Positions 1-64,000 of a stretch of 64,000 nucleotides of DNA are shown one piece after another. How positions within the stretch are numbered: position 1 is the first letter of the stretch; each line of letters opens with the position of its first letter. The stretch is from an uncultured virus (IMG/VR IMGVR_UViG_3300021185_004515) (Duplodnaviria > Heunggongvirae > Uroviricota > Caudoviricetes). A program made the translations under genes and the position numbers. The notes under the pieces are model-generated. The model had not been told where the DNA came from. It did no database searches and saw nothing but the letters and a program-made list of their open reading frames with translations. The stretch lies in IMG/VR virus record IMGVR_UViG_3300021185_004515. The stretch is one strand, 5' to 3'.

Positions 1-72
1 GTGGGAGCGACCCCAGTTTTTTTAAAAGTTTATATAGGGTAAAGATATATATCTTATGTAGGAGACAATAAG

Positions 73-213
73 ATGGAAGACGAGACGAAAATATGCAAGT
101 GCGGCAGTGAGATGAAAGAATATACCAGACCCAGGAGTCGTCCAGTGTATTGTTGCTTTGACTGCTTTGATTTTGAGAAGAAAACTGGTATGTTTTTCTG
201 TGATTTGGACTGA
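73..213 (+). CDS. Small Cys-rich Zn-finger protein (46 aa)
   Basis: Hand-translated MEDETKICKCGSEM...YCCFDC; GGAG SD and TTTATATA box upstream. Confidence 0.6.
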   Translation: MEDETKICKCGSEMKEYTRPRSRPVYCCFDCFDFEKKTGMFFCDLD

Positions 214-230
214 AATGAGGAGTGATTATT

Positions 231-392
231 ATGCCAGTCATCAGGAAGTGTCAAGAATGTCATCAGGGATATGAATTTACTGGTGGAAGTTTATTCTGTA
301 AAAAAATATGCCAAGAGATTTGGGGGAAGGTTAGAGACATGAAGAGCAGAGCCAGGAGAAAGCAGTTCTCTGACGGTGATTTTCGGTCTTGA
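231..392 (+). CDS. Small Zn-finger protein (53 aa)
   Basis: Hand-translated MPVIRKCQEC...FCKKIC; GAGGAG SD. Confidence 0.6.
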   Translation: MPVIRKCQECHQGYEFTGGSLFCKKICQEIWGKVRDMKSRARRKQFSDGDFRS

Positions 393-453
393 AGCCCAAC
401 CAACCACAATCTTTATATACTATGGAGTCGTAGTATATATTGAGGAAGAAAGT

Positions 454-564
454 ATGTGCGACTGCGAGAAGACAGACATCAAAACTGAAATTTACCGTGG
501 AGCCCTGCTCTACCGATGCACCGAATGTGGAAACTATCTAAACGGAGGACGAACAAATGAGTGA
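454..564 (+). CDS. Small Zn-ribbon protein (36 aa)
   Basis: MCDCEK...RCTECG; GAGGA SD; TTTATATAC box near 412. Confidence 0.55.
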   Translation: MCDCEKTDIKTEIYRGALLYRCTECGNYLNGGRTNE

Positions 565-856
565 TTATTCGCATTACAAGTGGAGAGTTATCCCTGAAGC
601 ACTCCGAGGGCTGCACACAGAATATGGCAGTGACTCAGATTTTAGTAGTGCCACCATTGCTCCTCGTGCGTCCAGCATGGGACGCAGAAACAGCGAACTC
701 ACTGCCAGACAAATTGGAAATGTTATGGCAACACTCCAAAAGAAGGGTTTGGTCAAAGTAAGACTGGTTCGTCAAGACAACTGCCGCAAGAAAATGTGGA
801 GTTTCACAGAATCGGGACGAACTGTTCGTGACTGGAGAACTTATTGGAGAGTTTGA
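557..856 (+). CDS. Putative winged-helix DNA-binding protein
   Basis: ARQIGNVMATLQKKGLVKV...WSFTESGR resembles a wHTH recognition helix and wing. Confidence 0.55.
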   Translation: MSDYSHYKWRVIPEALRGLHTEYGSDSDFSSATIAPRASSMGRRNSELTARQIGNVMATLQKKGLVKVRLVRQDNCRKKMWSFTESGRTVRDWRTYWRV

Positions 857-857
857 T

Positions 858-1160
858 ATGGTTCCACTGGCCGTCGTCCGCAGAAACAACAAGTTTGCCA
901 TCACTGGTGGAAAAAGTGGTCGTTACGACCGCACAATTTCTGGACTAAGTCTCACTGGCACCGAGACACTCATGAGCCCTGAAGTAGTCTCTGCCCAGGG
1001 TATCCCTTTTTCGGAATTTCAACTAAAAGATATGGATTTTTTGATGTGGGAAGACTGGAACGAAATCTTAAGGTTTTCCTGGATACCAGAAGTGGTCACA
1101 TATGTGGTGTCTCCGATGGTTGCCAGAGGGACCCATAAAAATCTCTGGCAGAATTCTTAG
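858..1160 (+). CDS. Hypothetical protein
   Basis: ORF directly follows 557-856; start taken at ATG 858 after GGAG. Confidence 0.5.
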   Translation: MVPLAVVRRNNKFAITGGKSGRYDRTISGLSLTGTETLMSPEVVSAQGIPFSEFQLKDMDFLMWEDWNEILRFSWIPEVVTYVVSPMVARGTHKNLWQNS

Positions 1161-1855
1161 TAAGTTACCCAGTTCAAGTAACTTGTTAGCGATTAGTGTA
1201 TCTGGTCCATCATATAATGTTTATTTAGTATATTTTTCAACTAATACCAGTTGATGATAGAATTTATTCTGATTATTTTCGGAGTTCCGCTGATTATTTT
1301 CCGAATAACTTTAAAGCAGCAGTAACAACTCACCAGGTAACATCAATAACTTTAGTGTATTACGATAAAACCTCCCAGAATTTTTGTAACTGGAGCAAAT
1401 CTTCGTCCTGACAACTATCCTGAAACTTATCTGGTATGTTTCAGGGGCAATGTAACCCTTTAGATTTTTTTCTCCCAATTTCTAAACGCAACACTGCGAG
1501 CCTGTTTTAATCATTTACTAAGAATTTTTCACCAGGGAAGGGGCTCATGAACATCCACTGTCTCACTGGAGCACGGTAACCAGAGTTGCTCTGAAGGTCT
1601 CCCGACCGTTAAAAATGACCCCAGAATTTGTAAGATACAGTATTCTACAGTAAGATGTAACCTCTACTGGACCAGGTCTATAGATTATGGTGACCGTAAA
1701 GTTATTTGAATCACCGTCTCAGAGATTTGAATCTTTTTTCTTGTAACCTCTCCGCAATATACAGCACTGAATTTTATGTCAAATTTGACACAAATATCGG
1801 GTCTCAGTTTTTATTTAAACCAGTAACCTGGTCGTAACGCCCAGTAACTATATAA
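1161..1855. other. Long non-coding region with GTAAC repeats; candidate replication origin
   Basis: About 700 bp with no ORF of 60 aa or more; about 11 GTAAC copies, direct repeat CTGATTATTTTC (1269, 1290), palindrome TGTCAAATTTGACA (1777-1790). Confidence 0.45.
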
Positions 1856-2458
1856 TTATTCTATGTATCCAGAAAATGGGGCAGAATTTCTGATGGTGCC
1901 TTCCCGATTCACTCCTCGTAGATACCACCTGGAATTCTCCAGTGCAGGTAACCTGTTTTTACGGAACCACGCAGCCCAAGTTGCCGCAGTCTGTGTTTTA
2001 GTTGTTCCTTCTCCCTGGGCTCTGGCAAGTTCTTGCTCCAGGTTTATTCCGACCGCAGAAAATACTGAGGCATATTCTTCTACCAGTTCCGCAGCGGTAT
2101 CCAACCAATCTTTTGGAGCGGAGGCAATGATAGTCTCCAGTCTATTTCGGACTGCGATGTCTGGGACGCTCCAGGTATAAGAATTCTTAGGTTTTTCTAC
2201 TACTACGCCCAGGGCCTTCAGCGGTTCTGTGAGGTCTTTAAACCGTGTTTCCCTCTTTTTTTTGAGGGCAGGGAATTTCTTGGGAGAAGAACCACAGATG
2301 TGTGAGTTGGCAAGATTGCCCGCTGTCCAAGATACTGTGTCTGCTCCGTGCATTTTCTGATGAGCCACTAAATAACCCAAAAAGTTTTTCTCAAATTCTA
2401 CATCTTCGGCAGTGCTGAACCAGGAATAAGATTTCGGACTCTTCAAGATTTTCACCAC
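1856..2458 (-). CDS. Hypothetical basic protein, possible origin-binding protein
   Basis: 200 aa ORF with TATAAATAGG about 30 nt upstream; flanked by repeat-rich non-coding DNA. Confidence 0.6.
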   Translation of the reverse strand: MVKILKSPKSYSWFSTAEDVEFEKNFLGYLVAHQKMHGADTVSWTAGNLANSHICGSSPKKFPALKKKRETRFKDLTEPLKALGVVVEKPKNSYTWSVPDIAVRNRLETIIASAPKDWLDTAAELVEEYASVFSAVGINLEQELARAQGEGTTKTQTAATWAAWFRKNRLPALENSRWYLRGVNREGTIRNSAPFSGYIE

Positions 2459-2793
2459 CAGGAATACCTTATTGCTGGGACCTATTTATACAAAGTCATT
2501 TTTCAGTTTGTATTCGCTTAAATTCACCATATGCAAACTAAAAAGGCACACTGCGAGCCATTTTTTCCAGTTTGTCAGTTTGTAATCAAAAACAGGGGTT
2601 TGCAACTCTCAAAAATCCGAATTTGTGCCGTGATGCCCATTAGTTGTCCGACTTTTATCCTGTCCCTTATGGTTTTCAACCATATCTGGCGTAGATGCTT
2701 TATTTGGGCCACAGAGGGGTGTGGACAACTTCGGACCACAGTGGACACTTTTCGGACAATAAATTGATATAGCAAGTAAGAGAAGTAATTAGT

Positions 2794-3615
2794 ATGGTTG
2801 CTCTCAACTGGCTTACTTTAGGAGAAGATTTCTTCCTGTATAAGCAGCGGTTTCCTATTTTTACCGAGATTGATGCCCGCCTATTGTCGCAGAATATGGA
2901 GCGACTTATCCTCAAGACAGGAGAGGTGCAAAATCCATCTGGAGCCTACCTCTCAGAACAAGTCCCGTTTTCTACTCTACCTCTGAACAATAGTGAATTA
3001 CTGAATACTCTGAAGAGATACGACCCAGCATCGCTTTCTGAGGAAGCCGTGGAGGAGATTTTGGAAGGGATACGGAATTCTATGGAGGCGAATGACAAAC
3101 AAAAGCCTCTGCTATACTATGGAGTCCTTGACTCTGGAGGAATTGAGGCTCTGATGAGTGAGGAATTATGGAATGATGATAACCACCCAGCACACAAAGG
3201 TAATATTCGTGGAGGTGGAAGTGAATTCTGGTTATACTGGTGTAAAAATGGAGGTAGAGATGGGAGTTCTATGCCCTTCAGTGTCTGGTTGTGTCCCGAG
3301 GATTTTCAATACATCAGAACAAATAAACGCGATGGATATAAACTGTTGTGGCACCTTAGAAGTTTGAATATATTAGATACTAAACAAACCATTATGTCTT
3401 ACTTGTGGCCTTGGAGCCAACACTACCAAGTAATTATGGAGCGGGTTCAAGAAAGGATAGTGGATGAGCAGGACGGATGGGATACAGATGTGGAAAAAAT
3501 CCGAGGACCTATTGAGATAGAGATAGATGAGTTTGCGAACTATGCCCGCCGTAATGCCCAAACCCGTGGCCCAGTAGAAGGATTTACTTATCCTCGTGTG
3601 AGGTGGAATGGATGA
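2794..3615 (+). CDS. Hypothetical protein, paralog of 3603-4484; N-terminal LNW
   Basis: Shared LYYG..D..G.E.LM and PFSVWL.PED blocks; promoter TTGATATAGCA at 2764. Confidence 0.85.
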   Translation: MVALNWLTLGEDFFLYKQRFPIFTEIDARLLSQNMERLILKTGEVQNPSGAYLSEQVPFSTLPLNNSELLNTLKRYDPASLSEEAVEEILEGIRNSMEANDKQKPLLYYGVLDSGGIEALMSEELWNDDNHPAHKGNIRGGGSEFWLYWCKNGGRDGSSMPFSVWLCPEDFQYIRTNKRDGYKLLWHLRSLNILDTKQTIMSYLWPWSQHYQVIMERVQERIVDEQDGWDTDVEKIRGPIEIEIDEFANYARRNAQTRGPVEGFTYPRVRWNG

Positions 3616-4484
3616 TTTTTATCAATTGGCCTCGTAGCACAGTGATGCGTTTTGCTTACATGATGCCTGAATTATTGCAAGTTCATACAGGCAAGGTGGT
3701 CAATACCGCTGGAATTTATGAAGAGAAGATGGCACCGTGGGCTTACTGGAATGCCACATTATCTGGGTGGGAAGAACAAGGCTTCAAAAATTCTGGAAAA
3801 AATCGTATGCTGGAACTAATTAGTGAGTATGGAGGCCCTGCCCAATTGTATTATGGAATTATGGATACACAAGGTTTGGAAGTGCTAATGACTCGCAATG
3901 AATGGAAAGCCCAAGAAAAATATTGGTTGCAATATTGTATTGATAATGGCAAGTGGCCCTTTAGTGTCTGGTTAGTGCCAGAAGATATTACGGTTTTGGA
4001 AGACATCACTGATAATAACCAGGTGACTGCAATTATTGATAGCATGAGAACCATGCCTGTGAAACAACATACTCTGGAGGGATGGTTGTCGTTGAGTCCT
4101 GGGAAAGACGGTTATATGGATGATGAGTCCTGGGAAAAAATGGGTGCTGGTCGGTGGGAATCATTTATTGATAGAGAGGATAAAAGATTTGGAGGTGCTG
4201 CGTTCGTTTGGGATAATGGTGGTTCTAATATAGTTACTCATTCCGAGGACAAAAAGATGGAATATTTGTATCCTTGGAATCTCCAAATGGAGAAGATAGA
4301 AGATTTAACTCGTGACAGTTGGAAAGAGGTGCTGAAAAAGGCTCGGGGTGGCAGGAAAAATTCTGCTAATATGTCTTATGTATCTCCTGAGTTCAGAAGG
4401 ATTAGCAATATTTACACTCGTATTTTGCAAGAATATGAGCGGGCCAATGGTAAATTGGTCGGGTTCGGACCATATCCAAATTAA
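3603..4484 (+). CDS. Hypothetical protein, paralog of 2794-3615; N-terminal INW
   Basis: Same conserved blocks; real start probably ATG 3612. Confidence 0.85.
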   Translation: MEWMIFINWPRSTVMRFAYMMPELLQVHTGKVVNTAGIYEEKMAPWAYWNATLSGWEEQGFKNSGKNRMLELISEYGGPAQLYYGIMDTQGLEVLMTRNEWKAQEKYWLQYCIDNGKWPFSVWLVPEDITVLEDITDNNQVTAIIDSMRTMPVKQHTLEGWLSLSPGKDGYMDDESWEKMGAGRWESFIDREDKRFGGAAFVWDNGGSNIVTHSEDKKMEYLYPWNLQMEKIEDLTRDSWKEVLKKARGGRKNSANMSYVSPEFRRISNIYTRILQEYERANGKLVGFGPYPN

Positions 4485-5161
4485 CGGGATATATCAATCT
4501 GTTTAGAAAAAGGATTGCTCTCCCAATTATGGACAGTGTGCTTTAGCCAATGTGGTTTTTGACGGTTGTATTTGATATAAGGATATTTACTTAGACCTCT
4601 GCTACGAGTCACTTCATCGGAATTCGCTCTATCTGTGACGAAAACCGCTTTCGGATAATCATAACTGCGGGTTATTTCTTTTAATTTAAAATCGTCAATT
4701 CTGCGGCGTAGACCTCCTGCGCCATCACTTTCTACGGTATTGCTGGGTTCTGGTTGCATCCGCATAGCCCTGCTCTTGAGTTTATTTTCTCTCTTACTAA
4801 TCTTTTTGTTATGTGCAGTGGTTTCATCATAGTCACCATTGCTCAGGAGTTCTAAACCACCCAAGAATAAGGCAAATCCTCCTAATCCCACAATTATTTT
4901 AACAGGCCATTTGAAATACCATCTCCAACCTTCAACCTTTGAGGCAAGACGACCGCTAATCCATTTGCTACCGAAATAAATAAACCCGACTCCTACTATG
5001 GGTAAGCCAAAGGGTTTAGTCAGACTTTTTAGACTTTGCTTGATGCAGTCCTCTCCAGACCGTCCCGCATATATTTCTCCTTTGAGGGTTTGTTGAAACG
5101 CTGATACAAGCCCTTCGTTTTCAAATCTACTCTCTATATCTCTCTTGATGTCGGAAATCAT
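4481..5161 (-). CDS. Hypothetical membrane protein
   Basis: Two hydrophobic segments (PIVGVGFIYFG; IIVGLGGFALFLGGL). Confidence 0.7.
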   Translation of the reverse strand: MISDIKRDIESRFENEGLVSAFQQTLKGEIYAGRSGEDCIKQSLKSLTKPFGLPIVGVGFIYFGSKWISGRLASKVEGWRWYFKWPVKIIVGLGGFALFLGGLELLSNGDYDETTAHNKKISKRENKLKSRAMRMQPEPSNTVESDGAGGLRRRIDDFKLKEITRSYDYPKAVFVTDRANSDEVTRSRGLSKYPYIKYNRQKPHWLKHTVHNWESNPFSKQIDISR

Positions 5162-5320
5162 TTTCTTTCACCCAGATGGAAAAAAGACAGGGTGTGCTCA
5201 GGAACTCTGGCCCACAGAGCGAATTTCCTCAGTAATTTGCGAATCATCCTGCCCAATATTAAATAGTAGTTCCCGCTATTTGAACTTACTGTTAAATAGG
5301 TGACCCAGTAATGTTTTATC

Positions 5321-5638
5321 ATGAGCAGACTCAGAACCGCAGAAAAAGCATTTGTAGATTTTAGCATGAATCTGCTGAGACAAGAAACCACTGCCAAAGA
5401 AGGAAAGGAATTGCTTAATAGATTTTTTGCAGATGGTGTGTCCCAAAAATACGCTCTACCAAGCCGAAAGCAGTTGTTGAGTTGTTTGAGAAAGCATCCC
5501 GAAGTTTATGCTCGCTTGCAAAGAGTTGCTAATTCTACCAGCCGAACCTTCTATTCTATTGAGCCAATTCTGAGCCCTGTCACTAAAAATACGGGAGACA
5601 ATTGCAACAGCCGAAGATATAAGCGGCCAACAAATTGA
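5321..5638 (+). CDS. Hypothetical basic protein, possible wHTH
   Basis: TTAAATAGGT 29 nt upstream; PSRKQLLSCLRKHPEV helix motif. Confidence 0.7.
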   Translation: MSRLRTAEKAFVDFSMNLLRQETTAKEGKELLNRFFADGVSQKYALPSRKQLLSCLRKHPEVYARLQRVANSTSRTFYSIEPILSPVTKNTGDNCNSRRYKRPTN

Positions 5639-5646
5639 AATAGCAG
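5635..5646 (+). promoter_or_regulatory. Class B TATA-like promoter TT(A/G/C)A(A/T)TAGCA (example, polyprotein)
   Basis: Same box or a variant at 2764, 15195, 29618, 45036, 52053 (+) and 21373, 26791, 38720, 40911, 52949, 53885, 55102, 59320 (-); 29-30 nt before ATG. Confidence 0.85.
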
Positions 5647-5664
5647 TAATACACAATATTATCT

Positions 5665-6906
5665 ATGGGTCGTGCGCTGGCAGAACTTAAGAAGCGGTTG
5701 AACCACAGATGGTTGCAAGAAAACCGACCAGATTTGGACAATCAAAAAGATTCACGACAAGAATCTTTGGAGCAAGACCGTATCCAAGAAAAGTATGCAG
5801 CCGATGAAGAATACACTGAGGCTCGTGAATTGGGCTGCCCTATTTGCAGCCATACTCTGACGACGGTGTCTGCTTCTGCCGAATGTCCAATGTGTGAGGT
5901 GTTGTGGCACTATCATCAAGATGATGGTTTCTCATATTTTGAAGCCGAATATTATGAAGAGGAATTTGAAGATAAGTGGGCATCAGAAACCGAAGTAGCC
6001 TGTTCTTGGTGTAAGAAACCGAGTGCCAAACTGCGTGATGTTGAGTATGGAGGTATTGGGTCTATTTGCCCTACTTGCCATTATTCCTATCGCAAACTTG
6101 GGTATAATCCTCATAGACCTCAACACCCTTTCAAGAAGAAGGCAGAATCCGAAGAACGAGGGTGCTATGAATGCCCTGTCTGTGAAAAAGAAATGTCTTC
6201 CCGTAATTCATCTGGATTTGGCAATTACTGTTATTGTAACGATTGTCAAGAGTATTTTATTACCAAGCCTCGGGCAATGATGGCTGCGGAAGAAGAAATG
6301 ACCTATGAATCAATGATGGGCATGGTTGAAAACCTTTCTGACGATGATTACTATGAATTCTGTTATGAAATGGATATTGAATCCGAAGATATGGAAGAAT
6401 TGTCCTCATTCATTATGAGGAATCACAACTCGGCAAAGGTTATAGGCTATCTCCAAGAATTAGATTTTACTGAGGATTTTGAAGCAGTGGCTGTGTATCA
6501 AGGCAAGAAGCCTGAAGGTTCTGTTGCCAAAGCACTATTACAGAAAAAACTGATGGACAAGGCTGAACTTCTGGACACTATTCATAAATTAGAGAACGAT
6601 GTCCGTCTGGGACTTATCTCTGAAGAAGAAATCATGAAGCAATTAAAAGAAAAATTCGGAGCAGAAGGCCACGATAATTTTGATGCAGAATTCTGTTCAG
6701 AATGTGGGTGCTCTCATAAAGACGCAGAAGAGTTCGCCGCAGAGACCAGTTCAGGAAATCAAGTTTTCAACTCTTGCTGGAAGTGTGGTTCAGGACAACA
6801 TCTCTATCAAATAGCCCGATACCCTGCTACTCCCTCGGAAATTTCTGGTGTAGGAGGCAACCCAGACGAAGCCAGTGAAGGCGGTAAGCAGAGAGCGGGT
6901 AATTGA
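5665..6906 (+). CDS. Modular Zn-ribbon polyprotein with xAE junctions
   Basis: Several CxxC pairs separated by FEAE, KKAE, MAAE, FGAE, FDAE, FAAE; promoter TTGAAATAGCA at 5635. Confidence 0.85.
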   Translation: MGRALAELKKRLNHRWLQENRPDLDNQKDSRQESLEQDRIQEKYAADEEYTEARELGCPICSHTLTTVSASAECPMCEVLWHYHQDDGFSYFEAEYYEEEFEDKWASETEVACSWCKKPSAKLRDVEYGGIGSICPTCHYSYRKLGYNPHRPQHPFKKKAESEERGCYECPVCEKEMSSRNSSGFGNYCYCNDCQEYFITKPRAMMAAEEEMTYESMMGMVENLSDDDYYEFCYEMDIESEDMEELSSFIMRNHNSAKVIGYLQELDFTEDFEAVAVYQGKKPEGSVAKALLQKKLMDKAELLDTIHKLENDVRLGLISEEEIMKQLKEKFGAEGHDNFDAEFCSECGCSHKDAEEFAAETSSGNQVFNSCWKCGSGQHLYQIARYPATPSEISGVGGNPDEASEGGKQRAGN

Positions 6907-6907
6907 G

Positions 6908-7084
6908 ATGAAATATGATAACAAATATCTGGACAGACGCACTGGCAAACTAATGACTGGTGCTAAGAAGCAAGATTATATCAATCATGAGATTCATGAC
7001 TCTCTCAACTGTTTTTTCCACCCTCATGAACATCAACTGTTATTACAATTTTGGAAGACACACGGAAAACTGCCAGAGGAATGA
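6908..7084 (+). CDS. Small hypothetical protein
   Basis: MKYDNKYLD...; fills the gap between the two polyproteins. Confidence 0.55.
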   Translation: MKYDNKYLDRRTGKLMTGAKKQDYINHEIHDSLNCFFHPHEHQLLLQFWKTHGKLPEE

Positions 7085-9255
7085 TTATGACTGACTACGA
7101 TGAATTTGAGGCTTGGTCTACGCCCAAGAGTCGTAAGAAACGCAAGAAAGATGCTAAAAGAGTTAATGTATATCCTCGTCTCGCAGGTGGTATTGATGAA
7201 ATCCCTCAAATGCTGGGTAAAGAACCTCTGGCTGCTGAAGACCGCCCTGAAGAGGAGCGGATGACACGAGAGAGGGCCGAAGCCTTAGCAGGAGAAATTC
7301 TGGGTTGGTTAGAACCAGTTACTGATTATGCTGAAGTGGCAGGAAGTTACCGCAGAGGAAGACAAGACCCTGGAGACTTAGATGTTATCGTTATTCTGAA
7401 AAACAGAGTTAAACTCCCAGAAATTGCAGAACTATGGCTGGCAGAGGGCAAGGCATCTGCTGTGAACTGGGTAGGAGAAAAGAAGACTCAACTACTAATT
7501 GATGGAGTGAAGGTAGATATTCGCACTTCAACGCCCAGAGCATTAGGAGCAGCGTTACTGTATTTCACAGGACCTGCTGGATATAATATTGGGATACGCT
7601 CGGCAGCCAAAAGAGCGGGATTCAAATTAAGTGAGTATGGTTTGTTCAACCGAGAAACTGGTGAATATATTGCAGGAGCCACTGAAGAAGAGATTTACAC
7701 GGCCATGGGTCGTAATTACCGACCTCCAACAGAGCGTAGGGCTGAAGAAGAAGTTATTACTCGTTCATTAGGTGAAATTCCTGATAAGGAACTAATAATA
7801 CTGTATCAGCAAGGAAAAATTAGCAAAATGCAGATGGAAATTGGATTCGGCTTAAAAATGGATGCGGAATCCTACAAACCTCCTGCCTCAGCAATATCCG
7901 CAGCGAAGCGTGGTTTAGAGCAACGCAAGAAATACGGTCGTGGAGGGTTGAGTCCTGCCGAAGCCAAATCGCAAGGTATTGATTCTGGTGTTACTCGTGC
8001 CAGAAAAATTGCTTCAGGAAAAGTTTCAAAGCATGATGTCCGACGGATGAGTGCATTTAATCGTCATCGCAAGAATAACAATCCTGGTAAGAAAATGCCA
8101 GATGGTGGACCCACAGCAGGAACTATTGCCTGGAATCTTTGGGGCGGAACTTCTGGAGTAAATTGGGCTAAGAAAAAGTCTGCCGCTATGAATGCAGAAG
8201 ATATGAATGCCGAAACTCTTGATTATAACAGTTTTACTAATGACATGGAAGCCCTACTCGCCAAATATTCTCAACTCCTTTTGACTTATGAAACTGAATA
8301 TCAAGATGGAATTATGGAAGTTTTTACGAGATTTAAGCCTTATGATGCTTATTTTGACGATGTTGATTTTGATGCTGAAACCTTTGAAGCGGAAACACAA
8401 GAGTTTGCCGACCGTTTTGAGATTCAGATTCGCACCAGCCGTGGTAACACCACCGAAAGAATTCCAGTGGGTGGTTCTATGTTGGTTCGCAGACTCCGAG
8501 AAATTCTGGGTCGTAACCGCCAACCATATGCTATTGATGTCTTTGGAACAGAGGCTGCTTTTAATGTTCAAGGACCGTATGGTATGCAAGTCTATCGTCC
8601 TACACCAAAACTTTTGGCTGTCTACAAGTATGGAAGATTTGAATCTGGAGAAATGGCTGACCACCTCAATGAGAAATTGGGATTGAATCAATTTGCCGCA
8701 GAAGGTAGTAAAGTCTTTGAAGCACCTACTTGTTTGTATTGTGATGAGGACGAGGATGGACGATATGCGGAAATAGACGATGGCAGGTGTTCCTGCGACT
8801 TTTGTTTCCACTGTGGCGAACACACCTATGATGGTTATGAGTTAAAAGCACCGTATCCATCTCTTCACCCTGATGTGAGGTTGTGTGATGCTTGTTATGC
8901 AATTCCTAATTTCCCAATTAGTGGTAAAATGTGGGCTTATGAAAATTACCGAGGACTGCCAACTCCGAATATATATGATTTTAACCAAGGTCGTGGCTGG
9001 GCTCGGTGGGAACACCCCAACTATCAAAAATATGCAAAAGGTCATATGGGTCGCAAAGGAAAATTGATGAATGAACTCAACAGGCGTGTTCCTCAACGAA
9101 CTGATGGATGGGTGAATTGGACCCGAGATAAGTTTGAGGAGGAATTCCGAATATATCCGTGGCACTACGGTTACGATGCCAATCGTGAACCAAGGTGGGC
9201 TTATGACAAGTCTGAAATTGAAGATAGAATCAATGAGTTTTATCAGCAAGGTTGA
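7081..9255 (+). CDS. Mosaic polyprotein containing a minimal family X DNA polymerase module
   Basis: AGSYRRG..DPGDLDV, VKVDIR, LLYFTG, LSEYGL, TEEEIY are PolX motifs (about 7261-7740); further modules follow xAE junctions. Confidence 0.9.
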   Translation: MIMTDYDEFEAWSTPKSRKKRKKDAKRVNVYPRLAGGIDEIPQMLGKEPLAAEDRPEEERMTRERAEALAGEILGWLEPVTDYAEVAGSYRRGRQDPGDLDVIVILKNRVKLPEIAELWLAEGKASAVNWVGEKKTQLLIDGVKVDIRTSTPRALGAALLYFTGPAGYNIGIRSAAKRAGFKLSEYGLFNRETGEYIAGATEEEIYTAMGRNYRPPTERRAEEEVITRSLGEIPDKELIILYQQGKISKMQMEIGFGLKMDAESYKPPASAISAAKRGLEQRKKYGRGGLSPAEAKSQGIDSGVTRARKIASGKVSKHDVRRMSAFNRHRKNNNPGKKMPDGGPTAGTIAWNLWGGTSGVNWAKKKSAAMNAEDMNAETLDYNSFTNDMEALLAKYSQLLLTYETEYQDGIMEVFTRFKPYDAYFDDVDFDAETFEAETQEFADRFEIQIRTSRGNTTERIPVGGSMLVRRLREILGRNRQPYAIDVFGTEAAFNVQGPYGMQVYRPTPKLLAVYKYGRFESGEMADHLNEKLGLNQFAAEGSKVFEAPTCLYCDEDEDGRYAEIDDGRCSCDFCFHCGEHTYDGYELKAPYPSLHPDVRLCDACYAIPNFPISGKMWAYENYRGLPTPNIYDFNQGRGWARWEHPNYQKYAKGHMGRKGKLMNELNRRVPQRTDGWVNWTRDKFEEEFRIYPWHYGYDANREPRWAYDKSEIEDRINEFYQQG

Positions 9256-9281
9256 TATAGGACACAACACACAATTGTGTT

Positions 9282-10187
9282 ATGGAATGGTATTCTCGTC
9301 GGGAAGTAGCCATTGCACTCTGGAACCGTTTGCACAATCACGAAGTCAAGTGGTTAATTGATGACCCAGAAATTGGGGAGTTCGGAATTCGTAATGCCCG
9401 AGTTTCTCGTCAGGACGATGTCTTGCAATGGTTAAATATTCTGGACGCTGGAAAAAGACCTGTGGGAATCTATCTGGGAACTAATCTGGTAGACTGGAAT
9501 CAAATTAAACTACCGCCCCGATTGAGAGAAGGAGAAAATTGGAATCGTGAGGCCAGACAAGAATATCGTGAGTTGTGGAAGCAATACCACGACCCTGAAT
9601 TCTTAGGAGCAGAGAAATTCCTGGATACTTGGATAGGAAAATTGATGGTCTGGGATGTGGATGATGAAAATCTGGGGACTGCATTTCAAACAGCATTGAA
9701 AATTCATGACGAACTGTGTAGCCGTAGTCTCAGCCCTGAAATGATTTTTTCAGGAGGCAAGGGTTTTCATATTGTATTAAATTCTGAAGAGTCAGCGATG
9801 TGTGCAGGAGTGACTCTAAAAGAACTGATAGACAAGCCAAATCCTCTAAAATTATTGGGAAAACGCTATCGTGAAGCCGTGCAAGCCGTAGCGACCGTGG
9901 CAACAGGAGAATCTTTGTATCGTTATGACATGGCACCGACCCATCGCATGGGCCTCATCAGATGTCCTTATTCATTACATCAGAAAACTGGGCTACCTGT
10001 TTGGCCGTTAAGCAATAAAGAGATAGAACTTCTGAAGGGCAGTGTATTTATTACACCGCAAGATGTCGCAGATATTTTGTTTAGTTGGACTACTGAAAAT
10101 TGGTGGGGCGAGACCTGTCCTACATCTCCGATGAGTGTGGTCACAAGCCGTCATCAGTTTTTGTTCCGCCCAAAAGAACAAAGGTAA
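9282..10187 (+). CDS. priS: Archaeo-eukaryotic primase catalytic subunit
   Basis: MVWDVDD, FSGGKGFHI and LIRCPYSLHQKTG AEP motifs. Confidence 0.85.
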   Translation: MEWYSRREVAIALWNRLHNHEVKWLIDDPEIGEFGIRNARVSRQDDVLQWLNILDAGKRPVGIYLGTNLVDWNQIKLPPRLREGENWNREARQEYRELWKQYHDPEFLGAEKFLDTWIGKLMVWDVDDENLGTAFQTALKIHDELCSRSLSPEMIFSGGKGFHIVLNSEESAMCAGVTLKELIDKPNPLKLLGKRYREAVQAVATVATGESLYRYDMAPTHRMGLIRCPYSLHQKTGLPVWPLSNKEIELLKGSVFITPQDVADILFSWTTENWWGETCPTSPMSVVTSRHQFLFRPKEQR

Positions 10188-10884
10188 TCGCCGTAATGAC
10201 TCCTACAATGGCAACGAATTTACCAATAGAGGTTTCTTCAACCTCGGAATCATCATTATCGTTGGCTTTCTGCTCATCATATGCTGCACGAAGGCCCGCT
10301 ATATCTTCTGGGTCTACTCCGAAAGGTATTTCTGATTCGTCTTCAGGAGGAACTACTTCTACCTCATAACTATAAAAATTAGGATTTTGACGAGAAGGAG
10401 TATCACAATTTCCAGCAGTCAGAACTCGGTTAATAGTGATACGATAAGTTCCTGCTTCGGCAGGATACACTGAAGCATACACTGTGCCATGTTCTTTGTC
10501 ACCACCATAAATTATACCCCGCCTGACAATATTTTTCTCCCGACCTTGTGGATTTACATAGGTTACTGAGTAATAAGCCGAATGATTAGGATTATAATTG
10601 AAGTCACCTTCAAACACACCACTGCTATCGGTAGAGCGAAGTCCTATCATGATGTCGTTACGATACAAAGTCAGAGGCCCAGAGACTCCTTTTTCAGAAG
10701 TAGCCACAGAATAAATGTGGCGAGTATCACATTTCCAAGTGTTATCAGTTTCTATATCATAAGTGTCCAAGACCGAAATGTCAGAAGGATTTTTAACTAA
10801 TTGATAGTCAGTGTCATCAATCCAGGTTATACCTGAGTTAAAGGCAGCCTTCAGAGATGACCAAGAATCTTCAAAATACCCCAT
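10141..10884 (-). CDS. Protein with C-terminal membrane anchor
   Basis: Beta-rich body, acidic linker, FVAIVGVITAITFVLLGG. Confidence 0.75.
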   Translation of the reverse strand: MGYFEDSWSSLKAAFNSGITWIDDTDYQLVKNPSDISVLDTYDIETDNTWKCDTRHIYSVATSEKGVSGPLTLYRNDIMIGLRSTDSSGVFEGDFNYNPNHSAYYSVTYVNPQGREKNIVRRGIIYGGDKEHGTVYASVYPAEAGTYRITINRVLTAGNCDTPSRQNPNFYSYEVEVVPPEDESEIPFGVDPEDIAGLRAAYDEQKANDNDDSEVEETSIGKFVAIVGVITAITFVLLGGTKTDDGL

Positions 10885-10886
10885 AT

Positions 10887-11879
10887 TTAGACCCTCCTGT
10901 TTAATGCTAAGACCGTTCCCATAATAATTGCTGTGAGCACTGCACCAAATAGTTTTAGGTCATTTTTGCTCTGCTCTTTTTCCTCAGCCATAAGAGATTC
11001 TAAACCAGACATCTGCGAGGCAGATAGATAATTTGCTAAATCAATATCTGATTTGTAATTGATAGTATATACTTGCGTTAAGGGGAGTGAGCCTCCAGCA
11101 AAGGCACAATCATATTTATTCAAGGTCGGAGAGGTTTCAGAAGTAGCCACCATTGCGACTACATAGGCAATTTCCAACCATTCCTTGTATTTTATAGCCT
11201 TGGTTACCAACGATGCCCCACCTGTGAAAAACGCAAGTAAAATTTCCGCAGTTATTTCAACCACTATTGCCAGAACCATACCATCGTTTCCTCGGATAGC
11301 AGCAGTTTCCGCAGCAGCGTCTGTTGCATAAGACACCTCTATGGAAATAGGTCCTGCGGGCCAGTTGTCAGGAATGTTATACTCTCGTTCCAAATTACCT
11401 TCAGAATCCGTTTCTATGGTTTCTTCTTTCAGAACAATCAACAGTTGGTCTTCAGAGATTTTTTCTGTGGTGAGTCGTGACAATTCGGCCTGATTGTTTA
11501 TCAAGTCAGGCATCAGAAGAATCAATTCAGATTGCACACGCATAATTAGAGCAAAATTCATCTGGAGAAAACGAACTTTTAACCTGTCTGATTTACCTTC
11601 GCCACCAGAGCGGGTCTGGGCTTTCAATACAAATATGTTGTTGTCTTCCACAGTTTTTAAATCAAAAGTGTTAATCTTCACACCTTTGACCGTAGTTTTC
11701 TGAAATGATGACCTCTTTCCACGAGGCGAAATATATTCCATCTCTGAAGCCAGTGACGCATAACAATCAGGGCCATCAGTGCTCCCGTCGCCAAAAGTGT
11801 TGTCCCACCAACTGGCATTGTCCTCTTTAATCTGGTCCCAGTCACCATCTTTTGCATCAACGGTTTCCAACAGACTCAC
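10887..11879 (-). CDS. Membrane protein, putative virion component
   Basis: Internal hydrophobic segment ILLAFFTGGASLV and C-terminal TM ending in RRV. Confidence 0.75.
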   Translation of the reverse strand: MSLLETVDAKDGDWDQIKEDNASWWDNTFGDGSTDGPDCYASLASEMEYISPRGKRSSFQKTTVKGVKINTFDLKTVEDNNIFVLKAQTRSGGEGKSDRLKVRFLQMNFALIMRVQSELILLMPDLINNQAELSRLTTEKISEDQLLIVLKEETIETDSEGNLEREYNIPDNWPAGPISIEVSYATDAAAETAAIRGNDGMVLAIVVEITAEILLAFFTGGASLVTKAIKYKEWLEIAYVVAMVATSETSPTLNKYDCAFAGGSLPLTQVYTINYKSDIDLANYLSASQMSGLESLMAEEKEQSKNDLKLFGAVLTAIIMGTVLALNRRV

Positions 11880-12715
11880 GCCCCAGAAGGTTCTGGGTCG
11901 GGGCTGAGAGAATCAAGGGTATCTCCTACTGCCTTGGTAGTCCCAAATATTAAGACCATTATTTTGTAAGTAATATAACCTGCTATTAACCAGAAAGTAA
12001 GTGTAATGAATCCTCGCATTTTACCCCAAAAGGAAATAATTCCATTAGTGGTTCCTTCGGGCAAGAAGCCCCACCGTTCCAAAGTGTTAGTGACTCCTGC
12101 TATTAAATCTAAACCGCCACTCCACATAACGAATCCAACTCCTGCGACAACAACTATTCCCGTGGTGGCACGAGGATATTTTTTAGCGGTGTCAAAACTT
12201 CCGTTTAGCAGCCTTCTTCCAAACCCTTGGGTAGTAGACTCAACTACTTCATCAGCCATGCCAGATTTTTTCAACACATCATCAGACTTACCCAGACCTT
12301 TTCGGGCAGTGTCTTGCATAGCATCTTTACCAATCTTAGTAACTTTGGTATTCATGGCTCTACTTAATGATTTATACAGTGTCGGGTCACCCAATTCTTC
12401 AGAAATTTCTTTCGCAGCCTTACTTGCTTTCTCTGCACTGGTAGATAAGAGTTTAGAAACAGTAAATACTGAGTCATTTTTTGCGGCACGAGATAGAGGT
12501 GTGATAATATTATCCAACTTAGCCATAACCTTAGTGTCAATTTCGCCACTCAAACGAGTAGCCTCAGCAAGTTTGCTGGCCTTAGTGACGGGTGTTCCAG
12601 CAGCCTCCAGATTTTTCAGCACCAGTTTCCGACCAGCCCTGCTATTAACTGCGTCAGCACCGATGCTACGGGTTGTTTTGGCACCCAGTCCAATTATGTC
12701 ATCTCCCCAACCCAT
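11876..12715 (-). CDS. Helical Ala/Lys-rich membrane protein
   Basis: Two TM segments; GAGGTGA SD; promoter TTAAATAGCAAC near 12757. Confidence 0.75.
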   Translation of the reverse strand: MGWGDDIIGLGAKTTRSIGADAVNSRAGRKLVLKNLEAAGTPVTKASKLAEATRLSGEIDTKVMAKLDNIITPLSRAAKNDSVFTVSKLLSTSAEKASKAAKEISEELGDPTLYKSLSRAMNTKVTKIGKDAMQDTARKGLGKSDDVLKKSGMADEVVESTTQGFGRRLLNGSFDTAKKYPRATTGIVVVAGVGFVMWSGGLDLIAGVTNTLERWGFLPEGTTNGIISFWGKMRGFITLTFWLIAGYITYKIMVLIFGTTKAVGDTLDSLSPDPEPSGA

Positions 12716-12754
12716 GATTTCACCTCGGTAATGATTATTTGTCTCTGTTGCTAT

Positions 12755-13525
12755 TTAAGTTTGCTTCCACAAAAATACGACATAATCTATATCACTGGAC
12801 CAATTATAGACTAACCACTCATCATATATCTCTGCATTTGTGGGAATAATCCGTTTTTTATGTTTCATCTTCGTTCGCTTTCCAGTCATTAAGATTTCTT
12901 CGTGCCAGGTCCAACCATCCAGAAAATTAGCCAGTTTTGTGTGTCCTAAAAGATTACCTATGTGTTCATTTGACTCCTCATCCTCAAACATTCCACTGTA
13001 TGATAACCAATCTATCCGATACCCAGCCTCATCATCATCGTAGCCCCAAATTGTGGGCCTCATAGTATCCCATCCCTTAAAAATTAACTTGTAGGTCATC
13101 CATCTATCCTTCCCTGAATATTTATCCTCAGTTTCAGGATAAATGTATTTCCAAGGTATTGGGGTAGTGCCATAAACCATATCCCACCAGGATTTGGCCT
13201 CTTTAGCAGAATCCTTTCCCATCAATCCTGCTCCACTCGGCATCTGCACTCCATCTTCATCTTCATTGAAATAAAAACCGACCTCCTCTGGCTCAAAAAT
13301 AGCATCTCTTGAATCATCCATTAGTGAGAAATTGATGTAGGAGCCAAGTTGCTGCCACACCTTTTGTAATGATGTATCAACTATGGTATGTATTTTCTCG
13401 GCTGTATTTGCATTTATTCTGACCAGCGATTCGTGGTCGTAGGAAAAAATGGTTGCTCCCCAAATAGTAGACGCATCAACAGCAAGACTCCTCTTGAGCC
13501 AATTGAGCGGAACGGGCAAACCCAT
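12755..13525 (-). CDS. Hypothetical protein with N-terminal PLNW
   Basis: MGLPVPLNWLKRS; 256 aa. Confidence 0.8.
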   Translation of the reverse strand: MGLPVPLNWLKRSLAVDASTIWGATIFSYDHESLVRINANTAEKIHTIVDTSLQKVWQQLGSYINFSLMDDSRDAIFEPEEVGFYFNEDEDGVQMPSGAGLMGKDSAKEAKSWWDMVYGTTPIPWKYIYPETEDKYSGKDRWMTYKLIFKGWDTMRPTIWGYDDDEAGYRIDWLSYSGMFEDEESNEHIGNLLGHTKLANFLDGWTWHEEILMTGKRTKMKHKKRIIPTNAEIYDEWLVYNWSSDIDYVVFLWKQT

Positions 13526-13584
13526 AATTTTAATACACCCTTCTGTTAGTTAAATTTAAGTGTCAGCGCACCCATATTATATTC

Positions 13585-14055
13585 ATGAGCGATGCTTTAC
13601 GGGCTATGATAAATTGGCAACGAGATGTCAATAGGCCGCAAGGTTGGTATTGGGATTTAGCACAACACATCCCCTATGAAAATACTCGGACTCTTGGGAG
13701 ATTCTGGCCTGGAAATATTGATGTTGCCTTGCAAGCGTTTTTCCAAATGTGTCCCTGTGGAGAAGGCACAGATGATGAGGGAGAACCACAATATACGGAA
13801 ATTGTAGCGAAATACAATAATGAGGTCAAAGAAACATACACCGTATCAGAGGGAGATACAGGACTCACGGAACGACACAATACGGTATCAGGGACCACAT
13901 TAGAAGACGGTATCAAAAACAATAATTACACTGATAGCCGATTATATAGATTGCTGAAGAAAGCCATGGAGAATCCAGATTTTATTTCATTCACTACGAA
14001 CAATTATGACGAACTCGTTCTAACCAGAATTGATGTGGCAGAAAGATTGAAATAG
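13585..14055 (+). CDS. Hypothetical protein with N-terminal INW
   Basis: MSDALRAMINWQR. Confidence 0.75.
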   Translation: MSDALRAMINWQRDVNRPQGWYWDLAQHIPYENTRTLGRFWPGNIDVALQAFFQMCPCGEGTDDEGEPQYTEIVAKYNNEVKETYTVSEGDTGLTERHNTVSGTTLEDGIKNNNYTDSRLYRLLKKAMENPDFISFTTNNYDELVLTRIDVAERLK

Positions 14056-14076
14056 TTTGGCGGCGCAAATGGGACT

Positions 14077-14232
14077 ATGGGATTGCGTCAATTTGATGAA
14101 AGGATGAAAATCTGTCGTGAGTGTCCAGAACTTAAACGCAAGATACTTGGCAGTTTTTGTAATGTCTGTGGATGCAATATGAAACTCAAAACACAGGTGC
14201 CATCAGCCGAGTGTCCCTTGAAAAAGTGGTAG
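14077..14232 (+). CDS. Small Cys-rich protein (DUF6171-like)
   Basis: Hand-translated ERMKICRECP...CNVCGCNMKLKT...ECPLKKW; TTGAAATAG 30 nt upstream. Confidence 0.75.
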   Translation: MGLRQFDERMKICRECPELKRKILGSFCNVCGCNMKLKTQVPSAECPLKKW

Positions 14233-14263
14233 TGTTAAATAGGTAGTAGCACACAGTAAATAT

Positions 14264-14569
14264 ATGCCTGAAGTTACAGCCAGCCTATATGATAATGAAA
14301 ACGATGCCCTAAGCCATGCGGCTTCAGTGGTAAGCAATCTTGACCTAAATGATATTTTGAATCCGAAGCGTTTGGTTCAAGTAGTTCACCCTAATCAAGT
14401 TCACAATTCTGATACTATGTATCTGGTGATTGCTCCTCAAGACACAGAAATGTTGTTCAGCAAGCGTGAGTCCGTTCGTGGCGAAGCATTGCAAAAGGTT
14501 GCTAAGTTGGAAGCCCAATTGACTGCACTTCGTAGCAGCCATGGTTTCCTCGCTGAATCCGAAGAGTGA
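14264..14569 (+). CDS. Hypothetical protein
   Basis: TTAAATAGGTA 29 nt upstream; ends FLAESEE. Confidence 0.75.
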   Translation: MPEVTASLYDNENDALSHAASVVSNLDLNDILNPKRLVQVVHPNQVHNSDTMYLVIAPQDTEMLFSKRESVRGEALQKVAKLEAQLTALRSSHGFLAESEE

Positions 14570-14583
14570 GGTGATGGCCTCTG

Positions 14584-15186
14584 GTGAGGCAGATTGATTG
14601 CCCCGACGGTCGTGCTATCTCAGGATTTGAGGTTTATGACCCTGATACCGAGCCTCTCGGTGTTCAACAACAGCGTGGCCGTAGTCAAAACTATGTTGCT
14701 GCCACGGCTTTTTGTCCTCAGTGTAGTCAATTGTATGAATGGGATGCTCGTTTTGGCGAACCCAAATTAAAATGGAGTCTAACTAAGTCAGATTATTGTT
14801 TTGATTTGCAATATGAAACTGATGATGCTGGCGAAGTGTTTGTCAGATGTCAATCCTGTGGACACGATTTACGAGAGGAACCCAAGGAATTATTGGGAGC
14901 GACTCCAACGAAAACATCTCCTCGTGAAAAGAAGAAGCAGGAATTTCACCAAGAATGGCTCCGAGCAGTTACCAACCACAACAATCATTTTGTGATGGAT
15001 GTGGAAGAATTTAAGAGAATGGCGGTAATTGGTTACCAATCTAAACTCACTATGAATCCTTGCGCCAAAGTGGGTGCTAATACTTATTTCGTAGTGTGGG
15101 ATGATTATCTTAATCACTATGAAACAATGACTGTGGGCGGTAAGCAGAAAATAGGTATCGCCCGCAAATGGTGGAAAAGTCTGTGA
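14584..15186 (+). CDS. Zn-finger protein
   Basis: CPQC and CQSC pairs; GAGGTGA SD before GTG. Confidence 0.75.
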   Translation: MRQIDCPDGRAISGFEVYDPDTEPLGVQQQRGRSQNYVAATAFCPQCSQLYEWDARFGEPKLKWSLTKSDYCFDLQYETDDAGEVFVRCQSCGHDLREEPKELLGATPTKTSPREKKKQEFHQEWLRAVTNHNNHFVMDVEEFKRMAVIGYQSKLTMNPCAKVGANTYFVVWDDYLNHYETMTVGGKQKIGIARKWWKSL

Positions 15187-15223
15187 GCAAAAGCCTAAAT
15201 AGCAATAACGACCTAAATAAGTC

Positions 15224-16048
15224 ATGACTCGTGAATCATCTCCAGAATTTTTAGCACTGGAACAGATGCTGCGGGCCAATAATACGGCTGTAATCAACTG
15301 GAACCCACAAGGAACTGGTCTGACCCGACAGAGCCTACAAGAGAAAAAAACTACTAAAGCATCTAAAAATTTACAGAAATCAGGCGGAACTGTGTTTGAT
15401 TTTGCAGACCCTTCTTGTGGAAATTGGGGAGCCCTATCCAGTTGGGTCAATAATTTACGCCAACGAAACTCTTCTAAAAGAAACAGTTGGAATCCTAAAC
15501 GCAACCATTTCGGTGGTATGATGCCAGAAATGCAATATGTGGTAAGCGATGGACGAGATGCCCGAGATTTCCGATATACCAATGGGGCTCTCTACAAAGA
15601 AATGGATGGTAAAGAGATGCGGTTGGTTTGTCAAAACTGCAATACTAATTGGGTTCGTAGTCCTGCTCAATCCAGAGCGGGTTATGCTAATCGTTGCCCA
15701 TCGTGCGGAACCACGGATTCATTTTCCGAAACTGGACCACACAACATCAAATTTCCTGCACTGACATTTCCTGTGGCTTTAGCCAACAATCCGAGTTGCA
15801 CCGTAGGATTCGTTAATTTATATGGTCGTGAAGCAGACCGTATGCGTAACTCTATTCAACCTGGAGTTCGCTTCAGAGCCAGATTTTATGGGAAGGCAGG
15901 ATGGAGAACTCGTGAAAAACCTGTTAATGCTCAAGGCCAAAGGCCCAGAGGCAGAGGAGCCTACGAGCGATATAACTATCTCAATATGACCTTGGGAAGT
16001 GCTTCTTACAATCAATCTGCATCATCAGGATTTATTACTATTGAATAA
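15224..16048 (+). CDS. Basic protein with Zn ribbon, possible OB fold
   Basis: CQNC...CPSC followed by beta-strand-like C-terminus. Confidence 0.7.
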   Translation: MTRESSPEFLALEQMLRANNTAVINWNPQGTGLTRQSLQEKKTTKASKNLQKSGGTVFDFADPSCGNWGALSSWVNNLRQRNSSKRNSWNPKRNHFGGMMPEMQYVVSDGRDARDFRYTNGALYKEMDGKEMRLVCQNCNTNWVRSPAQSRAGYANRCPSCGTTDSFSETGPHNIKFPALTFPVALANNPSCTVGFVNLYGREADRMRNSIQPGVRFRARFYGKAGWRTREKPVNAQGQRPRGRGAYERYNYLNMTLGSASYNQSASSGFITIE

Positions 16049-16082
16049 TTGCTTAAATAGGTAAGACATTACAGTTAGGGGT

Positions 16083-16700
16083 ATGCGGATGAGCCTAAGA
16101 CAAAAATTTGACGAAATGATGGCCGAAGGTTTGGAGGAAGAAATTCGTAGTGTGGCTGAAACCACTAATATTGTCAATTCTGAATCGGCTCCGATTTTGC
16201 CAGTGATTGCTCAACTACCAGATAGTGAGCCTTTTATTGCAGGAGCGTTTTTATTGGGACAAGATTCTGAGGGCGAAGCAGAATTGCTATTGACGGAACC
16301 AGACGAAACCGACCCAGAAGTCCCCACAGAAAAATTACTGACTTGGTTGAAACAAACTATGTTTATGGAAGGGCTGATGGAATGCGATAGTCCTTGTGAA
16401 TTACTTTTAGATTTCAATATGGCAGTAGTGGCTACGGCTAAGGATTTCACTGATGCCGAATCTTTGGGTTGGGACGCAGTTTTTATGGAAATCAAAAATT
16501 ACGAACGCAGCACCAATCGTCGGGCTCTAAATCAAATCGCAGGAAAAGGACAAATCCAGAATTTGTTGATTGATGTCCTCAAAAGTATGATGAAGGATAT
16601 TTCAAATAATCTGGACGCTTATCTGGAAGAAACAGAAGAAATCTCAATTGAGGAATCTGACCCTGAATGGTCTGATGATTTTAAATCGGAGTGGGCATGA
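16083..16700 (+). CDS. Acidic hypothetical protein
   Basis: TTAAATAGGTA 30 nt upstream. Confidence 0.75.
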   Translation: MRMSLRQKFDEMMAEGLEEEIRSVAETTNIVNSESAPILPVIAQLPDSEPFIAGAFLLGQDSEGEAELLLTEPDETDPEVPTEKLLTWLKQTMFMEGLMECDSPCELLLDFNMAVVATAKDFTDAESLGWDAVFMEIKNYERSTNRRALNQIAGKGQIQNLLIDVLKSMMKDISNNLDAYLEETEEISIEESDPEWSDDFKSEWA

Positions 16701-17046
16701 TGTGGATTATACTATATGGGATTCATGAAAACATGAGTGTGTCGGAGTTAGCATTTGCTAATCAAAGAGATGCCCAGATTCATGCCGAAGAATTGATTAA
16801 CACCCCTGAAGTGCAGGAAAAATACGGCGCAGCATATTATGAATTGCGTCGTGTATATGTGATACGGTGATATTATGGCTGGCTGGGAATTTTATGATGC
16901 AACGGCGGATGCTGACGAGGAAAAACACTCTTCAGGATTTTTGGGATTGTGGTTCGGAGCCTTCGTATTTGTGATTGTTTTGACGATTGAATTGGCTCTG
17001 ATGAATGGTTAAATAGGTAATACACCACATCAATTCATGAGGAACC

Positions 17047-17286
17047 ATGAGTCGTAATCTAAGAGCAAGAGATATAGCCCAAAGAGATAATGCCGTTGTG
17101 CGAAAGGACAACCACACTTGGCAGGTGCAATCCACCGATGGCCGAAGTGAATATACGGTTATTGATTGGGGCGACAGGAAACAATGCAACTGTGTTGATT
17201 TTCGTAGACGCAAGCAAGACTGTAAGCATATCAAGGCAGTAGATTTTACCATTCTCAAGGAACGATTTGGTGACTTGATTAACTGA
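17047..17286 (+). CDS. SWIM zinc-finger protein
   Basis: YTV......CNCVDF.....CKHIKAV (CxC...CxH). Confidence 0.85.
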   Translation: MSRNLRARDIAQRDNAVVRKDNHTWQVQSTDGRSEYTVIDWGDRKQCNCVDFRRRKQDCKHIKAVDFTILKERFGDLIN

Positions 17287-17295
17287 GGAATTATT

Positions 17296-17586
17296 ATGAG
17301 TATTAGAGCGAATAGATGGATTGAAGAAGTAGCCGAATTGTTAAGAGAGCGAGCAATGATTAGCACAGAAATTGCCGAACGACTCAAGGCTTCAGGCAAA
17401 GGTGGTCGTTATCCGCCCAGCCCACGCCGAGTGACATTTGTGTGTCGTAGCGATAAGCGATTCCGAGAATTGGGAGAAGAAGTTGTGGGAACTATTGCTC
17501 GCAACCGAAGCCATCCAGTTAAATTGATTGGAAGAGTAGATACCAAATATTCTGTGGATGCACCCTATCGTGCTATACTGGAGTGA
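17296..17586 (+). CDS. HTH/wHTH DNA-binding protein
   Basis: MISTEIAERL...PSPRRVTFVCRSDKRF. Confidence 0.65.
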   Translation: MSIRANRWIEEVAELLRERAMISTEIAERLKASGKGGRYPPSPRRVTFVCRSDKRFRELGEEVVGTIARNRSHPVKLIGRVDTKYSVDAPYRAILE

Positions 17587-17590
17587 TACT

Positions 17591-18055
17591 ATGAAAGCCG
17601 TGGCCGTATTGATGATGACGATGCTATGTCTGGCTGGGTGTATGAGTGAATCAGACCCTATCACAGAAACCGATGAACCTGAACCCATTATAACTGAGGG
17701 TTGGGATAATCAATCGCACCAATATTGGAACATTCAACCGATGAGTATGATGAACATCTCTGAAATGTCTTTTAACAACACAGGATTTGTTAATATCTCT
17801 ATTCAGATTAGTGCTTTCTTTCACGAACCACTTTTGTGGGAACAAGGCTATGTAGAATATCAATTGGAATACAACAATGAAACTGTGTTCAACCACTCCA
17901 TGAGTCTTGGAGAGGAAAATTTCTCTGTCAATCTCTCTAATGTGTCGGGAAATATCACCATCCGTATTCAAAGCAGTGGAAGCGACGACCCAGCCACCAG
18001 TGAACCAGGTGATTTCTTTATTGCTCGCACCGAATACACTATGACCTCATCCTAA
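17591..18055 (+). CDS. Lipoprotein
   Basis: MKAVAVLMMTMLCLAGC lipobox; many NxS/T sequons. Confidence 0.8.
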   Translation: MKAVAVLMMTMLCLAGCMSESDPITETDEPEPIITEGWDNQSHQYWNIQPMSMMNISEMSFNNTGFVNISIQISAFFHEPLLWEQGYVEYQLEYNNETVFNHSMSLGEENFSVNLSNVSGNITIRIQSSGSDDPATSEPGDFFIARTEYTMTSS

Positions 18056-18297
18056 TGGTTATATAGGTGTGCTGACAACCATTAACTATGAGCCTCTGGA
18101 ATCGTGTCAGTGTCTGGCGTTTGGAACGAATCAATCGTAAGTTCCCTAAGCGTCGTAACCCCGATATTGCTAACAAGGCAGAAATGTTGGAAAGGAGGAT
18201 TCAGAATGGACGACTATAAAAAAATGTTGTTGATGACTAATGGATTCCGTCTGGCAACAGTTATTCTGGGCATAATTCTCATCCTGGTGTGGTAGAC

Positions 18298-18408
18298 ATG
18301 GATTGTGTATCGTGCCACAGTAAATTCAATAACTCTTCGGAGGAAACTGACTCGGGAATCTTAAAACACTTATGTCCCGAATGTCGGCTAATGGAATCTG
18401 GCTGGTGA
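18298..18408 (+). CDS. Micro Zn-finger protein (36 aa)
   Basis: Hand-translated MDCVSC...LCPEC. Confidence 0.55.
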   Translation: MDCVSCHSKFNNSSEETDSGILKHLCPECRLMESGW

Positions 18409-18466
18409 TGCAGGAAACCGAAAACTATATAAGTGATGCCAACCTAATATAATATGAGGAAGAACC

Positions 18467-18601
18467 ATGATATGCGATATGTGCTTAGAACCAAACGCCC
18501 AAGAACGAGGACTACGATGCGGTAAATACCGTATTTGTAGCCCCTGCTTAGATGCTTCTATTGAAGCCCGAATGTTTTTGATTGGGAGGGATAAAAAATG
18601 A
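18467..18601 (+). CDS. Micro Zn-finger protein (44 aa)
   Basis: Hand-translated MICDMC...ICSPC; GAGGA SD. Confidence 0.55.
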   Translation: MICDMCLEPNAQERGLRCGKYRICSPCLDASIEARMFLIGRDKK

Positions 18602-18695
18602 GTGACCAACTGAAAATCAGAATTGAAACCGAAGAATACATCTATGAAGAGTGGATTGTTGAATAGTTTATATACTGTGAGGGAGAGGAATTAAC

Positions 18696-19049
18696 ATGGA
18701 ACAAATAAACATGATGAACCAGTGGCAGGATTGTCGCAACGAAGCAGCATATGAAGTAGAAAACCCTGACGGCACTGTCAGGAATTATGTGAACTCACGC
18801 AAGGCCACCGAGATTTTTGCAGAACGCTTTCCTGATGAAGAAATTGCCTTAGTCTATCGTCACAATGACCGAGTAAAAACTGGATTCAATCATTGGATGG
18901 TTCCCGCATTCTGTGTGGATGCTGAAATGTCTACCAGAAATTTTGAGGAACCTATTTGGTGCAAGATTGGTAGTTATCAAGCCATGCTACGGGAACAAAA
19001 TCGCATTATGCGTCGGGCAGGATGTAGTCCTTCCCAGCACGATGAGTGA
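18696..19049 (+). CDS. Hypothetical protein
   Basis: TTTATATAC box and GAGGA upstream. Confidence 0.7.
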   Translation: MEQINMMNQWQDCRNEAAYEVENPDGTVRNYVNSRKATEIFAERFPDEEIALVYRHNDRVKTGFNHWMVPAFCVDAEMSTRNFEEPIWCKIGSYQAMLREQNRIMRRAGCSPSQHDE

Positions 19050-19075
19050 ACAGGTATATAACCTTACCTAAATAC

Positions 19076-19086
19076 TTAAATAGGTA
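19076..19086 (+). promoter_or_regulatory. Class A TATA-like promoter TTAAATAGGTA (example, tfb)
   Basis: Same box or a close variant at 5292, 9252, 14235, 16053, 17009, 20061, 22202, 24837, 26804, 29049, 43436, 48521 (+) and 62845, 61667, 53153 (-); mostly 29-30 nt before ATG. Confidence 0.85.
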
Positions 19087-19105
19087 AAACCAAAAAGGGA
19101 TTATT

Positions 19106-20047
19106 ATGGAAGATAACAGCGAATACGAAGTGGACATCTATACTTGCCGAGAGTGCAACAGTAAAAACCTGACTCCTGATGTTACGGGAGTGGTATTTTG
19201 CGACGACTGTGGATTAGAAGGTGAAGCAGGACAAATTGACCCAGGCAAGGACAACCGTGTGTTCGCAGACGGTTCGGGTGCAGAAGGTGAACGATGGGGT
19301 ATGCCAAAAAGTGAGATGTTTCACGATGGTGGACTCACGACGGATATGCCTATTGCTTACACAGATGGTGCAGGAGGTCGTCTTTCTACGGCTCAACGCC
19401 GACGATACAACCGACTACGCCGTCAGCACCAGCGCACACGCATTCGTGATGCTAAGGAACGAAACTTGGTGACAGCACTTAATGAAATGGAGCGTTTGGG
19501 TTCTCAAATGCAACTTCCAAAGTATGTCAAAGAGAATGCAGCCAGAATTTACAAGCGAGCCGTAGAAAAGCAACTGGTTCGTGGACGCTCTATTGAAGGT
19601 GTGGTTGCGGCTTGTATTCACGCTTCTTGCCGACTCAACAACATGAGTCGCACTCTGGATGAAATTGGACAACACTCACGCACAGGTCGTAAAGAAATTG
19701 GGCGCACATACAAAAAGGTCATGAGCGAACTCAACATTCGTATTCTTCCGACTGCTCCGTCTGAATATGTGCCAAGGTTTTGCAGTGAATTGAACCTTGA
19801 CCCTCGCACCGAGGCTTTGGCTCGCAGAATTTTAGCCTTTGAACAAATCCGTCCTCTCACTGTGGGTCGTGGACCAACAGGTATTGCCGCCGCCGCAGTT
19901 TATCTGGCAACTCGTATTAACACTATCACTCGCACACAGCGAGATGTGGCTATGGCCGCAGGTGTAACCGAAGTGACTATCAGAAACCGCTATAAGGAAA
20001 TCTGTCAGCAACTCAACATTGATGCAGAAAATCCGCAAGCACCTTGA
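19106..20047 (+). CDS. tfb: Transcription initiation factor IIB (TFB)
   Basis: N-terminal CREC/CDDC Zn ribbon; ERNL..AL.E..RL, LVRGRSIEGVVAAC, GRGPTGIAAAAVY, TQRDVA..AGVTEVTIRNRYKE. Confidence 0.97.
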   Translation: MEDNSEYEVDIYTCRECNSKNLTPDVTGVVFCDDCGLEGEAGQIDPGKDNRVFADGSGAEGERWGMPKSEMFHDGGLTTDMPIAYTDGAGGRLSTAQRRRYNRLRRQHQRTRIRDAKERNLVTALNEMERLGSQMQLPKYVKENAARIYKRAVEKQLVRGRSIEGVVAACIHASCRLNNMSRTLDEIGQHSRTGRKEIGRTYKKVMSELNIRILPTAPSEYVPRFCSELNLDPRTEALARRILAFEQIRPLTVGRGPTGIAAAAVYLATRINTITRTQRDVAMAAGVTEVTIRNRYKEICQQLNIDAENPQAP

Positions 20048-20089
20048 AGCGACTGGAAACTTAAATAGGACATAACACAAACTACTCCT

Positions 20090-20701
20090 ATGGAGATTGT
20101 AGGAACGCTGGTAGTAGCCGATATACTGATTACATTAGCATTGTTGTGGTGGGGTTGGAACCAAAAAAGACTCGCCAAAATGGTTGTTTCTGAAAAGTCC
20201 GAATTGCAACAAGAGGTTCACGAAGCCGAACTTAAAATTGTGGAACTGGAAATGAGTGCTACTTCTGACACCGTAGAAGCCGTGATGGAAGAGTTAATGC
20301 AAGAATCTGCGATTCATAAAAACATGATTACAGAACTCCGAGGCAACAATGTTACTTTGTGTGAGGAATTAAATTCTATGACTCAGGAAATGAGGAAGCA
20401 AAAAGGCAGGGCAGCCTCAGCCCACACGCAGAGAGGGCAACTATTAGAAAAGTGGACTCCGTTTTTGAATCATCCAGAAATTGATGAGGCGTGGGACCAC
20501 AAGGATTGGAGTTTCTTAGGACAACCAATTGACTATGTGGTGTTTAACTGGTATCAAGACAAGGAACAAAACCTGGAGCAAGGTCTGGTGGTTTTGCTGG
20601 ATGTAAAATCTGGGAAGTCATCACTAACTACTAAACAACGCCGTATCCGAGATTTAGTTAAGGCGGGTAAGGTTGAATGGCGAGAAATAAGGTTGGATTA
20701 A
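20090..20701 (+). CDS. Holliday junction resolvase-like endonuclease with N-terminal TM and coiled coil
   Basis: RGQLLEKWTPFL...FLGQPIDYVVF...DVKSGKSSLTTKQRRIRDLV..GKVEW (Endonuc_Holl-type). Confidence 0.85.
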   Translation: MEIVGTLVVADILITLALLWWGWNQKRLAKMVVSEKSELQQEVHEAELKIVELEMSATSDTVEAVMEELMQESAIHKNMITELRGNNVTLCEELNSMTQEMRKQKGRAASAHTQRGQLLEKWTPFLNHPEIDEAWDHKDWSFLGQPIDYVVFNWYQDKEQNLEQGLVVLLDVKSGKSSLTTKQRRIRDLVKAGKVEWREIRLD

Positions 20702-20777
20702 AATGGGATTTTGGGAAATGGTAGTCTTAATTATAATTCTGGGATTGTTATTGGGGCCTGTGGAAGAATACGAATGA

Positions 20778-21344
20778 TTATCTCCAGGTCCAATCACCTT
20801 CTTCAGTCTTAACCCATCGGTAAAGCATAATCCAAACACGATACAAAGGCATGGAGTTATCCTCCCAATAATCTTCACCTTCTACATTTCCTCCATCGGT
20901 GCATAAAACGCCCATAATGGCATCTGGATGGTTCTTAACCCTGTCCTCTTCTAATGTTTCTACTGTAAATTCAAAACCTTTTTTATAGTCGGGGTTCGCT
21001 TCACGGCGTTCATCAATGTAATTTTGTATCACTCCTGCAAGTGAACTAAGGACCGTATTCATACCCTGTTGGGCTAATTCGCTAATTTCTGAATCATCAT
21101 TAACGGGTAAAGCATAAGTTAGCGGGCCTGGAAAATAGTCCTCACCACTTATTGGGTTGAAGTGACTTAGAGTTTGTGTGCAATCATAATTACCCATCTC
21201 CCCCTCTCCATCACCTAAAGGCTCTACTGTAAATAATAGTAATCCTGTGGGCGTTGGTGGCGATTCATTAGCACCATCATTCACAATAATTTTCCTGCGG
21301 TCGGATGAGAGATGTATCCAATTTATGGGAACTGTCTCGTCCAT
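20778..21344 (-). CDS. Hypothetical protein with N-terminal PINW
   Basis: MDETVPINWIHLS; TTAAGTAGCAGC 29 nt upstream. Confidence 0.8.
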   Translation of the reverse strand: MDETVPINWIHLSSDRRKIIVNDGANESPPTPTGLLLFTVEPLGDGEGEMGNYDCTQTLSHFNPISGEDYFPGPLTYALPVNDDSEISELAQQGMNTVLSSLAGVIQNYIDERREANPDYKKGFEFTVETLEEDRVKNHPDAIMGVLCTDGGNVEGEDYWEDNSMPLYRVWIMLYRWVKTEEGDWTWR

Positions 21345-21369
21345 AACTAAAATAGGGGAGTGCTGCTAC

Positions 21370-22050
21370 TTAAGTTTGTTTCTGATAGACTTGAAAGGAG
21401 TGAGAGGTTTCGGGAAGTATTGTTTCGCCATTCCAACCAATTTCTTGCAAAGTGGACACCAACCAATCAATATCTAAATTTTCGGGGAGGATACCCAGAT
21501 AGTGATAATCTTGTAATTCCTGATAGATAGATTCCTTAAATTTTTTCTTAGCAATATACTGTGGTAACCTTTCGGTGACCCAGGCTGCTCTGTCATTTTC
21601 TCGGAGCAAACCCCAATATTCTATGATGACTGGTTTGGTAATGCCTTGCTGCGGTAATAGTAACCAATCAGGGAGTAAATATCCTGTGGATGATGTGATA
21701 GGAATTTCTGGCTCATATATGGCTCTCAAACCTAATTCATACAGCCAATCGTCAAGAGTTTGTTCAGAGTAACTAACAACTACATTTCCCGATTTACACT
21801 GGCAGTGACCGTTGCCCAAAAATTATGCCCCCAGATAACAAGCGGCACCCATTTCCAGGTCGGTGTTATCATCAAAGCAAGAGGCTACCTTATTGGTATA
21901 GTGTGTCAGCCAATGGTAAAACATTTGTCGGTCAGGGTCCAAAATGGTATCTACAATAGATGATGCTCCATCTACTTCTACCCAAATTTCTCCGACCCAC
22001 ATTTCTTTGCTCGTTACTGGTTCATACACTTTATTCCATATTTTTGTCAT
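21370..22050 (-). pseudogene. PD-(D/E)XK-like nuclease apparently interrupted by one in-frame TAA (21823-21825)
   Basis: ORFs 21823-22050 and 21370-21819 are in the same frame; the distal part has SE..DDWL...YEP...PDW...IEYWG. Confidence 0.5.
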
Positions 22051-22256
22051 TCGCTCACCTCCAGGGTGAGTAATATTATATTGTATTTCTGACTATATGA
22101 GGTTTCACCTGATTTGCTCAAAGTGTGCAGTAAAGCCTAAATAGTCTAAGAAACAAGGTAATATGATGGATGGATTACTTCTCCCATCCGAGTGTGAATA
22201 GTTAAATAGGTAGCACAACTCAGTCATTATTACAACCCCGACAAGGGAGATAAGGA

Positions 22257-22712
22257 ATGATACAAATGGTAAAAATTGAAGTTAAATGTGAAAAAGGATA
22301 CGATGCAAAGGTTTTTGAAAAGGGCGATACACTACGCTATTACCTCAAAGGCCCAAGCAACATGAGCAACCCTCGTGGTGAAATCGGAATGATTGACCTT
22401 CGTGGACGCTTTGCTGGTAAGTTTAAGGCAGCAGACAACCTTCCAAGTGGAGTAGGCTATGGTTTCGTGGCTGAAGATAAGGCTAAAATCACACTCACTA
22501 CACCTGATGGTAAGGCACTGTTTATTGGACAGAAGGCTGGACCTATGACCACTCAAGACCGTATTACTCTCGGTATGTGCATCAACAACGCTACATCCAT
22601 GATTACGGCTCGCCCAGAAAATGAATCGGCTAACAATGAATCTCTGGTTCAAGAGGTTTATGACATGGCTGATGCTCTTTTGGCTGAATACAACAAGCGA
22701 TACAACGAGTGA
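22257..22712 (+). CDS. Hypothetical protein
   Basis: TTAAATAGGTA at 22202 followed by a short leader. Confidence 0.75.
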   Translation: MIQMVKIEVKCEKGYDAKVFEKGDTLRYYLKGPSNMSNPRGEIGMIDLRGRFAGKFKAADNLPSGVGYGFVAEDKAKITLTTPDGKALFIGQKAGPMTTQDRITLGMCINNATSMITARPENESANNESLVQEVYDMADALLAEYNKRYNE

Positions 22713-22718
22713 GTCTAA

Positions 22719-22958
22719 ATGATTCCCAATCCACGGGACAAAACGACAGGATATATCCCTCGCCAAGCGTGGGCTATTCTGATTCTGGATGCTATGGGCG
22801 ATGCTCGTATTCATCCAGAAGCCTTTGGAGAACAAGCCGAGGCCAACCAAGAAGCCCTGCGATTGAATCGTTCGGGACTCAAGGTAAAGGTCTATCCGAT
22901 AAACATAAATTCGTGGGGACAGTTTGATTCTCAGCAAATGTGGTTCGGCAAAGATTGA
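22719..22958 (+). CDS. Hypothetical protein
   Basis: Follows 22257-22712 in a putative operon. Confidence 0.55.
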   Translation: MIPNPRDKTTGYIPRQAWAILILDAMGDARIHPEAFGEQAEANQEALRLNRSGLKVKVYPININSWGQFDSQQMWFGKD

Positions 22959-22984
22959 AATAGGTAACGAGATATACTTGTGTT

Positions 22985-23164
22985 ATGGGCTTAACGCACT
23001 TGGTCACAATGAGTGATGGAAAAATCCTGACCTTAGAGGATTTGGAACTCAACGGCAAGGTTAGTAAATACATTAAAATCAGCATTTCCGATGCAACGGG
23101 AGCCAATGTGTATTTGGGTAATATCTTGAAAGACGACCTAAAGCGTATTTCCAAGAGTCTATGA
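22985..23164 (+). CDS. Small hypothetical protein (59 aa)
   Basis: Hand-translated MGLTHLVTMSDG...; TTGAAATAGGTA 30 nt upstream. Confidence 0.65.
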   Translation: MGLTHLVTMSDGKILTLEDLELNGKVSKYIKISISDATGANVYLGNILKDDLKRISKSL

Positions 23165-23206
23165 GGTGTTATTCTGAGTTGGGAACAGTTTGCAGCGAGC
23201 AAGGGA

Positions 23207-23410
23207 TTGGTGGTGAATCACCAACTGATTCAAAATACTGAGCCTGTGAGTTTAGAGCAAGCCAAGTCCCAATCTCCTGCTTACGCTCTGCGATGGAGAT
23301 ACCGAGTCTGTCAAAAAACAGGAGTCACATTTGATATTACTCAAGAAGGACTATTTTATACCTGTGGTGACGCATTAGACCCCGAAGCATTACGAATCAC
23401 AATGGAGTGA
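23207..23410 (+). CDS. Hypothetical protein (start uncertain)
   Basis: Fills the operon; overlaps the next start by 4 nt. Confidence 0.5.
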   Translation: MVVNHQLIQNTEPVSLEQAKSQSPAYALRWRYRVCQKTGVTFDITQEGLFYTCGDALDPEALRITME

Positions 23411-24000
23411 ACAACATGAAAACAATTAAGCAAGTCAAATTAAGTCTGAATAAATCTGCACAAGTTGTGGTAACGGCTGATATTCATATGAAATCTGCCG
23501 AAGACCCAGATGATGTGTATTTCGTGATGTTTAATATCCTGCACGACCCTTTGCGATTAGTAGTGGCTACGGTCGGAGATTTCGTAGGTATGTTGTCAGA
23601 AGGTCAGAACATTACTATCCCACAAAGTCAATCCGTATTGGTTAATGACCCAGAAAAATTCATGCAAATGGTATTGGGCGACCAAGCCCGTGTGTTTGCT
23701 TCAGCAGAAGAAAAGGTCAAAGTGGTCTTGAACTCTCAGAAAAATGCAGATATGGCTCGGGCGGTTATTGCCAGCATGATAAATAATGGGTTATATCATC
23801 AAGTAAGTAATTATCATGTCAATGGTGAAGTCATAGTCAAGACTCAAGAAGTTCCCACAAAAGAATTGATGGCTGATTTGCATCAAATGTTAGACATTGT
23901 CAAACAGTGGGAGGATTTTGACCTCCGAGAATTTTTGATTAAGCAAGGTGCTGACCCATCGCAGTTGGATGAAATTTTGAGTGCGGAGGGTTCACAATGA
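23407..24000 (+). CDS. Hypothetical protein
   Basis: 197 aa ORF with coupled stop/start. Confidence 0.75.
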   Translation: MNNMKTIKQVKLSLNKSAQVVVTADIHMKSAEDPDDVYFVMFNILHDPLRLVVATVGDFVGMLSEGQNITIPQSQSVLVNDPEKFMQMVLGDQARVFASAEEKVKVVLNSQKNADMARAVIASMINNGLYHQVSNYHVNGEVIVKTQEVPTKELMADLHQMLDIVKQWEDFDLREFLIKQGADPSQLDEILSAEGSQ

Positions 24001-24356
24001 GTGGCGTAACTTTGGAAGAATACATGGAATCCATGGAAGTAAAACCAGATGGATTCAAACTGACCTTGGTTTATTGGGGTCGTGAACCTGTGGATACTGC
24101 ACATCCCTTGCATATGTTGTTAGAGATGTTGAAGCATCAATTTGATATGGAAGTTAAAAAAGCAGATGTAGTGGTAATGAAGCATCGTTTCTGGCAAGCC
24201 GATTTAATCTGGAGCGGTGGTGAAAAATCCTTGGTGAAAACAGCGCAGGAATTAGACGACATTTTGCAAAAGCAACTACCCGCAATGCCTGGTAAGCCAG
24301 AATTTAACTTTGATACTTGGAATTATCCACCTGCTGAGAGCAGCAGTGAATTTTAA
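23997..24356 (+). CDS. Hypothetical protein
   Basis: ATGA overlap; GGAGG SD. Confidence 0.7.
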   Translation: MSGVTLEEYMESMEVKPDGFKLTLVYWGREPVDTAHPLHMLLEMLKHQFDMEVKKADVVVMKHRFWQADLIWSGGEKSLVKTAQELDDILQKQLPAMPGKPEFNFDTWNYPPAESSSEF

Positions 24357-24775
24357 TCTTTCATTTGGAATAGCCACCACATAGCATTGTCGGTGCGTTT
24401 TCTTGTTTCTCCAGTAGGCTCGTAATTTTCAGTCACATCATATTCAATTTTTGAACCATACCAAGCAATTAGTGGGCCATAATCAAACCATTCTTGCACT
24501 TGTGCAACACGAGGAGCCCAAGTTTTATTTCGGGCGATGCTATATCTTGTTAATTTACCCTCTGCCTTTCGTTCTTTTTTTCTACCGAATCCTTTTTCAT
24601 GGTGGTTATCCTTAAGCCAATCGTAGGCTTCAAAGTGGCTATCAAAAAATATCTGGGTGTGGTCTGGAGTTCGGTGACTCCACCAATTATTCAACGCATT
24701 GGGCCGATTAAAACCAAATAACACATATTTAGGGCCTGATTCTTTCAGCCAATTTATGGGTTTTGGTAAAGACAC
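24353..24775 (-). CDS. Hypothetical protein with N-terminal PINW
   Basis: MSLPKPINWLKES; GAGGTG SD; TTGATATAGCAAG promoter. Confidence 0.75.
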   Translation of the reverse strand: MSLPKPINWLKESGPKYVLFGFNRPNALNNWWSHRTPDHTQIFFDSHFEAYDWLKDNHHEKGFGRKKERKAEGKLTRYSIARNKTWAPRVAQVQEWFDYGPLIAWYGSKIEYDVTENYEPTGETRKRTDNAMWWLFQMKD

Positions 24776-24893
24776 TAATCCACCTCATTATAAATCTTGT
24801 CTGGCTTGCTATATCAACTTAAGGAAAAGAGATGTGTTAAATAGGTAGACACACAAGGCTCTACTACGAACCCATAGTGGTAGGAGATAAATT

Positions 24894-26018
24894 ATGACCG
24901 CAGTAGAAAACCCAAATTATATGTTAGCAGCAATCAGAAGCATGGCAAAAAGACCGTTCCGAGTTTCCCTCGGTGGTCTGAACCCCACAGGTGCAGGAAC
25001 ACTACGCACCAATCATTGGGGCGAAGAAGAATACATCGGTAAGTGCCACCGCCAAAATTACTATTCCAAGCGAGGATATGCTCGCACTAATCCGCCTGAT
25101 GACCGAAGCATGGTTATTTTTGAAACAGGACATTCTTGGGAAGCCTCAATGACTGAACACTTCAAGCGACAAGGATTGCTGATTGATAACAACATCAAAA
25201 TCAAGCAAGACATTGCTGAACTTGCAGGTGTGGAATCGGATGTCCCTGTGTGGATTTCTGGTGAAGTAGACCAGTTGCTCAGAAAAGCGGAATTGGATGC
25301 AGACGGTAATGTATTGAGCATCTCTCAAACCGAAGCAGTTATTGTGGATGCAAAGACAATTCGTGGCTATGGGGCTCGTGAGGCTATGGGCAACAAAGAG
25401 TTCCGCAATGGCAAAGCCAAAGACAATTATGTTATGCAGATGGCCGTTTATCTGGCTATGAGGAAACCATTTGAAGACTATTATGGTGTGACTATTTCTC
25501 ACGCAGAACTTCACTACGCCGCAGTGGACTCAGGACTTCACAAAGTTTTCAAGGTGAGTTTGGAAGATGGATATTCGGGACGAGTGATTGTCACTGATTT
25601 AGAAAACAACGCTTGCAAGAGCGATTTGGTATTCTGTATGGAAAAGGAAGCCAAGACAGGAGTTCCGTATGCTCCTCTTGGTGATTTTACTGTGGAACAG
25701 ATTATCCAGAATTATATTGAAATGCAAGTGGAATTGGAACAGGATGAACCTCCTGCCCGAACCTATCCGCTACGCTACTCTGAAGAGCAATTGGAAACAA
25801 TGTGGGCTCGTGGACAAATTGCCAAGACTAATTGGCCTAAAATCCAGAAAGACCCATTAGCAGGTTCAGATAAAGTGAACGGTGCGGGCTCATGGGCTTG
25901 CAATTACTGTGATTTCAAAGACGAGTGCTACCCATTCAACACCCTTACAGGTGCGGTTGAAGCAGGAGAAATTACTCCTGCGGAAGCGATGGAGAAACTT
26001 GGATTTGAGTCGCTCTGA
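24894..26018 (+). CDS. Cas4-like PD-(D/E)XK exonuclease with four-Cys cluster
   Basis: GKCHRQ, G...E, ISGEVD, IVDAKT, QMAVY, CNYCDFKDEC. Confidence 0.85.
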   Translation: MTAVENPNYMLAAIRSMAKRPFRVSLGGLNPTGAGTLRTNHWGEEEYIGKCHRQNYYSKRGYARTNPPDDRSMVIFETGHSWEASMTEHFKRQGLLIDNNIKIKQDIAELAGVESDVPVWISGEVDQLLRKAELDADGNVLSISQTEAVIVDAKTIRGYGAREAMGNKEFRNGKAKDNYVMQMAVYLAMRKPFEDYYGVTISHAELHYAAVDSGLHKVFKVSLEDGYSGRVIVTDLENNACKSDLVFCMEKEAKTGVPYAPLGDFTVEQIIQNYIEMQVELEQDEPPARTYPLRYSEEQLETMWARGQIAKTNWPKIQKDPLAGSDKVNGAGSWACNYCDFKDECYPFNTLTGAVEAGEITPAEAMEKLGFESL

Positions 26019-26762
26019 TTACTGGATACGACCCACTACGACAGCCACATCATCTGGCTTTCCGCCACGAGATTCTGGAGATTCTCGGTCAATAAGTCCG
26101 AATTCATATTTTCTTTGGGCATACGGCGACCAATATTCAGCATTTTGTGAGAGGTTCCAAGCGTAATCTTGTAGAAAATCTGCTATCTCTTGTAAGACGG
26201 ATGAGTCATCAGAAAGAGGAAATTGATTGACAATGTCAGTAATGTGTCTCTCATAAACATTGTTGAATAATCCGTCACTTCCCATGATAATTGTGTCCCC
26301 AGGTTCTACCTCCACAGAATATCTGAGTGCGTCGTTTATGCTATCGGAATCAGAACCAACCTGATAAGGAACATTGAACATATGTTCTTGAGGGTTGGAA
26401 GAGAAAATTATGCGACCCTGTCTGATTACTATCATTTGGCTATCTCCTAATTGAACCACATACAGTCTGTTTTCTACTTGTTGGACTAACAGCAAAGTGG
26501 TGGAACCATATTCTACTCCTGACCAATCGTTCAATGCCACACTGACAGCATCAAAAGCATTAAACCCAGATTCTATTAAATTTCTGGTGTTAGTCATAAG
26601 TGACCTGGAGAAAACTCCGCTTTGTATCCCTTTTTTGCGCCACGAGCCAACTCCATCAGCCACTCCCGCAGCATTCTCAGAATCGCAGACAAAAAATGCG
26701 TCATCACCTAAGTCATTTTCGGAACGCTTGGGTCCAGCCCGACTGCATCCTGCCCACACCAT
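26019..26762 (-). CDS. PP2C/PPM-family phosphatase (PTC7-like)
   Basis: GDDAFF, GVADGVGSW, GSTT, LGDS, QEH.FNVPYQ, SDGLFNN, GGKPDDVAVV. Confidence 0.92.
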   Translation of the reverse strand: MVWAGCSRAGPKRSENDLGDDAFFVCDSENAAGVADGVGSWRKKGIQSGVFSRSLMTNTRNLIESGFNAFDAVSVALNDWSGVEYGSTTLLLVQQVENRLYVVQLGDSQMIVIRQGRIIFSSNPQEHMFNVPYQVGSDSDSINDALRYSVEVEPGDTIIMGSDGLFNNVYERHITDIVNQFPLSDDSSVLQEIADFLQDYAWNLSQNAEYWSPYAQRKYEFGLIDRESPESRGGKPDDVAVVVGRIQ

Positions 26763-26833
26763 GTATTAACTATTGGTTGTCTGCTATTTAAGATTGGTTG
26801 TTGTTAAATAGGTAGCAGCAAGGATAAAAAACC

Positions 26834-29056
26834 ATGTTCATTAGCATAGAAGTGAGAGGCAACACCATGCCCTATCGGGAAATCTTAGGAGGAACTTATG
26901 ATTTGCGGTGGAGCAAAGGGGCTCGTTGTTATCAAGGCTCTATGAAGTTGGGCGGTCATAAAGTCCAAAATCTGACGCAATTTTGTGAGGTAATGGGTCT
27001 GGCTTTGGCGGTAGATGGAGCCTCAGTTATTTCCGAAGCCTTAGCAGAAGAGGAAGAAGAAGTTAGCGTGGAGATTGAATATGACGATTCCCAATTAGGA
27101 GTTATCACTAAACAAACTATTCCTTCAACCATGGAAACCAAATTTCAACAAGTGACGGTCAAAAGAACGCATCAAGAATTGAGCGACATCCAAAAATATT
27201 TTACAGGAACCAGATTTCCTGAGCCGAGAATGGAACAACGACAAGTTCTTCCTGAAGTGGAACGATTGGTAAAAGAAGGATACAAGAATATTGTGATTGA
27301 GTGTCCGACAGGTAGTGGAAAATCTGCGATGGCGATGATGATACCCAAGATGTTTGGAGGTTTGAATGGCTTACCAAACGCTTATGTGGCGACTCACCTG
27401 AAAGGCTTGCAAGAACAATACATGAAAGAAATGCCGTTTATGAGAAGCGTAATGGGTAAAGGAAACTATGATTGCCGTCTGGATGTAGAATCTGGGAACA
27501 CCAATGAAACAGTGGCTCAAGAAGCATTAGACCGTTCTTTGATTGGAGGATTTCAGTGGCAGACCAAAGGATGTTCCGCAAGCATGGCTCCTTGCTCTAT
27601 GATAAAAGGTTTCAAGTGTGATTACAAAACTCCTCGCACTGAATCAGGAGCCTATAATTGGGGCTTAGATACTAATCTGTTGTGCGATTATTTTGAAGCA
27701 TTGGCTAATGCCCAGAATGCAGGATATTTTATCAGCAACATGAGTTATCTTATGGCTATGAATCAAGTAGGTGCAATGTTGCCGCAACGAGATTTCTTGA
27801 TTGTGGACGAAGCCCATCAACTAACTTCGGCAATGACAGGATTTTTTAGTTTAGATTTCTCGGTTAAAGTGATTGAAAGACTATTGCAACTTCCTACGCA
27901 TCAAGAAGTTCTCAAAGCGAGCGAGGCAGACCAAATAGCATTCCAGAACCTTCGCAAGCGAACCTTAGAGTCATGGCATCCCAATAATTCATTTGCTTGG
28001 GGATTTCCACAAGTTCCTTCAGTGAAAAAAGAATCTACTGATGAGTTCCGTCAAAAAGCCAGTGCGGTATGGGCGGCTTATTTCTCAGCCTTGATTCGGA
28101 AAGTTAATCGCAAGGTGAAAGCCAAAGATTACAGTGCAGAAGAGTTAAAGTATATTTACAATACCTTGAGTCGTTTGGAATCGGTTACACAGATGCTGAA
28201 AACAGATTGGAAAAACTGCCTGTGGCAAGCCAATGATGACAACAATCCTGAGTGGGTTAGTTTCAAACCGCTGGACATCGGTAACTATTCTGATGAATTG
28301 ATGCTAAATCTGGGCAAGGTGAGAATTTTCTTGAGTGGAACCATTGGTGATATTGACATCTATCAACAAGAATTGGGTCTGGAAAAAGAAAACACTGCTT
28401 TCGTGCAAGTTGCATATAGTAGTTTCCCATTAGCCAACCGTCCTGTGTTCACTCACACTGTTGGAGGAAAAATGGGATACAGTAGCAAGAGCGAAGATGA
28501 AATTCGCAAGACTGCTCAGGCAGTGATTGATATTATGAATCGCTATCCTAATGGCAAAGGGCTTATTTTACCATTTACGGACAAGTTAGAAAAATCCGTG
28601 GTGGCTGCCATAGAAATTATCAGTCCTGAGAACCACAACCGTCTGGTGCAGCACGACAAGAAATCCAGGGCTCGTAATCAAGTGTTCACAGATTTTGATA
28701 GTTCAGTGAGTAATGATGTGTTAATCAGCACTTATGCTAATCAAGGATACGACGGCAAAACAGTAGACTTCTGTATTATCGTGAAAATACCATTCCCTGC
28801 CATCGGAGATGTTAGAACAGCCATCAAGATGAAGAAAAATCCTGGTTGGTATCGCATGATGACGGCTAATGAATTGACTCAAATGCTGGGGCGTGTGGTT
28901 CGTTCTCCTGATGACATAGGACACAACTACATTATTGACCCTCAGTTTGGATTCCATTATGATAAAGGGTTCCAAGGCAACCCGTTGCGAGAATATGTGC
29001 CTCAATATCTTCGTGAAAGCATCACTGTGAACCGAAAGAATCAAAATGTTAAATAG
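26834..29056 (+). CDS. XPD/Rad3/DinG-family SF2 helicase
   Basis: PTGSGKS, Cys cluster, DEAH, LSGT, KIPFP, QMLGRVVR. Confidence 0.9.
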   Translation: MFISIEVRGNTMPYREILGGTYDLRWSKGARCYQGSMKLGGHKVQNLTQFCEVMGLALAVDGASVISEALAEEEEEVSVEIEYDDSQLGVITKQTIPSTMETKFQQVTVKRTHQELSDIQKYFTGTRFPEPRMEQRQVLPEVERLVKEGYKNIVIECPTGSGKSAMAMMIPKMFGGLNGLPNAYVATHLKGLQEQYMKEMPFMRSVMGKGNYDCRLDVESGNTNETVAQEALDRSLIGGFQWQTKGCSASMAPCSMIKGFKCDYKTPRTESGAYNWGLDTNLLCDYFEALANAQNAGYFISNMSYLMAMNQVGAMLPQRDFLIVDEAHQLTSAMTGFFSLDFSVKVIERLLQLPTHQEVLKASEADQIAFQNLRKRTLESWHPNNSFAWGFPQVPSVKKESTDEFRQKASAVWAAYFSALIRKVNRKVKAKDYSAEELKYIYNTLSRLESVTQMLKTDWKNCLWQANDDNNPEWVSFKPLDIGNYSDELMLNLGKVRIFLSGTIGDIDIYQQELGLEKENTAFVQVAYSSFPLANRPVFTHTVGGKMGYSSKSEDEIRKTAQAVIDIMNRYPNGKGLILPFTDKLEKSVVAAIEIISPENHNRLVQHDKKSRARNQVFTDFDSSVSNDVLISTYANQGYDGKTVDFCIIVKIPFPAIGDVRTAIKMKKNPGWYRMMTANELTQMLGRVVRSPDDIGHNYIIDPQFGFHYDKGFQGNPLREYVPQYLRESITVNRKNQNVK

Positions 29057-29077
29057 GTAACACCGTTATTTCAAGAC

Positions 29078-29644
29078 ATGGTAGCCATTGCTATTTCGGG
29101 GAAAATGGGGTCGGGAAAAACCACCCTGACCCAAGAAGTGATTCGCCAATTAGAGAGTCAAGGTTTTCAAGCCCAGCAAGTATCATTGGGTGGAGCAGTT
29201 AAGGAAGTAGCACACCGTTATTTCAACATGAGTCCTGATTTCAAAGACCGTGAGTTGCTACAAAAAATCGGACAACAATTCCGAGCGATTCGCTCTTCAG
29301 TCTGGATTGATTTGATAGTGGCTCAAACACAAGACCCTGACACCGTATATATCTGTGACGATGTGCGATTCCGCAACGAAGCACAGTCTTTAATGAATGA
29401 AGGGTGGAAATCAGTTAGGTTGCAAGTGTCAGAAGCAGAACAACAAAGAAGGTTGCAAGTGACTTACAAAAATTCTTGGGAATCACACTGGCGAGCCAGA
29501 CATGAAATCTCAGAAGTAGATTTAGATGGTCACGACGATATGTTTGACATGATAATTCCAGAAATCTCTGTGGACGATGTTCAGAAGTATGCGACCGAAA
29601 TTGTGGATACCTTAATTTTAAATAGCAGGGAGGAGTTAGTATGA
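29078..29644 (+). CDS. dNMP kinase-like P-loop kinase
   Basis: ISGKMGSGKTT, RELLQKIG, DDVRFRNE, HEISE. Confidence 0.88.
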   Translation: MVAIAISGKMGSGKTTLTQEVIRQLESQGFQAQQVSLGGAVKEVAHRYFNMSPDFKDRELLQKIGQQFRAIRSSVWIDLIVAQTQDPDTVYICDDVRFRNEAQSLMNEGWKSVRLQVSEAEQQRRLQVTYKNSWESHWRARHEISEVDLDGHDDMFDMIIPEISVDDVQKYATEIVDTLILNSREELV

Positions 29645-30459
29645 CTATGATGCCTGAGATTGGAACGCTGATAGGAAAAGGCGAATCAGGTTATGTGTTT
29701 GATGTGGAGGGCCGTCCTGACCAAGTTATCAAAATCGTTGAAATCAGACCTGGAGATGAATTGGGTAATCCTCTTCCGTTTCGTAAAGTGTTTCCCAGAA
29801 GTAGTCTCCGCAGTAAAAAAATCGCCCGAAATGAATTACAAGCAAACTTGTTTGCTCGTTTGGTTAATGTAGACTTCAACTCTTATCTCCCAAAAATATA
29901 TGATTTCGGGATTCAGCAAGGTGGTCAAGATTTACACTCTAAGATTTATGAATCTTATCAAAACTACGACTGGGATGCTTCCGACTGGAATTCTATGGTG
30001 ACTGAATTCGGAGGTAGCAATCGTGTGGCTTGGTGGGTTATGGAAAAAATACCTTACATGGTGTATAATAATTGGGGCGGTAATTTACCCGAAAAGCCAA
30101 TTCCAGGTTGGAGTTCTCGTGAATACTCTCACTACTATCCCAAAGAACAGGCCGCTTACGAAGATTTGACGCACGAATTACTATCTGAGGCCAGCATCAT
30201 AATGAGAGATACTAAAAATCCTGCTAATATGGGCTATCGTGAAGACGGAACTCCTGTGTGGTTTGACCCAACAGTGAGCACTTGGCCTATCTCAAGAAAC
30301 ATGAGAGATAGTAATCGTTTGTTGGACCGAGAAAAATACGACTTGTTTGCAGATGCTTTCGGAGTAGACCAAATTAGCCGCTACCAAAAATCTATTCAGG
30401 ATGGGAGTTATTTTACCGAACGGCATGGAATCGGCGCATTATTAGCAGAAGGAGTGTAA
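29641..30459 (+). CDS. Protein kinase-like (Ser/Thr) enzyme
   Basis: IGKGESGYVF, VIKI, PKIYD, VMEKI, RDTKNPAN, VWFDP; ends LLAEGV. Confidence 0.75.
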   Translation: MTMMPEIGTLIGKGESGYVFDVEGRPDQVIKIVEIRPGDELGNPLPFRKVFPRSSLRSKKIARNELQANLFARLVNVDFNSYLPKIYDFGIQQGGQDLHSKIYESYQNYDWDASDWNSMVTEFGGSNRVAWWVMEKIPYMVYNNWGGNLPEKPIPGWSSREYSHYYPKEQAAYEDLTHELLSEASIIMRDTKNPANMGYREDGTPVWFDPTVSTWPISRNMRDSNRLLDREKYDLFADAFGVDQISRYQKSIQDGSYFTERHGIGALLAEGV

Positions 30460-30463
30460 TACT

Positions 30464-33400
30464 ATGGCAAAAATAAATCAAAAATGGTATGAAGGGACTT
30501 TAAAATCTATCGGTATGTATCAGGGTATGAATGGATGGTTGGAAACCGTCATCCCTTATGAGGCAATAGATAAGCCATCGTCCGAAGAGAAGGAAGTAAT
30601 TTCTCCCGCAGCATTTATTAGAAATCCTGCTTATCAAAGTAATTTTACTCCTGAGACGGCTGAAGCCGTAAATATGTCTGAGCGGGTTCACGAGAAATCC
30701 ACCATGAGGAACCTAACCGAGTATCCCAGTTTATATTGGTCTAAACAAATCAGTTTCTATACCACAGACCAACCCGCAGGAAAGGGTGTAACACAACAAG
30801 GTAGCAACTTCTGGCCCACCATACAAAACAGTTACTTCGTCAATGAAAGCCGAATGTATTACAAAGGATATTTAGCAAATGTTCTGGGATTTTATACTGC
30901 TTATTACCAACACTGGCAAGGCGGAATGACTCGTTCAGCCACCAGTTCACCCACCAATTATGTATTTCCTCTGAGTCTCAGTCAAAACGAAACTAACTAT
31001 CGCTACCTGACAAGTTATTTTAACAGCAACACGGGTGGAAGATTTGCAGGATGGGGCAATAATAAAAAACTGGTTAAAACATTGAATTGGAAAATGAGTA
31101 AAAAGGGTGCCATCTATCCTGCTCGTTCAACGGGTGTCAATATTGTCGGCATAGATTTGCCAGGTTATGAAAAATACGGTGATTTTACCGCATGGCCTCA
31201 AATGATGTGGGGTAGATTGCCTTCGGAGTCACCTCTGGTGTATGTTTCAAAGGCTGCTGGTGACAACGGCTCGTTACCAATCATCACTCCAATTGATGTG
31301 GAACCTGATTCAGAAGCCGCTAAAAATGTCGCAGTAGATTTATCCTCATTTGATAATAAATATGTGATTCGGGCAAATATAATGTCGGGATTAGACCCGT
31401 TGGATTTTCATCTGGATGAACTAATCAAATTATTGGGGCGAGATTACTCCATAAAGATGTATGTCAATGCGGCAAAAATGATTTCTCACAGTGGTCATAT
31501 GTATCCGTTCCTCAAGGACACGGTTAAACCACAATTTGAAGCGGCTGTTTTGCAATGGCTTAATACCTATTGCCCTCTGGAAACCAGAGATGCAGCGTGG
31601 GACTCAGAAAAAATACAATTATTTGATAACCTTGCAGTATGTATCCAAAAACTAATACCTGGATATGACGATATATTGAAACAAGGGTGGGACAACAAAT
31701 TAAACAACATCTTGTCCTTGGGAGATATAGCGCACAAATCAGGATTTTATGAAACCTCTTTAGATGAAACCATCAATAGGCCCGCAGTTTTAGATGTGAT
31801 AGACTATTCAGAAACATTTCCAAATGGAATGGCTGTTGCCGTGATAAATGCTGTGACAGACAATGGTTGGATTACACCCGTCGGAGAAACCAGAAATGAT
31901 GGCGAAGTCATGTTTGAGTTGTTAAATGTGGTTCTATGCAGCGAACCAGGGGCTTTGTTTAATGATTATTTGCCGTCAGGGATGCCTCCAGAGGCACAGG
32001 CAGAAATCGGGGCTATGGTGTATGAATTCTTACAGAATGAACTAAATTTCAGATTAGATGGGAATCTGCCGAGAACCTATGGGAAGTGCATGATTGGCGA
32101 CTCTATCGTAATGAATACTCCTGCTGGAAACCTAATGGAAGGGAGTTTAAACACCCTAAAGCAAATTCGTGAGGAATGTTCACTTCAAAATTACCCTTTG
32201 TCTACGAAAGTAGAAATTAGGGATGGCGATAATATAATGGCACTATCCAGTAAAAATAAATTTATCAAAAGTTACTGGGATGTTGAGTTGAACCCATTGA
32301 TGACAAACATCTATGATGAAGATAATATACCTAATCCAGTTATTTGTAACTTAATTATATTGGATACTCCTCTGCCTGTGGTAGACGCAAGACCGCAACG
32401 AACGCGACCAGAATATTATGCAAATTACGGTTTTAATGAAAGCAATGCCTTGACAGTCACTGCCAAAAGTTTAATGACTCCATTTTCACAGTATGATGAC
32501 CAATGGTGGAATTCTTTCTTGAGCAAAGAAGATGGTTTCTTACGCTATTTTGAAACCTGTGATTGGGGAGAGCCAGTCTACCTAAAGAAATGTTGGGACA
32601 CTATGGAACTTTGGGAGTCGCTTTCCGAGCGTTATTCTGGAAGTGATACTATTGATGGCAATACTACGGGTCCATTCGTTAGACCATTTTGGGCCACAAT
32701 CAGTTATCACGAAGCATTCCTTAAAATATATCAAGGGCAACAAATACTAATGCAAGTCAATGACAATCCAGAGGGGGCCTATAATTGGGGCTTAACCGCT
32801 CCCGTGACGCAAATCCTCCCACAAATAGTTGTTGAAGAAAATAACCTGGAAAATTACCGTATTTTGCATAATGCTTCAGGGGTGACAGATGCTGAGACTC
32901 AGTTAAGGATTATGAACCAAATTGGAGAGGATAACACCACAGATAAGTTTATGCCAGGTTTCTGGCAAGAAAATGATTATGACCAAATTGTAAATGGAGA
33001 TGCTAACACTATGATGGTGGCAATAAATTCCTGGCTTAGTGGGAGGGATAGATACAATCAAGGGTTGAACATCAACACTGATGATGGAAGTATGAGGGCT
33101 TCCAACCGTTATGGAGTTAATGATGAGTGGGGCGGTTTGACTACGAACTTTGATAATATCTCAAATTATTCGCTTATCAATCCTCGGAGTGGTAATAGAT
33201 ATTTGCGACAAGCGTTGCCAAAATTGTGGCAATCAATTCTAACATATGGGTGGAGTGCGGGACGGGATATTCCTGTTGCAGTATATAATGTAAAAAGTGA
33301 ATGGTTCCAAAAATACACCGAGAATACCGATTCTCCAGTAGTATCTGCCGTGCCATTAACTCGGAGCAATGAAAAAATAAAGCCCTATGAAGTAGATGTG

Positions 33401-33526
33401 TTTGCTCTACAAGATTGGAATTTCTCTGTTAATCGTGTGTTTGCTGGTGCAAAATCTGGATACCGATTTATTATCAACTGGACAAGAATACTTAGTTATA
33501 GGATGACTAACCTACTTTCTAACTAA
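30464..33526 (+). CDS. Large hypothetical protein (1020 aa)
   Basis: Long ORF rich in Asn and Trp; IINW motif near the C-terminus. Confidence 0.85.
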   Translation: MAKINQKWYEGTLKSIGMYQGMNGWLETVIPYEAIDKPSSEEKEVISPAAFIRNPAYQSNFTPETAEAVNMSERVHEKSTMRNLTEYPSLYWSKQISFYTTDQPAGKGVTQQGSNFWPTIQNSYFVNESRMYYKGYLANVLGFYTAYYQHWQGGMTRSATSSPTNYVFPLSLSQNETNYRYLTSYFNSNTGGRFAGWGNNKKLVKTLNWKMSKKGAIYPARSTGVNIVGIDLPGYEKYGDFTAWPQMMWGRLPSESPLVYVSKAAGDNGSLPIITPIDVEPDSEAAKNVAVDLSSFDNKYVIRANIMSGLDPLDFHLDELIKLLGRDYSIKMYVNAAKMISHSGHMYPFLKDTVKPQFEAAVLQWLNTYCPLETRDAAWDSEKIQLFDNLAVCIQKLIPGYDDILKQGWDNKLNNILSLGDIAHKSGFYETSLDETINRPAVLDVIDYSETFPNGMAVAVINAVTDNGWITPVGETRNDGEVMFELLNVVLCSEPGALFNDYLPSGMPPEAQAEIGAMVYEFLQNELNFRLDGNLPRTYGKCMIGDSIVMNTPAGNLMEGSLNTLKQIREECSLQNYPLSTKVEIRDGDNIMALSSKNKFIKSYWDVELNPLMTNIYDEDNIPNPVICNLIILDTPLPVVDARPQRTRPEYYANYGFNESNALTVTAKSLMTPFSQYDDQWWNSFLSKEDGFLRYFETCDWGEPVYLKKCWDTMELWESLSERYSGSDTIDGNTTGPFVRPFWATISYHEAFLKIYQGQQILMQVNDNPEGAYNWGLTAPVTQILPQIVVEENNLENYRILHNASGVTDAETQLRIMNQIGEDNTTDKFMPGFWQENDYDQIVNGDANTMMVAINSWLSGRDRYNQGLNINTDDGSMRASNRYGVNDEWGGLTTNFDNISNYSLINPRSGNRYLRQALPKLWQSILTYGWSAGRDIPVAVYNVKSEWFQKYTENTDSPVVSAVPLTRSNEKIKPYEVDVFALQDWNFSVNRVFAGAKSGYRFIINWTRILSYRMTNLLSN

Positions 33527-34383
33527 TCTTTGCGCCAGAAATGAAATCCTTCGGGAGTTTCGGGATGACCATCAACCATCTCTACATTTTCAGAACTGAG
33601 CGCAGTTTTTATCTGAGAGTGGTAACGAACTACTCCTGCAATAACCGCTGCCACAGTAGCCAGACCCAATACGCTGACAACTCGCGGGGAAATGGAGCCT
33701 GAACTGTATTCTTCTGCACCCATAGCCGAACCTTCTAAATCTACGATTCCCATATATCCCATTTGACCCAATGCTTCTTGGAAAGCAAACCAATCTGCTC
33801 CTGCATCATTAGATAGAGTAGAACCTCCGTTACCATCTGAAACATTTTTATTCTGTCCTGTTTCTCGGTTAATTGAGTAGGGGTCACAACCTGGGCTGGA
33901 TTGTTGCATAGCCCTGACTACGGTATCAGCATCTGGGAACACCAGAATTCTAACACGGTTGTGAAGAACTCGCTTGCCAGTGTTGTCATCAATTTGTTGG
34001 TGAGGGAACACAATGTATTGCACAATATATTCATCGTTGTCACGACACTTGATAAATTCATCTACAACATCTGTGGAAGAAAAGTATTGACGGCCTGTGT
34101 AAATCTTTCCGTCTTTGAGCGGGTGTCCATGAATAGTCCACTTTCGGTTAGTAAGTCCATCTGTCAAAGCATCTTGGTGAGCCTTGGCTTGAGGATTAAC
34201 CTCAATTCGGGATTCATCTCCGTAAGTGACATTGCCCAAATAGTATTGTCCATTCTTTTCGTAGACATAACACATCCATTCACGCTCTTCGTGCGTTCGG
34301 TCAGAGTATTTTTTCATATCTTTGATAGCATCTTCAGAAAATCTTTCCCATTCAGTCATCCATTTACTCATAATATCAACCAT
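33523..34383 (-). CDS. JAB/MPN-like metallo-domain protein with C-terminal TM
   Basis: EREW...IHGHP...FSSTD (E...HxH...SxxD); TM VVSVLGLATVAAVIAGVV. Confidence 0.65.
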   Translation of the reverse strand: MVDIMSKWMTEWERFSEDAIKDMKKYSDRTHEEREWMCYVYEKNGQYYLGNVTYGDESRIEVNPQAKAHQDALTDGLTNRKWTIHGHPLKDGKIYTGRQYFSSTDVVDEFIKCRDNDEYIVQYIVFPHQQIDDNTGKRVLHNRVRILVFPDADTVVRAMQQSSPGCDPYSINRETGQNKNVSDGNGGSTLSNDAGADWFAFQEALGQMGYMGIVDLEGSAMGAEEYSSGSISPRVVSVLGLATVAAVIAGVVRYHSQIKTALSSENVEMVDGHPETPEGFHFWRKD

Positions 34384-35671
34384 ACCTAATTATTGTGCCG
34401 TCTAAAACCACTGGAGCCACTGTGGACAACAATTCGTTACGAACTGCGTCATCAGCAATTTCCAGACCGATTACTCTTCCTGCGGAAGTGGTGTCACGGG
34501 TCACAGTTACACCTTGAGATTCTAAAATATCTGCTATCTCTGCTAACAGAGATATTGTTCGGCTACCCATAATGGTAATTTCTGCGGCTTCAGCCCAGAT
34601 ACTTCCTGGAGCATCATTCTGTGTCTTGCTTTTTCCTGACTTGACATTGACCCAAACTCTTTCAGAGATTGTGGAATCTACACGAATTGGACGCTTAGAC
34701 AAAACCACTGTGTCCACACGAATTTCGGGAACTACAATAAATTGTTCAGGTGTCAGAGGGGCTCCTGCTAATGTTTTCAAATTTTCTGGGAGTAGAGTAA
34801 TATACCAATCACGGTTTCCAACTCCTGATGGGCGGTCGTTAGTAAATTGAACGGCTCCCGAAACAAATGGGTCACCTCGGATGGTTCCACGAGAACCTAT
34901 TCCAAATCCTGGGGAAACGAAACGATTGTTGATGTGGTCTTCTACATATTCTGAAACCACACGAGTTCGCTCGCCATTTTCCATCAAGAGCCACTGAGAA
35001 TATTCGCCATCAAAATTATCTACCATATAAGTTTGGTCAGTAATAGCAACATCATTAAAAATACTGAGATTAGACTCTAATAAGAAACAATACCATTCTG
35101 ATTTTCGGTCACTGGCATAATTACGAACGGCTTCATTATCATTATCGTCAAAAGTGGTGAGACGAGCAGGTGGGGCGTTGGCTACCACCACAATTCCTGG
35201 AGGCAAATCTACTGAATTACCCTCAGCATCTAAATAATCTGCTAACATAACTTTGGCTCCCACATGAACGGGTGCCATTAACTCGGCCTCAGCACCAAGT
35301 CCTTCATTTTTGACAATAGTAAGATGTTGAGCCCCTGTAAATTCAAAGAAATACCATTGGATATAATCTTGGATAGACATGGTAGGAGTCACACGGATTC
35401 CTTGATAATTGGCTGGGTAACGAAGATTGGCAGGAATATCAAAACCCAATTCAGAGAGATTAACACTTCCACTCAGATTTTCTACGGTAGCCACATCTCC
35501 AGGCTGGGGAGCCATATTTTCCAAAGGGTCTACTCCATTCATAGCATCTTCATAGTTGTCATAGGATTCTTGATAACCTTCGTTGAAAGCAGGTTCCATG
35601 TCAGAGTCTAAGCCTGTGTCTGAAAATGCTGATTCTCGGGCAGGTTGATATTGTCGGACTTCGTAATTCAT
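34376..35671 (-). CDS. Hypothetical protein
   Basis: 431 aa, coupled to its neighbours. Confidence 0.8.
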   Translation of the reverse strand: MNYEVRQYQPARESAFSDTGLDSDMEPAFNEGYQESYDNYEDAMNGVDPLENMAPQPGDVATVENLSGSVNLSELGFDIPANLRYPANYQGIRVTPTMSIQDYIQWYFFEFTGAQHLTIVKNEGLGAEAELMAPVHVGAKVMLADYLDAEGNSVDLPPGIVVVANAPPARLTTFDDNDNEAVRNYASDRKSEWYCFLLESNLSIFNDVAITDQTYMVDNFDGEYSQWLLMENGERTRVVSEYVEDHINNRFVSPGFGIGSRGTIRGDPFVSGAVQFTNDRPSGVGNRDWYITLLPENLKTLAGAPLTPEQFIVVPEIRVDTVVLSKRPIRVDSTISERVWVNVKSGKSKTQNDAPGSIWAEAAEITIMGSRTISLLAEIADILESQGVTVTRDTTSAGRVIGLEIADDAVRNELLSTVAPVVLDGTIIRYG

Positions 35672-38600
35672 CAGTTTTCCCTCCTGGCAGTTGGTGAAGC
35701 GTCAATTGTTTCCCAATCTTCTGGCAAACGACCCAAAACACGAGGGTCAGTAATCAATCCATTTTGTGCAGCCCAAATTTGAGCCAGGTTAGAATTAGTG
35801 AATACCAGAATTTTTCCTGTGGTGTCACGATACCAGCAATCTGATTCGCCTTGCCAGACTGCGGCTAACGAATATTCACGGTTTTTGTATTCTTGGATAG
35901 CACCATTGAGGTCGGATTGAAGTGTTGCTAAATCTTCATTAGAAACACCCCAGTTTCCAGCATTGGACAAAGTTTGTTCAGTTTGCTCCAAAATATATTG
36001 AATTCCTCGGGCATCAGGTTCAAAAGCAGGATTAGCCGATTCCATAGCCCTGATAGCATTACGAACGGCTTCTTCAGCCACGGCCAACATATCTTCGGCT
36101 ACATTCGGATTGTTGGAATCAGCGAATTCACCTGGCATGGTATCACGCTTACGGGCTTCTGCTTCACGAGCAGCCTCACCCATATCACTAAATGGTTCAA
36201 TATTGTCTAATGATTGTTCCCAAGCACCTGCGTCTTCCCATCCTGCCTCAGCAGCCGCATTAACGGCATCTTGAGCCGCAGTAATGGCTAAATCTACGGC
36301 TTGACGGTCAGTAATATCGCCTTCTACGGCCACTTCACGAGCGGATTGTGCGGAAGCAATGGCTTCTACCGCCGACATAGCAGCATCTTGAACATTTTCC
36401 TCTTGAGCAGCCTGTTGTGCATTTTGTGAGGCTTCTACGGCATCATCAGCGAAAATTTCAGACTCGGATTTTCCTTGACCCAATGGCATATCAGCGATTT
36501 CATCACTAACTTCATCCATAATTTCTTGTAGGTCAGGATTTAGTGAAGCCGCAGTTTGCAGAGCCTCTTGAGCCGCAGTTACCGCTCGGTCTACTTCCCG
36601 TTGGTCGGTTTCAGAGGAAGGGTCAGCATTTGCCGCAGCCCTTTTTGCTTCATCAACTGCCTGAACAGCCGATTCCGCCGCAGCGGTTTCATCACCTGCG
36701 TTGCTGGCTCTTTCCGTAGCGTTGGCAGCGGATTGTGCGCCTTGACGAGCCGATTGAGTGTTCTTAGCCTTATCTTCTGTATCTTCATTAGCCTGTTGAA
36801 TTCCTGCATCTGCACCTGCATTACGAGCATTTTCTTGACGAGCCGCATTTGATTCAACACCTTGCTCTTCCAAAAATTGGTTATCTCCGCCTTCGCCATA
36901 ACCCGTAGGAATATCTCTGTCACGAGCCAATTCAGTGTCTTGCCTCATTTGTTCAATAATGTCGTCAATTTGTTGGCGAGCATCATCTCCCGTAGTATCT
37001 TGTAAGTCTTCGGTCTGAGTGTTTTCAGGAACCCAACGATTTTCAGGACCATCGCCTGAATAGGAAATATCGTAAGTGTAAATAATAGTATTGGTTGCAT
37101 TGTCCAACTCATATAGAACATATTCATCACAAATCTGTGTAGTTAATGCTTGAGCAGCAGAGTAGGTTTGAAAATCTGGGAATTCTAAGTAGGCTTCGGC
37201 AGGTGTGGGGCGGAAACTATCAAAGTTAATACCATTAGCCCGCATAACATCCATAATACCTCCAAAAGTGAGGATTTCTTGATTAACCATACCCTCAATC
37301 CACAACATATGTGTCCAGTCAGAACCTATGCGTGTTGGAGAAACTCCGTAAGAGCCACTACCCAGATTTAACCACTGCCACGATTGCTGGCGGTCAAGTT
37401 CAGGATTGTTAGTTGGATTCATAGATGGTTGAGGCCCCACAGGATTATTTCCTGTTTGTGGGACTCCTGTTCCCTCTTCTCCTGATTCTCCTCTTTCTCT
37501 TGCTTCTTCTTCCTCTTTCGCTTTTTTGAGGGCTTCTTTGATTTCTTCAATCAGCCTCTCAATTTCTTCATCGCTCAAATCATCAAATGGTCCAGGTGTG
37601 TCAGAGGGTGTGTCTGAAGGTTCTGGAGGAGTGGAATCATCATCAATAGGCATCGGAGGTTCCATGTTGTCATTAGAAACTTCTTGTTCCCGCTTGTCTT
37701 GCTCCTTTTGCAATTCTTCTAAAATTTCTTCTAAATTACTGGGGCCGTCGGAATCACTCTGCGGACCTCCTGTGGCTTCTCCAGGCAAATCAGGGCCTGG
37801 TTGTGAACCTGGTTCCCCAGAATCTGAGTCACCTTCGCCCTCTCCTTCGCCTTCACCTTGGCCTTCGCCTGAACCTTCACCGCTTCCAGAGCCTTCGCCC
37901 TGTCCGCCAGATTCGCCTTGACCCTCACCAGAACCAGAACCTGAACCACTGCCAGAGCCTTCACCCTGACCAGAACCTGAACCGCTTCCTTGTGATGAGG
38001 TATTACCTCCTGCGCCAGAAGGTCTACCTTGGGGTTTTCCATCTCCATCTCCTTCTCCCTCTCCTTGACCTTGACCTTCGCCTTCACCTTGACCCTGACC
38101 TTGTCCTTGACCCTGACCTTGACCGCTTCCAGAACCTTGACCTTCGCCTTGGCCTTCGCCTTGATTTTCGCCTTCCATTCCTGGTGGGCCTTTGATTTGG
38201 TCGTTAGGGTCGCCTTCTCCTTCGCCTTCACCGCCTTCTCCGTCACCGTCTTCTCCGTCTTCTCCGTCAGTTCCTGTTTGACCTTGACCGCCTCCACCGC
38301 CACGGCCTCCAGAACCACCTTGGGCTCTATTGCCAGCACCAGCACTTCCTGTTCGCACACCGTCTTGGTCGGAACTCGCAGTAAGCACGATGTATTCACC
38401 ATTTTCATCCCAATCCATAGTTTCGGTGTAAATAACTGAGTCATCTGTGAGTGAAAAATAAGGGATATTACTGAGTAATTCTATTAACTGGGCGGGAAGG
38501 TCTTCAAAATATATTCCATCATCAACTTCCATTCCACCGTAGCGCAACAGGGTTAGCAGAGTCATTGGCCCATAATCAGGGTCAGCGACAATAGGGCGGA

Positions 38601-38691
38601 TAGATGGTGATGTAGGAGGAATAGTTACAACTACTTCACCTCCCGTAGAGGTGTTGATACCCAAAACTTGGTCTCCGTCTTGAACAGGCAT
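35671..38691 (-). CDS. Large acidic low-complexity protein (G/E/Q/S tract plus Ala-rich repeats)
   Basis: (GE/GQ/GS)n tract; duplicated AA.SAV.A......AVD.A.TAAQ helical units. Confidence 0.85.
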   Translation of the reverse strand: MPVQDGDQVLGINTSTGGEVVVTIPPTSPSIRPIVADPDYGPMTLLTLLRYGGMEVDDGIYFEDLPAQLIELLSNIPYFSLTDDSVIYTETMDWDENGEYIVLTASSDQDGVRTGSAGAGNRAQGGSGGRGGGGGQGQTGTDGEDGEDGDGEGGEGEGEGDPNDQIKGPPGMEGENQGEGQGEGQGSGSGQGQGQGQGQGQGEGEGQGQGEGEGDGDGKPQGRPSGAGGNTSSQGSGSGSGQGEGSGSGSGSGSGEGQGESGGQGEGSGSGEGSGEGQGEGEGEGEGDSDSGEPGSQPGPDLPGEATGGPQSDSDGPSNLEEILEELQKEQDKREQEVSNDNMEPPMPIDDDSTPPEPSDTPSDTPGPFDDLSDEEIERLIEEIKEALKKAKEEEEARERGESGEEGTGVPQTGNNPVGPQPSMNPTNNPELDRQQSWQWLNLGSGSYGVSPTRIGSDWTHMLWIEGMVNQEILTFGGIMDVMRANGINFDSFRPTPAEAYLEFPDFQTYSAAQALTTQICDEYVLYELDNATNTIIYTYDISYSGDGPENRWVPENTQTEDLQDTTGDDARQQIDDIIEQMRQDTELARDRDIPTGYGEGGDNQFLEEQGVESNAARQENARNAGADAGIQQANEDTEDKAKNTQSARQGAQSAANATERASNAGDETAAAESAVQAVDEAKRAAANADPSSETDQREVDRAVTAAQEALQTAASLNPDLQEIMDEVSDEIADMPLGQGKSESEIFADDAVEASQNAQQAAQEENVQDAAMSAVEAIASAQSAREVAVEGDITDRQAVDLAITAAQDAVNAAAEAGWEDAGAWEQSLDNIEPFSDMGEAAREAEARKRDTMPGEFADSNNPNVAEDMLAVAEEAVRNAIRAMESANPAFEPDARGIQYILEQTEQTLSNAGNWGVSNEDLATLQSDLNGAIQEYKNREYSLAAVWQGESDCWYRDTTGKILVFTNSNLAQIWAAQNGLITDPRVLGRLPEDWETIDASPTARREN
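37830..38330. repeat. Imperfect 6-bp tandem repeats encoding Gly-X
   Basis: CCTTCG/CCTTGA/CCCTGA/CCAGAA runs. Confidence 0.85.
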
Positions 38692-38716
38692 ACTAATTAT
38701 AACCCCTACTTGCTAT

Positions 38717-38872
38717 TTAAGATTGTTGGTGGTAAAATTCCCAATCAGGGGCGGGAGATGGGCAAGCACATAAAAACCTGACTCGTTGCAAGCCTTCTGA
38801 ATTTAATTCTGGAGTCCCAACTAAACGACCCAGTAAGCCACAAACACAAGTCCATTCCAACCTTTTAATCAT
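38717..38872 (-). CDS. Small Cys protein (51 aa)
   Basis: Hand-translated MIKRLEWTCVCG...LCACP; GGTGA SD. Confidence 0.6.
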   Translation of the reverse strand: MIKRLEWTCVCGLLGRLVGTPELNSEGLQRVRFLCACPSPAPDWEFYHQQS

Positions 38873-38880
38873 GGTATCAC

Positions 38881-40881
38881 CTATGAACTCAATTCACGGT
38901 TGAGCCATTTTCTTTCAATGAACTGCACATCTCCGTTTTCATCAGTCCAGGTAGCATACCAATAGAAATCATAATGTGTGGTATTGTTTGAAGTAAAATT
39001 GGTCAAAGAAAGTGAATTATTATCATATTCCCAACCTTGAACATAATTTAGCGTAGTGTCCCAAACAAGCGGTTGGTCGGTGTTATTAGATGAATTTATA
39101 TCATAGACTAAGAATTGAACGGAAACATTGTAACCCTCAAGTTCATTTTCTTGATACCCGCAATCTAAATCATAAGCGACGGTTGCATGGGTTGAGTTCG
39201 TTTGAAGCATTATGTAATAAAGGTTGATTTCACACGCTTCGGGTTCGGGTGCTACGACATCAATTCCCCAGAAATTAACCTGTTCTAATTGGTTGCCATC
39301 GTGCGTGATTGTAATCATAGGAATCCAAGAGTTACCCACAGCCACACCATCAAAAATGTGAGATACATCAACCTCATTGTCACCACTTACCATGGTTTCC
39401 CAAGTATAATTAGCCGCATATCCGTTTTGGAATAAATCAATTTCTACCAAGATAGTTTCGTCTTCACAGTTTTCTGGAACTAACTTAAATGCCACTACGA
39501 TAGCATCCTGTTCCTCATCTTCGGCTATGTGGCCTCGGTAATGATTATGTATTTCTACCTCACAAGGTTCCGCAGGAGGATATTCGCAAGAACCGTCATC
39601 GTCAGTAGCCTCTGGACTAAAATTAGTGGCTTCTGAATCAGTGCATCCCCAGATTTTTTCAGGTTCAATAGAAATGGTGTGAGCAATCCATTTTTCATCT
39701 AATACCTCTCCGTTAAGTCTCAACACAATTTTGGGCTCATAGTTTCCGTCCTCAACTCCATCCCAAGTATGAGTGGTGTAATCTGCACCATCGGGGTCAG
39801 TAACTTTACCATCTTCAAAAGTCTGGTGTTCATATTTTACCACACTGTCTTGATACAATGCCCAAGTGATTTCAAATTGTTCGTCATCACAATTCTCGGC
39901 TTCGTCTACCAAGTCTACATCAGCACTGATTCTAACAGCGTCTTGTTCGGAATCAGACTCTAATAAGTAGGCTTGTTCGTTGATAAGATACGCATCACAC
40001 TCTTCGGGCTCATCCTGTGATTCAATATAATATACTTGACTCGTCGGTAAGTAGTATTCATCGCCGTGTTCACAAGAGCCGTCTTCACACTCTACTACAT
40101 GGAACTCTACTCGGTAATGGTAAGTGCCTTCGGCTAAATCTTCAAAAGTATATTCCATGCTAATACCATTAACGAAATCTATGTTGCGGATAAATACTTG
40201 GTCTTGTTGGCCTCCGTCTTCAAACAAAGTGATAATGAAGTGTCCTCCAAAATGCTCTATGTCGCACTCAGAATTGTCTTGGAAAGCGAACCTTACTTCT
40301 AAATTGCTTCCATCAATATATCCATATTCATCATAATACCATTGTGAATTACAGGGGGGATTTTCCCAGTAACAAGAACCATCTTCAACCTCTGCGTCTG
40401 GATTAAAATTATCAGCATCAAAAGCCATACAACCCCAGATTTCTTCGCCTGAACTGCCTTGAGCATCATCGCCCATAAAATAATCTATCCCTACACCTCC
40501 TGTGAGTAACAGCAAAATTGGGGCTACTACGGCTAAAATAACTTTGATTTTCTCTGCTTTTCTCTGCACTGATTCCAAAGCCCTGTCTACAATATCTCCT
40601 TCCAAAGTTGTCTCCACGGCAACCTCAGTTTTATTGACCCCTCCATTGAGAACTGTGTTGTCAGAAACTTGTTGATTGATTTGCTGCACTGTGGAAATTA
40701 ACTCTGCGGCTTCTTTGAGTTGCTCCACTAATGACTCAGATTTTTCTTCATTGGAAAGATTGACTATACCATCATCCAGCAAGTCTTCTAAAACAGATTC
40801 CTTGGTGCGTCCTGTGGCCTCGGCAATAACCTGCGCTCGCTCATCCAATTCTAAGTGAATATCCATATCATCTTCAGACAT
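38881..40881 (-). CDS. Membrane-anchored acidic surface protein with GCxD...DGSC repeats
   Basis: TM VILAVVAPILLLLTGGVGI; WGCMAFDADNFNPDAEVEDGSC and WGCTDSEATNFSPEATDDDGSC; repeated Cys-flanked beta domains. Confidence 0.85.
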   Translation of the reverse strand: MSEDDMDIHLELDERAQVIAEATGRTKESVLEDLLDDGIVNLSNEEKSESLVEQLKEAAELISTVQQINQQVSDNTVLNGGVNKTEVAVETTLEGDIVDRALESVQRKAEKIKVILAVVAPILLLLTGGVGIDYFMGDDAQGSSGEEIWGCMAFDADNFNPDAEVEDGSCYWENPPCNSQWYYDEYGYIDGSNLEVRFAFQDNSECDIEHFGGHFIITLFEDGGQQDQVFIRNIDFVNGISMEYTFEDLAEGTYHYRVEFHVVECEDGSCEHGDEYYLPTSQVYYIESQDEPEECDAYLINEQAYLLESDSEQDAVRISADVDLVDEAENCDDEQFEITWALYQDSVVKYEHQTFEDGKVTDPDGADYTTHTWDGVEDGNYEPKIVLRLNGEVLDEKWIAHTISIEPEKIWGCTDSEATNFSPEATDDDGSCEYPPAEPCEVEIHNHYRGHIAEDEEQDAIVVAFKLVPENCEDETILVEIDLFQNGYAANYTWETMVSGDNEVDVSHIFDGVAVGNSWIPMITITHDGNQLEQVNFWGIDVVAPEPEACEINLYYIMLQTNSTHATVAYDLDCGYQENELEGYNVSVQFLVYDINSSNNTDQPLVWDTTLNYVQGWEYDNNSLSLTNFTSNNTTHYDFYWYATWTDENGDVQFIERKWLNRELSS

Positions 40882-41101
40882 ATTTTCTCTTTGTTTGTTT
40901 TGCTATTTCAATTTGTGCAACGGGTATATCAACTTTGAGGTTAGCACAGACTTTTCTTTAGATAGAACGCCCGCACATGAGGCACTGCATATATGAACTT
41001 AATGTCAAAAGTTCTTTCTTATATAGGTAGTGTCACACATGGAATATTAGCCCCAACAACAATCGGGCAACAAACACAAAAATAAAAAAAGGTGAAAAAA
41101 T

Positions 41102-41581
41102 ATGAGCAATGAAAACACAAACACAGATGTAGCAGCCTTCCTAACGGAACTAAAAGAACTTCAACCAGAGCGACCAACTCGTGCTTTGGTTAATTACGAG
41201 ACATTCAAGCCAGAAATGGACCATGTCTACAAGGGATACACACTTGAAGGATACACCGATGGTATTGAATCCCCTCTTGGTTCTGTCAGCACCGCTGTCC
41301 GTATGGTTGCACCAGGTAATGATGGCGAGGCTCCAGAAGGCCGCCGTATCACAATCTGGCTCTCTTCCTATGAGCAGAACGATTTCCAACGCTTCCTCAA
41401 CGACAATGTCGCAAACAACGAAGATGTTTCTCTTCCAGTGACCATTGATTGGCTACGACGCATGGAAAAGTCCCAGAAAACTGGCCGTGACTACAAGCAA
41501 TTCTTCGCAATCTTCCGTGGGGCGGCTGACCGTGACTCTCTTCCTGAAGTCCACGCAGACCAACTCAAGCAAGATGAGTGA
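41102..41581 (+). CDS. Hypothetical protein, possible OB-fold ssDNA-binding protein
   Basis: Next to MCM; AGGTGA SD; KSQKTGRDYKQF strand and acidic tail. Confidence 0.6.
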   Translation: MSNENTNTDVAAFLTELKELQPERPTRALVNYETFKPEMDHVYKGYTLEGYTDGIESPLGSVSTAVRMVAPGNDGEAPEGRRITIWLSSYEQNDFQRFLNDNVANNEDVSLPVTIDWLRRMEKSQKTGRDYKQFFAIFRGAADRDSLPEVHADQLKQDE

Positions 41582-41752
41582 GGCTTTTTCGCTTCACACA
41601 TTGAAACCACACACCACAACACCTCCTTTGGGGGTAGAGGTCTGGCTCGTCCAGCGTAAGCACGAACTCAGTAAATCTGGGGGAATGTCCTTTGCCCCTG
41701 AAGCGGGACTTGATATAGGTGATACCCTTGTTTGGAGGCGGAGGGATGAGGT

Positions 41753-43432
41753 TTGACCAAGATTCACACAGAGATTCGTTCATTTGTTGAGTCAGCGGTT
41801 GATTCTTATCCTGAGTTTCAAATCAGTGTTGAACCCGTGTTCCGTAGTCAAATCAGCGGTTCATGGCAAAATGCTGGGACTGGAATCTGCATCAAAATGG
41901 ATACAGCACCCCTGAATCCACGCAGCCCCAATCCAGACGAAACGGGTATCTGGTTCACAGTTAGTGATGGTAATTACGCCATTGAATGCTTGATACATAA
42001 TGGCACTTCGGTGCCAGAAGGCCATAGCAACGACTCTTTAGAATCATCATTGATGACTTTAAGGGAATCGCTTCGCAACGGAACCAATGTCGGCATTGAA
42101 GGGTGTTATCACATCGTTAATCGTGAAAAGGTTTTTCTGGTTCATCATGTTTATACCATGAAGAATCATCAAACATCTCAAATGACTGACTCGCAATTGC
42201 AGGACTTTTTGGCTCTGTGTAAAAAACTGCGGATAAGACCCTTGGACTTGTTTATGAAAGACGAAACACTTTGGAGTGAATTTTATGCTCCCGATGTCTT
42301 GAAGAAAGCCGTGATGCTATACTGTCTCAGCCCACAAAACAAAGGTGACTTGCTCCACATCGGATTAGTTACCAGCATGGGTGAAGGAAAAGACCACTTG
42401 ATTGAACGAGTAGTCCAACCTTTAGTCCCCGTGGGTGTTGCTGGCTCTGGTAAAATGTCTACCATTGCGGGGTTATTTGGGGCCATGAGTGGTGACGACC
42501 TTAGTAGCATTGAATTAGGTCTGATTCCGAAAATGAATCACGAAAGACTGGCCGTGAGTGAATTCCAAACTTGGGATAGCATGGTATTTGGTGAACTGAT
42601 GAATGTCATGGCTAACGGCAAATTTGAGATGCAAAAAGGACAACTGGATATTTCCCGACCTGGCTGCGTCAATATGATGTTCTTAGGAAACCCTCCCAAA
42701 ACTTGGGACGATGAAACCCACAGTAATTTGGATATGCTGGAATCGTTCGGTGACTACACCTATCAGATTCTATCTCGTCTTACTCTGATATTTACTCAAA
42801 TGAGTATTTCGGGGCCAGATGCGGAACAATTGATTGAAGAAAAAATCATGGATGCGATGAATGGTAAGTTTGATGACCCTGAAGTCAAGCGTGAAATGAA
42901 TATGTGGCGGGTTTTTGGCCGAGAGTATTTGCGAAAAGTGAGTCTGATTCGCCCACAAATGGACGCAGAAGTAAAAGGCTTAATTCGCTCTACCTATCAC
43001 GACACACTTAAGAACACTGAGGCTTTCAAGAAGGCGTTTTTGGCTCGGTCAGAAAAAGACATGAGAAAATATCAAGAATTTACCAACCTGTGTCGGGCTT
43101 TTGCCCGATTGGATGGTTCACCTTCCGTAGAGTGGACTCATATTGCAGAGGCTCAAACTATTATGGAAATTTCTATGAAAACTCTGATGGAAAACTTCCC
43201 GTTGGATGAACTGGCAGCAGGAATGACAGCAGAAGACCAAGCCTTGTTTAACGCTATTAAAGATGTTATCGGAGCCGCAGAAAAACTGGACTTGAAAGAC
43301 CTTCGCTCCACCATGAGTGCTATGAAGAGTCGCAAATTTAGTGATAAGGATTTGGAACGGTTGGAAAAAGGCAAATATGTGAACATAGAAACCAACCCAG
43401 ATGGTAGCAAATATGTGGTGTTGAAAAAGTGA
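41753..43432 (+). CDS. mcm: Divergent MCM-family helicase
   Basis: GDLLHIGL.....GK, STIAGL, ELG, FEMQKG, FLGNP, ILSRLTLIF, MR......LCRAFARL; C-terminal wHTH-like region. Confidence 0.8.
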   Translation: MTKIHTEIRSFVESAVDSYPEFQISVEPVFRSQISGSWQNAGTGICIKMDTAPLNPRSPNPDETGIWFTVSDGNYAIECLIHNGTSVPEGHSNDSLESSLMTLRESLRNGTNVGIEGCYHIVNREKVFLVHHVYTMKNHQTSQMTDSQLQDFLALCKKLRIRPLDLFMKDETLWSEFYAPDVLKKAVMLYCLSPQNKGDLLHIGLVTSMGEGKDHLIERVVQPLVPVGVAGSGKMSTIAGLFGAMSGDDLSSIELGLIPKMNHERLAVSEFQTWDSMVFGELMNVMANGKFEMQKGQLDISRPGCVNMMFLGNPPKTWDDETHSNLDMLESFGDYTYQILSRLTLIFTQMSISGPDAEQLIEEKIMDAMNGKFDDPEVKREMNMWRVFGREYLRKVSLIRPQMDAEVKGLIRSTYHDTLKNTEAFKKAFLARSEKDMRKYQEFTNLCRAFARLDGSPSVEWTHIAEAQTIMEISMKTLMENFPLDELAAGMTAEDQALFNAIKDVIGAAEKLDLKDLRSTMSAMKSRKFSDKDLERLEKGKYVNIETNPDGSKYVVLKK

Positions 43433-43465
43433 AACTTCAAATAGGAAACAACCGTAGTGATAGTT

Positions 43466-44416
43466 ATGCTCTCTCGTGATGCTTCAAATCGTGCTGCCAT
43501 AGCGGTCGCACGAGTAATCACTAATGGCGAAAGTTTCTCGGCAGCGGCTCGTTCAGTAGGAACTACGGTGCGAACACTCAAAATGTTTCTCACAGAAAAT
43601 TCTATCGGAATGGAACGAGTGTCGGGTCGTTGGAAAATAATTAGGTCTGCGGCTCAGAAAGTTCCTGAGTTTCTCACTTTGATGTGGTCGGGTGAATCTG
43701 CTACTCGTGCGGCACAGTCATTGAACACTACCGTTCGCACCATCAGTAATCAAATGTTGCCCGATGATGCTGGCACACCTCGTCCAGTTATCGTCAAAGT
43801 AGGCAACACTTGGACTCCTAATTTTTTGGGAGTCCGAGATTATAGCATGACCCTGCACGGGAGTTTGATTGGATTAAACGATTCTGTGCAAGGAAGAGGA
43901 GAGCAAGCGGGACCCGATGCCGACCCAGATGATGCTGATGCGGAGTATGCAGATATTTGGTGGCAGATAGATTTTAACAATTTTGAATCCTCCTTGCCAA
44001 TTTCCGAAGTGGGTAACTTTTGGAGATTGCCGATTGTAGACTATTTGCGTAGTTATCTGGAATCACCTTCTCAAGTCAATACTTCATTAGCCAACAGATT
44101 TTTAGGTAATGCAGATGTGACCTCGGCTGCGGGAGTGGCGGGCAGAATCGCCGCAGATGGCTCTATGATGCTGACTCGGTTGGAACAATTCTTGGAGAGA
44201 TATGATTTGCGAATGGCTCCCGATGTTACGATTGGAGTAGAACCTGCGTCGGGATTGGTAAGTCCTGTGCGATGGATTTGGGTCAATGATTTTGGAACTA
44301 ATTCTACTCGTGTGGCTTCGGGGCTGTGGCAAGTGATGTTCCTCACCAATTCTGAAAGAGAAGAATACCCGATTACTATCAATTATGAATACGACTTGCT
44401 GGATGAAGTTGAGTAA
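43466..44416 (+). CDS. Protein with tandem N-terminal HTH repeats
   Basis: GESFSAAARSVGTTVRTL and GESATRAAQSLNTTVRTI; start set 30 nt after TTCAAATAGG. Confidence 0.75.
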   Translation: MLSRDASNRAAIAVARVITNGESFSAAARSVGTTVRTLKMFLTENSIGMERVSGRWKIIRSAAQKVPEFLTLMWSGESATRAAQSLNTTVRTISNQMLPDDAGTPRPVIVKVGNTWTPNFLGVRDYSMTLHGSLIGLNDSVQGRGEQAGPDADPDDADAEYADIWWQIDFNNFESSLPISEVGNFWRLPIVDYLRSYLESPSQVNTSLANRFLGNADVTSAAGVAGRIAADGSMMLTRLEQFLERYDLRMAPDVTIGVEPASGLVSPVRWIWVNDFGTNSTRVASGLWQVMFLTNSEREEYPITINYEYDLLDEVE

Positions 44417-44465
44417 TGTTAAATAGGTAATACTACTGATATACAATTACCTTACTGGTGATATT

Positions 44466-44873
44466 ATGGAACAAGAAATTATGATTGCTGCTGGTGCTGT
44501 GGGTGTCGTCCTTGCTGGCGCAGCCGCTCGCTGGTGGAATAAAAACCGAAACAAGATTGCAGACAAGATTGAAGATACTTTGGAAGATGCAATAGAAGAC
44601 CTGACTGGAAAAGATGTAGAACTTGGCGAAATCGTTGATGAAGTCATGGAATCTGCTGATGAAGTCGTTGAAGAAACTGTGGAAGCAGTAGAATCTGGCG
44701 AAGATGTCGTGGAATCTGTCAAAGAATCCGTTGCAGAAGAGGTTGAGGAACTAAAGGAAGATTTGTCTGCTCTTACTGTGGCACAACTCAAACTACGGCT
44801 CAAGGAAGCAGGATTGCCTGTTTCGGGAACCAAACTCACACTTATCAACCGACTTTCGGAGATGGTAGAATGA
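44466..44873 (+). CDS. Membrane-anchored SAP-domain protein
   Basis: N-terminal TM, acidic linker, LSALTVAQLKLRLKEAGLPVSGTKLTLINRL. Confidence 0.85.
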   Translation: MEQEIMIAAGAVGVVLAGAAARWWNKNRNKIADKIEDTLEDAIEDLTGKDVELGEIVDEVMESADEVVEETVEAVESGEDVVESVKESVAEEVEELKEDLSALTVAQLKLRLKEAGLPVSGTKLTLINRLSEMVE

Positions 44874-45034
44874 ATTGGAACTGGAAAAATATGGGTCTTG
44901 GTGCAAGCCTCGTGTCAATTTTGGGTAGCATTGCTATTTACTTCGCTCACGATGAGAATCTCGGTATTTTTGTCGGACTTTGGGCATCTGCGCTGTTGCT
45001 ATTGAGTGACCGCATGGCTGAATTGAAGGAATAA
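44870..45034 (+). CDS. Small two-TM protein (54 aa)
   Basis: Hand-translated ...SILGSIAIYF...GIFVGLWASALLLL. Confidence 0.7.
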   Translation: MNWNWKNMGLGASLVSILGSIAIYFAHDENLGIFVGLWASALLLLSDRMAELKE

Positions 45035-45064
45035 CTTAAATAACAGCAATACGAAAGTATTGCT

Positions 45065-48000
45065 ATGGCTGACTTCTACTCCATTCCGTTGGAGGAAATG
45101 GATGCGTTCTTGCGTTCCAGAAGGTTTCAACCTGTTGATTTAACCTATCGTAACCGCCCTGTGATGGAATGGGTCTATGAAAGACCTTTGCCTCGGCAAC
45201 CGAATCATTTTGTGAGAGTCTATACTGGAATCAACCGTTATGGTCGTTCACAGAATCAAAGTCGTGGTGCGGGAAAAGACGCTATCCGTGTGCAAGTTAT
45301 TTACAAAAGCGGTGATGTGGAAACATTAGTGACTCAACCCAAGCGTGTGCATCGGGTCACAGGATGGGCAGATAATCTGGACAACAGGCTATCAGAAATC
45401 GCCCAATCGTTACCACAGGTGGTATTTGACCGTCGTGGAGAACCCATGACTTTGAGGCGTAAGAATGGTAAGTATTTCTGGGGCAGTAGAGATTATCCTC
45501 GCTACAAAGAAACCCGTCCTTTTCAAGCAGAAGAATTTAATGGTGAAATGGAGGAATACGCCTATGGTGATGTTGATGATGGTTTTACCTCAATGTCTAA
45601 TCTGGCTCACATCTCTTTGCCCGATTACGAAGAATCTTATTATTGGACTTCCGTAGATGGGAACTCAAGGGCTACTGTGGCTTATGATGAAGATAATGAA
45701 GTCATCATTATCCCTAACTTTGAAGTATCGTTGCGTGTGCGGGGCAAGAAAATGGCTCACAAATACTTAGAAGAAATTATTGATGATACTTACCGAGATG
45801 GATATTCTGTGCAAGTCACAGATGTTGATAATCATGCTATCGGTTTTTGGGAAAAGATGCAAAGTCAAGGTTTGATTGAGAGTTGGACGCAGGGAAGTTT
45901 CGCTGCTGAGGGTGCGCCATTATCGGGACAAACTACGGAAGCACCCTATGAAATTAAGGTGTATGTTCCCTCTACTACCTTAGACCAACCCATTAGTGCC
46001 AGCGATTTCAAATCTCGTATTGATGAAACTCAAGAAAAACTCTCAGAATTGTTCGGAGGATTTACTACTGTTGATGCTTCAGGAGGATATTTGAGTCAGC
46101 AAGATGGTGTGATTAGTGAACCCGTTATTGTGGTATCATCGTGGGCTACTGAGGAAGATTACCAATCAAAATTGGGCGATTTAGAACGCTTCTTGAAACA
46201 AAAGAAAGATGATTGGGGCCAGGAAGTCATTGGATTTGAGTTTGAAAATGATTTCTTTATGTATCCTGCTTTTGAAGCCGAAGATGAAATTCCCATTATT
46301 GACCTTAACTCAAAAAAAGAAATTGAAGAATATGGGTTGTTTAAACCATACGAACCAAATCCCTGGCACAGAGAGGAATGGAGGCGTAAATCATTAACTG
46401 ATGCACCCGAAAACAGCAATCTATTTCGCATCAATTGTGATGGTGTGTATGCAGTAAGAACCATTTATGGACCTTCTAAAATAATTTTTGGAAGGAATAT
46501 GTTGGCTTCTAATAAAGTATCTTTCAATCGTGCCGAACAGCGAAATCTATCAGGGGTGTGGGGGCTAATGGGATTGCCCAGAGATAATAGTGGAGTAGTA
46601 AGTGCATTTGGGCCTCTTGAAAACATAGAGAAAATGCCTCAATTCTCGGAGAGACCAGCAATCTACCTCTTAAATAAAAAGGAACTGATTCCTAACAGAA
46701 TTGTTATCAATATGAAGGGGCTGGTTTTTGCTTACGACATCGTGCATCGTGAGGTTGAATTTTATGGTGGAGTGCCACAGTCAAGCATTGTATCAGAAGA
46801 CATCCCTCCTGAATGGGTCAATCCGCAGGAGATTAGCAAACCTCTTTTCGCTGCGGAAGATGATTATGACTCTACTTATGGAGTGGAACAAGCCAAGATT
46901 CGCAGAAGATTAAAGAATAAAATTAAGAAACAAGCCATCATGGGAACCAAGGCGGGTCAATGGTCGGCTCGTAAGTCCCAAGAATTGAAACGACAATACG
47001 AGGCTGCTTGTGATAAAAAAGGTTTGAATTCATACAAGGGTAAGAAAACTAAATCGCAAGATAATCTCAGTAAATGGAGCAAACAAAAGTGGGGAACGGC
47101 TTCAGGAAAGAAGTCATCTACTACTGGCGAACCATATTTCCCTGCCAAAGCAGTTGCGGCACTCAAAGACAAAGGATTATACTCCAAAGCCAAGCAACAA
47201 AAGAAAGCCGCTACCAAGGCAGGAAAGCAAAACGCTCGTTACAGTGACGACATTCGTGCCGTAGTCAAAAACTATCGCTCTGAAACATATGAGGAAGCAA
47301 CAGGCGTAGAATTTTCTGAACAAAACCCTGAAAAGATTGAGGCAGACGCTCCACCCGATTGGAGGGAATCTATCATTACCATTCCACAATCAGATTCTTT
47401 TGGCTATGCTTTGTATCGCAAAATGTCAGACTTAACCTATAATCAGGTATGGAGGGTATTGGAAATTATTGATGACCTAAATCGTATGAGTCATCACCAT
47501 GCTCTAACCAGATTTAGTAGCAACTATGTAGAAATTTGGATTTACAGCCATGATAGCGGATTGGTTATGCCGAAAGATTATCATTGGGCCGAAGATTTTA
47601 ATGACATGATTGCTACGGTGGACTGGCAAATGTGGGAGTCCGAAACCGAATGGGAAGAGGTTGATTGGGAAAAAGAAAAACCAGCGAAAGACCAAAATGA
47701 CTGGGGCGATGATGTAGAGTGGGAGGCTGAAGATGACTGGGGTTCGTTGCGTCCAGAAACTCGCCCAGAATTTCCAACCGTTGATGCTAAAATTGCCTCT
47801 ATGCTGCGAAACCACTCCAAAGTTAATGTCAATGGTGAACAAGGATGTCCTCGCTGTGGACAAGAAGATTTATTCTATCGTGAATCCACAGGAACGGGGA
47901 CCAAATGGTATTGTTATGGGTGCTTCTATACTGAAAAGACAGAATCTCAGAAAAGTCAAAAGATAATCACTTTAGAAAAATATGGTCTGAAGGTTCGGTG

Positions 48001-48082
48001 TCCCGATTGTGATGAAATGATTGTGGCTTATAATCAAGCCTCACTCAATAGCCACCGTAAAAAATGTGGGGTGACTAAGTGA
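45065..48082 (+). CDS. Mosaic polyprotein with about seven unrelated modules joined by xAE/xSE junctions
   Basis: GNAT-like, DUF3574-like, DUF5872-like (GQWSARKSQ), PCD-like (HH...YSHD) and Zn-ribbon modules. Confidence 0.9.
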   Translation: MADFYSIPLEEMDAFLRSRRFQPVDLTYRNRPVMEWVYERPLPRQPNHFVRVYTGINRYGRSQNQSRGAGKDAIRVQVIYKSGDVETLVTQPKRVHRVTGWADNLDNRLSEIAQSLPQVVFDRRGEPMTLRRKNGKYFWGSRDYPRYKETRPFQAEEFNGEMEEYAYGDVDDGFTSMSNLAHISLPDYEESYYWTSVDGNSRATVAYDEDNEVIIIPNFEVSLRVRGKKMAHKYLEEIIDDTYRDGYSVQVTDVDNHAIGFWEKMQSQGLIESWTQGSFAAEGAPLSGQTTEAPYEIKVYVPSTTLDQPISASDFKSRIDETQEKLSELFGGFTTVDASGGYLSQQDGVISEPVIVVSSWATEEDYQSKLGDLERFLKQKKDDWGQEVIGFEFENDFFMYPAFEAEDEIPIIDLNSKKEIEEYGLFKPYEPNPWHREEWRRKSLTDAPENSNLFRINCDGVYAVRTIYGPSKIIFGRNMLASNKVSFNRAEQRNLSGVWGLMGLPRDNSGVVSAFGPLENIEKMPQFSERPAIYLLNKKELIPNRIVINMKGLVFAYDIVHREVEFYGGVPQSSIVSEDIPPEWVNPQEISKPLFAAEDDYDSTYGVEQAKIRRRLKNKIKKQAIMGTKAGQWSARKSQELKRQYEAACDKKGLNSYKGKKTKSQDNLSKWSKQKWGTASGKKSSTTGEPYFPAKAVAALKDKGLYSKAKQQKKAATKAGKQNARYSDDIRAVVKNYRSETYEEATGVEFSEQNPEKIEADAPPDWRESIITIPQSDSFGYALYRKMSDLTYNQVWRVLEIIDDLNRMSHHHALTRFSSNYVEIWIYSHDSGLVMPKDYHWAEDFNDMIATVDWQMWESETEWEEVDWEKEKPAKDQNDWGDDVEWEAEDDWGSLRPETRPEFPTVDAKIASMLRNHSKVNVNGEQGCPRCGQEDLFYRESTGTGTKWYCYGCFYTEKTESQKSQKIITLEKYGLKVRCPDCDEMIVAYNQASLNSHRKKCGVTK

Positions 48083-48513
48083 ATATCATAAATTGGATTA
48101 GAAAACCCGCATTACTATGGACTTTTTCACGAAGTTACCCGAACCTTGGTAGGGATTTTTTTTATGCTCCATCTCGTGAACACGCCCAAGCAGAAATTAT
48201 ACATCTTATGAGAATGAATCATGGTGATGACATAGGTGAATTGAGGTGGGAGCCTTTTGAAAGCGATGGACTCATTACTATGTTGAGTGAATATGATGGT
48301 AATAAATTGGTTGAGGGTTCGTGGGGCTACTTAAAATTAGTAAGTAGTGATGTTAAAACTTTAAAAGAAATAATTGATGATTCTGTGCAACTCTCAGAGG
48401 CGGAGTTGGAAGCAAAACAAAAAAGAGTTGAAGCCTACATGAAAAAACTAACTGGTGGTGGTGGCTATTGGGACCCGCAAACTTATACCGACGATTATCA
48501 ACCCTATGAATAG
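48079..48513 (+). CDS. Hypothetical protein with N-terminal IINW
   Basis: MNIINWIRKP; GGGGTGA SD. Confidence 0.7.
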   Translation: MNIINWIRKPALLWTFSRSYPNLGRDFFYAPSREHAQAEIIHLMRMNHGDDIGELRWEPFESDGLITMLSEYDGNKLVEGSWGYLKLVSSDVKTLKEIIDDSVQLSEAELEAKQKRVEAYMKKLTGGGGYWDPQTYTDDYQPYE

Positions 48514-48549
48514 AGATTAGTTAAATAGGTGATGCAACTACTAAAAGGC

Positions 48550-51500
48550 ATGACTCAGTGGACGCATGATGAATACATATCTCGTCTAAACGCTGACGCT
48601 GATGCTGCATACCTAATCGCTGATGCTGCCCGAGCCAAAGGATATGACCCACGAATCACAGTGGAAATACCTCAAGCGTTTGATTTGGCAGACCGATGCC
48701 AGAAATTACTGGAATTTTTACACCCTCGTAGAACTGCTGAACAGATTCGTGCGCTAACCGAATCACACGATGGAAACCGTGAAATGGTGGCTCTGGATAT
48801 TGCTAAAATCGTTACTGCGGAATCATGGTTGTATGGTATCAAAAATAAATGTGATTCTTGCGGTGGAGAAAAAGTCGTCAAAAAGGGAAGACGAACTGTG
48901 AGTTGTGATACTTGCGATGGAACTGGGATGATTCTGAACTACTCCGAAGATATTGAATTAGACTATGAAGAAACTCTGCAAAAATTCTCTGATAATGAGC
49001 GAATCATCAAAGACGACACTTTCGGAGCATTGTGTATCTATCATGGAGTGTGTGCAGGATTAGCAGTATTGACTGAAGGAATCTTAGTGGCTCCCTTAGA
49101 AGGTGTGGTATCGTGTCGTATTGTCATGAATGAAGACCGTAGCAAATCATTAGCCATCAACTTTGCAGGGCCTATCCGAAGTGCAGGTGGCACAGGTCAA
49201 GCCTTGTCGGTGCTGATTGGTGATATTATCCGTCGTGAGTTCGGGTTAGTCCCTCCTAAGATTACTTTTGAAGAGGCTGAACGATACAAAGAAGAAGTCA
49301 GTAAATATGCTCGTGGCCTACAATACCGACCTTCCAATCCACAATTGGAGATTATTGCTTACAACTGTCCTGTGTATATTGATGGTGAAGGTGTAGGTAA
49401 TGAAGTCTCAGGTCAGCGTGATTTACCTCGTGTTCCAACCAACAAAGTCCGAGAAGGGATGCTGCTGGTTATGTGTGAGGGTTTGGTATTGAAGGCTCCC
49501 AAGATTTTGAAATACACGGAAGCATTGGGATTCAAAGAATGGGATTGGCTAAAGCAATTTACCAGCAAGGGAGATTCGGATGCTAAGAAAGCATCTATTG
49601 AACCTAACTACAAATTCTTGGCCGATATTTTAGCAGGTCGTCCTATCTTTTCTCGCCCAATGGCTCGTGGTGGTTTCCGACTACGATATGGCCGTAGTAG
49701 ATTGGCAGGATTAGCCACTACTGCTATCCATCCAGCCTCTATGAGAGCCGTAGGTAGTTTCCTCATTGTTGGGACTCAAATGAAATATGAGCGTCCTGGA
49801 AAAGCCACTGTGGTAACTCCTTGCGATTCTATTGAAGGGCCATATGTAGAATTTACCGATGGTTCGGCTCGTCGCATACAAGAAATGGATGATTTGGAAG
49901 ATGCAGTCCCGACGGAAGAAGAATGGAATATTGCTCGTGTTTGGGATTTGGGAGAAATTCTGGTTCCTGTGGGTGAGTTCTTGGAAAATAACCATCCGTT
50001 AGCACCCAGCCCTTATGTTCACGAATGGCACGAGTTAGTTGTAAGTAAAGAAGAACTTACTTATCCAGAAACATTTTCTGAAGCATTAAATCAGTCCCAG
50101 AAATTTAATATCCCGATGGCTCCTGAGTATATTGCTCATTATAGTGACTTGCTTCCTGAAGAATTGCAGACTCTGTTGCAAGGTATGACAATCACTGATG
50201 GTCTGGCGCAAGTGGAGCCAGATGTATTAGAAATCATTTATCGGCTCAACATTGATGTTGATGTTAATCGGTGTTTATCTGGGGACAAATCGGAGTTACT
50301 TTTGAATCTCTGGAATTCAAAATCTCAATTGGATTTTAATTCTGACTCGGACGGTTCAGCATTGGGAGTTATCCGAAACTTTTACAATTTTCCAATTGAA
50401 AATCCTATTTCTATCCGTATCGGCGGGCGAATGGGAAAACCCGAAGGAAGCAAACTACGAGAAATGAAACCTCCGATTCATTGCAACTTCCCTGTGGGCT
50501 TCAATGTGGGTAGTCAAAGACTACTAAGAACTGCGGCTGACCAGCAAGAAGATGTAGAAACTGGGTGGCGTATGTGTGATGTTTGTGAGGAAGCAACTAT
50601 CTGGGGTGTTTGTTGTGGAGCCGAAACTCGTTTCGTCGGATTGAAGTGGGATAAGGTTGGAATTAAAGATTTGTATGAGTCGGCCTTGGAATCTGCGGCG
50701 ATTGCTGATGGAAAAATCAAAGGTGTAAAAGGAATCACCAGTTCGGAGAAAATCCCTGAGCATCCTCTCAAGGGTGTGTTAAGATACAAGCATGGAATTT
50801 CTATGTTCCGAGATGGAACAATTCGTTTTGACATGGTGGACATTACCATGACTCACTTCCGACCCAGAGAAATTGGGATGACAGTGGAACAAGCGCAAGA
50901 ATTAGGATATGACTGTTTAACTCTGGACGATGTTTTAGAGTTGAGACCACAAGATGTGGTGTTGCCTCAGAATTGCTCAGAGAAAATTCTGGCTACGGCA
51001 AATTATATGGATGACTTGTTAGGCTCTATGTATGAATTAGAGCCCTATTACAATTGTGATACGGTTAATGACTTGATTGGACATTATGTGATGGGTATTG
51101 CCCCTCACACCAGCGGAGCAATCTTGGCACGAATTATTGGGTTTGCTGATGTGAAAGGACATTATGGACATCATTATTATCACGCAGCCAAACGCCGTAA
51201 TTGTGATGGAGACATTGACGCAGTATTATTGTTGCTGGATGGATTGATTAACTTTAGTAAAAAATTCTTGCCAGGACACCGAGGCGGGCAAATGGATGCT
51301 CCCTTGATTTTAACTACCAAGATTGTGCCGTCCGAAATTGATAAGGAAGCCTTGAATGTAGAGATTGTAGACCACTATCCGTTGGAGTTCTATGAATTAA
51401 CTCAAGGCATTGAAGATGAAGACGGAGATTTGGTCCCACCACCTGCTAAAGCAGCCATAGCCGCAGGAGTAACCATTGTGGAGTCGGTGTTAGGCACAGA

Positions 51501-52077
51501 CTTGCAGTATGTCGGCCAGAAATTTACTCACGACACACGAGATTGCAGCGAAGGGCCAGCCAACAACCCTTACAACACTCTGGACTCTATGCGACAGAAA
51601 ACCATGGCTCAATTTGCTTTAGGAGATTGCTTGCAATCAGTAGATAATAAAGAACAGTCCTCCCGATTGATTCAACGACACTTGATTCGGGATATGAGGG
51701 GTAATCTCAGAGCCTATGGGCAACAAAAAGTCCGTTGTCCTAAGTGCGGTGGTAAATACCGTCGTCCACCTATTTCGGGTCGCTGTATGACTATTCTGGA
51801 AACTAAACAGAATCCATTTTCGGGCGAAACTGAGCAGATTTATTGTGATGGTAAAATTATTCTGACGGTGACGCATGGTTCAGTGGCTAAGTATGATAAA
51901 CTCATGGCTGAATTAGTGAATCGCTACGGGGCTGATGATTATACCGCAGGATTGTATGAGCAAGTTAGTCGCTGGGTAAAAGATACCTTTGAAGATAAAA
52001 ATATTCTGAGTCAATCAAAATTACCATTACCTGAGAGCGATTCATCCGAAGGTTCAAATAGCAGCAAAACCAAATAA
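48550..52077 (+). CDS. polC: DNA polymerase D large subunit (DP2)
   Basis: ARAKGYDP, LAVLTEG..VAPLEG, FAGPIRSAGGT, GGFRLRYGRSR, IGGRMGKPE, DGTIRFD, HAAKRRNCDGD, GGQMDAPL, C-terminal Zn finger; start set 29 nt after the promoter. Confidence 0.97.
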   Translation: MTQWTHDEYISRLNADADAAYLIADAARAKGYDPRITVEIPQAFDLADRCQKLLEFLHPRRTAEQIRALTESHDGNREMVALDIAKIVTAESWLYGIKNKCDSCGGEKVVKKGRRTVSCDTCDGTGMILNYSEDIELDYEETLQKFSDNERIIKDDTFGALCIYHGVCAGLAVLTEGILVAPLEGVVSCRIVMNEDRSKSLAINFAGPIRSAGGTGQALSVLIGDIIRREFGLVPPKITFEEAERYKEEVSKYARGLQYRPSNPQLEIIAYNCPVYIDGEGVGNEVSGQRDLPRVPTNKVREGMLLVMCEGLVLKAPKILKYTEALGFKEWDWLKQFTSKGDSDAKKASIEPNYKFLADILAGRPIFSRPMARGGFRLRYGRSRLAGLATTAIHPASMRAVGSFLIVGTQMKYERPGKATVVTPCDSIEGPYVEFTDGSARRIQEMDDLEDAVPTEEEWNIARVWDLGEILVPVGEFLENNHPLAPSPYVHEWHELVVSKEELTYPETFSEALNQSQKFNIPMAPEYIAHYSDLLPEELQTLLQGMTITDGLAQVEPDVLEIIYRLNIDVDVNRCLSGDKSELLLNLWNSKSQLDFNSDSDGSALGVIRNFYNFPIENPISIRIGGRMGKPEGSKLREMKPPIHCNFPVGFNVGSQRLLRTAADQQEDVETGWRMCDVCEEATIWGVCCGAETRFVGLKWDKVGIKDLYESALESAAIADGKIKGVKGITSSEKIPEHPLKGVLRYKHGISMFRDGTIRFDMVDITMTHFRPREIGMTVEQAQELGYDCLTLDDVLELRPQDVVLPQNCSEKILATANYMDDLLGSMYELEPYYNCDTVNDLIGHYVMGIAPHTSGAILARIIGFADVKGHYGHHYYHAAKRRNCDGDIDAVLLLLDGLINFSKKFLPGHRGGQMDAPLILTTKIVPSEIDKEALNVEIVDHYPLEFYELTQGIEDEDGDLVPPPAKAAIAAGVTIVESVLGTDLQYVGQKFTHDTRDCSEGPANNPYNTLDSMRQKTMAQFALGDCLQSVDNKEQSSRLIQRHLIRDMRGNLRAYGQQKVRCPKCGGKYRRPPISGRCMTILETKQNPFSGETEQIYCDGKIILTVTHGSVAKYDKLMAELVNRYGADDYTAGLYEQVSRWVKDTFEDKNILSQSKLPLPESDSSEGSNSSKTK

Positions 52078-52082
52078 ACACT

Positions 52083-52328
52083 ATGTCAGAATTGCCCGAC
52101 GATATATCTGTCGGAAACAACGATTCACCTGATGTGGTAGAAGACATTACCATGCAAATGATGTTCTCAAAAATATCTGAGGTTTTGGAAATGAATGATT
52201 TGTTGCATTCGGAAATGACTGAAATCAAGAAAACCCTCAAAGCCATTGTAGAGGTTGCTAAAGCGGCTACTGAAGAGAAAAAACCTGCGGCTTTCAAGGA
52301 TGATACCAATAATTCTATGTATGGTTAA
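52083..52328 (+). CDS. Small coiled-coil protein
   Basis: TTCAAATAGCAG 30 nt upstream. Confidence 0.65.
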   Translation: MSELPDDISVGNNDSPDVVEDITMQMMFSKISEVLEMNDLLHSEMTEIKKTLKAIVEVAKAATEEKKPAAFKDDTNNSMYG

Positions 52329-52666
52329 TCTCGCATCAGCGGAGATTCTCGGACAGTATCTACCATCACTTGTAGTGGAGCGGTGGGAGTTACCTGTATG
52401 CCATCCATTTCTATCCCTACATTGGCTGCGGCACCGATAATAGTTTCTAATGATTCAATAATCAGCCGAATACCTTGACGATATGCCGCTAACTGCCCTT
52501 CAGCGGCTTGTTGTATCTGTTCTATATCTCCTAATATATTATCCAGACCTTGTTCGGTTCCACTAATGGCAGAGGAGATAGCCAGTTTTAGCATCTGATT
52601 TTCCGATTCTAATCTTTCAATCTCGGCACTGGTTACTAACCAATTGATAGGAGTAGGGAGTGACAA
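52325..52666 (-). CDS. Coiled-coil protein with N-terminal PINW
   Basis: MSLPTPINWLVTSAE; GGAGG SD before TTG. Confidence 0.7.
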   Translation of the reverse strand: MSLPTPINWLVTSAEIERLESENQMLKLAISSAISGTEQGLDNILGDIEQIQQAAEGQLAAYRQGIRLIIESLETIIGAAANVGIEMDGIQVTPTAPLQVMVDTVRESPLMRD

Positions 52667-52668
52667 TT

Positions 52669-52920
52669 CTAAGCCTCCAGACCCAAACCTGACATTTCAT
52701 CAATTACTTCTTCAGAGGGGGTGTTTTCTAAATAGAGATTCTCATATTCGGAATTGGAAGTTTTCTTCTCATAAGCCATATCTGCACCTCCCAATAACAA
52801 AAGTGTTAGGCCAGCCGTAGAAACTGAGGGGCTGCTGTTGGAATAGGTAGTAAAAGACAAAATTCGCCCTGCTACTAACATGACGGCTCCGAGCCCAATG
52901 ATTTTAGAACCATCTATCAT
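52669..52920 (-). CDS. Small two-TM protein
   Basis: Hydrophobic segments; TTAAATAACAG 29 nt upstream. Confidence 0.7.
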   Translation of the reverse strand: MIDGSKIIGLGAVMLVAGRILSFTTYSNSSPSVSTAGLTLLLLGGADMAYEKKTSNSEYENLYLENTPSEEVIDEMSGLGLEA

Positions 52921-52953
52921 GGTTAATATGGGTCGCTACTGTTATTTAAGTTC

Positions 52954-53124
52954 TTACTCGTCTGCTTTGGTTTCGGGGTTCAAGACAGCCTCGGAAAGAT
53001 GGGGTGTAATTTGTTCCAAAATACCGCTAACAATCAGGATAGCAGACCGACCTGCCAGATTGACATTATCCAGCAAGTTGTAAAGAAACTCGCACTGTTG
53101 AGTGGTGAGCGTTACTTCGGGCAT
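52954..53124 (-). CDS. Small protein (56 aa), possible fibre chaperone
   Basis: Hand-translated MPEVTLTTQQCEFLYNLL...; TTAAATAGGTA 29 nt upstream; follows the fibre genes. Confidence 0.6.
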   Translation of the reverse strand: MPEVTLTTQQCEFLYNLLDNVNLAGRSAILIVSGILEQITPHLSEAVLNPETKADE

Positions 53125-53159
53125 AGTTATTCACTACGGTTCTACCTATTTAACCCTTA

Positions 53160-53855
53160 TCATGCTAACAATCCGTATTGTTGGAGTGCGGTAATGATTG
53201 AATTGAGTGAGGATTGGATGTCATTGAAGTTCCCGTCAGCAGTTGCAGATAAGGCAGCCAAACTTGAGGGGTCGGTTGGATTGGCACCATATGGATTTGC
53301 GTTTTGTTGCGCCACAGGGGTTGTTCCCATAAATCCTAATGTGCTGGATGGGTCTACTCCGACGGACAAATTGCCTGTGACTGTCATAGTTGTGCCGTCA
53401 AAAGTCAAATTGGCTTCTCCTTGTAGGGCGTTAGCACCTGTGACGGTGGAAATGGTATTGTTGGTGCTGCCTGAAAGTGTCACACCTCCTCCTGTCCCAC
53501 TTGAAGCGGCAGTTATCCTTCCTTTTTGATTTACAGTAACGGTGGCGTTGGTATAAACTCCTGGTGTAACTGCGGTATCGGTAAGAGCAATAGTTCCTGT
53601 GGTAGTAACTGGGCCTCCTTGTAATCCGACTCCTGTGGCTACTTCGGTAACTGTTCCTGAGCCACCTCCACCTCCGCTGGATGAAATTACAACTGTGTTG
53701 CTGGTAGTTCCATTAAGTGTGATTCCTGCTCCTGCGACTAAATTTAGAGTCGGGTCAGGAGTAATCGTGGTTTGACCTGAAACAGTTCCGCCATCAGCAG
53801 ATGTCTTGATAGTTGGACTTCCTGCCCCGCCTTGTCCTGAATAACCATTTGCCAT
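53160..53855 (-). CDS. Fibre/spike-like structural protein
   Basis: GTVTEVATGVGLQGG..TTTGTIAL...GRITAA repeat; C-terminal IITALQQYGLLA. Confidence 0.8.
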   Translation of the reverse strand: MANGYSGQGGAGSPTIKTSADGGTVSGQTTITPDPTLNLVAGAGITLNGTTSNTVVISSSGGGGGSGTVTEVATGVGLQGGPVTTTGTIALTDTAVTPGVYTNATVTVNQKGRITAASSGTGGGVTLSGSTNNTISTVTGANALQGEANLTFDGTTMTVTGNLSVGVDPSSTLGFMGTTPVAQQNANPYGANPTDPSSLAALSATADGNFNDIQSSLNSIITALQQYGLLA

Positions 53856-53899
53856 AATAAATATTGGGCTGTGCTGCTATATCAATCTTATCATTTACT

Positions 53900-55072
53900 T
53901 CACTGATAAACAGGAATATACATCGGACCCATTCCTATATCAATTTGTATCCAACCTGCGGGATTCAAAGGAGCAGGTTGTTCCCAATCGGGTAAGGCTG
54001 GAACAGGTGTTGGTGGAGCCGCTGGCGGAACGAAAGTTCCATTAAGATAGGCTACATCTTGCAGGTTGCTGGCCGAACTAATATCACCGTTTCCATTTGA
54101 AACCAAAACCGCATTCGTGGAATTGGTTTGACGGATGGTGCCTGAAACATGAAGTTTGGTTGATGGGTCGCTGGAGCCTAATCCAATACCGACATTTCCG
54201 CCACTTGTAATTCTAAAAATGGTATCGCTGGCTCCAACAAACCCTGAAGAACCATCACCATAAGAAATATCAAAAGGTCCGTTAGGTGGGTCCACATTGT
54301 TTCCATCTCTTTGTTGCATTTGCCACCTAAAGGCTTCTACTGGTTCGCCACCCCCGAACTCATTGTTTTGCATCATTATTCCGCCGTAGAAATTGAAAAG
54401 AATGTTGGCTTCATTGGTTTCAAAGCGAGAAAGTGGTATGGTCGGGTCTTGCGTAGTGTTGCTAACATGAAGATTGTGCGAGGGAGTAGCCGTTCCGATA
54501 CCAAGTCGGTTATTGGTATTATCCCAATACAATTCTCCGTTGTCTTGTGCAAGATTTGTTCCAGCATCTACGAATAAAATTGAACCCGAGGTTCCGCTAC
54601 CGACGGCATCACCAATAGAGATTCCACCTCCGCCTCCACCCGAACCATCTGCTGCGGCAGTAATTCTTCCTTGAGCATCCACGGTAATGTCAGCACTTGT
54701 ATAACTTCCTGCGGTAACCGCAGTATTGGCTAAGGCAATAGTTCCGCTTGAAGTAATAGTTCCTCCATCTAAACCTGTTCCTGCGGCAATCTGTGTGACA
54801 GTTCCTGCATTAGCAGTATATCCTGCGTCATTGGCAAGAAGTGAAACGGGATTTCCAGGTTGCACGGCAGTATCGGCTACACCTCCTTGTGCAGCAGTGG
54901 CAAAATCTCCTGTGTCGGCTTGAGCAGCACTTCCGAGAGTTATGCCATCAAGTTGATTTAACTCCGCAGCAGAACTGGTAACCGCAGCGTTATTGATAAA
55001 TAATTTATTAGAACCTACCTTGACCTCATCAGATGCCGTCACATCTTTAACACGGAATGGTTGTTCACCCAT
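53900..55072 (-). CDS. Fibre/spike-like structural protein
   Basis: AAELNQLDG, GTVTQIAAGTGLDGG, WDNTNNRLGIGT..P...LHV, GNVGIG...P..KLHV. Confidence 0.85.
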   Translation of the reverse strand: MGEQPFRVKDVTASDEVKVGSNKLFINNAAVTSSAAELNQLDGITLGSAAQADTGDFATAAQGGVADTAVQPGNPVSLLANDAGYTANAGTVTQIAAGTGLDGGTITSSGTIALANTAVTAGSYTSADITVDAQGRITAAADGSGGGGGGISIGDAVGSGTSGSILFVDAGTNLAQDNGELYWDNTNNRLGIGTATPSHNLHVSNTTQDPTIPLSRFETNEANILFNFYGGIMMQNNEFGGGEPVEAFRWQMQQRDGNNVDPPNGPFDISYGDGSSGFVGASDTIFRITSGGNVGIGLGSSDPSTKLHVSGTIRQTNSTNAVLVSNGNGDISSASNLQDVAYLNGTFVPPAAPPTPVPALPDWEQPAPLNPAGWIQIDIGMGPMYIPVYQ

Positions 55073-55112
55073 ATAATTTATGGGTGGTTGCTACTATTTG
55101 AATGTTAGGTTA

Positions 55113-56126
55113 TCAAGCAATAGTCTGCCGCATAAATCGGACAGTTAGATTGTTTGACCCTGTGCGAGTCAATTGAACGGCTGGACTGGCTGCGGAGGTG
55201 ACATTTACGGTGAACAAAGGTGCTGCGCTGGTAAATACATCAGCAAAAGGAACGAAACTACTGGCTGCACCATCGGCAGTAACTAATAATTCGGTGGTTT
55301 GTGATTCTGAGGTGGTGGCATCAAAGGCAGTAATCACATATTTAGCACCCTTGTATGCCGAACCTGCAAAAGTGTCAATAGAGGTAGCCGAACCTGACGA
55401 AATTGTAGTGGTGTTGCTCTTGAAAGCACCATAGACTGAACCTCCTGCACCGATTTGTAATAATTCGTTAGTGGTATCAATATTAAATGAGGCATCTACG
55501 GAGAATCCTCCGCCACCATCTGATAGCAAAATATCTCCTGCGGCTCCAGGTGTTGAGGCTCCTGCATCAGTTTCCCAAGTTACAGTTCCTGCACCATCGG
55601 TCTTTAGCACTTGATTAGCAGAACCGTCTGTGACAGGTAGGGCAAATGCACCAATAGTGAAATCTGTGGCTCCTGAATAATCCATGGCTCCTGAAACTGT
55701 TGAGCCTCCTGTTCCAGTTAATGCTCCTGCTCCAGCAGACACACCGACACCAGCAATTTGTCCCGATGCTGTAATGGTGGTGGCTCCTGTGATTGCACCG
55801 CCCGTAATGTTGAGTTGTCCATCAGTAAGGCTTCCACCAATAATTGCGCCCGAAGCATTGACTGAAACGGCATTGGTGATACTTCCTGCATTTATAGTGA
55901 GAGTCCCGTCGGTGAAACTACCACCAGTAATTGCTCCTGAAGCATTGACAGTAGTGGCTCCTGCGATTGCACCTGCATTAACAAGACCTCCTGCACTTGC
56001 ATCTAATCCTGCACCTGTAATCAAACCAGTGGCTGTAATGGTGGTGGCACCTGCGATGGCACCGCCCGAACCAATAGTAATTGTTCCATCGGTGGCTTGG
56101 GTAAAGCGGAACGCTTGTTGTGCCAT
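55113..56126 (-). CDS. Fibre-like structural protein
   Basis: GAI.GATT repeats, LP..DGSANQVLKTDGAG; C-terminal Y...KY.I.......Q..ELL domain. Confidence 0.85.
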   Translation of the reverse strand: MAQQAFRFTQATDGTITIGSGGAIAGATTITATGLITGAGLDASAGGLVNAGAIAGATTVNASGAITGGSFTDGTLTINAGSITNAVSVNASGAIIGGSLTDGQLNITGGAITGATTITASGQIAGVGVSAGAGALTGTGGSTVSGAMDYSGATDFTIGAFALPVTDGSANQVLKTDGAGTVTWETDAGASTPGAAGDILLSDGGGGFSVDASFNIDTTNELLQIGAGGSVYGAFKSNTTTISSGSATSIDTFAGSAYKGAKYVITAFDATTSESQTTELLVTADGAASSFVPFADVFTSAAPLFTVNVTSAASPAVQLTRTGSNNLTVRFMRQTIA

Positions 56127-56161
56127 ATACTACTATTCTGGTTTTTGTTATATAAACTTGT

Positions 56162-56821
56162 CTAACTAAGCAACGACCGAATTACTTTAACGGTGTGGTT
56201 GTTGGCAGAGCCTGGGGTGAATTGTAAAACAAAATTAGCCCCAGAAATTACACCATTAAAACTTCCTAATGGTGCATCGCTAAAGATGGTGCCATATTCT
56301 ACTACATATCCTGTGGTTCCATCATGAACGCCCAATAATTCTGAGGTCTGATATTCTCCTGCGGTGGTGTCGGCTACTTGAATAATGTATTTTACTGAGC
56401 GATAACTGCCAAAGCCCCAAGAATCTATGTTGGAAACTGCGGCTCCCGTAGTGGTTTGAGAACGAGTAGTGAGATTCATATCATTGATAGATAGGCTCCC
56501 TGAGCCTGTGATGCTTAAAATGTTGCTGGTGGCATCAAAAGAAAAGTCATTTTTGCCCCCAATAGTATCTAATGCTGTGGCGTAGGCCACTTGTGTGGGT
56601 TGAATAGTGCCTCCAATTGAGCCACCTCCACCTCCGCCTCCTGACGATTGAATAGTAATGGTGTTAGGGTCACTTCCTGTGAGAGTAATATTAGACCCTG
56701 CTACCAAGTTAATTTCTTGTGAGCCATCTAAGGTTGTATCTCCTGCAACAGCACCAGCACCTGCTGATAAATTGATTTGAGGACGACCTGCAAATCCTGT
56801 CCCAGAAAACTTTTCAGCCAT
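56162..56821 (-). CDS. Fibre-like structural protein
   Basis: NLVAG..ITL.G shared with 53160-53855; C-terminal domain shared with 55113-56126. Confidence 0.8.
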   Translation of the reverse strand: MAEKFSGTGFAGRPQINLSAGAGAVAGDTTLDGSQEINLVAGSNITLTGSDPNTITIQSSGGGGGGGSIGGTIQPTQVAYATALDTIGGKNDFSFDATSNILSITGSGSLSINDMNLTTRSQTTTGAAVSNIDSWGFGSYRSVKYIIQVADTTAGEYQTSELLGVHDGTTGYVVEYGTIFSDAPLGSFNGVISGANFVLQFTPGSANNHTVKVIRSLLS

Positions 56822-56838
56822 AGTGGGTCACCATACTA

Positions 56839-57783
56839 TCAGACACCGCCCTCTAAGGCTTGTCGTCCAGTATCAGTGAATCCTGTTTGTTGCTCAGACC
56901 ATCCAACGAACACTGCTTGAACATTGCCTGTAAGGGTATCAACACCTGCAACTGCACCAGTATTGATAACACGGAATACAACTTGCTTTTCTACCACCAG
57001 AGGAATTTCAAACTTCCATTGGTCGGATTGTGGAACAACTACGCTCCATTGGAAATCGTCCCATTCAAAAAGTAGTTCTCCGTCTACCCAGATTTGATAC
57101 CTAACGGTTGAAGCACCATTAGTAGTAGGTTCTGTGTGTCCAAAGCGAGAAACTAAATATAGTTCATTCTTACGACCTGCTTCAGTGGCCGTGGAAGTTC
57201 CTGTGGTGGTAATTCCTGTGAACAAACCTCCGCCGCTACGAGCCCCAGAAGGAGTTCCTACGGAGTTCGGAGTAAAGACCTGACCACCAACTGAAGTGGA
57301 TGCAGTAGACGGAAAGGTTGGAACGGTAGAATCAGGAAGTGCAGATGCAGCAGGTGAGCCGCCGACCCAACTTTGAGTTCCCAAGACACGAGCATCATTG
57401 ACATTGATAACTACGGCATCAATATATTCTCCAGCATCTAAAAATCCTCCTGCTAATCCTGTGAGAGAAACTACTTGGCGTTGAATAACATTCGCAGAAT
57501 TGCTTTTCGGAACCAAATGCCACGGATAATTCTCTGAATTGACATTGTTAGGGTGCAACATCAGATTTTCCATAGCGGGGCGAACTGGACGCTTATAGGT
57601 TGAAGGGTCAATTCCAACTCGCTGCGGAGAGGTAGCAACCGAAGTTTCGGTGCTGTATGAAGAATAAGGAACAGGAGTTGAATTAACTGCATCTCCTTTC
57701 AGTGAATATCCTGTTTGGAAAGCCTTCTTACGGTAGGCTCGTTTGAGCCCACGGATGTTATCGTTGGTATCTCCTGACGGCAT
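56839..57783 (-). CDS. Beta-rich putative structural protein
   Basis: S/T/G-rich linker; C-terminal beta-sandwich-like pattern. Confidence 0.75.
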   Translation of the reverse strand: MPSGDTNDNIRGLKRAYRKKAFQTGYSLKGDAVNSTPVPYSSYSTETSVATSPQRVGIDPSTYKRPVRPAMENLMLHPNNVNSENYPWHLVPKSNSANVIQRQVVSLTGLAGGFLDAGEYIDAVVINVNDARVLGTQSWVGGSPAASALPDSTVPTFPSTASTSVGGQVFTPNSVGTPSGARSGGGLFTGITTTGTSTATEAGRKNELYLVSRFGHTEPTTNGASTVRYQIWVDGELLFEWDDFQWSVVVPQSDQWKFEIPLVVEKQVVFRVINTGAVAGVDTLTGNVQAVFVGWSEQQTGFTDTGRQALEGGV

Positions 57784-57797
57784 GAAATCACCTATAA

Positions 57798-58523
57798 TTA
57801 CTTTTGGTCCTTCCTGTTATTTAAGGTTAAGCCAAGTTTGGGAGCCATTTTTTGTGCTTCCCGTTGTTCTTTCCAGTATTGTGTAGATGTGGCTAAATAC
57901 CACTCCCAAGAACTGGTGTCTAATCCACGACTCAATAATAGTTGTCTGCGGAACCACTCTACATTATCTACACTTACTTCAATACCCAGCGATAGCAATT
58001 GCTCACAAATCAAAGCATCAGAGCCTGAAAAAGTCCAATATTGAACAAAAACACGAGCCGCAGGTCTGGAGAGAGCCCAAGTTCCTGTGGGATATTCATT
58101 CAGGATGGCATATCGGATGTCCCAAGTTTGAAACGGTCTGACATAAACATCTGGTTGCAGCAAATAACCATAGTTAGAGGTTAAATCTTTGGGAAATGCT
58201 GATGAATCTCCTGAAACGCCCCAAGATTTGATGTTTTCAGGGTTTTGATAATAATGTGTGCTGTTGATTACTATCTGAACAAAGCCATTGGGCCGCCATT
58301 GTAGAATATTTCCCAGAGTTACTAATGGTGCGGCTGAAATTCCTGGGGTGCTTCCAAAATCATCTATCACAACGAAATGGTCTTCTCGGACCATGGCTGT
58401 TTCGGTAATCTCATTACCATAGCCGCTGGTAAAGATAGAAAATTGGTTGGCAGGATTAGGTAGGTTACTTCCGTCTGCCGCAGGAATTAGTTCCCACAAA
58501 TATATTTGTTTGCGAATCATCAA
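57798..58523 (-). CDS. Putative structural protein, paralog of 58520-59290
   Basis: Shared RxQxYxW, FxVID, YVxPxQTW, GSDALI. Confidence 0.8.
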   Translation of the reverse strand: MMIRKQIYLWELIPAADGSNLPNPANQFSIFTSGYGNEITETAMVREDHFVVIDDFGSTPGISAAPLVTLGNILQWRPNGFVQIVINSTHYYQNPENIKSWGVSGDSSAFPKDLTSNYGYLLQPDVYVRPFQTWDIRYAILNEYPTGTWALSRPAARVFVQYWTFSGSDALICEQLLSLGIEVSVDNVEWFRRQLLLSRGLDTSSWEWYLATSTQYWKEQREAQKMAPKLGLTLNNRKDQK

Positions 58524-59290
58524 CTCAACCTCCTGGGAACATCCTCTAAAGCCGCTTCGTATTCATTTCTTTCCGAAATATCTGCCATCAATTTGTTGCG
58601 AATTATCATTCTTTTGTGCGCTTGAACAGTTTTCACATTGACAGGAATATTCTGCTTCATTAAAAAATTGGCTATCAGTGCATCAGAACCATCAAATAAA
58701 ACATACTCCAGATAAACTCTGGGAATCCATATATCTCCATCTTCGTCGTTAATAGCGGTGGTGACGGAATAATCCCAACTTCTGGTGGCTACGCCTGATG
58801 TTTGTGCGTCATAGGCCACCATCGTCTGTTGCAATTGATTGATTGAATAATACACTCCCCAAGTCTGACCAGGAATTACATACATCGGAGTGTCGCTGAG
58901 GTAAAAAGATGGGCTAAGTGATTGAGGTCCATAACGCAATCCTGGGGATGGGCCATAGGGTGAGGCGTTACCTGAAATTCCAGGGCCTACTACATTATCA
59001 GGCTGTTGAAAATACTGGGTGGTTTCTACCCAAATATTGGCACTGGCGGCAGGAGGCCATAGTGAGAGTTCATCAATAACAATAAATTGAGTCGCTTTAA
59101 CATAGCCAGGAATGTCTAAATTGTTGCCCAATCCTCCGACAAAAATGTCTACTTGGGCATTAGCATGAGTTCCCCACGCAGGAATCGCAGGAGATAAAGT
59201 CAAAATGGGGTCTTGGTTAAGAACATATGGTGTCGGGTAGGTAGTAGAGGGAATCAAACCTCTCCACTCATAAACCTGACGGCGCATCAT
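58520..59290 (-). CDS. Putative structural protein, paralog of 57798-58523
   Basis: Same shared blocks; TTCAAATAGCA 30 nt upstream. Confidence 0.8.
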   Translation of the reverse strand: MMRRQVYEWRGLIPSTTYPTPYVLNQDPILTLSPAIPAWGTHANAQVDIFVGGLGNNLDIPGYVKATQFIVIDELSLWPPAASANIWVETTQYFQQPDNVVGPGISGNASPYGPSPGLRYGPQSLSPSFYLSDTPMYVIPGQTWGVYYSINQLQQTMVAYDAQTSGVATRSWDYSVTTAINDEDGDIWIPRVYLEYVLFDGSDALIANFLMKQNIPVNVKTVQAHKRMIIRNKLMADISERNEYEAALEDVPRRLS

Positions 59291-59328
59291 ACAATATAAT
59301 AACCCTTGTTGCTATTTGAACCTTCGGT

Positions 59329-59856
59329 TCAATAGACGGTCTTTTGAATTTCAAGTTCGCCAATAAGTGTTACTTTGACACGAACCGTAGCCACATCTGT
59401 TCCTGCACTAACCATATCGTGTGCAGCAATAGCGGCGTTATTGGAAACAGAAACTTGAAGCGGTTGTTGGAACAGGATTAAAACTGGGCTGGTAAAAGTA
59501 ATGTATCGCTGATTTGCATCACCTGGCATTACCAATCGCTGGATAGAAATATCATTAGTTGGGATGCGGTTGCCTCCGACCAGAATTTCCACATCAAAAT
59601 CTGTGAATGTTCCGAAAGGAGAGGTGTTAGGAGCCACACTGTTGTAATAGTAAGGATTAGTTACGGTTTCGGTTTTCAGTTGGTTGCCCGCAGCATCAAG
59701 AGGGACAATATCAATTGCAAAACCGTGAATCCTGACATCTTCGTTGTTAGCCTGATTGGTATAAATGGTAGCGATATTAGATGTCCCGTTGGTAGCAGGA
59801 ACAGAAAAATCGTGATTCGTGGTCAGAATCTTTGGTTCAGGGTCTTGATTTGCCAT
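59329..59856 (-). CDS. Beta-rich putative structural protein, paralog of 59870-60355
   Basis: MANQDP, HDFSV, TNQANNE, DAAGNQ, LFQQPL. Confidence 0.85.
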   Translation of the reverse strand: MANQDPEPKILTTNHDFSVPATNGTSNIATIYTNQANNEDVRIHGFAIDIVPLDAAGNQLKTETVTNPYYYNSVAPNTSPFGTFTDFDVEILVGGNRIPTNDISIQRLVMPGDANQRYITFTSPVLILFQQPLQVSVSNNAAIAAHDMVSAGTDVATVRVKVTLIGELEIQKTVY

Positions 59857-59869
59857 ATTTTATCCCTCC

Positions 59870-60355
59870 TCAAGCAACACGACGGGCTGCAATCTTCTGA
59901 ATAGAAAGTTCGGAGATAAGCGAAATCTTGGCACGAATCGTAGCCACCGTAGTTCCGTTGTAAGTAAATGCGGCAACACCTGAGTTAGCGGTAAGGTTAA
60001 TCTTAAGAGGTTGTTGGAAAAGCACAATCACTGGAACTGTGAAACTCATGGTTTGGTCTTGTTGTCCGTAAATCCAAGCAATATCAAAAGCATTGGATGG
60101 GATGTTGTTCGGACCAACACTCAAAGCCATAGTAAAATCTGTGGGCATAGTGAATTTCGGGTCAGTTGTGCTGGTAATTTGGTTTCCTGCTGCGTCAATC
60201 AGAGTAAAATCAACAGCCACTGCATAAACACGCACTTCCTCATTATTTGCTTGATTAGTGAAAATTGAGACAGCACTCTGCGTTCCACTTGATGTTGCGA
60301 CACTGAAATCGTGAACAGTGGTATAGACTTCTGGCTGCGGGTCTTGATTTGCCAT
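59870..60355 (-). CDS. Beta-rich putative structural protein, paralog of 59329-59856
   Basis: Same shared blocks; AGGAG SD. Confidence 0.85.
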   Translation of the reverse strand: MANQDPQPEVYTTVHDFSVATSSGTQSAVSIFTNQANNEEVRVYAVAVDFTLIDAAGNQITSTTDPKFTMPTDFTMALSVGPNNIPSNAFDIAWIYGQQDQTMSFTVPVIVLFQQPLKINLTANSGVAAFTYNGTTVATIRAKISLISELSIQKIAARRVA

Positions 60356-60396
60356 ATTGGTTAATCTCCTATGTCAGATTGGTTCTTCTTGCTATT

Positions 60397-60642
60397 TCAA
60401 TCTATCGCTTCAAATCGGGCTTTAGCCCTCCACCAGAGCCACGACCACCTCAATAATAGTATTCCTACCAGTAAATCTATGACAAAAAACCAGGCAGCAT
60501 AACTTTCCAAGTGTCGGGTCATATCTACTAAAACCTCATTGGGCGGCACCATGCCGTCTTTTAAGATGACTGTGACCCAAATCATGGCACCCAAAAAGGC
60601 TAACCAAAAGGTAAAAATCAATTCTTTCCAGACTTTGTCCAT
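60397..60642 (-). CDS. Small two-TM protein
   Basis: Two hydrophobic helices. Confidence 0.75.
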   Translation of the reverse strand: MDKVWKELIFTFWLAFLGAMIWVTVILKDGMVPPNEVLVDMTRHLESYAAWFFVIDLLVGILLLRWSWLWWRAKARFEAID

Positions 60643-60658
60643 AATATCTCTTCACTTA

Positions 60659-61144
60659 TCAATCTCTAAATAATTCTGATTCATCAGCAACTTCGGGGGC
60701 TGGTGCTACATCTACTTCAGGAGGTGCGATGCCTTCTTCAATAGCCTTAACATCTACATATTTTCTGGCAAAGCCATATAGTTTCGGAGCCAAATCTTGT
60801 AATTCTTCATCCATGGAACGCCCATCTTTAGACGCTTCCTGACGAATCAATCCATCTAATGATGAAATGGTATTCATGGTGCGATAAAAATTGGGAGTAA
60901 ATACTGCCCGATAGGTTTTGCTAATTCTATCCGTTTGTCGCTGCGCCTGAATTGCTAACAATACTGCGCCTAAATTGGTAGCCGTAATGAATCCTAACAA
61001 CTGCCAAGTCCACCAATCTGTGGGTTGAACCAGCAATGAAAATGTTTGAATGATAATTTCTACCATCACTAATACACCAATCATAAATCGGGTAGACAAA
61101 ATATCGTTAGATACTAATTCATTAAATTGGTCGTTATTATTCAT
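60659..61144 (-). CDS. Two-TM membrane protein
   Basis: Hydrophobic N-terminal half. Confidence 0.75.
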   Translation of the reverse strand: MNNNDQFNELVSNDILSTRFMIGVLVMVEIIIQTFSLLVQPTDWWTWQLLGFITATNLGAVLLAIQAQRQTDRISKTYRAVFTPNFYRTMNTISSLDGLIRQEASKDGRSMDEELQDLAPKLYGFARKYVDVKAIEEGIAPPEVDVAPAPEVADESELFRD

Positions 61145-61637
61145 ATGCAGGTCTCCTGAAAACTATATACATTATGTCGTTAGTTGGTGCGTATCCATCT
61201 TTTTCGTATCCGTGTTCTAACACAGAAGCGACACATTTTTTCTCCCAACGGCGTTCTTTGTCTATGGCAAAAATATCGGCTCGGAAAATACCTTGGTTGC
61301 TCAACATAATGAAGTCTGAAATAGTGTATATGGGTATTGAATTAGTTTCATAGTCTACATATTCTACCTCATGAGATACAATATTTACTTCCATCTCGGC
61401 TAATTTTCTTTCAAAAAAATCTTCACCTAATTGTCTTTTAACTGCATCGGCTACACCAAAACCTGTGTGCAAGTTCTCTTCAATAACTTTCCATTCTCTT
61501 TCAGCCAATGTGTCCCAATGGCGTGAATTGGAATCATATTCTCTTCCGATGGTTTGACGATAGGCTTGCAAGTATTGGATTTTACGAGTAATTAAATACT
61601 CGGTCCAAACCTCATCTTCAGGGGGATTGGACTCCAT
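61137..61637 (-). CDS. Hypothetical protein
   Basis: TTGATATAGGTA 30 nt upstream. Confidence 0.75.
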   Translation of the reverse strand: MESNPPEDEVWTEYLITRKIQYLQAYRQTIGREYDSNSRHWDTLAEREWKVIEENLHTGFGVADAVKRQLGEDFFERKLAEMEVNIVSHEVEYVDYETNSIPIYTISDFIMLSNQGIFRADIFAIDKERRWEKKCVASVLEHGYEKDGYAPTNDIMYIVFRRPAYE

Positions 61638-61670
61638 ATGATTATTGAGGTCTGCTACCTATATCAACCT

Positions 61671-62816
61671 TCACTCATATTCCCTCAAGACTTTTCCTCG
61701 GGCTTCACGGGGTTTTCGGCCATTAGTCCAACCTTTGTGTTCTACGGTGAGCGGGGCTCGTCGGGCTACGATAGCATCTCTTTCTGCCCACAATCTATAA
61801 TTATATTCACGAGTTCCATTCATCGCCACATTGAATCGGGCTCCTGCTTCGTTTTCACAAATCCAAATTGGAGTTCCTGCCGCAGTTCCTTGTCCCTCCG
61901 TATATCCTACAATTGGAAATTCAGTTTCCTCATAACGCTTGACCTTCATCAAGTCTGATGACTTACCATTGAGTTTATAGACAGAATTTAGATTACGAAC
62001 CATGCCGCCCTCATAACCCTCTTCTACAAACTGGTCAGTATAGGTTTCTACATCTTCATAACTATTGATAGGGTAATTTTCTACAAAACGAACCCGAGTG
62101 CGTCTGGCCGCAGGAACTTGATTAAGAATACGAACCATCAAGCGATACCGATTAGCAAAAGTCATATCCAGATTGTTCAAATCTATCAAATCATAAACTC
62201 GTAATTTCATAAATTCTGTGACTTGTATATCGCTTTCGGTGTAATTTTCTGGTTTTTTACGGACTATTCCGCTGGCTCTTTCAAATTCTACATCATCGGG
62301 GTCAGCATATAATTCGCCGTCTAAAATAATGTTGCTGGGCAAATTAAGATTCAAAATATCGGCTCGGATGCCGCCCATTCCTGGGAAGAGTTTATTCCCT
62401 CTGGACATTAGAACTACTTGTCCCGCCGTAGGCATAGAGGCCATACATCTAACGCCATCAAATTTTCTTTGGATAGCGGCGGGGAATTGGGTCCATCGTC
62501 GCCCACCGTCAGCGAACTTTTTTGCCAACATGGGAAGCACCACAGTTTGATTTCGGGCTCCTGCCATAGAGACCACATATCCTTGGTCTATTTTCTTGAG
62601 CCATTCTGAACGAGCATCTAACTCAGCCTGTTCTAAAACGGTGCGTCCTTGATTACCTGCGGATACAATGGTGGGGGCTCCTGTAATTATGGTTCCTCCT
62701 ACTTGTCCGTAGCGTGTAGAGTGGGAATATGTGCCATCACCATTAGAGGTAACTGAGATAGTCCATTCTCGCAAATTATTGTTGGAATCGGTCTTGTATA
62801 GGGTGTCATAAGGCAT
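61671..62816 (-). CDS. lig: ATP-dependent DNA ligase with N-terminal WGR-like domain
   Basis: PMLA, QRKFDGVR (KxDG), LDGELY, VYDL, EGYEGGMVR, LMKVK; start set 29 nt after the promoter. Confidence 0.93.
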   Translation of the reverse strand: MPYDTLYKTDSNNNLREWTISVTSNGDGTYSHSTRYGQVGGTIITGAPTIVSAGNQGRTVLEQAELDARSEWLKKIDQGYVVSMAGARNQTVVLPMLAKKFADGGRRWTQFPAAIQRKFDGVRCMASMPTAGQVVLMSRGNKLFPGMGGIRADILNLNLPSNIILDGELYADPDDVEFERASGIVRKKPENYTESDIQVTEFMKLRVYDLIDLNNLDMTFANRYRLMVRILNQVPAARRTRVRFVENYPINSYEDVETYTDQFVEEGYEGGMVRNLNSVYKLNGKSSDLMKVKRYEETEFPIVGYTEGQGTAAGTPIWICENEAGARFNVAMNGTREYNYRLWAERDAIVARRAPLTVEHKGWTNGRKPREARGKVLREYE

Positions 62817-62846
62817 GGTTATCTCTCCGTGTTTCACCTATTTAAC

Positions 62847-63209
62847 TTATTCACCTAACTTCCAAAATTTAAGTGCCTTCATGCGTTGCCACCAAGAAGA
62901 TTCATAACCGAATTTTCGGTGAGACTGGCGCAAATCATCCAATACTAATTCAGAAATAACATTCCCTAAAACTGTGGCTAAAACTCCGACAATAACACCG
63001 CCCAGAATAAATCCTGTGAGAAACTCTTTCTTGTCTTGAACTACTTTGACAGGAACTGTTTCGGGTTCCGCCTCAGTGGTTTCCGAGCGGAATTGGGTTC
63101 TAACTGCCCGATGAGAATCACCGTCAAAAACAATTACAAAACCTTGGGATTCTAAACGATTCCTAAGTCGGTAATCCTGTGCTTGTTGAGGGGTAAGAGG
63201 AATACTCAA
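62847..63209 (-). CDS. Membrane protein
   Basis: TM FLTGFILGGVIVGVLATVLG preceded by FRSE. Confidence 0.7.
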   Translation of the reverse strand: MSIPLTPQQAQDYRLRNRLESQGFVIVFDGDSHRAVRTQFRSETTEAEPETVPVKVVQDKKEFLTGFILGGVIVGVLATVLGNVISELVLDDLRQSHRKFGYESSWWQRMKALKFWKLGE

Positions 63210-63490
63210 GCCACATCACCAGCCTCATCACCATTGGCAGATTCCACTAAGAAATAACTGATAACCAAGATAGGGAGGCTAAATAAAATCATGTCGTGAG
63301 TTTCTAATTGCTTCAGAGGATTTCCATGGGCTTTGTAAGTTTTACCCAGATTTCCTAATGTTGATAAAAAGAATGCTAACGAACCTACGGCACCCAGCAT
63401 GACTCCACGCCATGCTTTACGAGCCACATTGATTTCTACTTCTTTCTGAGCATCTACACGGTCAGAAATTTCAGCCTTATCGGAATCCAT
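63206..63490 (-). CDS. Two-TM protein
   Basis: Two hydrophobic helices. Confidence 0.7.
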   Translation of the reverse strand: MDSDKAEISDRVDAQKEVEINVARKAWRGVMLGAVGSLAFFLSTLGNLGKTYKAHGNPLKQLETHDMILFSLPILVISYFLVESANGDEAGDVA

Positions 63491-63496
63491 TTATTT

Positions 63497-64000
63497 TCAC
63501 CGTCTTTTTCTATACATCAAGGTTGCTCCGACCAATACCGCAGCACCAAGAGCAAATTTTTGTCCAGAAAGGGGTGAATCTCCTGTGTCTTCTGCATTAA
63601 ACCAACCAAAATATTTGTTATACCATGCTTCGGAACCAGCGTTATTGGCTTCCGTAGGTGCGGTGGTTACAGTGTTGCTGGAGGATTCGTCAGAGGTTCG
63701 GCATCCAAGTGTAGGCCAAAGAGGATTACAAACACGCTGATTATACATTTTGCGAGCCCCACTTCCTGGTGCAACATTGGTAATATAATTCCAATCTTGT
63801 GGGTCAGCACCTCCAGAGGGCATGATTCCAAAAATTCCTGCAATTCCACTCATAGTCCAAGGCATACCACCTGCACCATAGGGCTGATAAGCATTACCAT
63901 CTTGGTCTAAAGTTGTATAATTGATTTGCCACGCTGTTCCAGCGGCAGTGGTGGCTCCTTTGGAAAGTGGATTTCCAGCAGAGTCATAGCCAATAATTTC
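63497..64000 (-). CDS. C-terminally anchored protein, 5' end beyond the window
   Basis: Frame stays open from 63865 to 64000; FNAE precedes the TM and YRKRR end. Confidence 0.75.
   Translation of the reverse strand, partial: EIIGYDSAGNPLSKGATTAAGTAWQINYTTLDQDGNAYQPYGAGGMPWTMSGIAGIFGIMPSGGADPQDWNYITNVAPGSGARKMYNQRVCNPLWPTLGCRTSDESSSNTVTTAPTEANNAGSEAWYNKYFGWFNAEDTGDSPLSGQKFALGAAVLVGATLMYRKRR

Follow-up and report, generated by a model that had tools for sequence, protein, structure and literature searches.

Cutting of polyproteins is characteristic of RNA viruses and also occurs as a hallmark in a few DNA viruses of eukaryotes. In positive-strand RNA viruses, 3C-like proteases act at sites with Glu or Gln at P1, a hydrophobic P4 and a small residue close by, and the chymotrypsin-fold protease is embedded in the polyprotein. 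ASFV pp220 and pp62 are cut at Gly-Gly-X and poxvirus core precursors at Ala-Gly-X by virus-coded cysteine proteases of the Ulp1/adenain type, with structural core products in a fixed order. In the T4 gp21/phiKZ gp175-type motifs of phages, P3 is occupied by a residue that is small or hydrophobic (A-X-E; L/I-X-E).

The closest known concept to the 1005-aa protein described here is that of the polyvalent proteins of phages, for which we know of no defined cut code. Polyvalent proteins, which conjugative elements encode as well as phages, join two to 15 unrelated domains per polypeptide in very variable architectures (Iyer, Burroughs, Anand, de Souza, Aravind 2017, PMC5512222). In the parts of that paper drawn on here, proteolytic release of the domains by an embedded zincin-like MPTase is proposed, many polyvalent phage proteins are described as delivered uncut, and no common junction peptide is mentioned (PMC5512222). 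The protein analyzed here, encoded in a 64-kb window (the whole stretch of DNA that was analyzed) from a marine element that is uncultured and resembles archaeal viruses, is like them in combining 7-8 unrelated modules in one ORF and in its variability, since 108 architectures built from 114 module clusters were counted in 122 proteins (120 listed of 173 near-length relatives from public metagenomes, plus two window ORFs). Unlike polyvalent proteins, it has a fixed four-residue code at each joint, a different domain vocabulary (Cu-Zn SOD, PolX, NUDIX, PCD, DUF5872, GNAT and Zn ribbons in the family) and an archaeal-type context (PolD, TFIIB); neither an MPTase/zincin nor the typical polyvalent set (ParB, ArdC-N, methylases etc.) was found by Pfam in the ORF and 57 homologues.

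According to the parts of a paper on prohead proteases used here, these enzymes mostly strip N-terminal propeptides off structural or ejection proteins, their substrates carry multiple motifs, the protease removes its own C-terminal part, and the A-X-E motif after which SPN3US gp245 cleaves places Ala at P3 (PMC10052503). The comparison to T4 and phiKZ made in the preliminary description thus holds for Glu at P1 and fails for the rest of the site, since here Ala stands at P2, a hydrophobic residue at P4 and P3 is free. In addition, prohead proteases, as portrayed in those parts, do not separate a chain of enzymes, and no assemblin-type protease was recognized in the window. With ASFV and poxviruses the locus shares a dsDNA virus precursor with a short repeated motif, at which cutting is putative here, whereas cassette shuffling is absent in ASFV and poxviruses. 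The features of the site are like those of 3C-like protease sites, but no chymotrypsin-fold protease was detected here and those enzymes belong to another virus class (RNA). Our survey of the archaeal-virus literature (magrovirus, PolD/TFIIB and dsDNA scope, with few subscription journals) found no description of such a polyprotein system; the portions of the magrovirus literature reached by term search name PolB, and not PolD or polyprotein. We propose that the 1005-aa ORF encodes a putative polyprotein cut after hydrophobic-x-Ala-Glu, the likeliest of the readings weighed here, which we nevertheless judge to be evenly balanced between right and wrong.

Modules of the 1005-aa protein

The 1005-aa protein is a mosaic of unrelated modules (Table 1), as had been claimed from its sequence. 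Its frame is open and shows no indels or joints except one cassette deletion (see below), so an alternative genetic code, frameshift or splicing is not needed to read it.

Table 1. Features of the mosaic protein, other motif-rich ORFs and neighboring genes in the window (residue in brackets, first residue of the motif).
Feature	Coordinates	Strand	Remarks
1005-aa mosaic ORF, putative polyprotein	45065..48082	+	ATG start, table 11 frame open
Module 1, aa 1-156	45065..45532	+	N-terminal alpha/beta domain and Cys-less Topo-type ribbon; ends FQAE 45521-45532 (aa 153)
Module 2, aa 157-282, GNAT-like	45533..45910	+	ends FAAE 45899-45910 (aa 279)
Module 3, aa 283-406, phrog_31027/3543-like	45911..46282	+	ends FEAE 46271-46282 (aa 403)
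Module 4, aa 407-598, weak ART-like leads	46283..46858	+	ends FAAE 46847-46858 (aa 595)
Module 5, aa 599-740, basic DUF5872	46859..47284	+	ends YRSE 47273-47284 (aa 737)
Module 6, aa 741-860, PCD/DCoH-like	47285..47644	+	ends WESE 47633-47644 (aa 857)
Acidic Trp-rich spacer, aa 861-889	47645..47731	+	ends WEAE 47720-47731 (aa 886)
C-terminal module, aa 890-1005, two zinc ribbons	47732..48079	+	no terminal motif
Second motif-rich ORF, 413 aa	5665..6906	+	Zn-ribbon mini-modules between FEAE, WASE, FGAE, FDAE, FAAE
Third motif-rich ORF, 734 aa	7051..9255	+	PolX, then modules ending MDAE, MNAE-D-MNAE, FDAE-T-FEAE, FAAE
Candidate junction protease (lead), 286 aa	33523..34383	-	JAB/JAMM-like pattern: E35 (EREW 34276-34287), HGHP (34120-34131), SSTD (34069-34080); C-terminal part: MGAE (33712-33723) before membrane anchor, hydrophobic helix (33628-33681), tail
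SAP-domain protein	44466..44873	+	conserved neighbor upstream
144-aa ORF	48079..48513	+	conserved downstream; start overlaps stop of 1005-aa ORF
PolD large subunit DP2	48529..52077	+	marks replication module; E=9e-110 and others

Module 1 is the constant head of the lineage, followed by 29 different modules among the 120 relatives listed; its AF2 model (pLDDT 83.7) gave no significant fold match. The Cys-less topoisomerase ribbon previously assigned to it is backed by P0195, a stand-alone homologue with a Cys4 ribbon (PF01396, precomputed) at the equivalent place. Module 5, a 142-aa unit found in 58 of the 122 proteins, scores 27.9 bits with DUF5872 when scanned alone (cut-off 27.5) and matches phrog_14910 at E=3e-12. 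Module 6 is predicted to be PCD-like from both its fold and its profile match: Foldseek finds DCoH/PCD with probability 1.00 (TMt 0.65-0.82, E about 1e-3), and Pterin_4a scores 23.7 bits (cut-off 26) in the module and 38.6 bits in its homologue P0014. Support for the module names of the preliminary description is uneven, and the profile matches of the GNAT-like module (Acetyltransf_CG, E=3.6e-5, 24.3 bits, cut-off 30) and of the C-terminal zinc ribbons (DUF7838, 28.2 bits, cut-off 28.5) fall below their cut-offs. For module 3, DUF3574 reaches E=0.095 and PHROGs 31027 and 3543 match at E=5e-6 and 2.5e-5, and module 4, previously called ART-like, has no Pfam match over residues 407-598 and weak language-model (ESM) leads to Arr-ms and PARP clusters (score 0.80). 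The spacer region (pLDDT <50 across aa 858-901) is of a 29-33-aa type (cluster 9) that recurs among the relatives listed, and the cluster of the last module (cluster 2) occupies the C-terminus in 28 of its 35 occurrences among those relatives and the window ORFs.

The joint motif and module exchange

The seven copies of [FWY]-x-[AS]-E in the 1005-aa protein lie exactly where they had been placed, and far exceed the mean of 1.43 in post hoc shuffles of the same protein (seven reached in 10 of 20,000). By the same test, F.AE occurs four times against a mean of 0.21 (four or more in 2 of 20,000), and seven scrambled or neighboring control motifs occur 0-3 times each. The 68 window ORFs hold 26 matches to [FWY]x[AS]E, 17 of them within 5665-6906, 7051-9255 and 45065-48082, the three polyproteins of the preliminary description; for [FWY]xAE, 13 of 17 window matches fall in these ORFs, which make up 2152 of 19,402 aa (binomial 6e-10, likewise post hoc). 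Across 81 related sequences (1099 ORFs) the enrichment is about 10-fold, with 224 motifs in 53 such ORFs (45,935 aa) versus about 21 expected by composition. The hydrophobic position is usually Phe, Tyr or Trp and sometimes Leu or Met.

Domain boundaries coincide with the motif, as the modular reading had predicted. In the AlphaFold model, all seven motifs fall within, or border on, stretches that lack secondary structure and have pLDDT <50; such stretches amount to 40% of the protein. Among the 120 listed homologues, the right ends of internal BLAST HSPs peak at offsets 0 (3232) and +1 (2783) from Glu, and 15,196 of 33,702 internal endpoints lie no more than 10 aa from a motif versus 2,752 at random positions, although these counts are redundant over related proteins. 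The same redundancy applies to breakpoint pile-ups called without use of the motif, of which 370 of 592 lie beside [FWYLMIV]x[AS]E versus 66 at random; the other 222 have no motif nearby, and most of those inspected resemble decay of similarity within a module.

Among close relatives, modules have been exchanged, reordered, acquired or dropped, with the changes falling exactly at the motif. For example, P0007 is 100% identical to the 1005-aa protein over aa 597-1005 and 99% over 279-406, with different cassettes in between; P0004 has modules 2 and 3 in swapped order, with HSP ends at 156, 282 and 406/407; module 4 is exchanged for other cassettes in both; and P0149 is without module 2. Module 2 is also absent from one viral-metagenome contig, in which a joint 45540>45904 skips 45541-45903 (weak, with a side of 28 nt) and lies between two motif copies, and loose contig ends occur at 46852 and 46886, around the end of module 4. 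A contig scan with an N-module profile gave 24 pattern matches and no relatives. Among the 122 proteins, the motif joins 201 distinct module pairs and ends 83 upstream module clusters, and PolX-bearing relatives among those listed have modules in common with the 1005-aa ORF.

These breaks could be read as giving the motif no biochemical role, that is, as a recombination scar, what is left of a cassette 3' end, or a neutral linker that each module brings along. The sharp end of homology at Glu, which indicates that module and motif travel together, and the deletion joint between two motif copies are consistent with this, as is the codon usage at the joints, where GCA is overused for Ala (47% versus 25% background; GCC 24%, GCT 20%, GCG 9%) and GCA-GAA is over-represented. 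Nevertheless, a stretch of twelve degenerate bases in which every Ala codon and either Phe codon is used cannot direct recombination, only 2 bases are shared at the observed joint, and A155 and E156 are invariant in an alignment of 23 orthologous module-1 joints while P3 is free to vary. Since 83 unrelated upstream modules among the 122 proteins end in the same peptide, selection on the peptide is needed, and we regard a motif with no role as improbable. The use of all four Ala codons at joints, already noted for the window, likewise points to selection on the peptide. Together, the sequence evidence points to selection acting mainly at the peptide level; given the overuse of GCA, there may be a minor DNA- or codon-pair-level effect at the joint Ala.

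A peptide under selection could also be a binding site in a fusion that stays uncut, in which the motifs and the acidic residues that follow them dock one partner, such as a replication-factory hub, a chaperone, or a capsid or portal protein. The joint motifs do sit in disordered acidic linkers, typical of binding motifs, and tandem copies at single joints (FDAE-T-FEAE, MNAE-D-MNAE, WDAE-x-FAAE) would raise avidity, although tandem copies also resemble the multiple cut motifs described for phage propeptides in the portions of PMC10052503 used here. Full-length delivery of several polyvalent phage and plasmid proteins, as presented in the parts of PMC5512222 cited above, and the placement of the gene among replication genes fit a docking role as well. 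However, where three of these modules are encoded as separate proteins the motif is missing: the GNAT-like genes P0187 and P0189 end in '...WTQGRTL', DUF5872 proteins terminate where the motif would stand, and N-module homologues terminate right after the ribbon. The motif is thus not a tag that each enzyme needs when alone. In addition, the C-terminal module carries none, the strict position past the native end of each complete protein suits a separator better than a docking site, and no docking partner was identified. We consider an uncut fusion possible but rather unlikely.

If the protein is instead cut, each cassette would consist of a complete small protein that stands alone elsewhere (DUF5872, GNAT-like, N-terminal ribbon) plus a linker ending in hydrophobic-x-Ala-Glu. 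A dedicated endopeptidase would read the four-residue code and cut after Glu, freeing the modules as separate proteins. Expression would be supplied by the constant N-terminal module and a fixed genomic slot, and passenger cassettes would be gained, lost, permuted and exchanged among genomes, with survival only for joints in which the code is preserved. A simple, testable four-residue code marks the joints over hundreds of natural architectures. This code permits annotation of domain boundaries, and hence of small unknown proteins by the dozen, in uncultured viruses that abound in the ocean. In the family, nature has also shuffled modules in frame, and the resulting library with its portable separator may be useful for protein engineering.

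A candidate junction protease

The best candidate for a junction protease is the JAB/JAMM-like protein of 286 aa (Table 1), an assignment that is more doubtful than probable. It contains an E...HxH...SxxD residue pattern like that of the JAB/MPN+ (JAMM) superfamily, and E30, H80, H82, S97 and D100 (alignment numbering) are invariant in 10 family members whose identity falls as low as 27%. HxH and S are at least 14 residues apart versus a canonical JAMM spacing of 7, and JAMM peptidases are known to cut after Gly-Gly, not Glu. The gene is syntenic in 23 loci and the window. The M-G-A-E that precedes the membrane anchor, of which G217-A218 are kept by 90% or more of the 10 sequences in the alignment, may parallel the self-trimming of prohead proteases in the portions of PMC10052503 used here.

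The JAB assignment falls under every curated threshold. DUF4329 matches five of nine family members (best E=0.0095, sub-cut-off, the window copy not among them), the profile score of P0203 is E=0.014, and a Toxin-JAB1 cluster in the ESM Atlas scores 0.78 for the candidate. DUF4329 corresponds to Tox-JAB-2, with the signature 'E, H[ST]H, S, D', in the part of Zhang et al. 2012 used here, which also proposes that nuclease, and not peptidase, activity may be what Tox-JAB domains have (PMC3482391). The family profile gave no matches against PDB sequences and PHROGs gave nothing at E<=0.03, and an hhalign comparison with lambda K aligned HGHP to HSHP with a probability of 0.6%. A complex prediction for aa 1-215 with the joint segment 575-620 scored 0.01 (mark 0.32), which speaks neither for nor against binding.

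An embedded protease cassette was rejected. In a Pfam scan of the ORF and 57 diverse homologues, the sole peptidase match was a weak PPPDE/Peptidase_C97 in one of the 57, too rare to serve the family; PF05903 was precomputed on one further homologue.

A broader picture, which we offer tentatively and think more likely wrong than right, is that dsDNA viruses of marine archaea, in one widespread lineage, express auxiliary enzymes (SOD, PolX, NUDIX, PCD, acetyltransferase, possible ADP-ribosyltransferase) from shuffled cassette polyproteins, with hydrophobic-x-Ala-Glu as punctuation read by a dedicated virus-coded protease, perhaps a membrane-anchored one of JAB/JAMM type that frees itself at the same code. 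If other lineages use joint codes of their own, such punctuation would be a general way for archaeal viruses to express genes, comparable to that of RNA viruses.

Genomic setting and distribution

The enzyme could also lie elsewhere: cutting might be done by a host (archaeal) protease or a virion prohead protease coded outside the window, with the JAB-like protein unrelated to processing. T4-type and jumbo-phage prohead proteases do cut after Glu, including SPN3US gp245 at A-X-E in the portions of PMC10052503 used here, the window covers 64 kb whereas the genome measures 148 kb or more (the cluster of the identical protein includes a 147,697-base contig), and near-identical DNA occurs in a viral-fraction metagenome. 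The register differs, however, with Ala at P2 and not P3, and the gene lies outside any recognizable structural module. Pfam, PHROGs and NCBIfam revealed no recognizable capsid, portal, terminase or prohead protease in the 64-kb window, and the S21/S77(U9)/S78(U35)/C57-type protease that the preliminary description had suggested seeking was not found there with the same libraries; the protease, capsid and terminase searches covered the window and loci up to about 20 kb. We regard an outside protease as unlikely.

In all loci with enough flank, the 1005-aa gene is part of the replication module, with a helicase/HTH/SAP block on one side and PolD DP2 on the other. This placement gives no support to packaging of the products in the virion, which had been raised as a possibility. 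Most window ORFs are without a family, archaeal-type replication genes are present, and large neighbors of 1020, 1006, 666 and 431 aa gave nothing meaningful against PDB sequences. For one protein of the window, 75-86% of the ESM neighbors are viral. Three metatranscriptome runs contain contigs that span 45065-46208 and 47601-48082 of the gene, which is no proof of its transcription, just as gaps in RNA-library contigs prove nothing. Finally, the element is common, with near-identical DNA in 14 DNA runs spread over at least 12 studies.

Occurrence of the joint motif in the 1005-aa protein and related loci

The 1005-aa ORF (45065-48082, plus strand) starts with ATG and contains seven copies of the joint motif [FWY]-x-[AS]-E, each exactly at the nucleotide position given in the preliminary description. 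F.AE occurs four times against a shuffle mean of 0.21 (a level reached in 2 of 20,000 shuffles) and [FWY].[AS]E seven times against 1.43 (10 of 20,000), and seven control motifs made of the same or neighbouring letters have 0-3 copies each. This agrees with the enrichment over shuffled background anticipated earlier; since the shuffle tests are post hoc, we gave more weight to the independent data from homologues. Across a greedily chosen set of 68 window ORFs that do not overlap and are 80 aa or longer, 17 of 26 [FWY]x[AS]E matches are concentrated in three ORFs (5665-6906, 7051-9255 and 45065-48082), as are 13 of 17 [FWY]xAE matches, in 2152 of 19,402 residues (binomial 6e-10), supporting the earlier mention of three polyproteins.

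Beyond the window, 117 relatives of the N-terminal module (N-module, residues 1-156) turned up in metagenomes, from which 80 loci carrying such relatives were fetched (contigs up to 174 kb), and no relatives of this module were found in the species-genome collection. Among the 1099 ORFs of the window and these loci, the 53 with at least three motifs have 224 copies over 45,935 aa, compared with about 21 expected from composition, and the remaining ORFs hold 179 versus 130 expected. At most of 388 sites, Glu is followed by D (143), E (89), S, T, G or N. Leu and Met are also seen at the first position: LGAE ends a 33-aa Zn-ribbon mini-module, and MNAE and MDAE occur in the window PolX protein (7051-9255). 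Two small plus-strand window ORFs carry a junction-like motif near the stop, '...GFLAESEE' in 14264-14566 and '...DFKSEWA' in 16083-16700; these could be additional substrates or matches arising by chance.

Module identities and module boundaries

A Pfam scan of the whole 1005-aa ORF gave sub-threshold matches only, and a PHROG scan gave four matches, all to function-unknown families. When the modules were scanned singly after cutting at the motifs, DUF5872 passed its cut-off (27.9 vs 27.5 bits), DUF7838 (Zn ribbon) fell just under it (28.2 vs 28.5 bits), Pterin_4a and Acetyltransf_CG scored 23.7 and 24.3 bits, DUF3574 reached just E=0.095, and residues 407-598 had no match. Foldseek with the full-length AlphaFold model returned DCoH/PCD structures (probability 1.00, TMt 0.65-0.82, E ~1e-3), confirming the PCD-like fold. 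The module names first proposed stand for DUF5872 and PCD and are weaker for the sub-threshold Zn ribbon, GNAT and DUF3574; the ART-like label of residues 407-598 is still a guess because the only leads come from ESM Atlas (unnamed viral clusters at 0.83-0.84, Arr-ms and PARP-bearing clusters at 0.80).

The AlphaFold model of the whole protein has a mean pLDDT of 58 and a pTM of 0.27, as expected of a predicted beads-on-a-string protein. Stretches with pLDDT below 50 comprise 143-186, 193-295, 387-409, 583-601, 739-752, 858-901 and shorter ones. As had been proposed for domain boundaries, five of the seven motifs lie entirely within these stretches and the other two (737 and 857) end in them, and the residue after Glu (P1') is of low confidence at all seven, with the caveat that 193-295 spans most of module 2, which is simply poorly predicted. 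In this model, the motif marks structural boundaries.

A collection of 5.8 billion proteins contained 173 near-length relatives, and we analyzed the best 120. Most of these are 60-100% identical to the query over just ~15-40% of its length, and their other domains (precomputed or fresh Pfam) include Cu-Zn SOD, PolX, NUDIX, PCD, GNAT, Zn fingers and, rarely, a PPPDE peptidase; 117 of the 120 contain [FWY]xAE at least once. In an all-against-all BLAST of this set, 15,196 of 33,702 internal endpoints fell within 10 aa of a motif versus 2,752 at random positions, with 3232 internal right ends on the Glu and 2783 one residue later, and [FWYLMIV]x[AS]E adjoined 370 of 592 motif-blind breakpoint pile-ups versus 66 at random positions, counts in which related proteins recur and events are not independent. 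Judging from 40 that were inspected, the 222 pile-ups lacking a motif mostly reflect similarity fading within modules. Cutting 122 proteins (these 120 and two window ORFs) at the motif produced 501 segments in 114 clusters, with 108 distinct architectures, 201 distinct module pairs joined by the motif, 83 distinct upstream modules ending in it and 29 different modules succeeding the N-terminal one. In an alignment of 23 N-modules, A155 and E156 are invariant, 153 is F or Y and 154 is free (Q, R, A, G, V or S), and directly after E156 the sequences are wholly unrelated. By these sequence comparisons, the motif marks evolutionary boundaries.

A neutral scar of module joining, as an alternative account of the motif, is unlikely given this invariance of A and E together with codon usage. 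The 13 sites in the window itself draw on all four Ala codons, and at the 224 motifs in motif-rich ORFs of relatives the Ala codons are GCA 47%, GCC 24%, GCT 20% and GCG 9%, compared with 25%, 24%, 38% and 13%, respectively, as background in the same proteins; motif Glu is GAA in 88% (77% background) and both Phe codons are used. The use of all four Ala and both Phe codons indicates that selection acts on the peptide, bearing out the preliminary description. The roughly twofold excess of GCA at the motif may be due to shared ancestry of sites or to codon-pair bias.

Homologues also display the anticipated swapping of modules at the motif. In the metagenome relative P0007, identity to the query is 100% for aa 597-1005 and 99% for aa 279-406, with different cassettes in between; P0004 has modules 2 and 3 in reversed order and no module 4, is 95-98% identical in the shared parts, and its alignments end at 156, 282 and 406/407; in P0149 the N-module is fused directly to module 3. 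Judging from these alignments, the swaps are recent and precise. One contig of a run labelled viral metagenome omits 45541-45903 (363 nt, roughly module 2), a weak hint since the shorter side of the joint is 28 nt and the depth 2.7; in further contigs the sequence departs from the window upstream of 46852 and 46886, which is at the FAAE joint.

Comparison with free-standing homologues indicates that the motif belongs to the joints rather than to the modules. GNAT-like genes standing alone (P0187 and P0189, on 4 and 5 contigs) end in '...WTQGRTL' or '...WTQGRIL' where the query reads '...WTQGSFAAE', in viral contigs seven DUF5872 homologues that stand alone end at the YR[AS]E position with the motif absent, and free-standing N-module homologues stop soon after the ribbon. 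The final module of a chain is likewise without the motif.

Putative processing and a candidate enzyme

Dozens of unrelated proteins carry the four-residue peptide behind their native C-terminus, and solely where another module follows, so the data call for one common reader of it. The simplest would be a site-specific endopeptidase, with cleavage putatively after Glu, a view with which the tandem sites and the acidic residues at P1' are consistent. The main rival is an uncut polyvalent protein in which the repeated motif serves for docking. Polyvalent proteins of phages and plasmids, for which release by proteolysis has already been proposed, carry many enzymes per chain (PMC5512222), and maturation proteases directed at Glu are familiar from T4-like and jumbo phages (PMC10052503). 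New here are an explicit junction code across a whole lineage, the extreme degree to which cassettes, each a complete small protein, are shuffled at this code, and the archaeal-virus-like setting.

Looking for other conserved proteins with the junction motif yielded a 286-aa protein with an invariant E...W-T-I-H-G-H-P...(14 residues)...S-S-T-D, after which come D-x-E-G and x-G-A-E. The window copy has M-G-A-E as this last element, which is frequently doubled in relatives (e.g., 'MGAESYNAE') and precedes a hydrophobic helix with a short tail. When 1.84 billion representative sequences were scanned in full with HMMER, just 54 relatives came up, mainly fragments. In a 10-sequence alignment including members at 27-37% identity, E30, H80, H82, S97 and D100 are invariant and G217-A218 are present in at least 90%. 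The E...HxH...S...D arrangement is the JAB/JAMM residue pattern, the Tox-JAB-2 signature being 'E, H[ST]H, S, D', which Zhang et al. (2012) equated with Pfam DUF4329 (PMC3482391). DUF4329 matches five of nine family members below cut-off (best E=0.0095), the window copy itself being unmatched, and ESM Atlas ranks unnamed viral clusters first (0.92-0.95) and a Toxin-JAB1 cluster at 0.78. Against a role as JAB peptidase, searching PDB sequences with a profile of this family gave no hit, hhalign aligned HGHP on HSHP of lambda K with a probability of 0.6%, and JAMM peptidases are known to cut after Gly-Gly. Also against it, toxin JABs were suggested to be possible nucleases (Zhang et al. 2012; PMC3482391). 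On balance the 286-aa protein is somewhat more probably a JAB-fold metalloenzyme than something else; that it is the junction protease is doubtful.

Genomic setting

Features of the window
Feature	Position	Strand	Remarks
FQAE	aa 153		1005-aa ORF
FAAE	aa 279		1005-aa ORF
FEAE	aa 403		1005-aa ORF
FAAE	aa 595		1005-aa ORF
YRSE	aa 737		1005-aa ORF
WESE	aa 857		1005-aa ORF
WEAE	aa 886		1005-aa ORF
TFIIB homologue	19106-20047	+	TFIIB repeat E=1.8e-42; phrog_20431 E=1e-55; conserved in related loci
JAB/JAMM-like 286-aa protein	33523-34383	-	at 23 loci besides the window, in each case close to the polyprotein gene
Operon-like block of four conserved proteins (666, 1006, 431, 286 aa)	33523-40881	-	666-, 1006- and 431-aa proteins in 8-21 related loci
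SAP-domain protein	44466-44873	+	conserved in related loci
144-aa ORF	48079-48513	+	GTG start overlaps polyprotein stop codon; conserved in 21 loci
PolD large subunit DP2, full-length	48529-52077	+	Pfam E down to 9e-110

The putative polyprotein gene is preceded by genes for an MCM-lid-like helicase, an HTH protein and the SAP-domain protein and followed by the 144-aa ORF and PolD DP2, an order preserved in every main-lineage locus that reaches far enough. The overlap of the 144-aa ORF, which has no family match, with the polyprotein suggests possible translational coupling. Besides TFIIB and PolX, the window encodes a Holliday-junction-resolvase-like nuclease, an ATP-dependent ligase, an XPD-like helicase, PP2C and a PriS-like protein; the majority of its ORFs have no database match, and the four proteins of the operon-like block match no family or PDB sequence. 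The 64-kb window shows no recognisable capsid, portal, terminase or maturation protease, and no recognisable DP1 small subunit of PolD; DP2 stands in an element whose other ORFs are mainly orphans.

DNA nearly identical to the 1005-aa ORF is present in 14 DNA runs, which come from 12 or more studies and include one labelled viral metagenome, and a contig of 147,697 bases is represented in the protein's 90% cluster. The window thus belongs to a common marine element that carries archaeal-type replication genes and is probably a virus. Excerpts of magrovirus descriptions give PolB, not PolD, and mention no polyprotein. Some related metagenome loci have the polyprotein region divided into two or three consecutive ORFs, for example three in L013 (10001-13018) and two genes in L028 (10001-12464), the first with a hydrophobic C-terminal module at its end; these could be genuine split genes, assembly errors or decay.

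Follow-up and report, generated by a model that had tools for sequence, protein, structure and literature searches.

A complete DP2 subunit of family D DNA polymerase on a large marine virus-like element that probably replicates with PolD

The solved DP2 subunits of the cellular family D DNA polymerase (PolD) from P. abyssi and T. kodakarensis (PDB 6HMS, 6T8H, 6KNB) have three domains, a DGD loop and a zinc module, all of which are shared by the protein described here. The aspartates D956 and D958 of P. abyssi DP2 are reported to be catalytic (PMC4996933), and its cPIP, with the sequence KKRVISLEEFFS, binds both PCNA and primase (PMC7101311). In the literature that we searched, no virus-encoded PolD was found. 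Among viruses, the magroviruses (Magrovirales, e.g. Aoguangviridae) and the Adrikavirales are uncultured marine dsDNA viruses of Poseidoniales that encode PCNA, primase, helicase, ATP ligase and TFB (PMC10768690). They have in common with the lineage described here a near-complete archaeal-type replisome; whereas they are tailed viruses of 87-100 kb that carry an HK97 capsid together with a terminase and are replicated by PolB or by the replisome of the host, this lineage has genomes of 123-166 kb or more with inverted terminal repeats (ITRs) and PolD, and neither PolB nor an HK97 hallmark was found in it. A different resemblance is to the icosahedral, membrane-containing, single jelly-roll viruses SH1, HHIV-2, HCIV-1, SPV1 and phage P23-77, which provide the best structural matches of two late proteins of the lineage, and a putative FtsK/HerA-family ATPase in relatives of our element would be a further trait in common. 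SH1-like viruses have linear genomes with ITRs, the genomes of the SH1-type icosahedral viruses are about 16-31 kb long and, to our knowledge, these viruses encode no polymerase of their own. Long ITRs are also found in Borgs. Borgs and other giant archaeal extrachromosomal elements are large and linear and have many genes of unknown function. In the parts of PMC12660748 that were searched, no link between Borgs and PolD was seen, both occurrences of the word 'DP2' being grant numbers; Borgs differ from our element in their habitat, their Methanoperedens host and their far larger size.

The DNA analysed here, hereafter the window, is a stretch of 64,000 nucleotides from the uncultured virus record IMGVR_UViG_3300021185_004515. 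The DP2 gene and its surroundings comprise the following features:

45065..48082, plus strand: 1005-aa mosaic multidomain protein with weak DUF5872 and PHROG matches only; own STTAAATA box at 45035-45042
48079..48513, plus strand: 144-aa ORF adjoining DP2 on the upstream side, no family match
48520-48527, plus strand: TATA-type promoter-like box GTTAAATA, ending 22 nt before the DP2 ATG
48550..52077, plus strand: DP2, large catalytic subunit of family D DNA polymerase, 1175 aa (Pfam and PDB matches)
48850..48915, plus strand: N-terminal CxxC..CxxC zinc-ribbon-like insert of DP2, specific to its clade (43/43 clade members against 0/155 other DP2 sequences)
51199-51219, plus strand: catalytic loop NCDGDID, aligned with NCDGDED of P. 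abyssi, invariant in 33/33
51736..51846, plus strand: C-terminal four-cysteine zinc module of DP2 (C1070, C1073, C1086 and C1106, invariant in 33/33)
52012..52074, plus strand: C-terminal tail QSKLPLPESD... of DP2, standing where most clade members have QxxL[W/F] in the comparison of C-termini

The original prediction of a complete DP2 with a CDGD motif was confirmed. The protein contains PolC_DP2_N (1.4e-78), PolC_DP2_central (4e-90) and PolC_DP2_cat (8.9e-110) over its full length, with domain scores of 264, 303 and 367 bits against a Pfam cut-off of 24.3, and it matches the solved P. abyssi and T. kodakarensis chains from end to end with E ~1e-206. Another database protein is 99% identical to it, and it carries no intein. 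The stop-free frame spans 48529-52077 on the plus strand, and the ATG at 48550 is the better start, a choice borne out by the promoter-like box. That the gene has its own promoter, as had been proposed, agrees with the distribution of this box: the window holds 22 copies of the motif STTAAATA where 5.7 would be expected, and 14 of these, that of DP2 included, sit 22-23 nt 5' of an ATG opening an ORF of at least 50 aa. The position of the DP2 box implies a leaderless transcript. Evidence for the element from RNA runs is at contig level only and is not a sign of transcription.

Alignment places the first two aspartates of NCDGDID at the positions of P. abyssi D956 and D958. The deviation from the usual CDGDED, to which the prediction had drawn attention, is thus real, but it is not special to this gene, as CDGDID is kept in 33/33 aligned relatives. 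In comparison to cellular DP2, the element protein has CDGDID instead of CDGDED, an extra N-terminal insert and a different tail, and its identity with the closest cellular sequences of named source is 44-48%. The cysteines of the insert are invariant in alignment A1, and P. abyssi DP2 is about 60 aa shorter in this region. The C-terminal zinc module is the predicted DP1-binding region, judging from the family and from solved PolD. The tail lacks the aromatic residue of the QxxL[W/F] end, and as this aromatic end was lost in the window DP2's own subclade, clamp docking may differ there. With all domains and all catalytic and zinc residues present, the gene is intact, and its product would be an active polymerase.

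The gene next to DP2 does not support the upstream 'polyprotein' operon that had been suggested: the 1005-aa ORF is a mosaic, 150 aa of which are 85% identical to a protein with a Cu/Zn SOD domain in the related contig G003, and we found no evidence of a polyprotein. In one virome contig, this gene has a variant with 363 nt deleted. For the 144-aa ORF, no homologue was detected in G003 or in a second related contig, G004.

Since DP2 is elsewhere a hallmark of cells, the window could in principle be part of an uncultured archaeon's chromosome, or a chimera of a cellular DP2 and viral DNA, and indeed members of the same DP2 clade are found within NCBI MAGs and one related contig, G002, is called a provirus by IMG/VR. 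Against this, the window holds no tRNA, no rRNA and no Rfam family, and none of its 65 ORFs scanned in Pfam matches a ribosomal or translation family; G003 is bounded by 3.46 kb ITRs and encodes, like G004, a single tRNA. The NCBI labels of the clade members conflict, naming bacteria and archaea from phyla that are unrelated (Flavobacteriaceae, Bacteroidetes, Rickettsiales, Woesearchaeota, Thorarchaeota). When two peptides invariant in the clade were searched for in 185,579 species genomes, just one full-length member was retrieved, in a 'Rickettsiales' MAG. The neighbours flanking DP2 are kept in 5/5 inspected independent contigs (L001, L030-L033). Read coverage, for which a check had been proposed, is even at 11-15x, and contigs from three independent runs span both DP2 junctions, so that there is no sign of chimerism. 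A cellular or chimeric origin is thereby largely refuted, and the context is that of a large virus-like element rather than of a chromosome. At least 95% of the sampled words of the element were found in each of 14 DNA runs, which represent at least 13 studies, two of the runs being labelled viral metagenome, and on our best explanation the lineage is marine, abundant and diverse.

The related contigs (G001-G005), among them IMG/VR contigs of 123-166 kb, are informative on the rest of the genome. In the 123-166 kb contigs it is the left third that is collinear with the window, and 41 of its 77 ORFs were matched by BLASTP in G003 or G004 in the same order. G003 is 166,176 bp long and has a 3,463-bp ITR with 99.4% identity at both ends; the ITR of G004 is 99 bp, and the first ORFs of the window are only 34% similar to a G003 ITR ORF. 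The best explanation is that the window makes up the leftmost ~64 kb of a linear, ITR-bearing dsDNA element whose length is about 150-170 kb. It had been stated that neither DP1 nor PolB is present in the window, and this was borne out for the 65 ORFs scanned in Pfam; likewise, DP1, PCNA and TBP of a relative gave no match in the window as tblastn queries (best E 2.3-3.0), and neither PCNA nor a packaging ATPase was found in the 64 kb. Pfam detected DP1 in G001, G003 and G005, and a BLASTP match at 79% added G004; neither method showed it in G002, a 123-kb fragment. Domains in the DP1 of G003 are DNA_pol_E_B, Metallophos and OB, and further genes of this contig encode PCNA, TBP, RNR, a FEN-like nuclease and ERCC4; the relatives also carry an AEP-like primase and a HerA/FtsK-type ATPase. 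PolB (PF00136) was found in 0/4 related records, with positive controls. As the window holds no DP1 or PCNA, we infer the holoenzyme from these relatives, whose DP2 is 54-59% identical to that of the window. Further genes of the window with a predicted role in nucleic acid metabolism are:

7051..9255, plus strand: 734-aa protein with family X polymerase thumb and palm (DNA_pol_B_thumb 1.1e-19, palm 8.8e-5)
9282..10187, plus strand: AEP primase-like protein, tentative (weak LigD_Prim-Pol, E 0.0018)
19106..20047, plus strand: TFIIB/TFB transcription factor (TFIIB 1.8e-42; 52-58% identity in G001-G004)
20090..20701, plus strand: nuclease related to archaeal Holliday junction resolvase (Endonuc_Holl 3.3e-18)
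26834..29056, plus strand: XPD/Rad3-like SF2 helicase (Helicase_C_2 2.7e-11, ResIII; phrog_2488 1.5e-67)
41753..43432, plus strand: conserved helicase, possibly MCM-like (phrog_10371 DNA helicase 3.3e-14; weak MCM_lid, E 0.029)
61671..62816, minus strand: ATP-dependent DNA ligase (DNA_ligase_A_M 1.9e-23; phrog_114 8e-66), its start at 62816 chosen from the position of the promoter box

The helicase at 41753..43432 is syntenic in all five relatives at 44-51% identity, and homologues of the primase-like protein in G001, G003 and G004 have weak DNA_primase_S matches.

For the origin of the polymerase we built two DP2 phylogenies. All 43 element rows formed one clade in a FastTree phylogeny of 198 rows (SH-like 99), and so did all 16 in an IQ-TREE phylogeny of 60 rows (SH-aLRT 99), where the clade shares a stem of 0.55 with P0180; gene context was inspected for 6 of the 43 rows called 'element', the others being assigned by sequence clustering. 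The clade, marked by CDGDID together with the N-terminal CxxC..CxxC insert, is nested, in the 60-row tree, in a group holding all seven source-named rows, namely four Thermoplasmatota, one Methanomethylophilaceae, one Thermoplasmata and one 'Euryarchaeota'. The element DP2s are thus separate from the cellular sequences sampled. In both trees, the nearest named relatives are DP2s from Thermoplasmatota, Thermoplasmata and Methanomethylophilaceae MAGs. These are set apart by a stem that measures about 0.5 substitutions per site and, unlike the element proteins, end in KKxxLxDF[FL], have CDGDED and are without the insert. A single, ancient acquisition from a Thermoplasmatota-like archaeon would have brought DP2 into the lineage, which then retained it, and the host of the lineage would lie in Thermoplasmatota or MGII. 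Together with the ITRs and the difference from the PolB-using magroviruses of 87-100 kb, this separate clade supports the proposal of a distinct lineage of large viruses or elements.

These data also bear on whether DP2 is merely a passenger host gene that serves in host takeover or in repair, or is decaying, the genome being replicated by enzymes of the host or by a polymerase that escaped recognition. The family X polymerase domain protein, the lack of DP1 in the window and the changed tail for clamp and primase in the window's subclade could be read in this way. A passenger is, however, hard to reconcile with a single old clade that has a long stem and its own insert, with the same DP2 neighbours in all inspected relatives, with many columns invariant in 33/33, all catalytic and zinc residues among them, and with the co-occurrence of DP2 with DP1, PCNA and a primase-like gene in a group with PolB in 0/4 records; we consider it very unlikely. 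Our main reading, to which we assign a probability of roughly 0.75, is that the gene encodes DP2 of a virus-encoded PolD and that the ~64 kb are part of a marine linear ITR element that acquired DP2 once and replicates without PolB.

The assignment of the element to a type of virion depends on the late genes downstream of DP2:

53160..56821, minus strand: fibre-/baseplate-like variable late genes with domain-level PHROG matches to very large fibre/baseplate proteins
56839..57783, minus strand: 314-aa conserved late protein with a jelly-roll core, capsid-like (AF2 core pLDDT 85-94)
57798..59290, minus strand: two adjacent paralogues of 241 and 256 aa, with 33% and 27% identity to the protein encoded at G003 78260-78898

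The region had been described as a 'fibre' block, which holds for the part with fibre-like matches, conserved with G003 only, whereas the other part is jelly-roll and capsid-like. The model of the 314-aa protein, which has 143 homologues on record, has as its best VIA match the HHIV-2 capsid chain 6h82_b (Z 9.3, rmsd 3.1, 111 aa), and Foldseek pairs it with SH1 capsid chains at a probability of 0.99. The protein at G003 78260-78898 is a 212-aa jelly-roll protein and the most conserved of the lineage, with 1,653 homologues, the best 120 of which are at least 71% identical; its model is closest to the SPV1 capsid protein (Z 8.5). With Z of 8.5 and 9.3 and Foldseek E values between 2e-3 and 1.5e-2, these matches are of moderate strength. 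Sequence similarity to SH1-type capsid proteins is absent, and the structural resemblance is not exclusive, as the BFVD matches of the same jelly-roll model include C1q/TNF-like fibre heads as well as phage proteins that are uncharacterised. With moderate confidence, we regard the two conserved late proteins as capsid-like jelly rolls; no gene could be assigned with certainty to a major capsid protein, a portal or a terminase. The ATPase at G003 93944-95233 matches HerA/DUF87 chains in the PDB (1.2e-8) and DUF87 in Pfam (4e-4), is 61-69% conserved in G001, G002 and G004 and has a putative role in packaging.

A non-viral extrachromosomal replicon of a marine archaeon, such as a linear plasmid, a mini-chromosome or a Borg-like element, could likewise possess its own PolD and form no virions. 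No capsid, portal or terminase family was found by Pfam or PHROGs, HerA/FtsK and TraG-like P-loop ATPases have roles in conjugation and defence as well, long ITRs can occur in linear non-viral elements, and the jelly-roll fold is common, with C1q-like domains among the BFVD matches. We nevertheless judge this explanation unlikely: two independent aligners place two unrelated conserved late proteins closest to capsid proteins of SPV1, HHIV-2 and SH1, the Atlas clusters nearest to the widespread 212-aa protein carry 95-100% viral labels, mostly Uroviricota, the DNA is present at full depth in the two runs labelled viral metagenome, the long single-strand late block bears fibre-like genes, and the relatives are classed as viral in IMG/VR. 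We infer that the element forms particles.

With regard to virion type only, the lineage might be a giant magrovirus relative, i.e. tailed Caudoviricetes of the HK97 type whose jelly rolls are decoration or fibre proteins. The Uroviricota labels of the Atlas neighbours, a match to phrog_2666 (annotated 'terminase large subunit', 1.7e-13), the domain matches to baseplate and tail-fibre PHROGs, and cyanophage virion proteins and C1q-like fibre heads among the BFVD neighbours point in this direction. Yet HK97 capsid, portal and TerL gave no match among the 65 window ORFs or the G003 ORFs (125 scanned in Pfam, 71 in PHROGs), and the HK97 capsid family PF05065 was found in 0/4 related records. Moreover, the ORF matching phrog_2666 looks HerA-like by its PDB and Pfam matches, among solved structures both jelly rolls come closest to capsid proteins from archaeal viruses without tails, and long ITRs are unusual in tailed viruses. 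A tailed virion therefore appears rather doubtful. Tentative, too, and less likely than not, is the reading that the lineage comprises previously undescribed, large tailless archaeal viruses of about 150-200 kb with linear ITR genomes, single jelly-roll capsids, HerA/FtsK packaging and an ancient PolD replisome (DP2, DP1 and PCNA), and that it is of high rank and globally abundant.

Returning to PolD, an intact copy of its own on the element suggests that the lineage probably replicates its linear genome of roughly 160 kb with this enzyme. According to this proposal, the TATA-like promoter would give a leaderless DP2 mRNA, and DP2 would pair via its C-terminal zinc module with the DP1 proofreading subunit encoded in the right part of the genome. 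Partners of this PolD would be the element's PCNA, AEP-type primase, MCM-like helicase, FEN-like nuclease and ATP-dependent ligase, with no PolB involved, and the zinc-ribbon insert and the altered C-terminal tail would probably be adaptations of DP2 to these partners. The ITRs and the Hjc-like resolvase suggest that the ends might be replicated by concatemer or hairpin resolution, which is speculative.

PolD has hitherto been described only from archaeal cells, and the element carries a PolD not previously reported from a virus. If the reading as a tailless PolD lineage is true, replication by a two-barrel (DPBB) DNA polymerase would for the first time be known from viruses, and the assumed split between DPBB replicases in cells and palm-domain replicases in viruses would be broken. 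The lineage would then also be a mobile vehicle that moves PolD genes among archaea.

A stop-free open reading frame extends over 48529-52077 (+) in the translated window and encodes DP2, the large catalytic subunit of PolD, a DNA polymerase belonging to family D. The protein matched the three Pfam domains PolC_DP2_N (1.4e-78), PolC_DP2_central (4e-90) and PolC_DP2_cat (8.9e-110), and the DP2 chains in the solved P. abyssi and T. kodakarensis structures aligned with it end to end (E about 1e-206). Its catalytic loop reads NCDGDID (51199-51219), the aligned position of P. abyssi being NCDGDED, and the first two loop aspartates correspond in the alignment to P. abyssi D956 and D958, which are described as invariant and critical for catalysis in the accessible text of Sauguet et al. 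(PMC4996933). In an alignment of the window DP2 with 32 relatives, N891, D893, G894, D895, I896 and D897 as well as the C-terminal cysteines C1070, C1073, C1086 and C1106 were invariant. Since the loop residues and the four cysteines are invariant and all DP2 domains are present, the gene looks functional from its sequence. The domains, the full-length alignment and the loop bear out the original prediction of a complete DP2 with its catalytic motif; the protein is a true DP2 and a viral variant of a known enzyme family.

We prefer the start at 48550 proposed initially to the opening of the frame at 48529, as an STTAAATA box at 48520-48527 is suitably spaced from it. This motif, which we take to be an archaeal TATA-type box ahead of leaderless genes, occurs 22 times in the window compared to 5.7 expected copies, a number reached in none of 100 shuffles, and an ATG that opens an ORF of at least 50 aa follows 14 of the 22 copies at a distance of 22-23 nt.

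STTAAATA boxes in the window
5291-5298, further site
19075-19082, further site
26803-26810, further site
45035-45042, ahead of the ATG at 45065
48520-48527, ahead of the DP2 ATG at 48550

The fixed spacing ahead of 14 ATGs points to leaderless mRNAs and to one TATA-type promoter used uniformly. The excess of the motif and the regularly spaced box at 48520-48527 support the earlier proposal that DP2 has a promoter of its own, as far as this can be predicted from sequence. Among the related IMG/VR contigs, the box is used with this spacing in G001 (12 of its 17 copies) and in G002 (10 of 21), and not in G003 (0 of 3) or G004 (2 of 9); in G003 the sequence GTTTAAGTA is located 22 nt ahead of the DP2 ATG. 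One metatranscriptome contains RNA contigs that map to parts of the stretch, contig coverage alone being no sign of transcription.

DP2 homologues are numerous: a word-indexed search with 8,000 candidates returned at least 7,642 proteins at E <=0.001, and the 120 matches listed were 54-99% identical to the window DP2, all with the three DP2 domains. Genomic loci were recovered by scans with an alignment as query, a single-protein query having yielded nothing. In IMG/VR, the alignment scan gave four contigs of 123-166 kb (G001-G004) with DP2s 56-59% identical to that of the window. In 185,579 species, represented by one genome each, it gave 29 loci, only one of which was both full-length and close to the window DP2 (56%), on a 136-kb contig of a MAG labelled Rickettsiales; 27 were archaeal with 34-46% identity, and the remaining one was a 34-residue fragment in a 'Shewanella' MAG. 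No match to DP2 was found by tblastn in 50,697 deposited phage records, and a search for the remainder of the window's contig with an exact 50-base pattern gave no match in metagenome and viral contigs.

The genes flanking DP2 on both sides form an identical set in all five related contigs (G001-G004 and G005, the fifth relative, from a public MAG). BLASTP matches in G003 or G004 were obtained for 41 of 77 window ORFs, in collinear order and covering G003 positions of about 0.4-70 kb. G003 measures 166,176 bp and carries a 3,463-bp inverted terminal repeat of 99.4% identity (positions 1-3463 of its piece L037 and the end of its piece L045) with at least 7 mirrored ORFs. One of the ORFs in this repeat shares 34% identity with window ORF 557-856, which probably places the start of the window close to the left end of the genome. 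In G004 the terminal inverted repeat measures 99 bp and could be what the assembly left of a longer one.

The genome part outside the collinear region was surveyed in G003, where 125 ORFs were scanned for families.

Genes of G003 outside the part collinear with the window
DP1, with OB, Metallophos and DNA_pol_E_B domains
PCNA
74595-76001, Cdc48-like AAA ATPase
113253-114446, ArsA/Get3-type ATPase
127131-129197, class II, B12-dependent ribonucleotide reductase
148369-148935, TBP
FEN-like 5'-3' exonuclease and ERCC4 nuclease
dCMP deaminase, Fpg and UvdE
C5 methyltransferase

DP2 and DP1, the proofreading subunit, are a textbook pair. DP1 was detected by Pfam in G001, G003 and G005 and by BLASTP (79%) in G004, and was not found in G002, which is a fragment; the DP2 of the relative supplying the DP1 sequence is 56% identical to that of the window. 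The family B polymerase, PolB, was found in none of the four related IMG/VR records, the control genomes giving a signal. Three of the four records contain a weak PriS-like match, located within the homologue of window 9282-10187, and G003 and G004 have one tRNA each. The set of ArsA/Get3, Cdc48-like, TBP and ribonucleotide reductase genes in these relatives is unusually cell-like for an archaeal virus.

In the window itself, most of the 65 ORFs scanned in Pfam and PHROGs had no family, and the matched families make up a replication, repair and transcription set.

Families matched in the window
7051-9255, family X polymerase domains
9282-10187, weak AEP-like (primase-like) protein (E 0.0018)
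19106-20047, TFIIB
20090-20701, Hjc-related nuclease
26019-26762, PP2C phosphatase
26834-29056, XPD-like helicase
29078-29644, dNMP kinase
41753-43432, helicase (phrog_10371, 3.3e-14; weak MCM_lid)
44466-44873, SAP-domain protein
61671-62837, ATP-dependent ligase

Phmmer searches of the PDB gave no match for the helicase (41753-43432) or the primase-like protein (9282-10187). Neither a ribosomal protein nor DP1 or PolB is among the 65 scanned ORFs, the absence of the last two agreeing with what had been noticed initially, and the window contains no tRNA and no Rfam family.

The large ORFs 30464-33526 (1020 aa), 34376-35671 (431 aa) and 35671-38691 (1006 aa) had no family match; for two of them neither G003 nor G004 has a homologue, and for the third there is just a marginal match in G004 (24% over 205 aa, E 2.5e-6). 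The three form a variable island within 30464-38691, inside an otherwise collinear region. ORFs 7051-9255 and 45065-48082 contain modules of 135-177 aa that are 66-86% identical to parts of large, otherwise unrelated proteins of G003 and G004, one of which, in G003, carries a Cu/Zn superoxide dismutase domain; these matches give the modules the look of mobile inserts or of domains that were shuffled. In one virome contig, 363 nt are missing at 45540-45904. Near the terminus, a 22-aa fragment (1167-1232, - strand) is 77% identical (E 1.4e-6) to the conserved 212-aa jelly-roll protein described below and may be a gene remnant. Two tandem paralogous small late genes, 59329-59856 and 59870-60355 (-), encode 175 and 161 aa and both correspond to one gene in G003 and one in G004.

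An archaeal polymerase gene on a viral contig could also result from a chimeric assembly. At least 95% of the sampled words of 46000-55000 were present in 14 DNA runs, which come from at least 13 studies; seven of these runs are possibly the source of the window, and two others bear the label viral metagenome. All 30 bins of 41000-60000 were covered at an even 11-15x by contigs of three runs, two labelled as virome and one from an estuary. The upstream DP2 junction was bridged by record 11 of run X12 (48004-50514), and the downstream one by record 28 of run X8 (48527-52718), record 6 of run X11 (51351-53436) and record 13 of run X12 (51043-53423). Junctions bridged at even depth and conserved synteny argue against a chimeric join, and the coverage check called for at the outset thus favours a genuine locus. 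Members of the DP2 clade occur in NCBI MAGs labelled Flavobacteriaceae, Bacteroidetes, Rickettsiales, Woesearchaeota and Thorarchaeota. Since these labels range from Flavobacteriaceae to Thorarchaeota, they probably reflect mis-binning of a mobile or viral contig.

Among 1.84 billion representatives of 50% identity clusters, the whole lineage was covered by one representative DP2, P0030 (61% identical to the window DP2, 1,512 bits), followed by P0180 (53%, 1,097 bits) and then by matches of at most 799 bits, with 36-48% identity among full-length ones. A FastTree phylogeny was computed from 198 rows: 43 element-clade rows, six with an inspected gene context and the others assigned by clustering, 139 of 149 representatives (those below 1,000 aa being dropped) and 16 named cellular loci. 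All 43 element rows formed one clade (SH-like 99) with P0180 as sister and a shared stem of 0.50. In a quick IQ-TREE analysis (LG+G4, 60 rows, Hadarchaeota root), all 16 element rows again formed one clade (SH-aLRT 99), joined by P0180 (support 100, stem 0.55) and by P0206 (support 88). This assemblage was nested in a 33-row group (support 89) containing all source-named rows, i.e. Thermoplasmatota (four rows), Methanomethylophilaceae, Thermoplasmata HGW and 'Euryarchaeota archaeon'. The topology points to a Thermoplasmatota origin of the DP2 gene, not necessarily to the present host; the trees are without named Poseidoniales DP2s, and host assignment is no finer than phylum. P0180 belongs to a marine lineage with contigs of up to 85 kb, for which no locus was found in viral contigs; it could represent either the cells that donated the gene or another lineage of elements.

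The clade also has signatures of its own. DID replaces DED in the catalytic loop, as it does in P0180 (NSDGDID), P0206, P0190, P0182 and P0187 having NCDGDED. An N-terminal CxxC..CxxC insert is present in 43 of 43 clade rows compared to 0 of 155 others, P0180 included. The C-termini mostly end in QxxL[W/F], a shortened PIP-like tail, compared to KKxxLxDF[FL] in Thermoplasmatota-labelled rows; in the window's subclade (P0002-P0005), QSKLPLP is followed by an acidic, serine-rich tail without aromatic end (window 52012-52074). The C-terminal cPIP of P. abyssi binds PCNA and primase, according to the accessible text of PMC7101311, and by analogy the tail changes may reflect adaptation to the element's own partners. 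With a single DP2 clade in both trees, DP1 in the relatives and PolB in none of the four records, the proposal that the window belongs to large archaeal virus-like elements that form a distinct lineage and have their own PolD stands.

Concerning the virion, no family match to HK97 capsid, portal or TerL was found among the 65 window ORFs or the G003 ORFs (125 in Pfam, 71 in PHROGs), and PF05065 was found in none of the four related records. The sole PHROG match labelled 'terminase large subunit' (phrog_2666, 1.7e-13) was to G003 93944-95233. Within the PDB, the same protein matched HerA/DUF87 ATPases, with nine chains at E <=1 and a best value of 1.2e-8, and within Pfam it matched DUF87 (4e-4); from these matches, it is therefore classified by sequence as an FtsK/HerA-type ATPase, and we rejected the PHROG label as proof of a tailed virus. 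A phmmer search of the PDB with G003 95262-96425 gave nothing useful.

The most conserved late protein (G003 78260-78898, 212 aa) is 62-75% identical among G001, G002 and G004 and has 1,653 homologues at E <=1e-5, the best 120 of which have identities of 71% or more. A paralogue lies next to it, and window 57798-59290 contains two further ones. With its AF2 model (pLDDT 82), VIA-align ranked the SPV1 capsid protein best, with Z 8.5 and an rmsd of 3.2 over 127 aa, HHIV-2 following in the next row 2.2 Z units lower, and the best Foldseek matches were P23-77 VP17, SPV1 (prob 0.99), SH1 and HCIV-1 (E 6e-3 to 1.5e-2). The predicted model of a second protein (window 56839-57783, 314 aa) has a confident core; VIA-align placed a capsid chain of HHIV-2 first (Z 9.3, with 111 of 135 aa aligned at rmsd 3.1) and SPV1 second (Z 7.6), and Foldseek matched it to SH1 capsid chains (prob 0.99). 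Against their reading as capsid proteins, the match scores are moderate by the aligner's own grading and the jelly roll is a common fold. Furthermore, the BFVD neighbours of the 212-aa model are a mixture of uncharacterised phage proteins, C1q/collagen-like fibre heads and cyanophage virion proteins, and the Atlas neighbours are mostly labelled Uroviricota. We put the probability that the element is a particle-forming virus at roughly four in five; based on the models, a tailless capsid of jelly-roll proteins is the leading guess for the virion type.

In the accessible literature, PolD is treated as exclusive to archaeal cells: the accessible text of the replication-origin model of Koonin et al. 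2020 lists it for Archaea only (Table 1) and calls the split between a cell-associated DPBB line and a virus-associated palm/RRM line enigmatic (PMC7281927). Described Poseidoniales viruses are tailed, have genomes of 87-100 kb and rely on PolB or on the replisome of the host (PMC10768690, PMC13108676), and the accessible part of PMC11706807 gives the same picture. No report of a virus-encoded PolD was found in the full-text literature, subscription journals and supplements aside; matches to the word 'DP2' in two virus papers were grant numbers. A viral PolD clade that is diverse and abundant, with its own DP1, PCNA and structural signatures, alters the distribution of PolD as an enzyme of archaeal cells only. 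It offers biochemistry natural PolD variants with a new zinc insert, an altered clamp/primase tail and an E-to-I exchange in the catalytic loop. Its probable mis-binning carries replication genes of archaeal type into bacterial bins, and a stray DP2 in bacterial or archaeal MAGs could lead comparative genomics astray. Finally, the lineage points to archaeal viruses about 1.6 times the size of those described as being among the largest (90-100 kb, PMC10768690).
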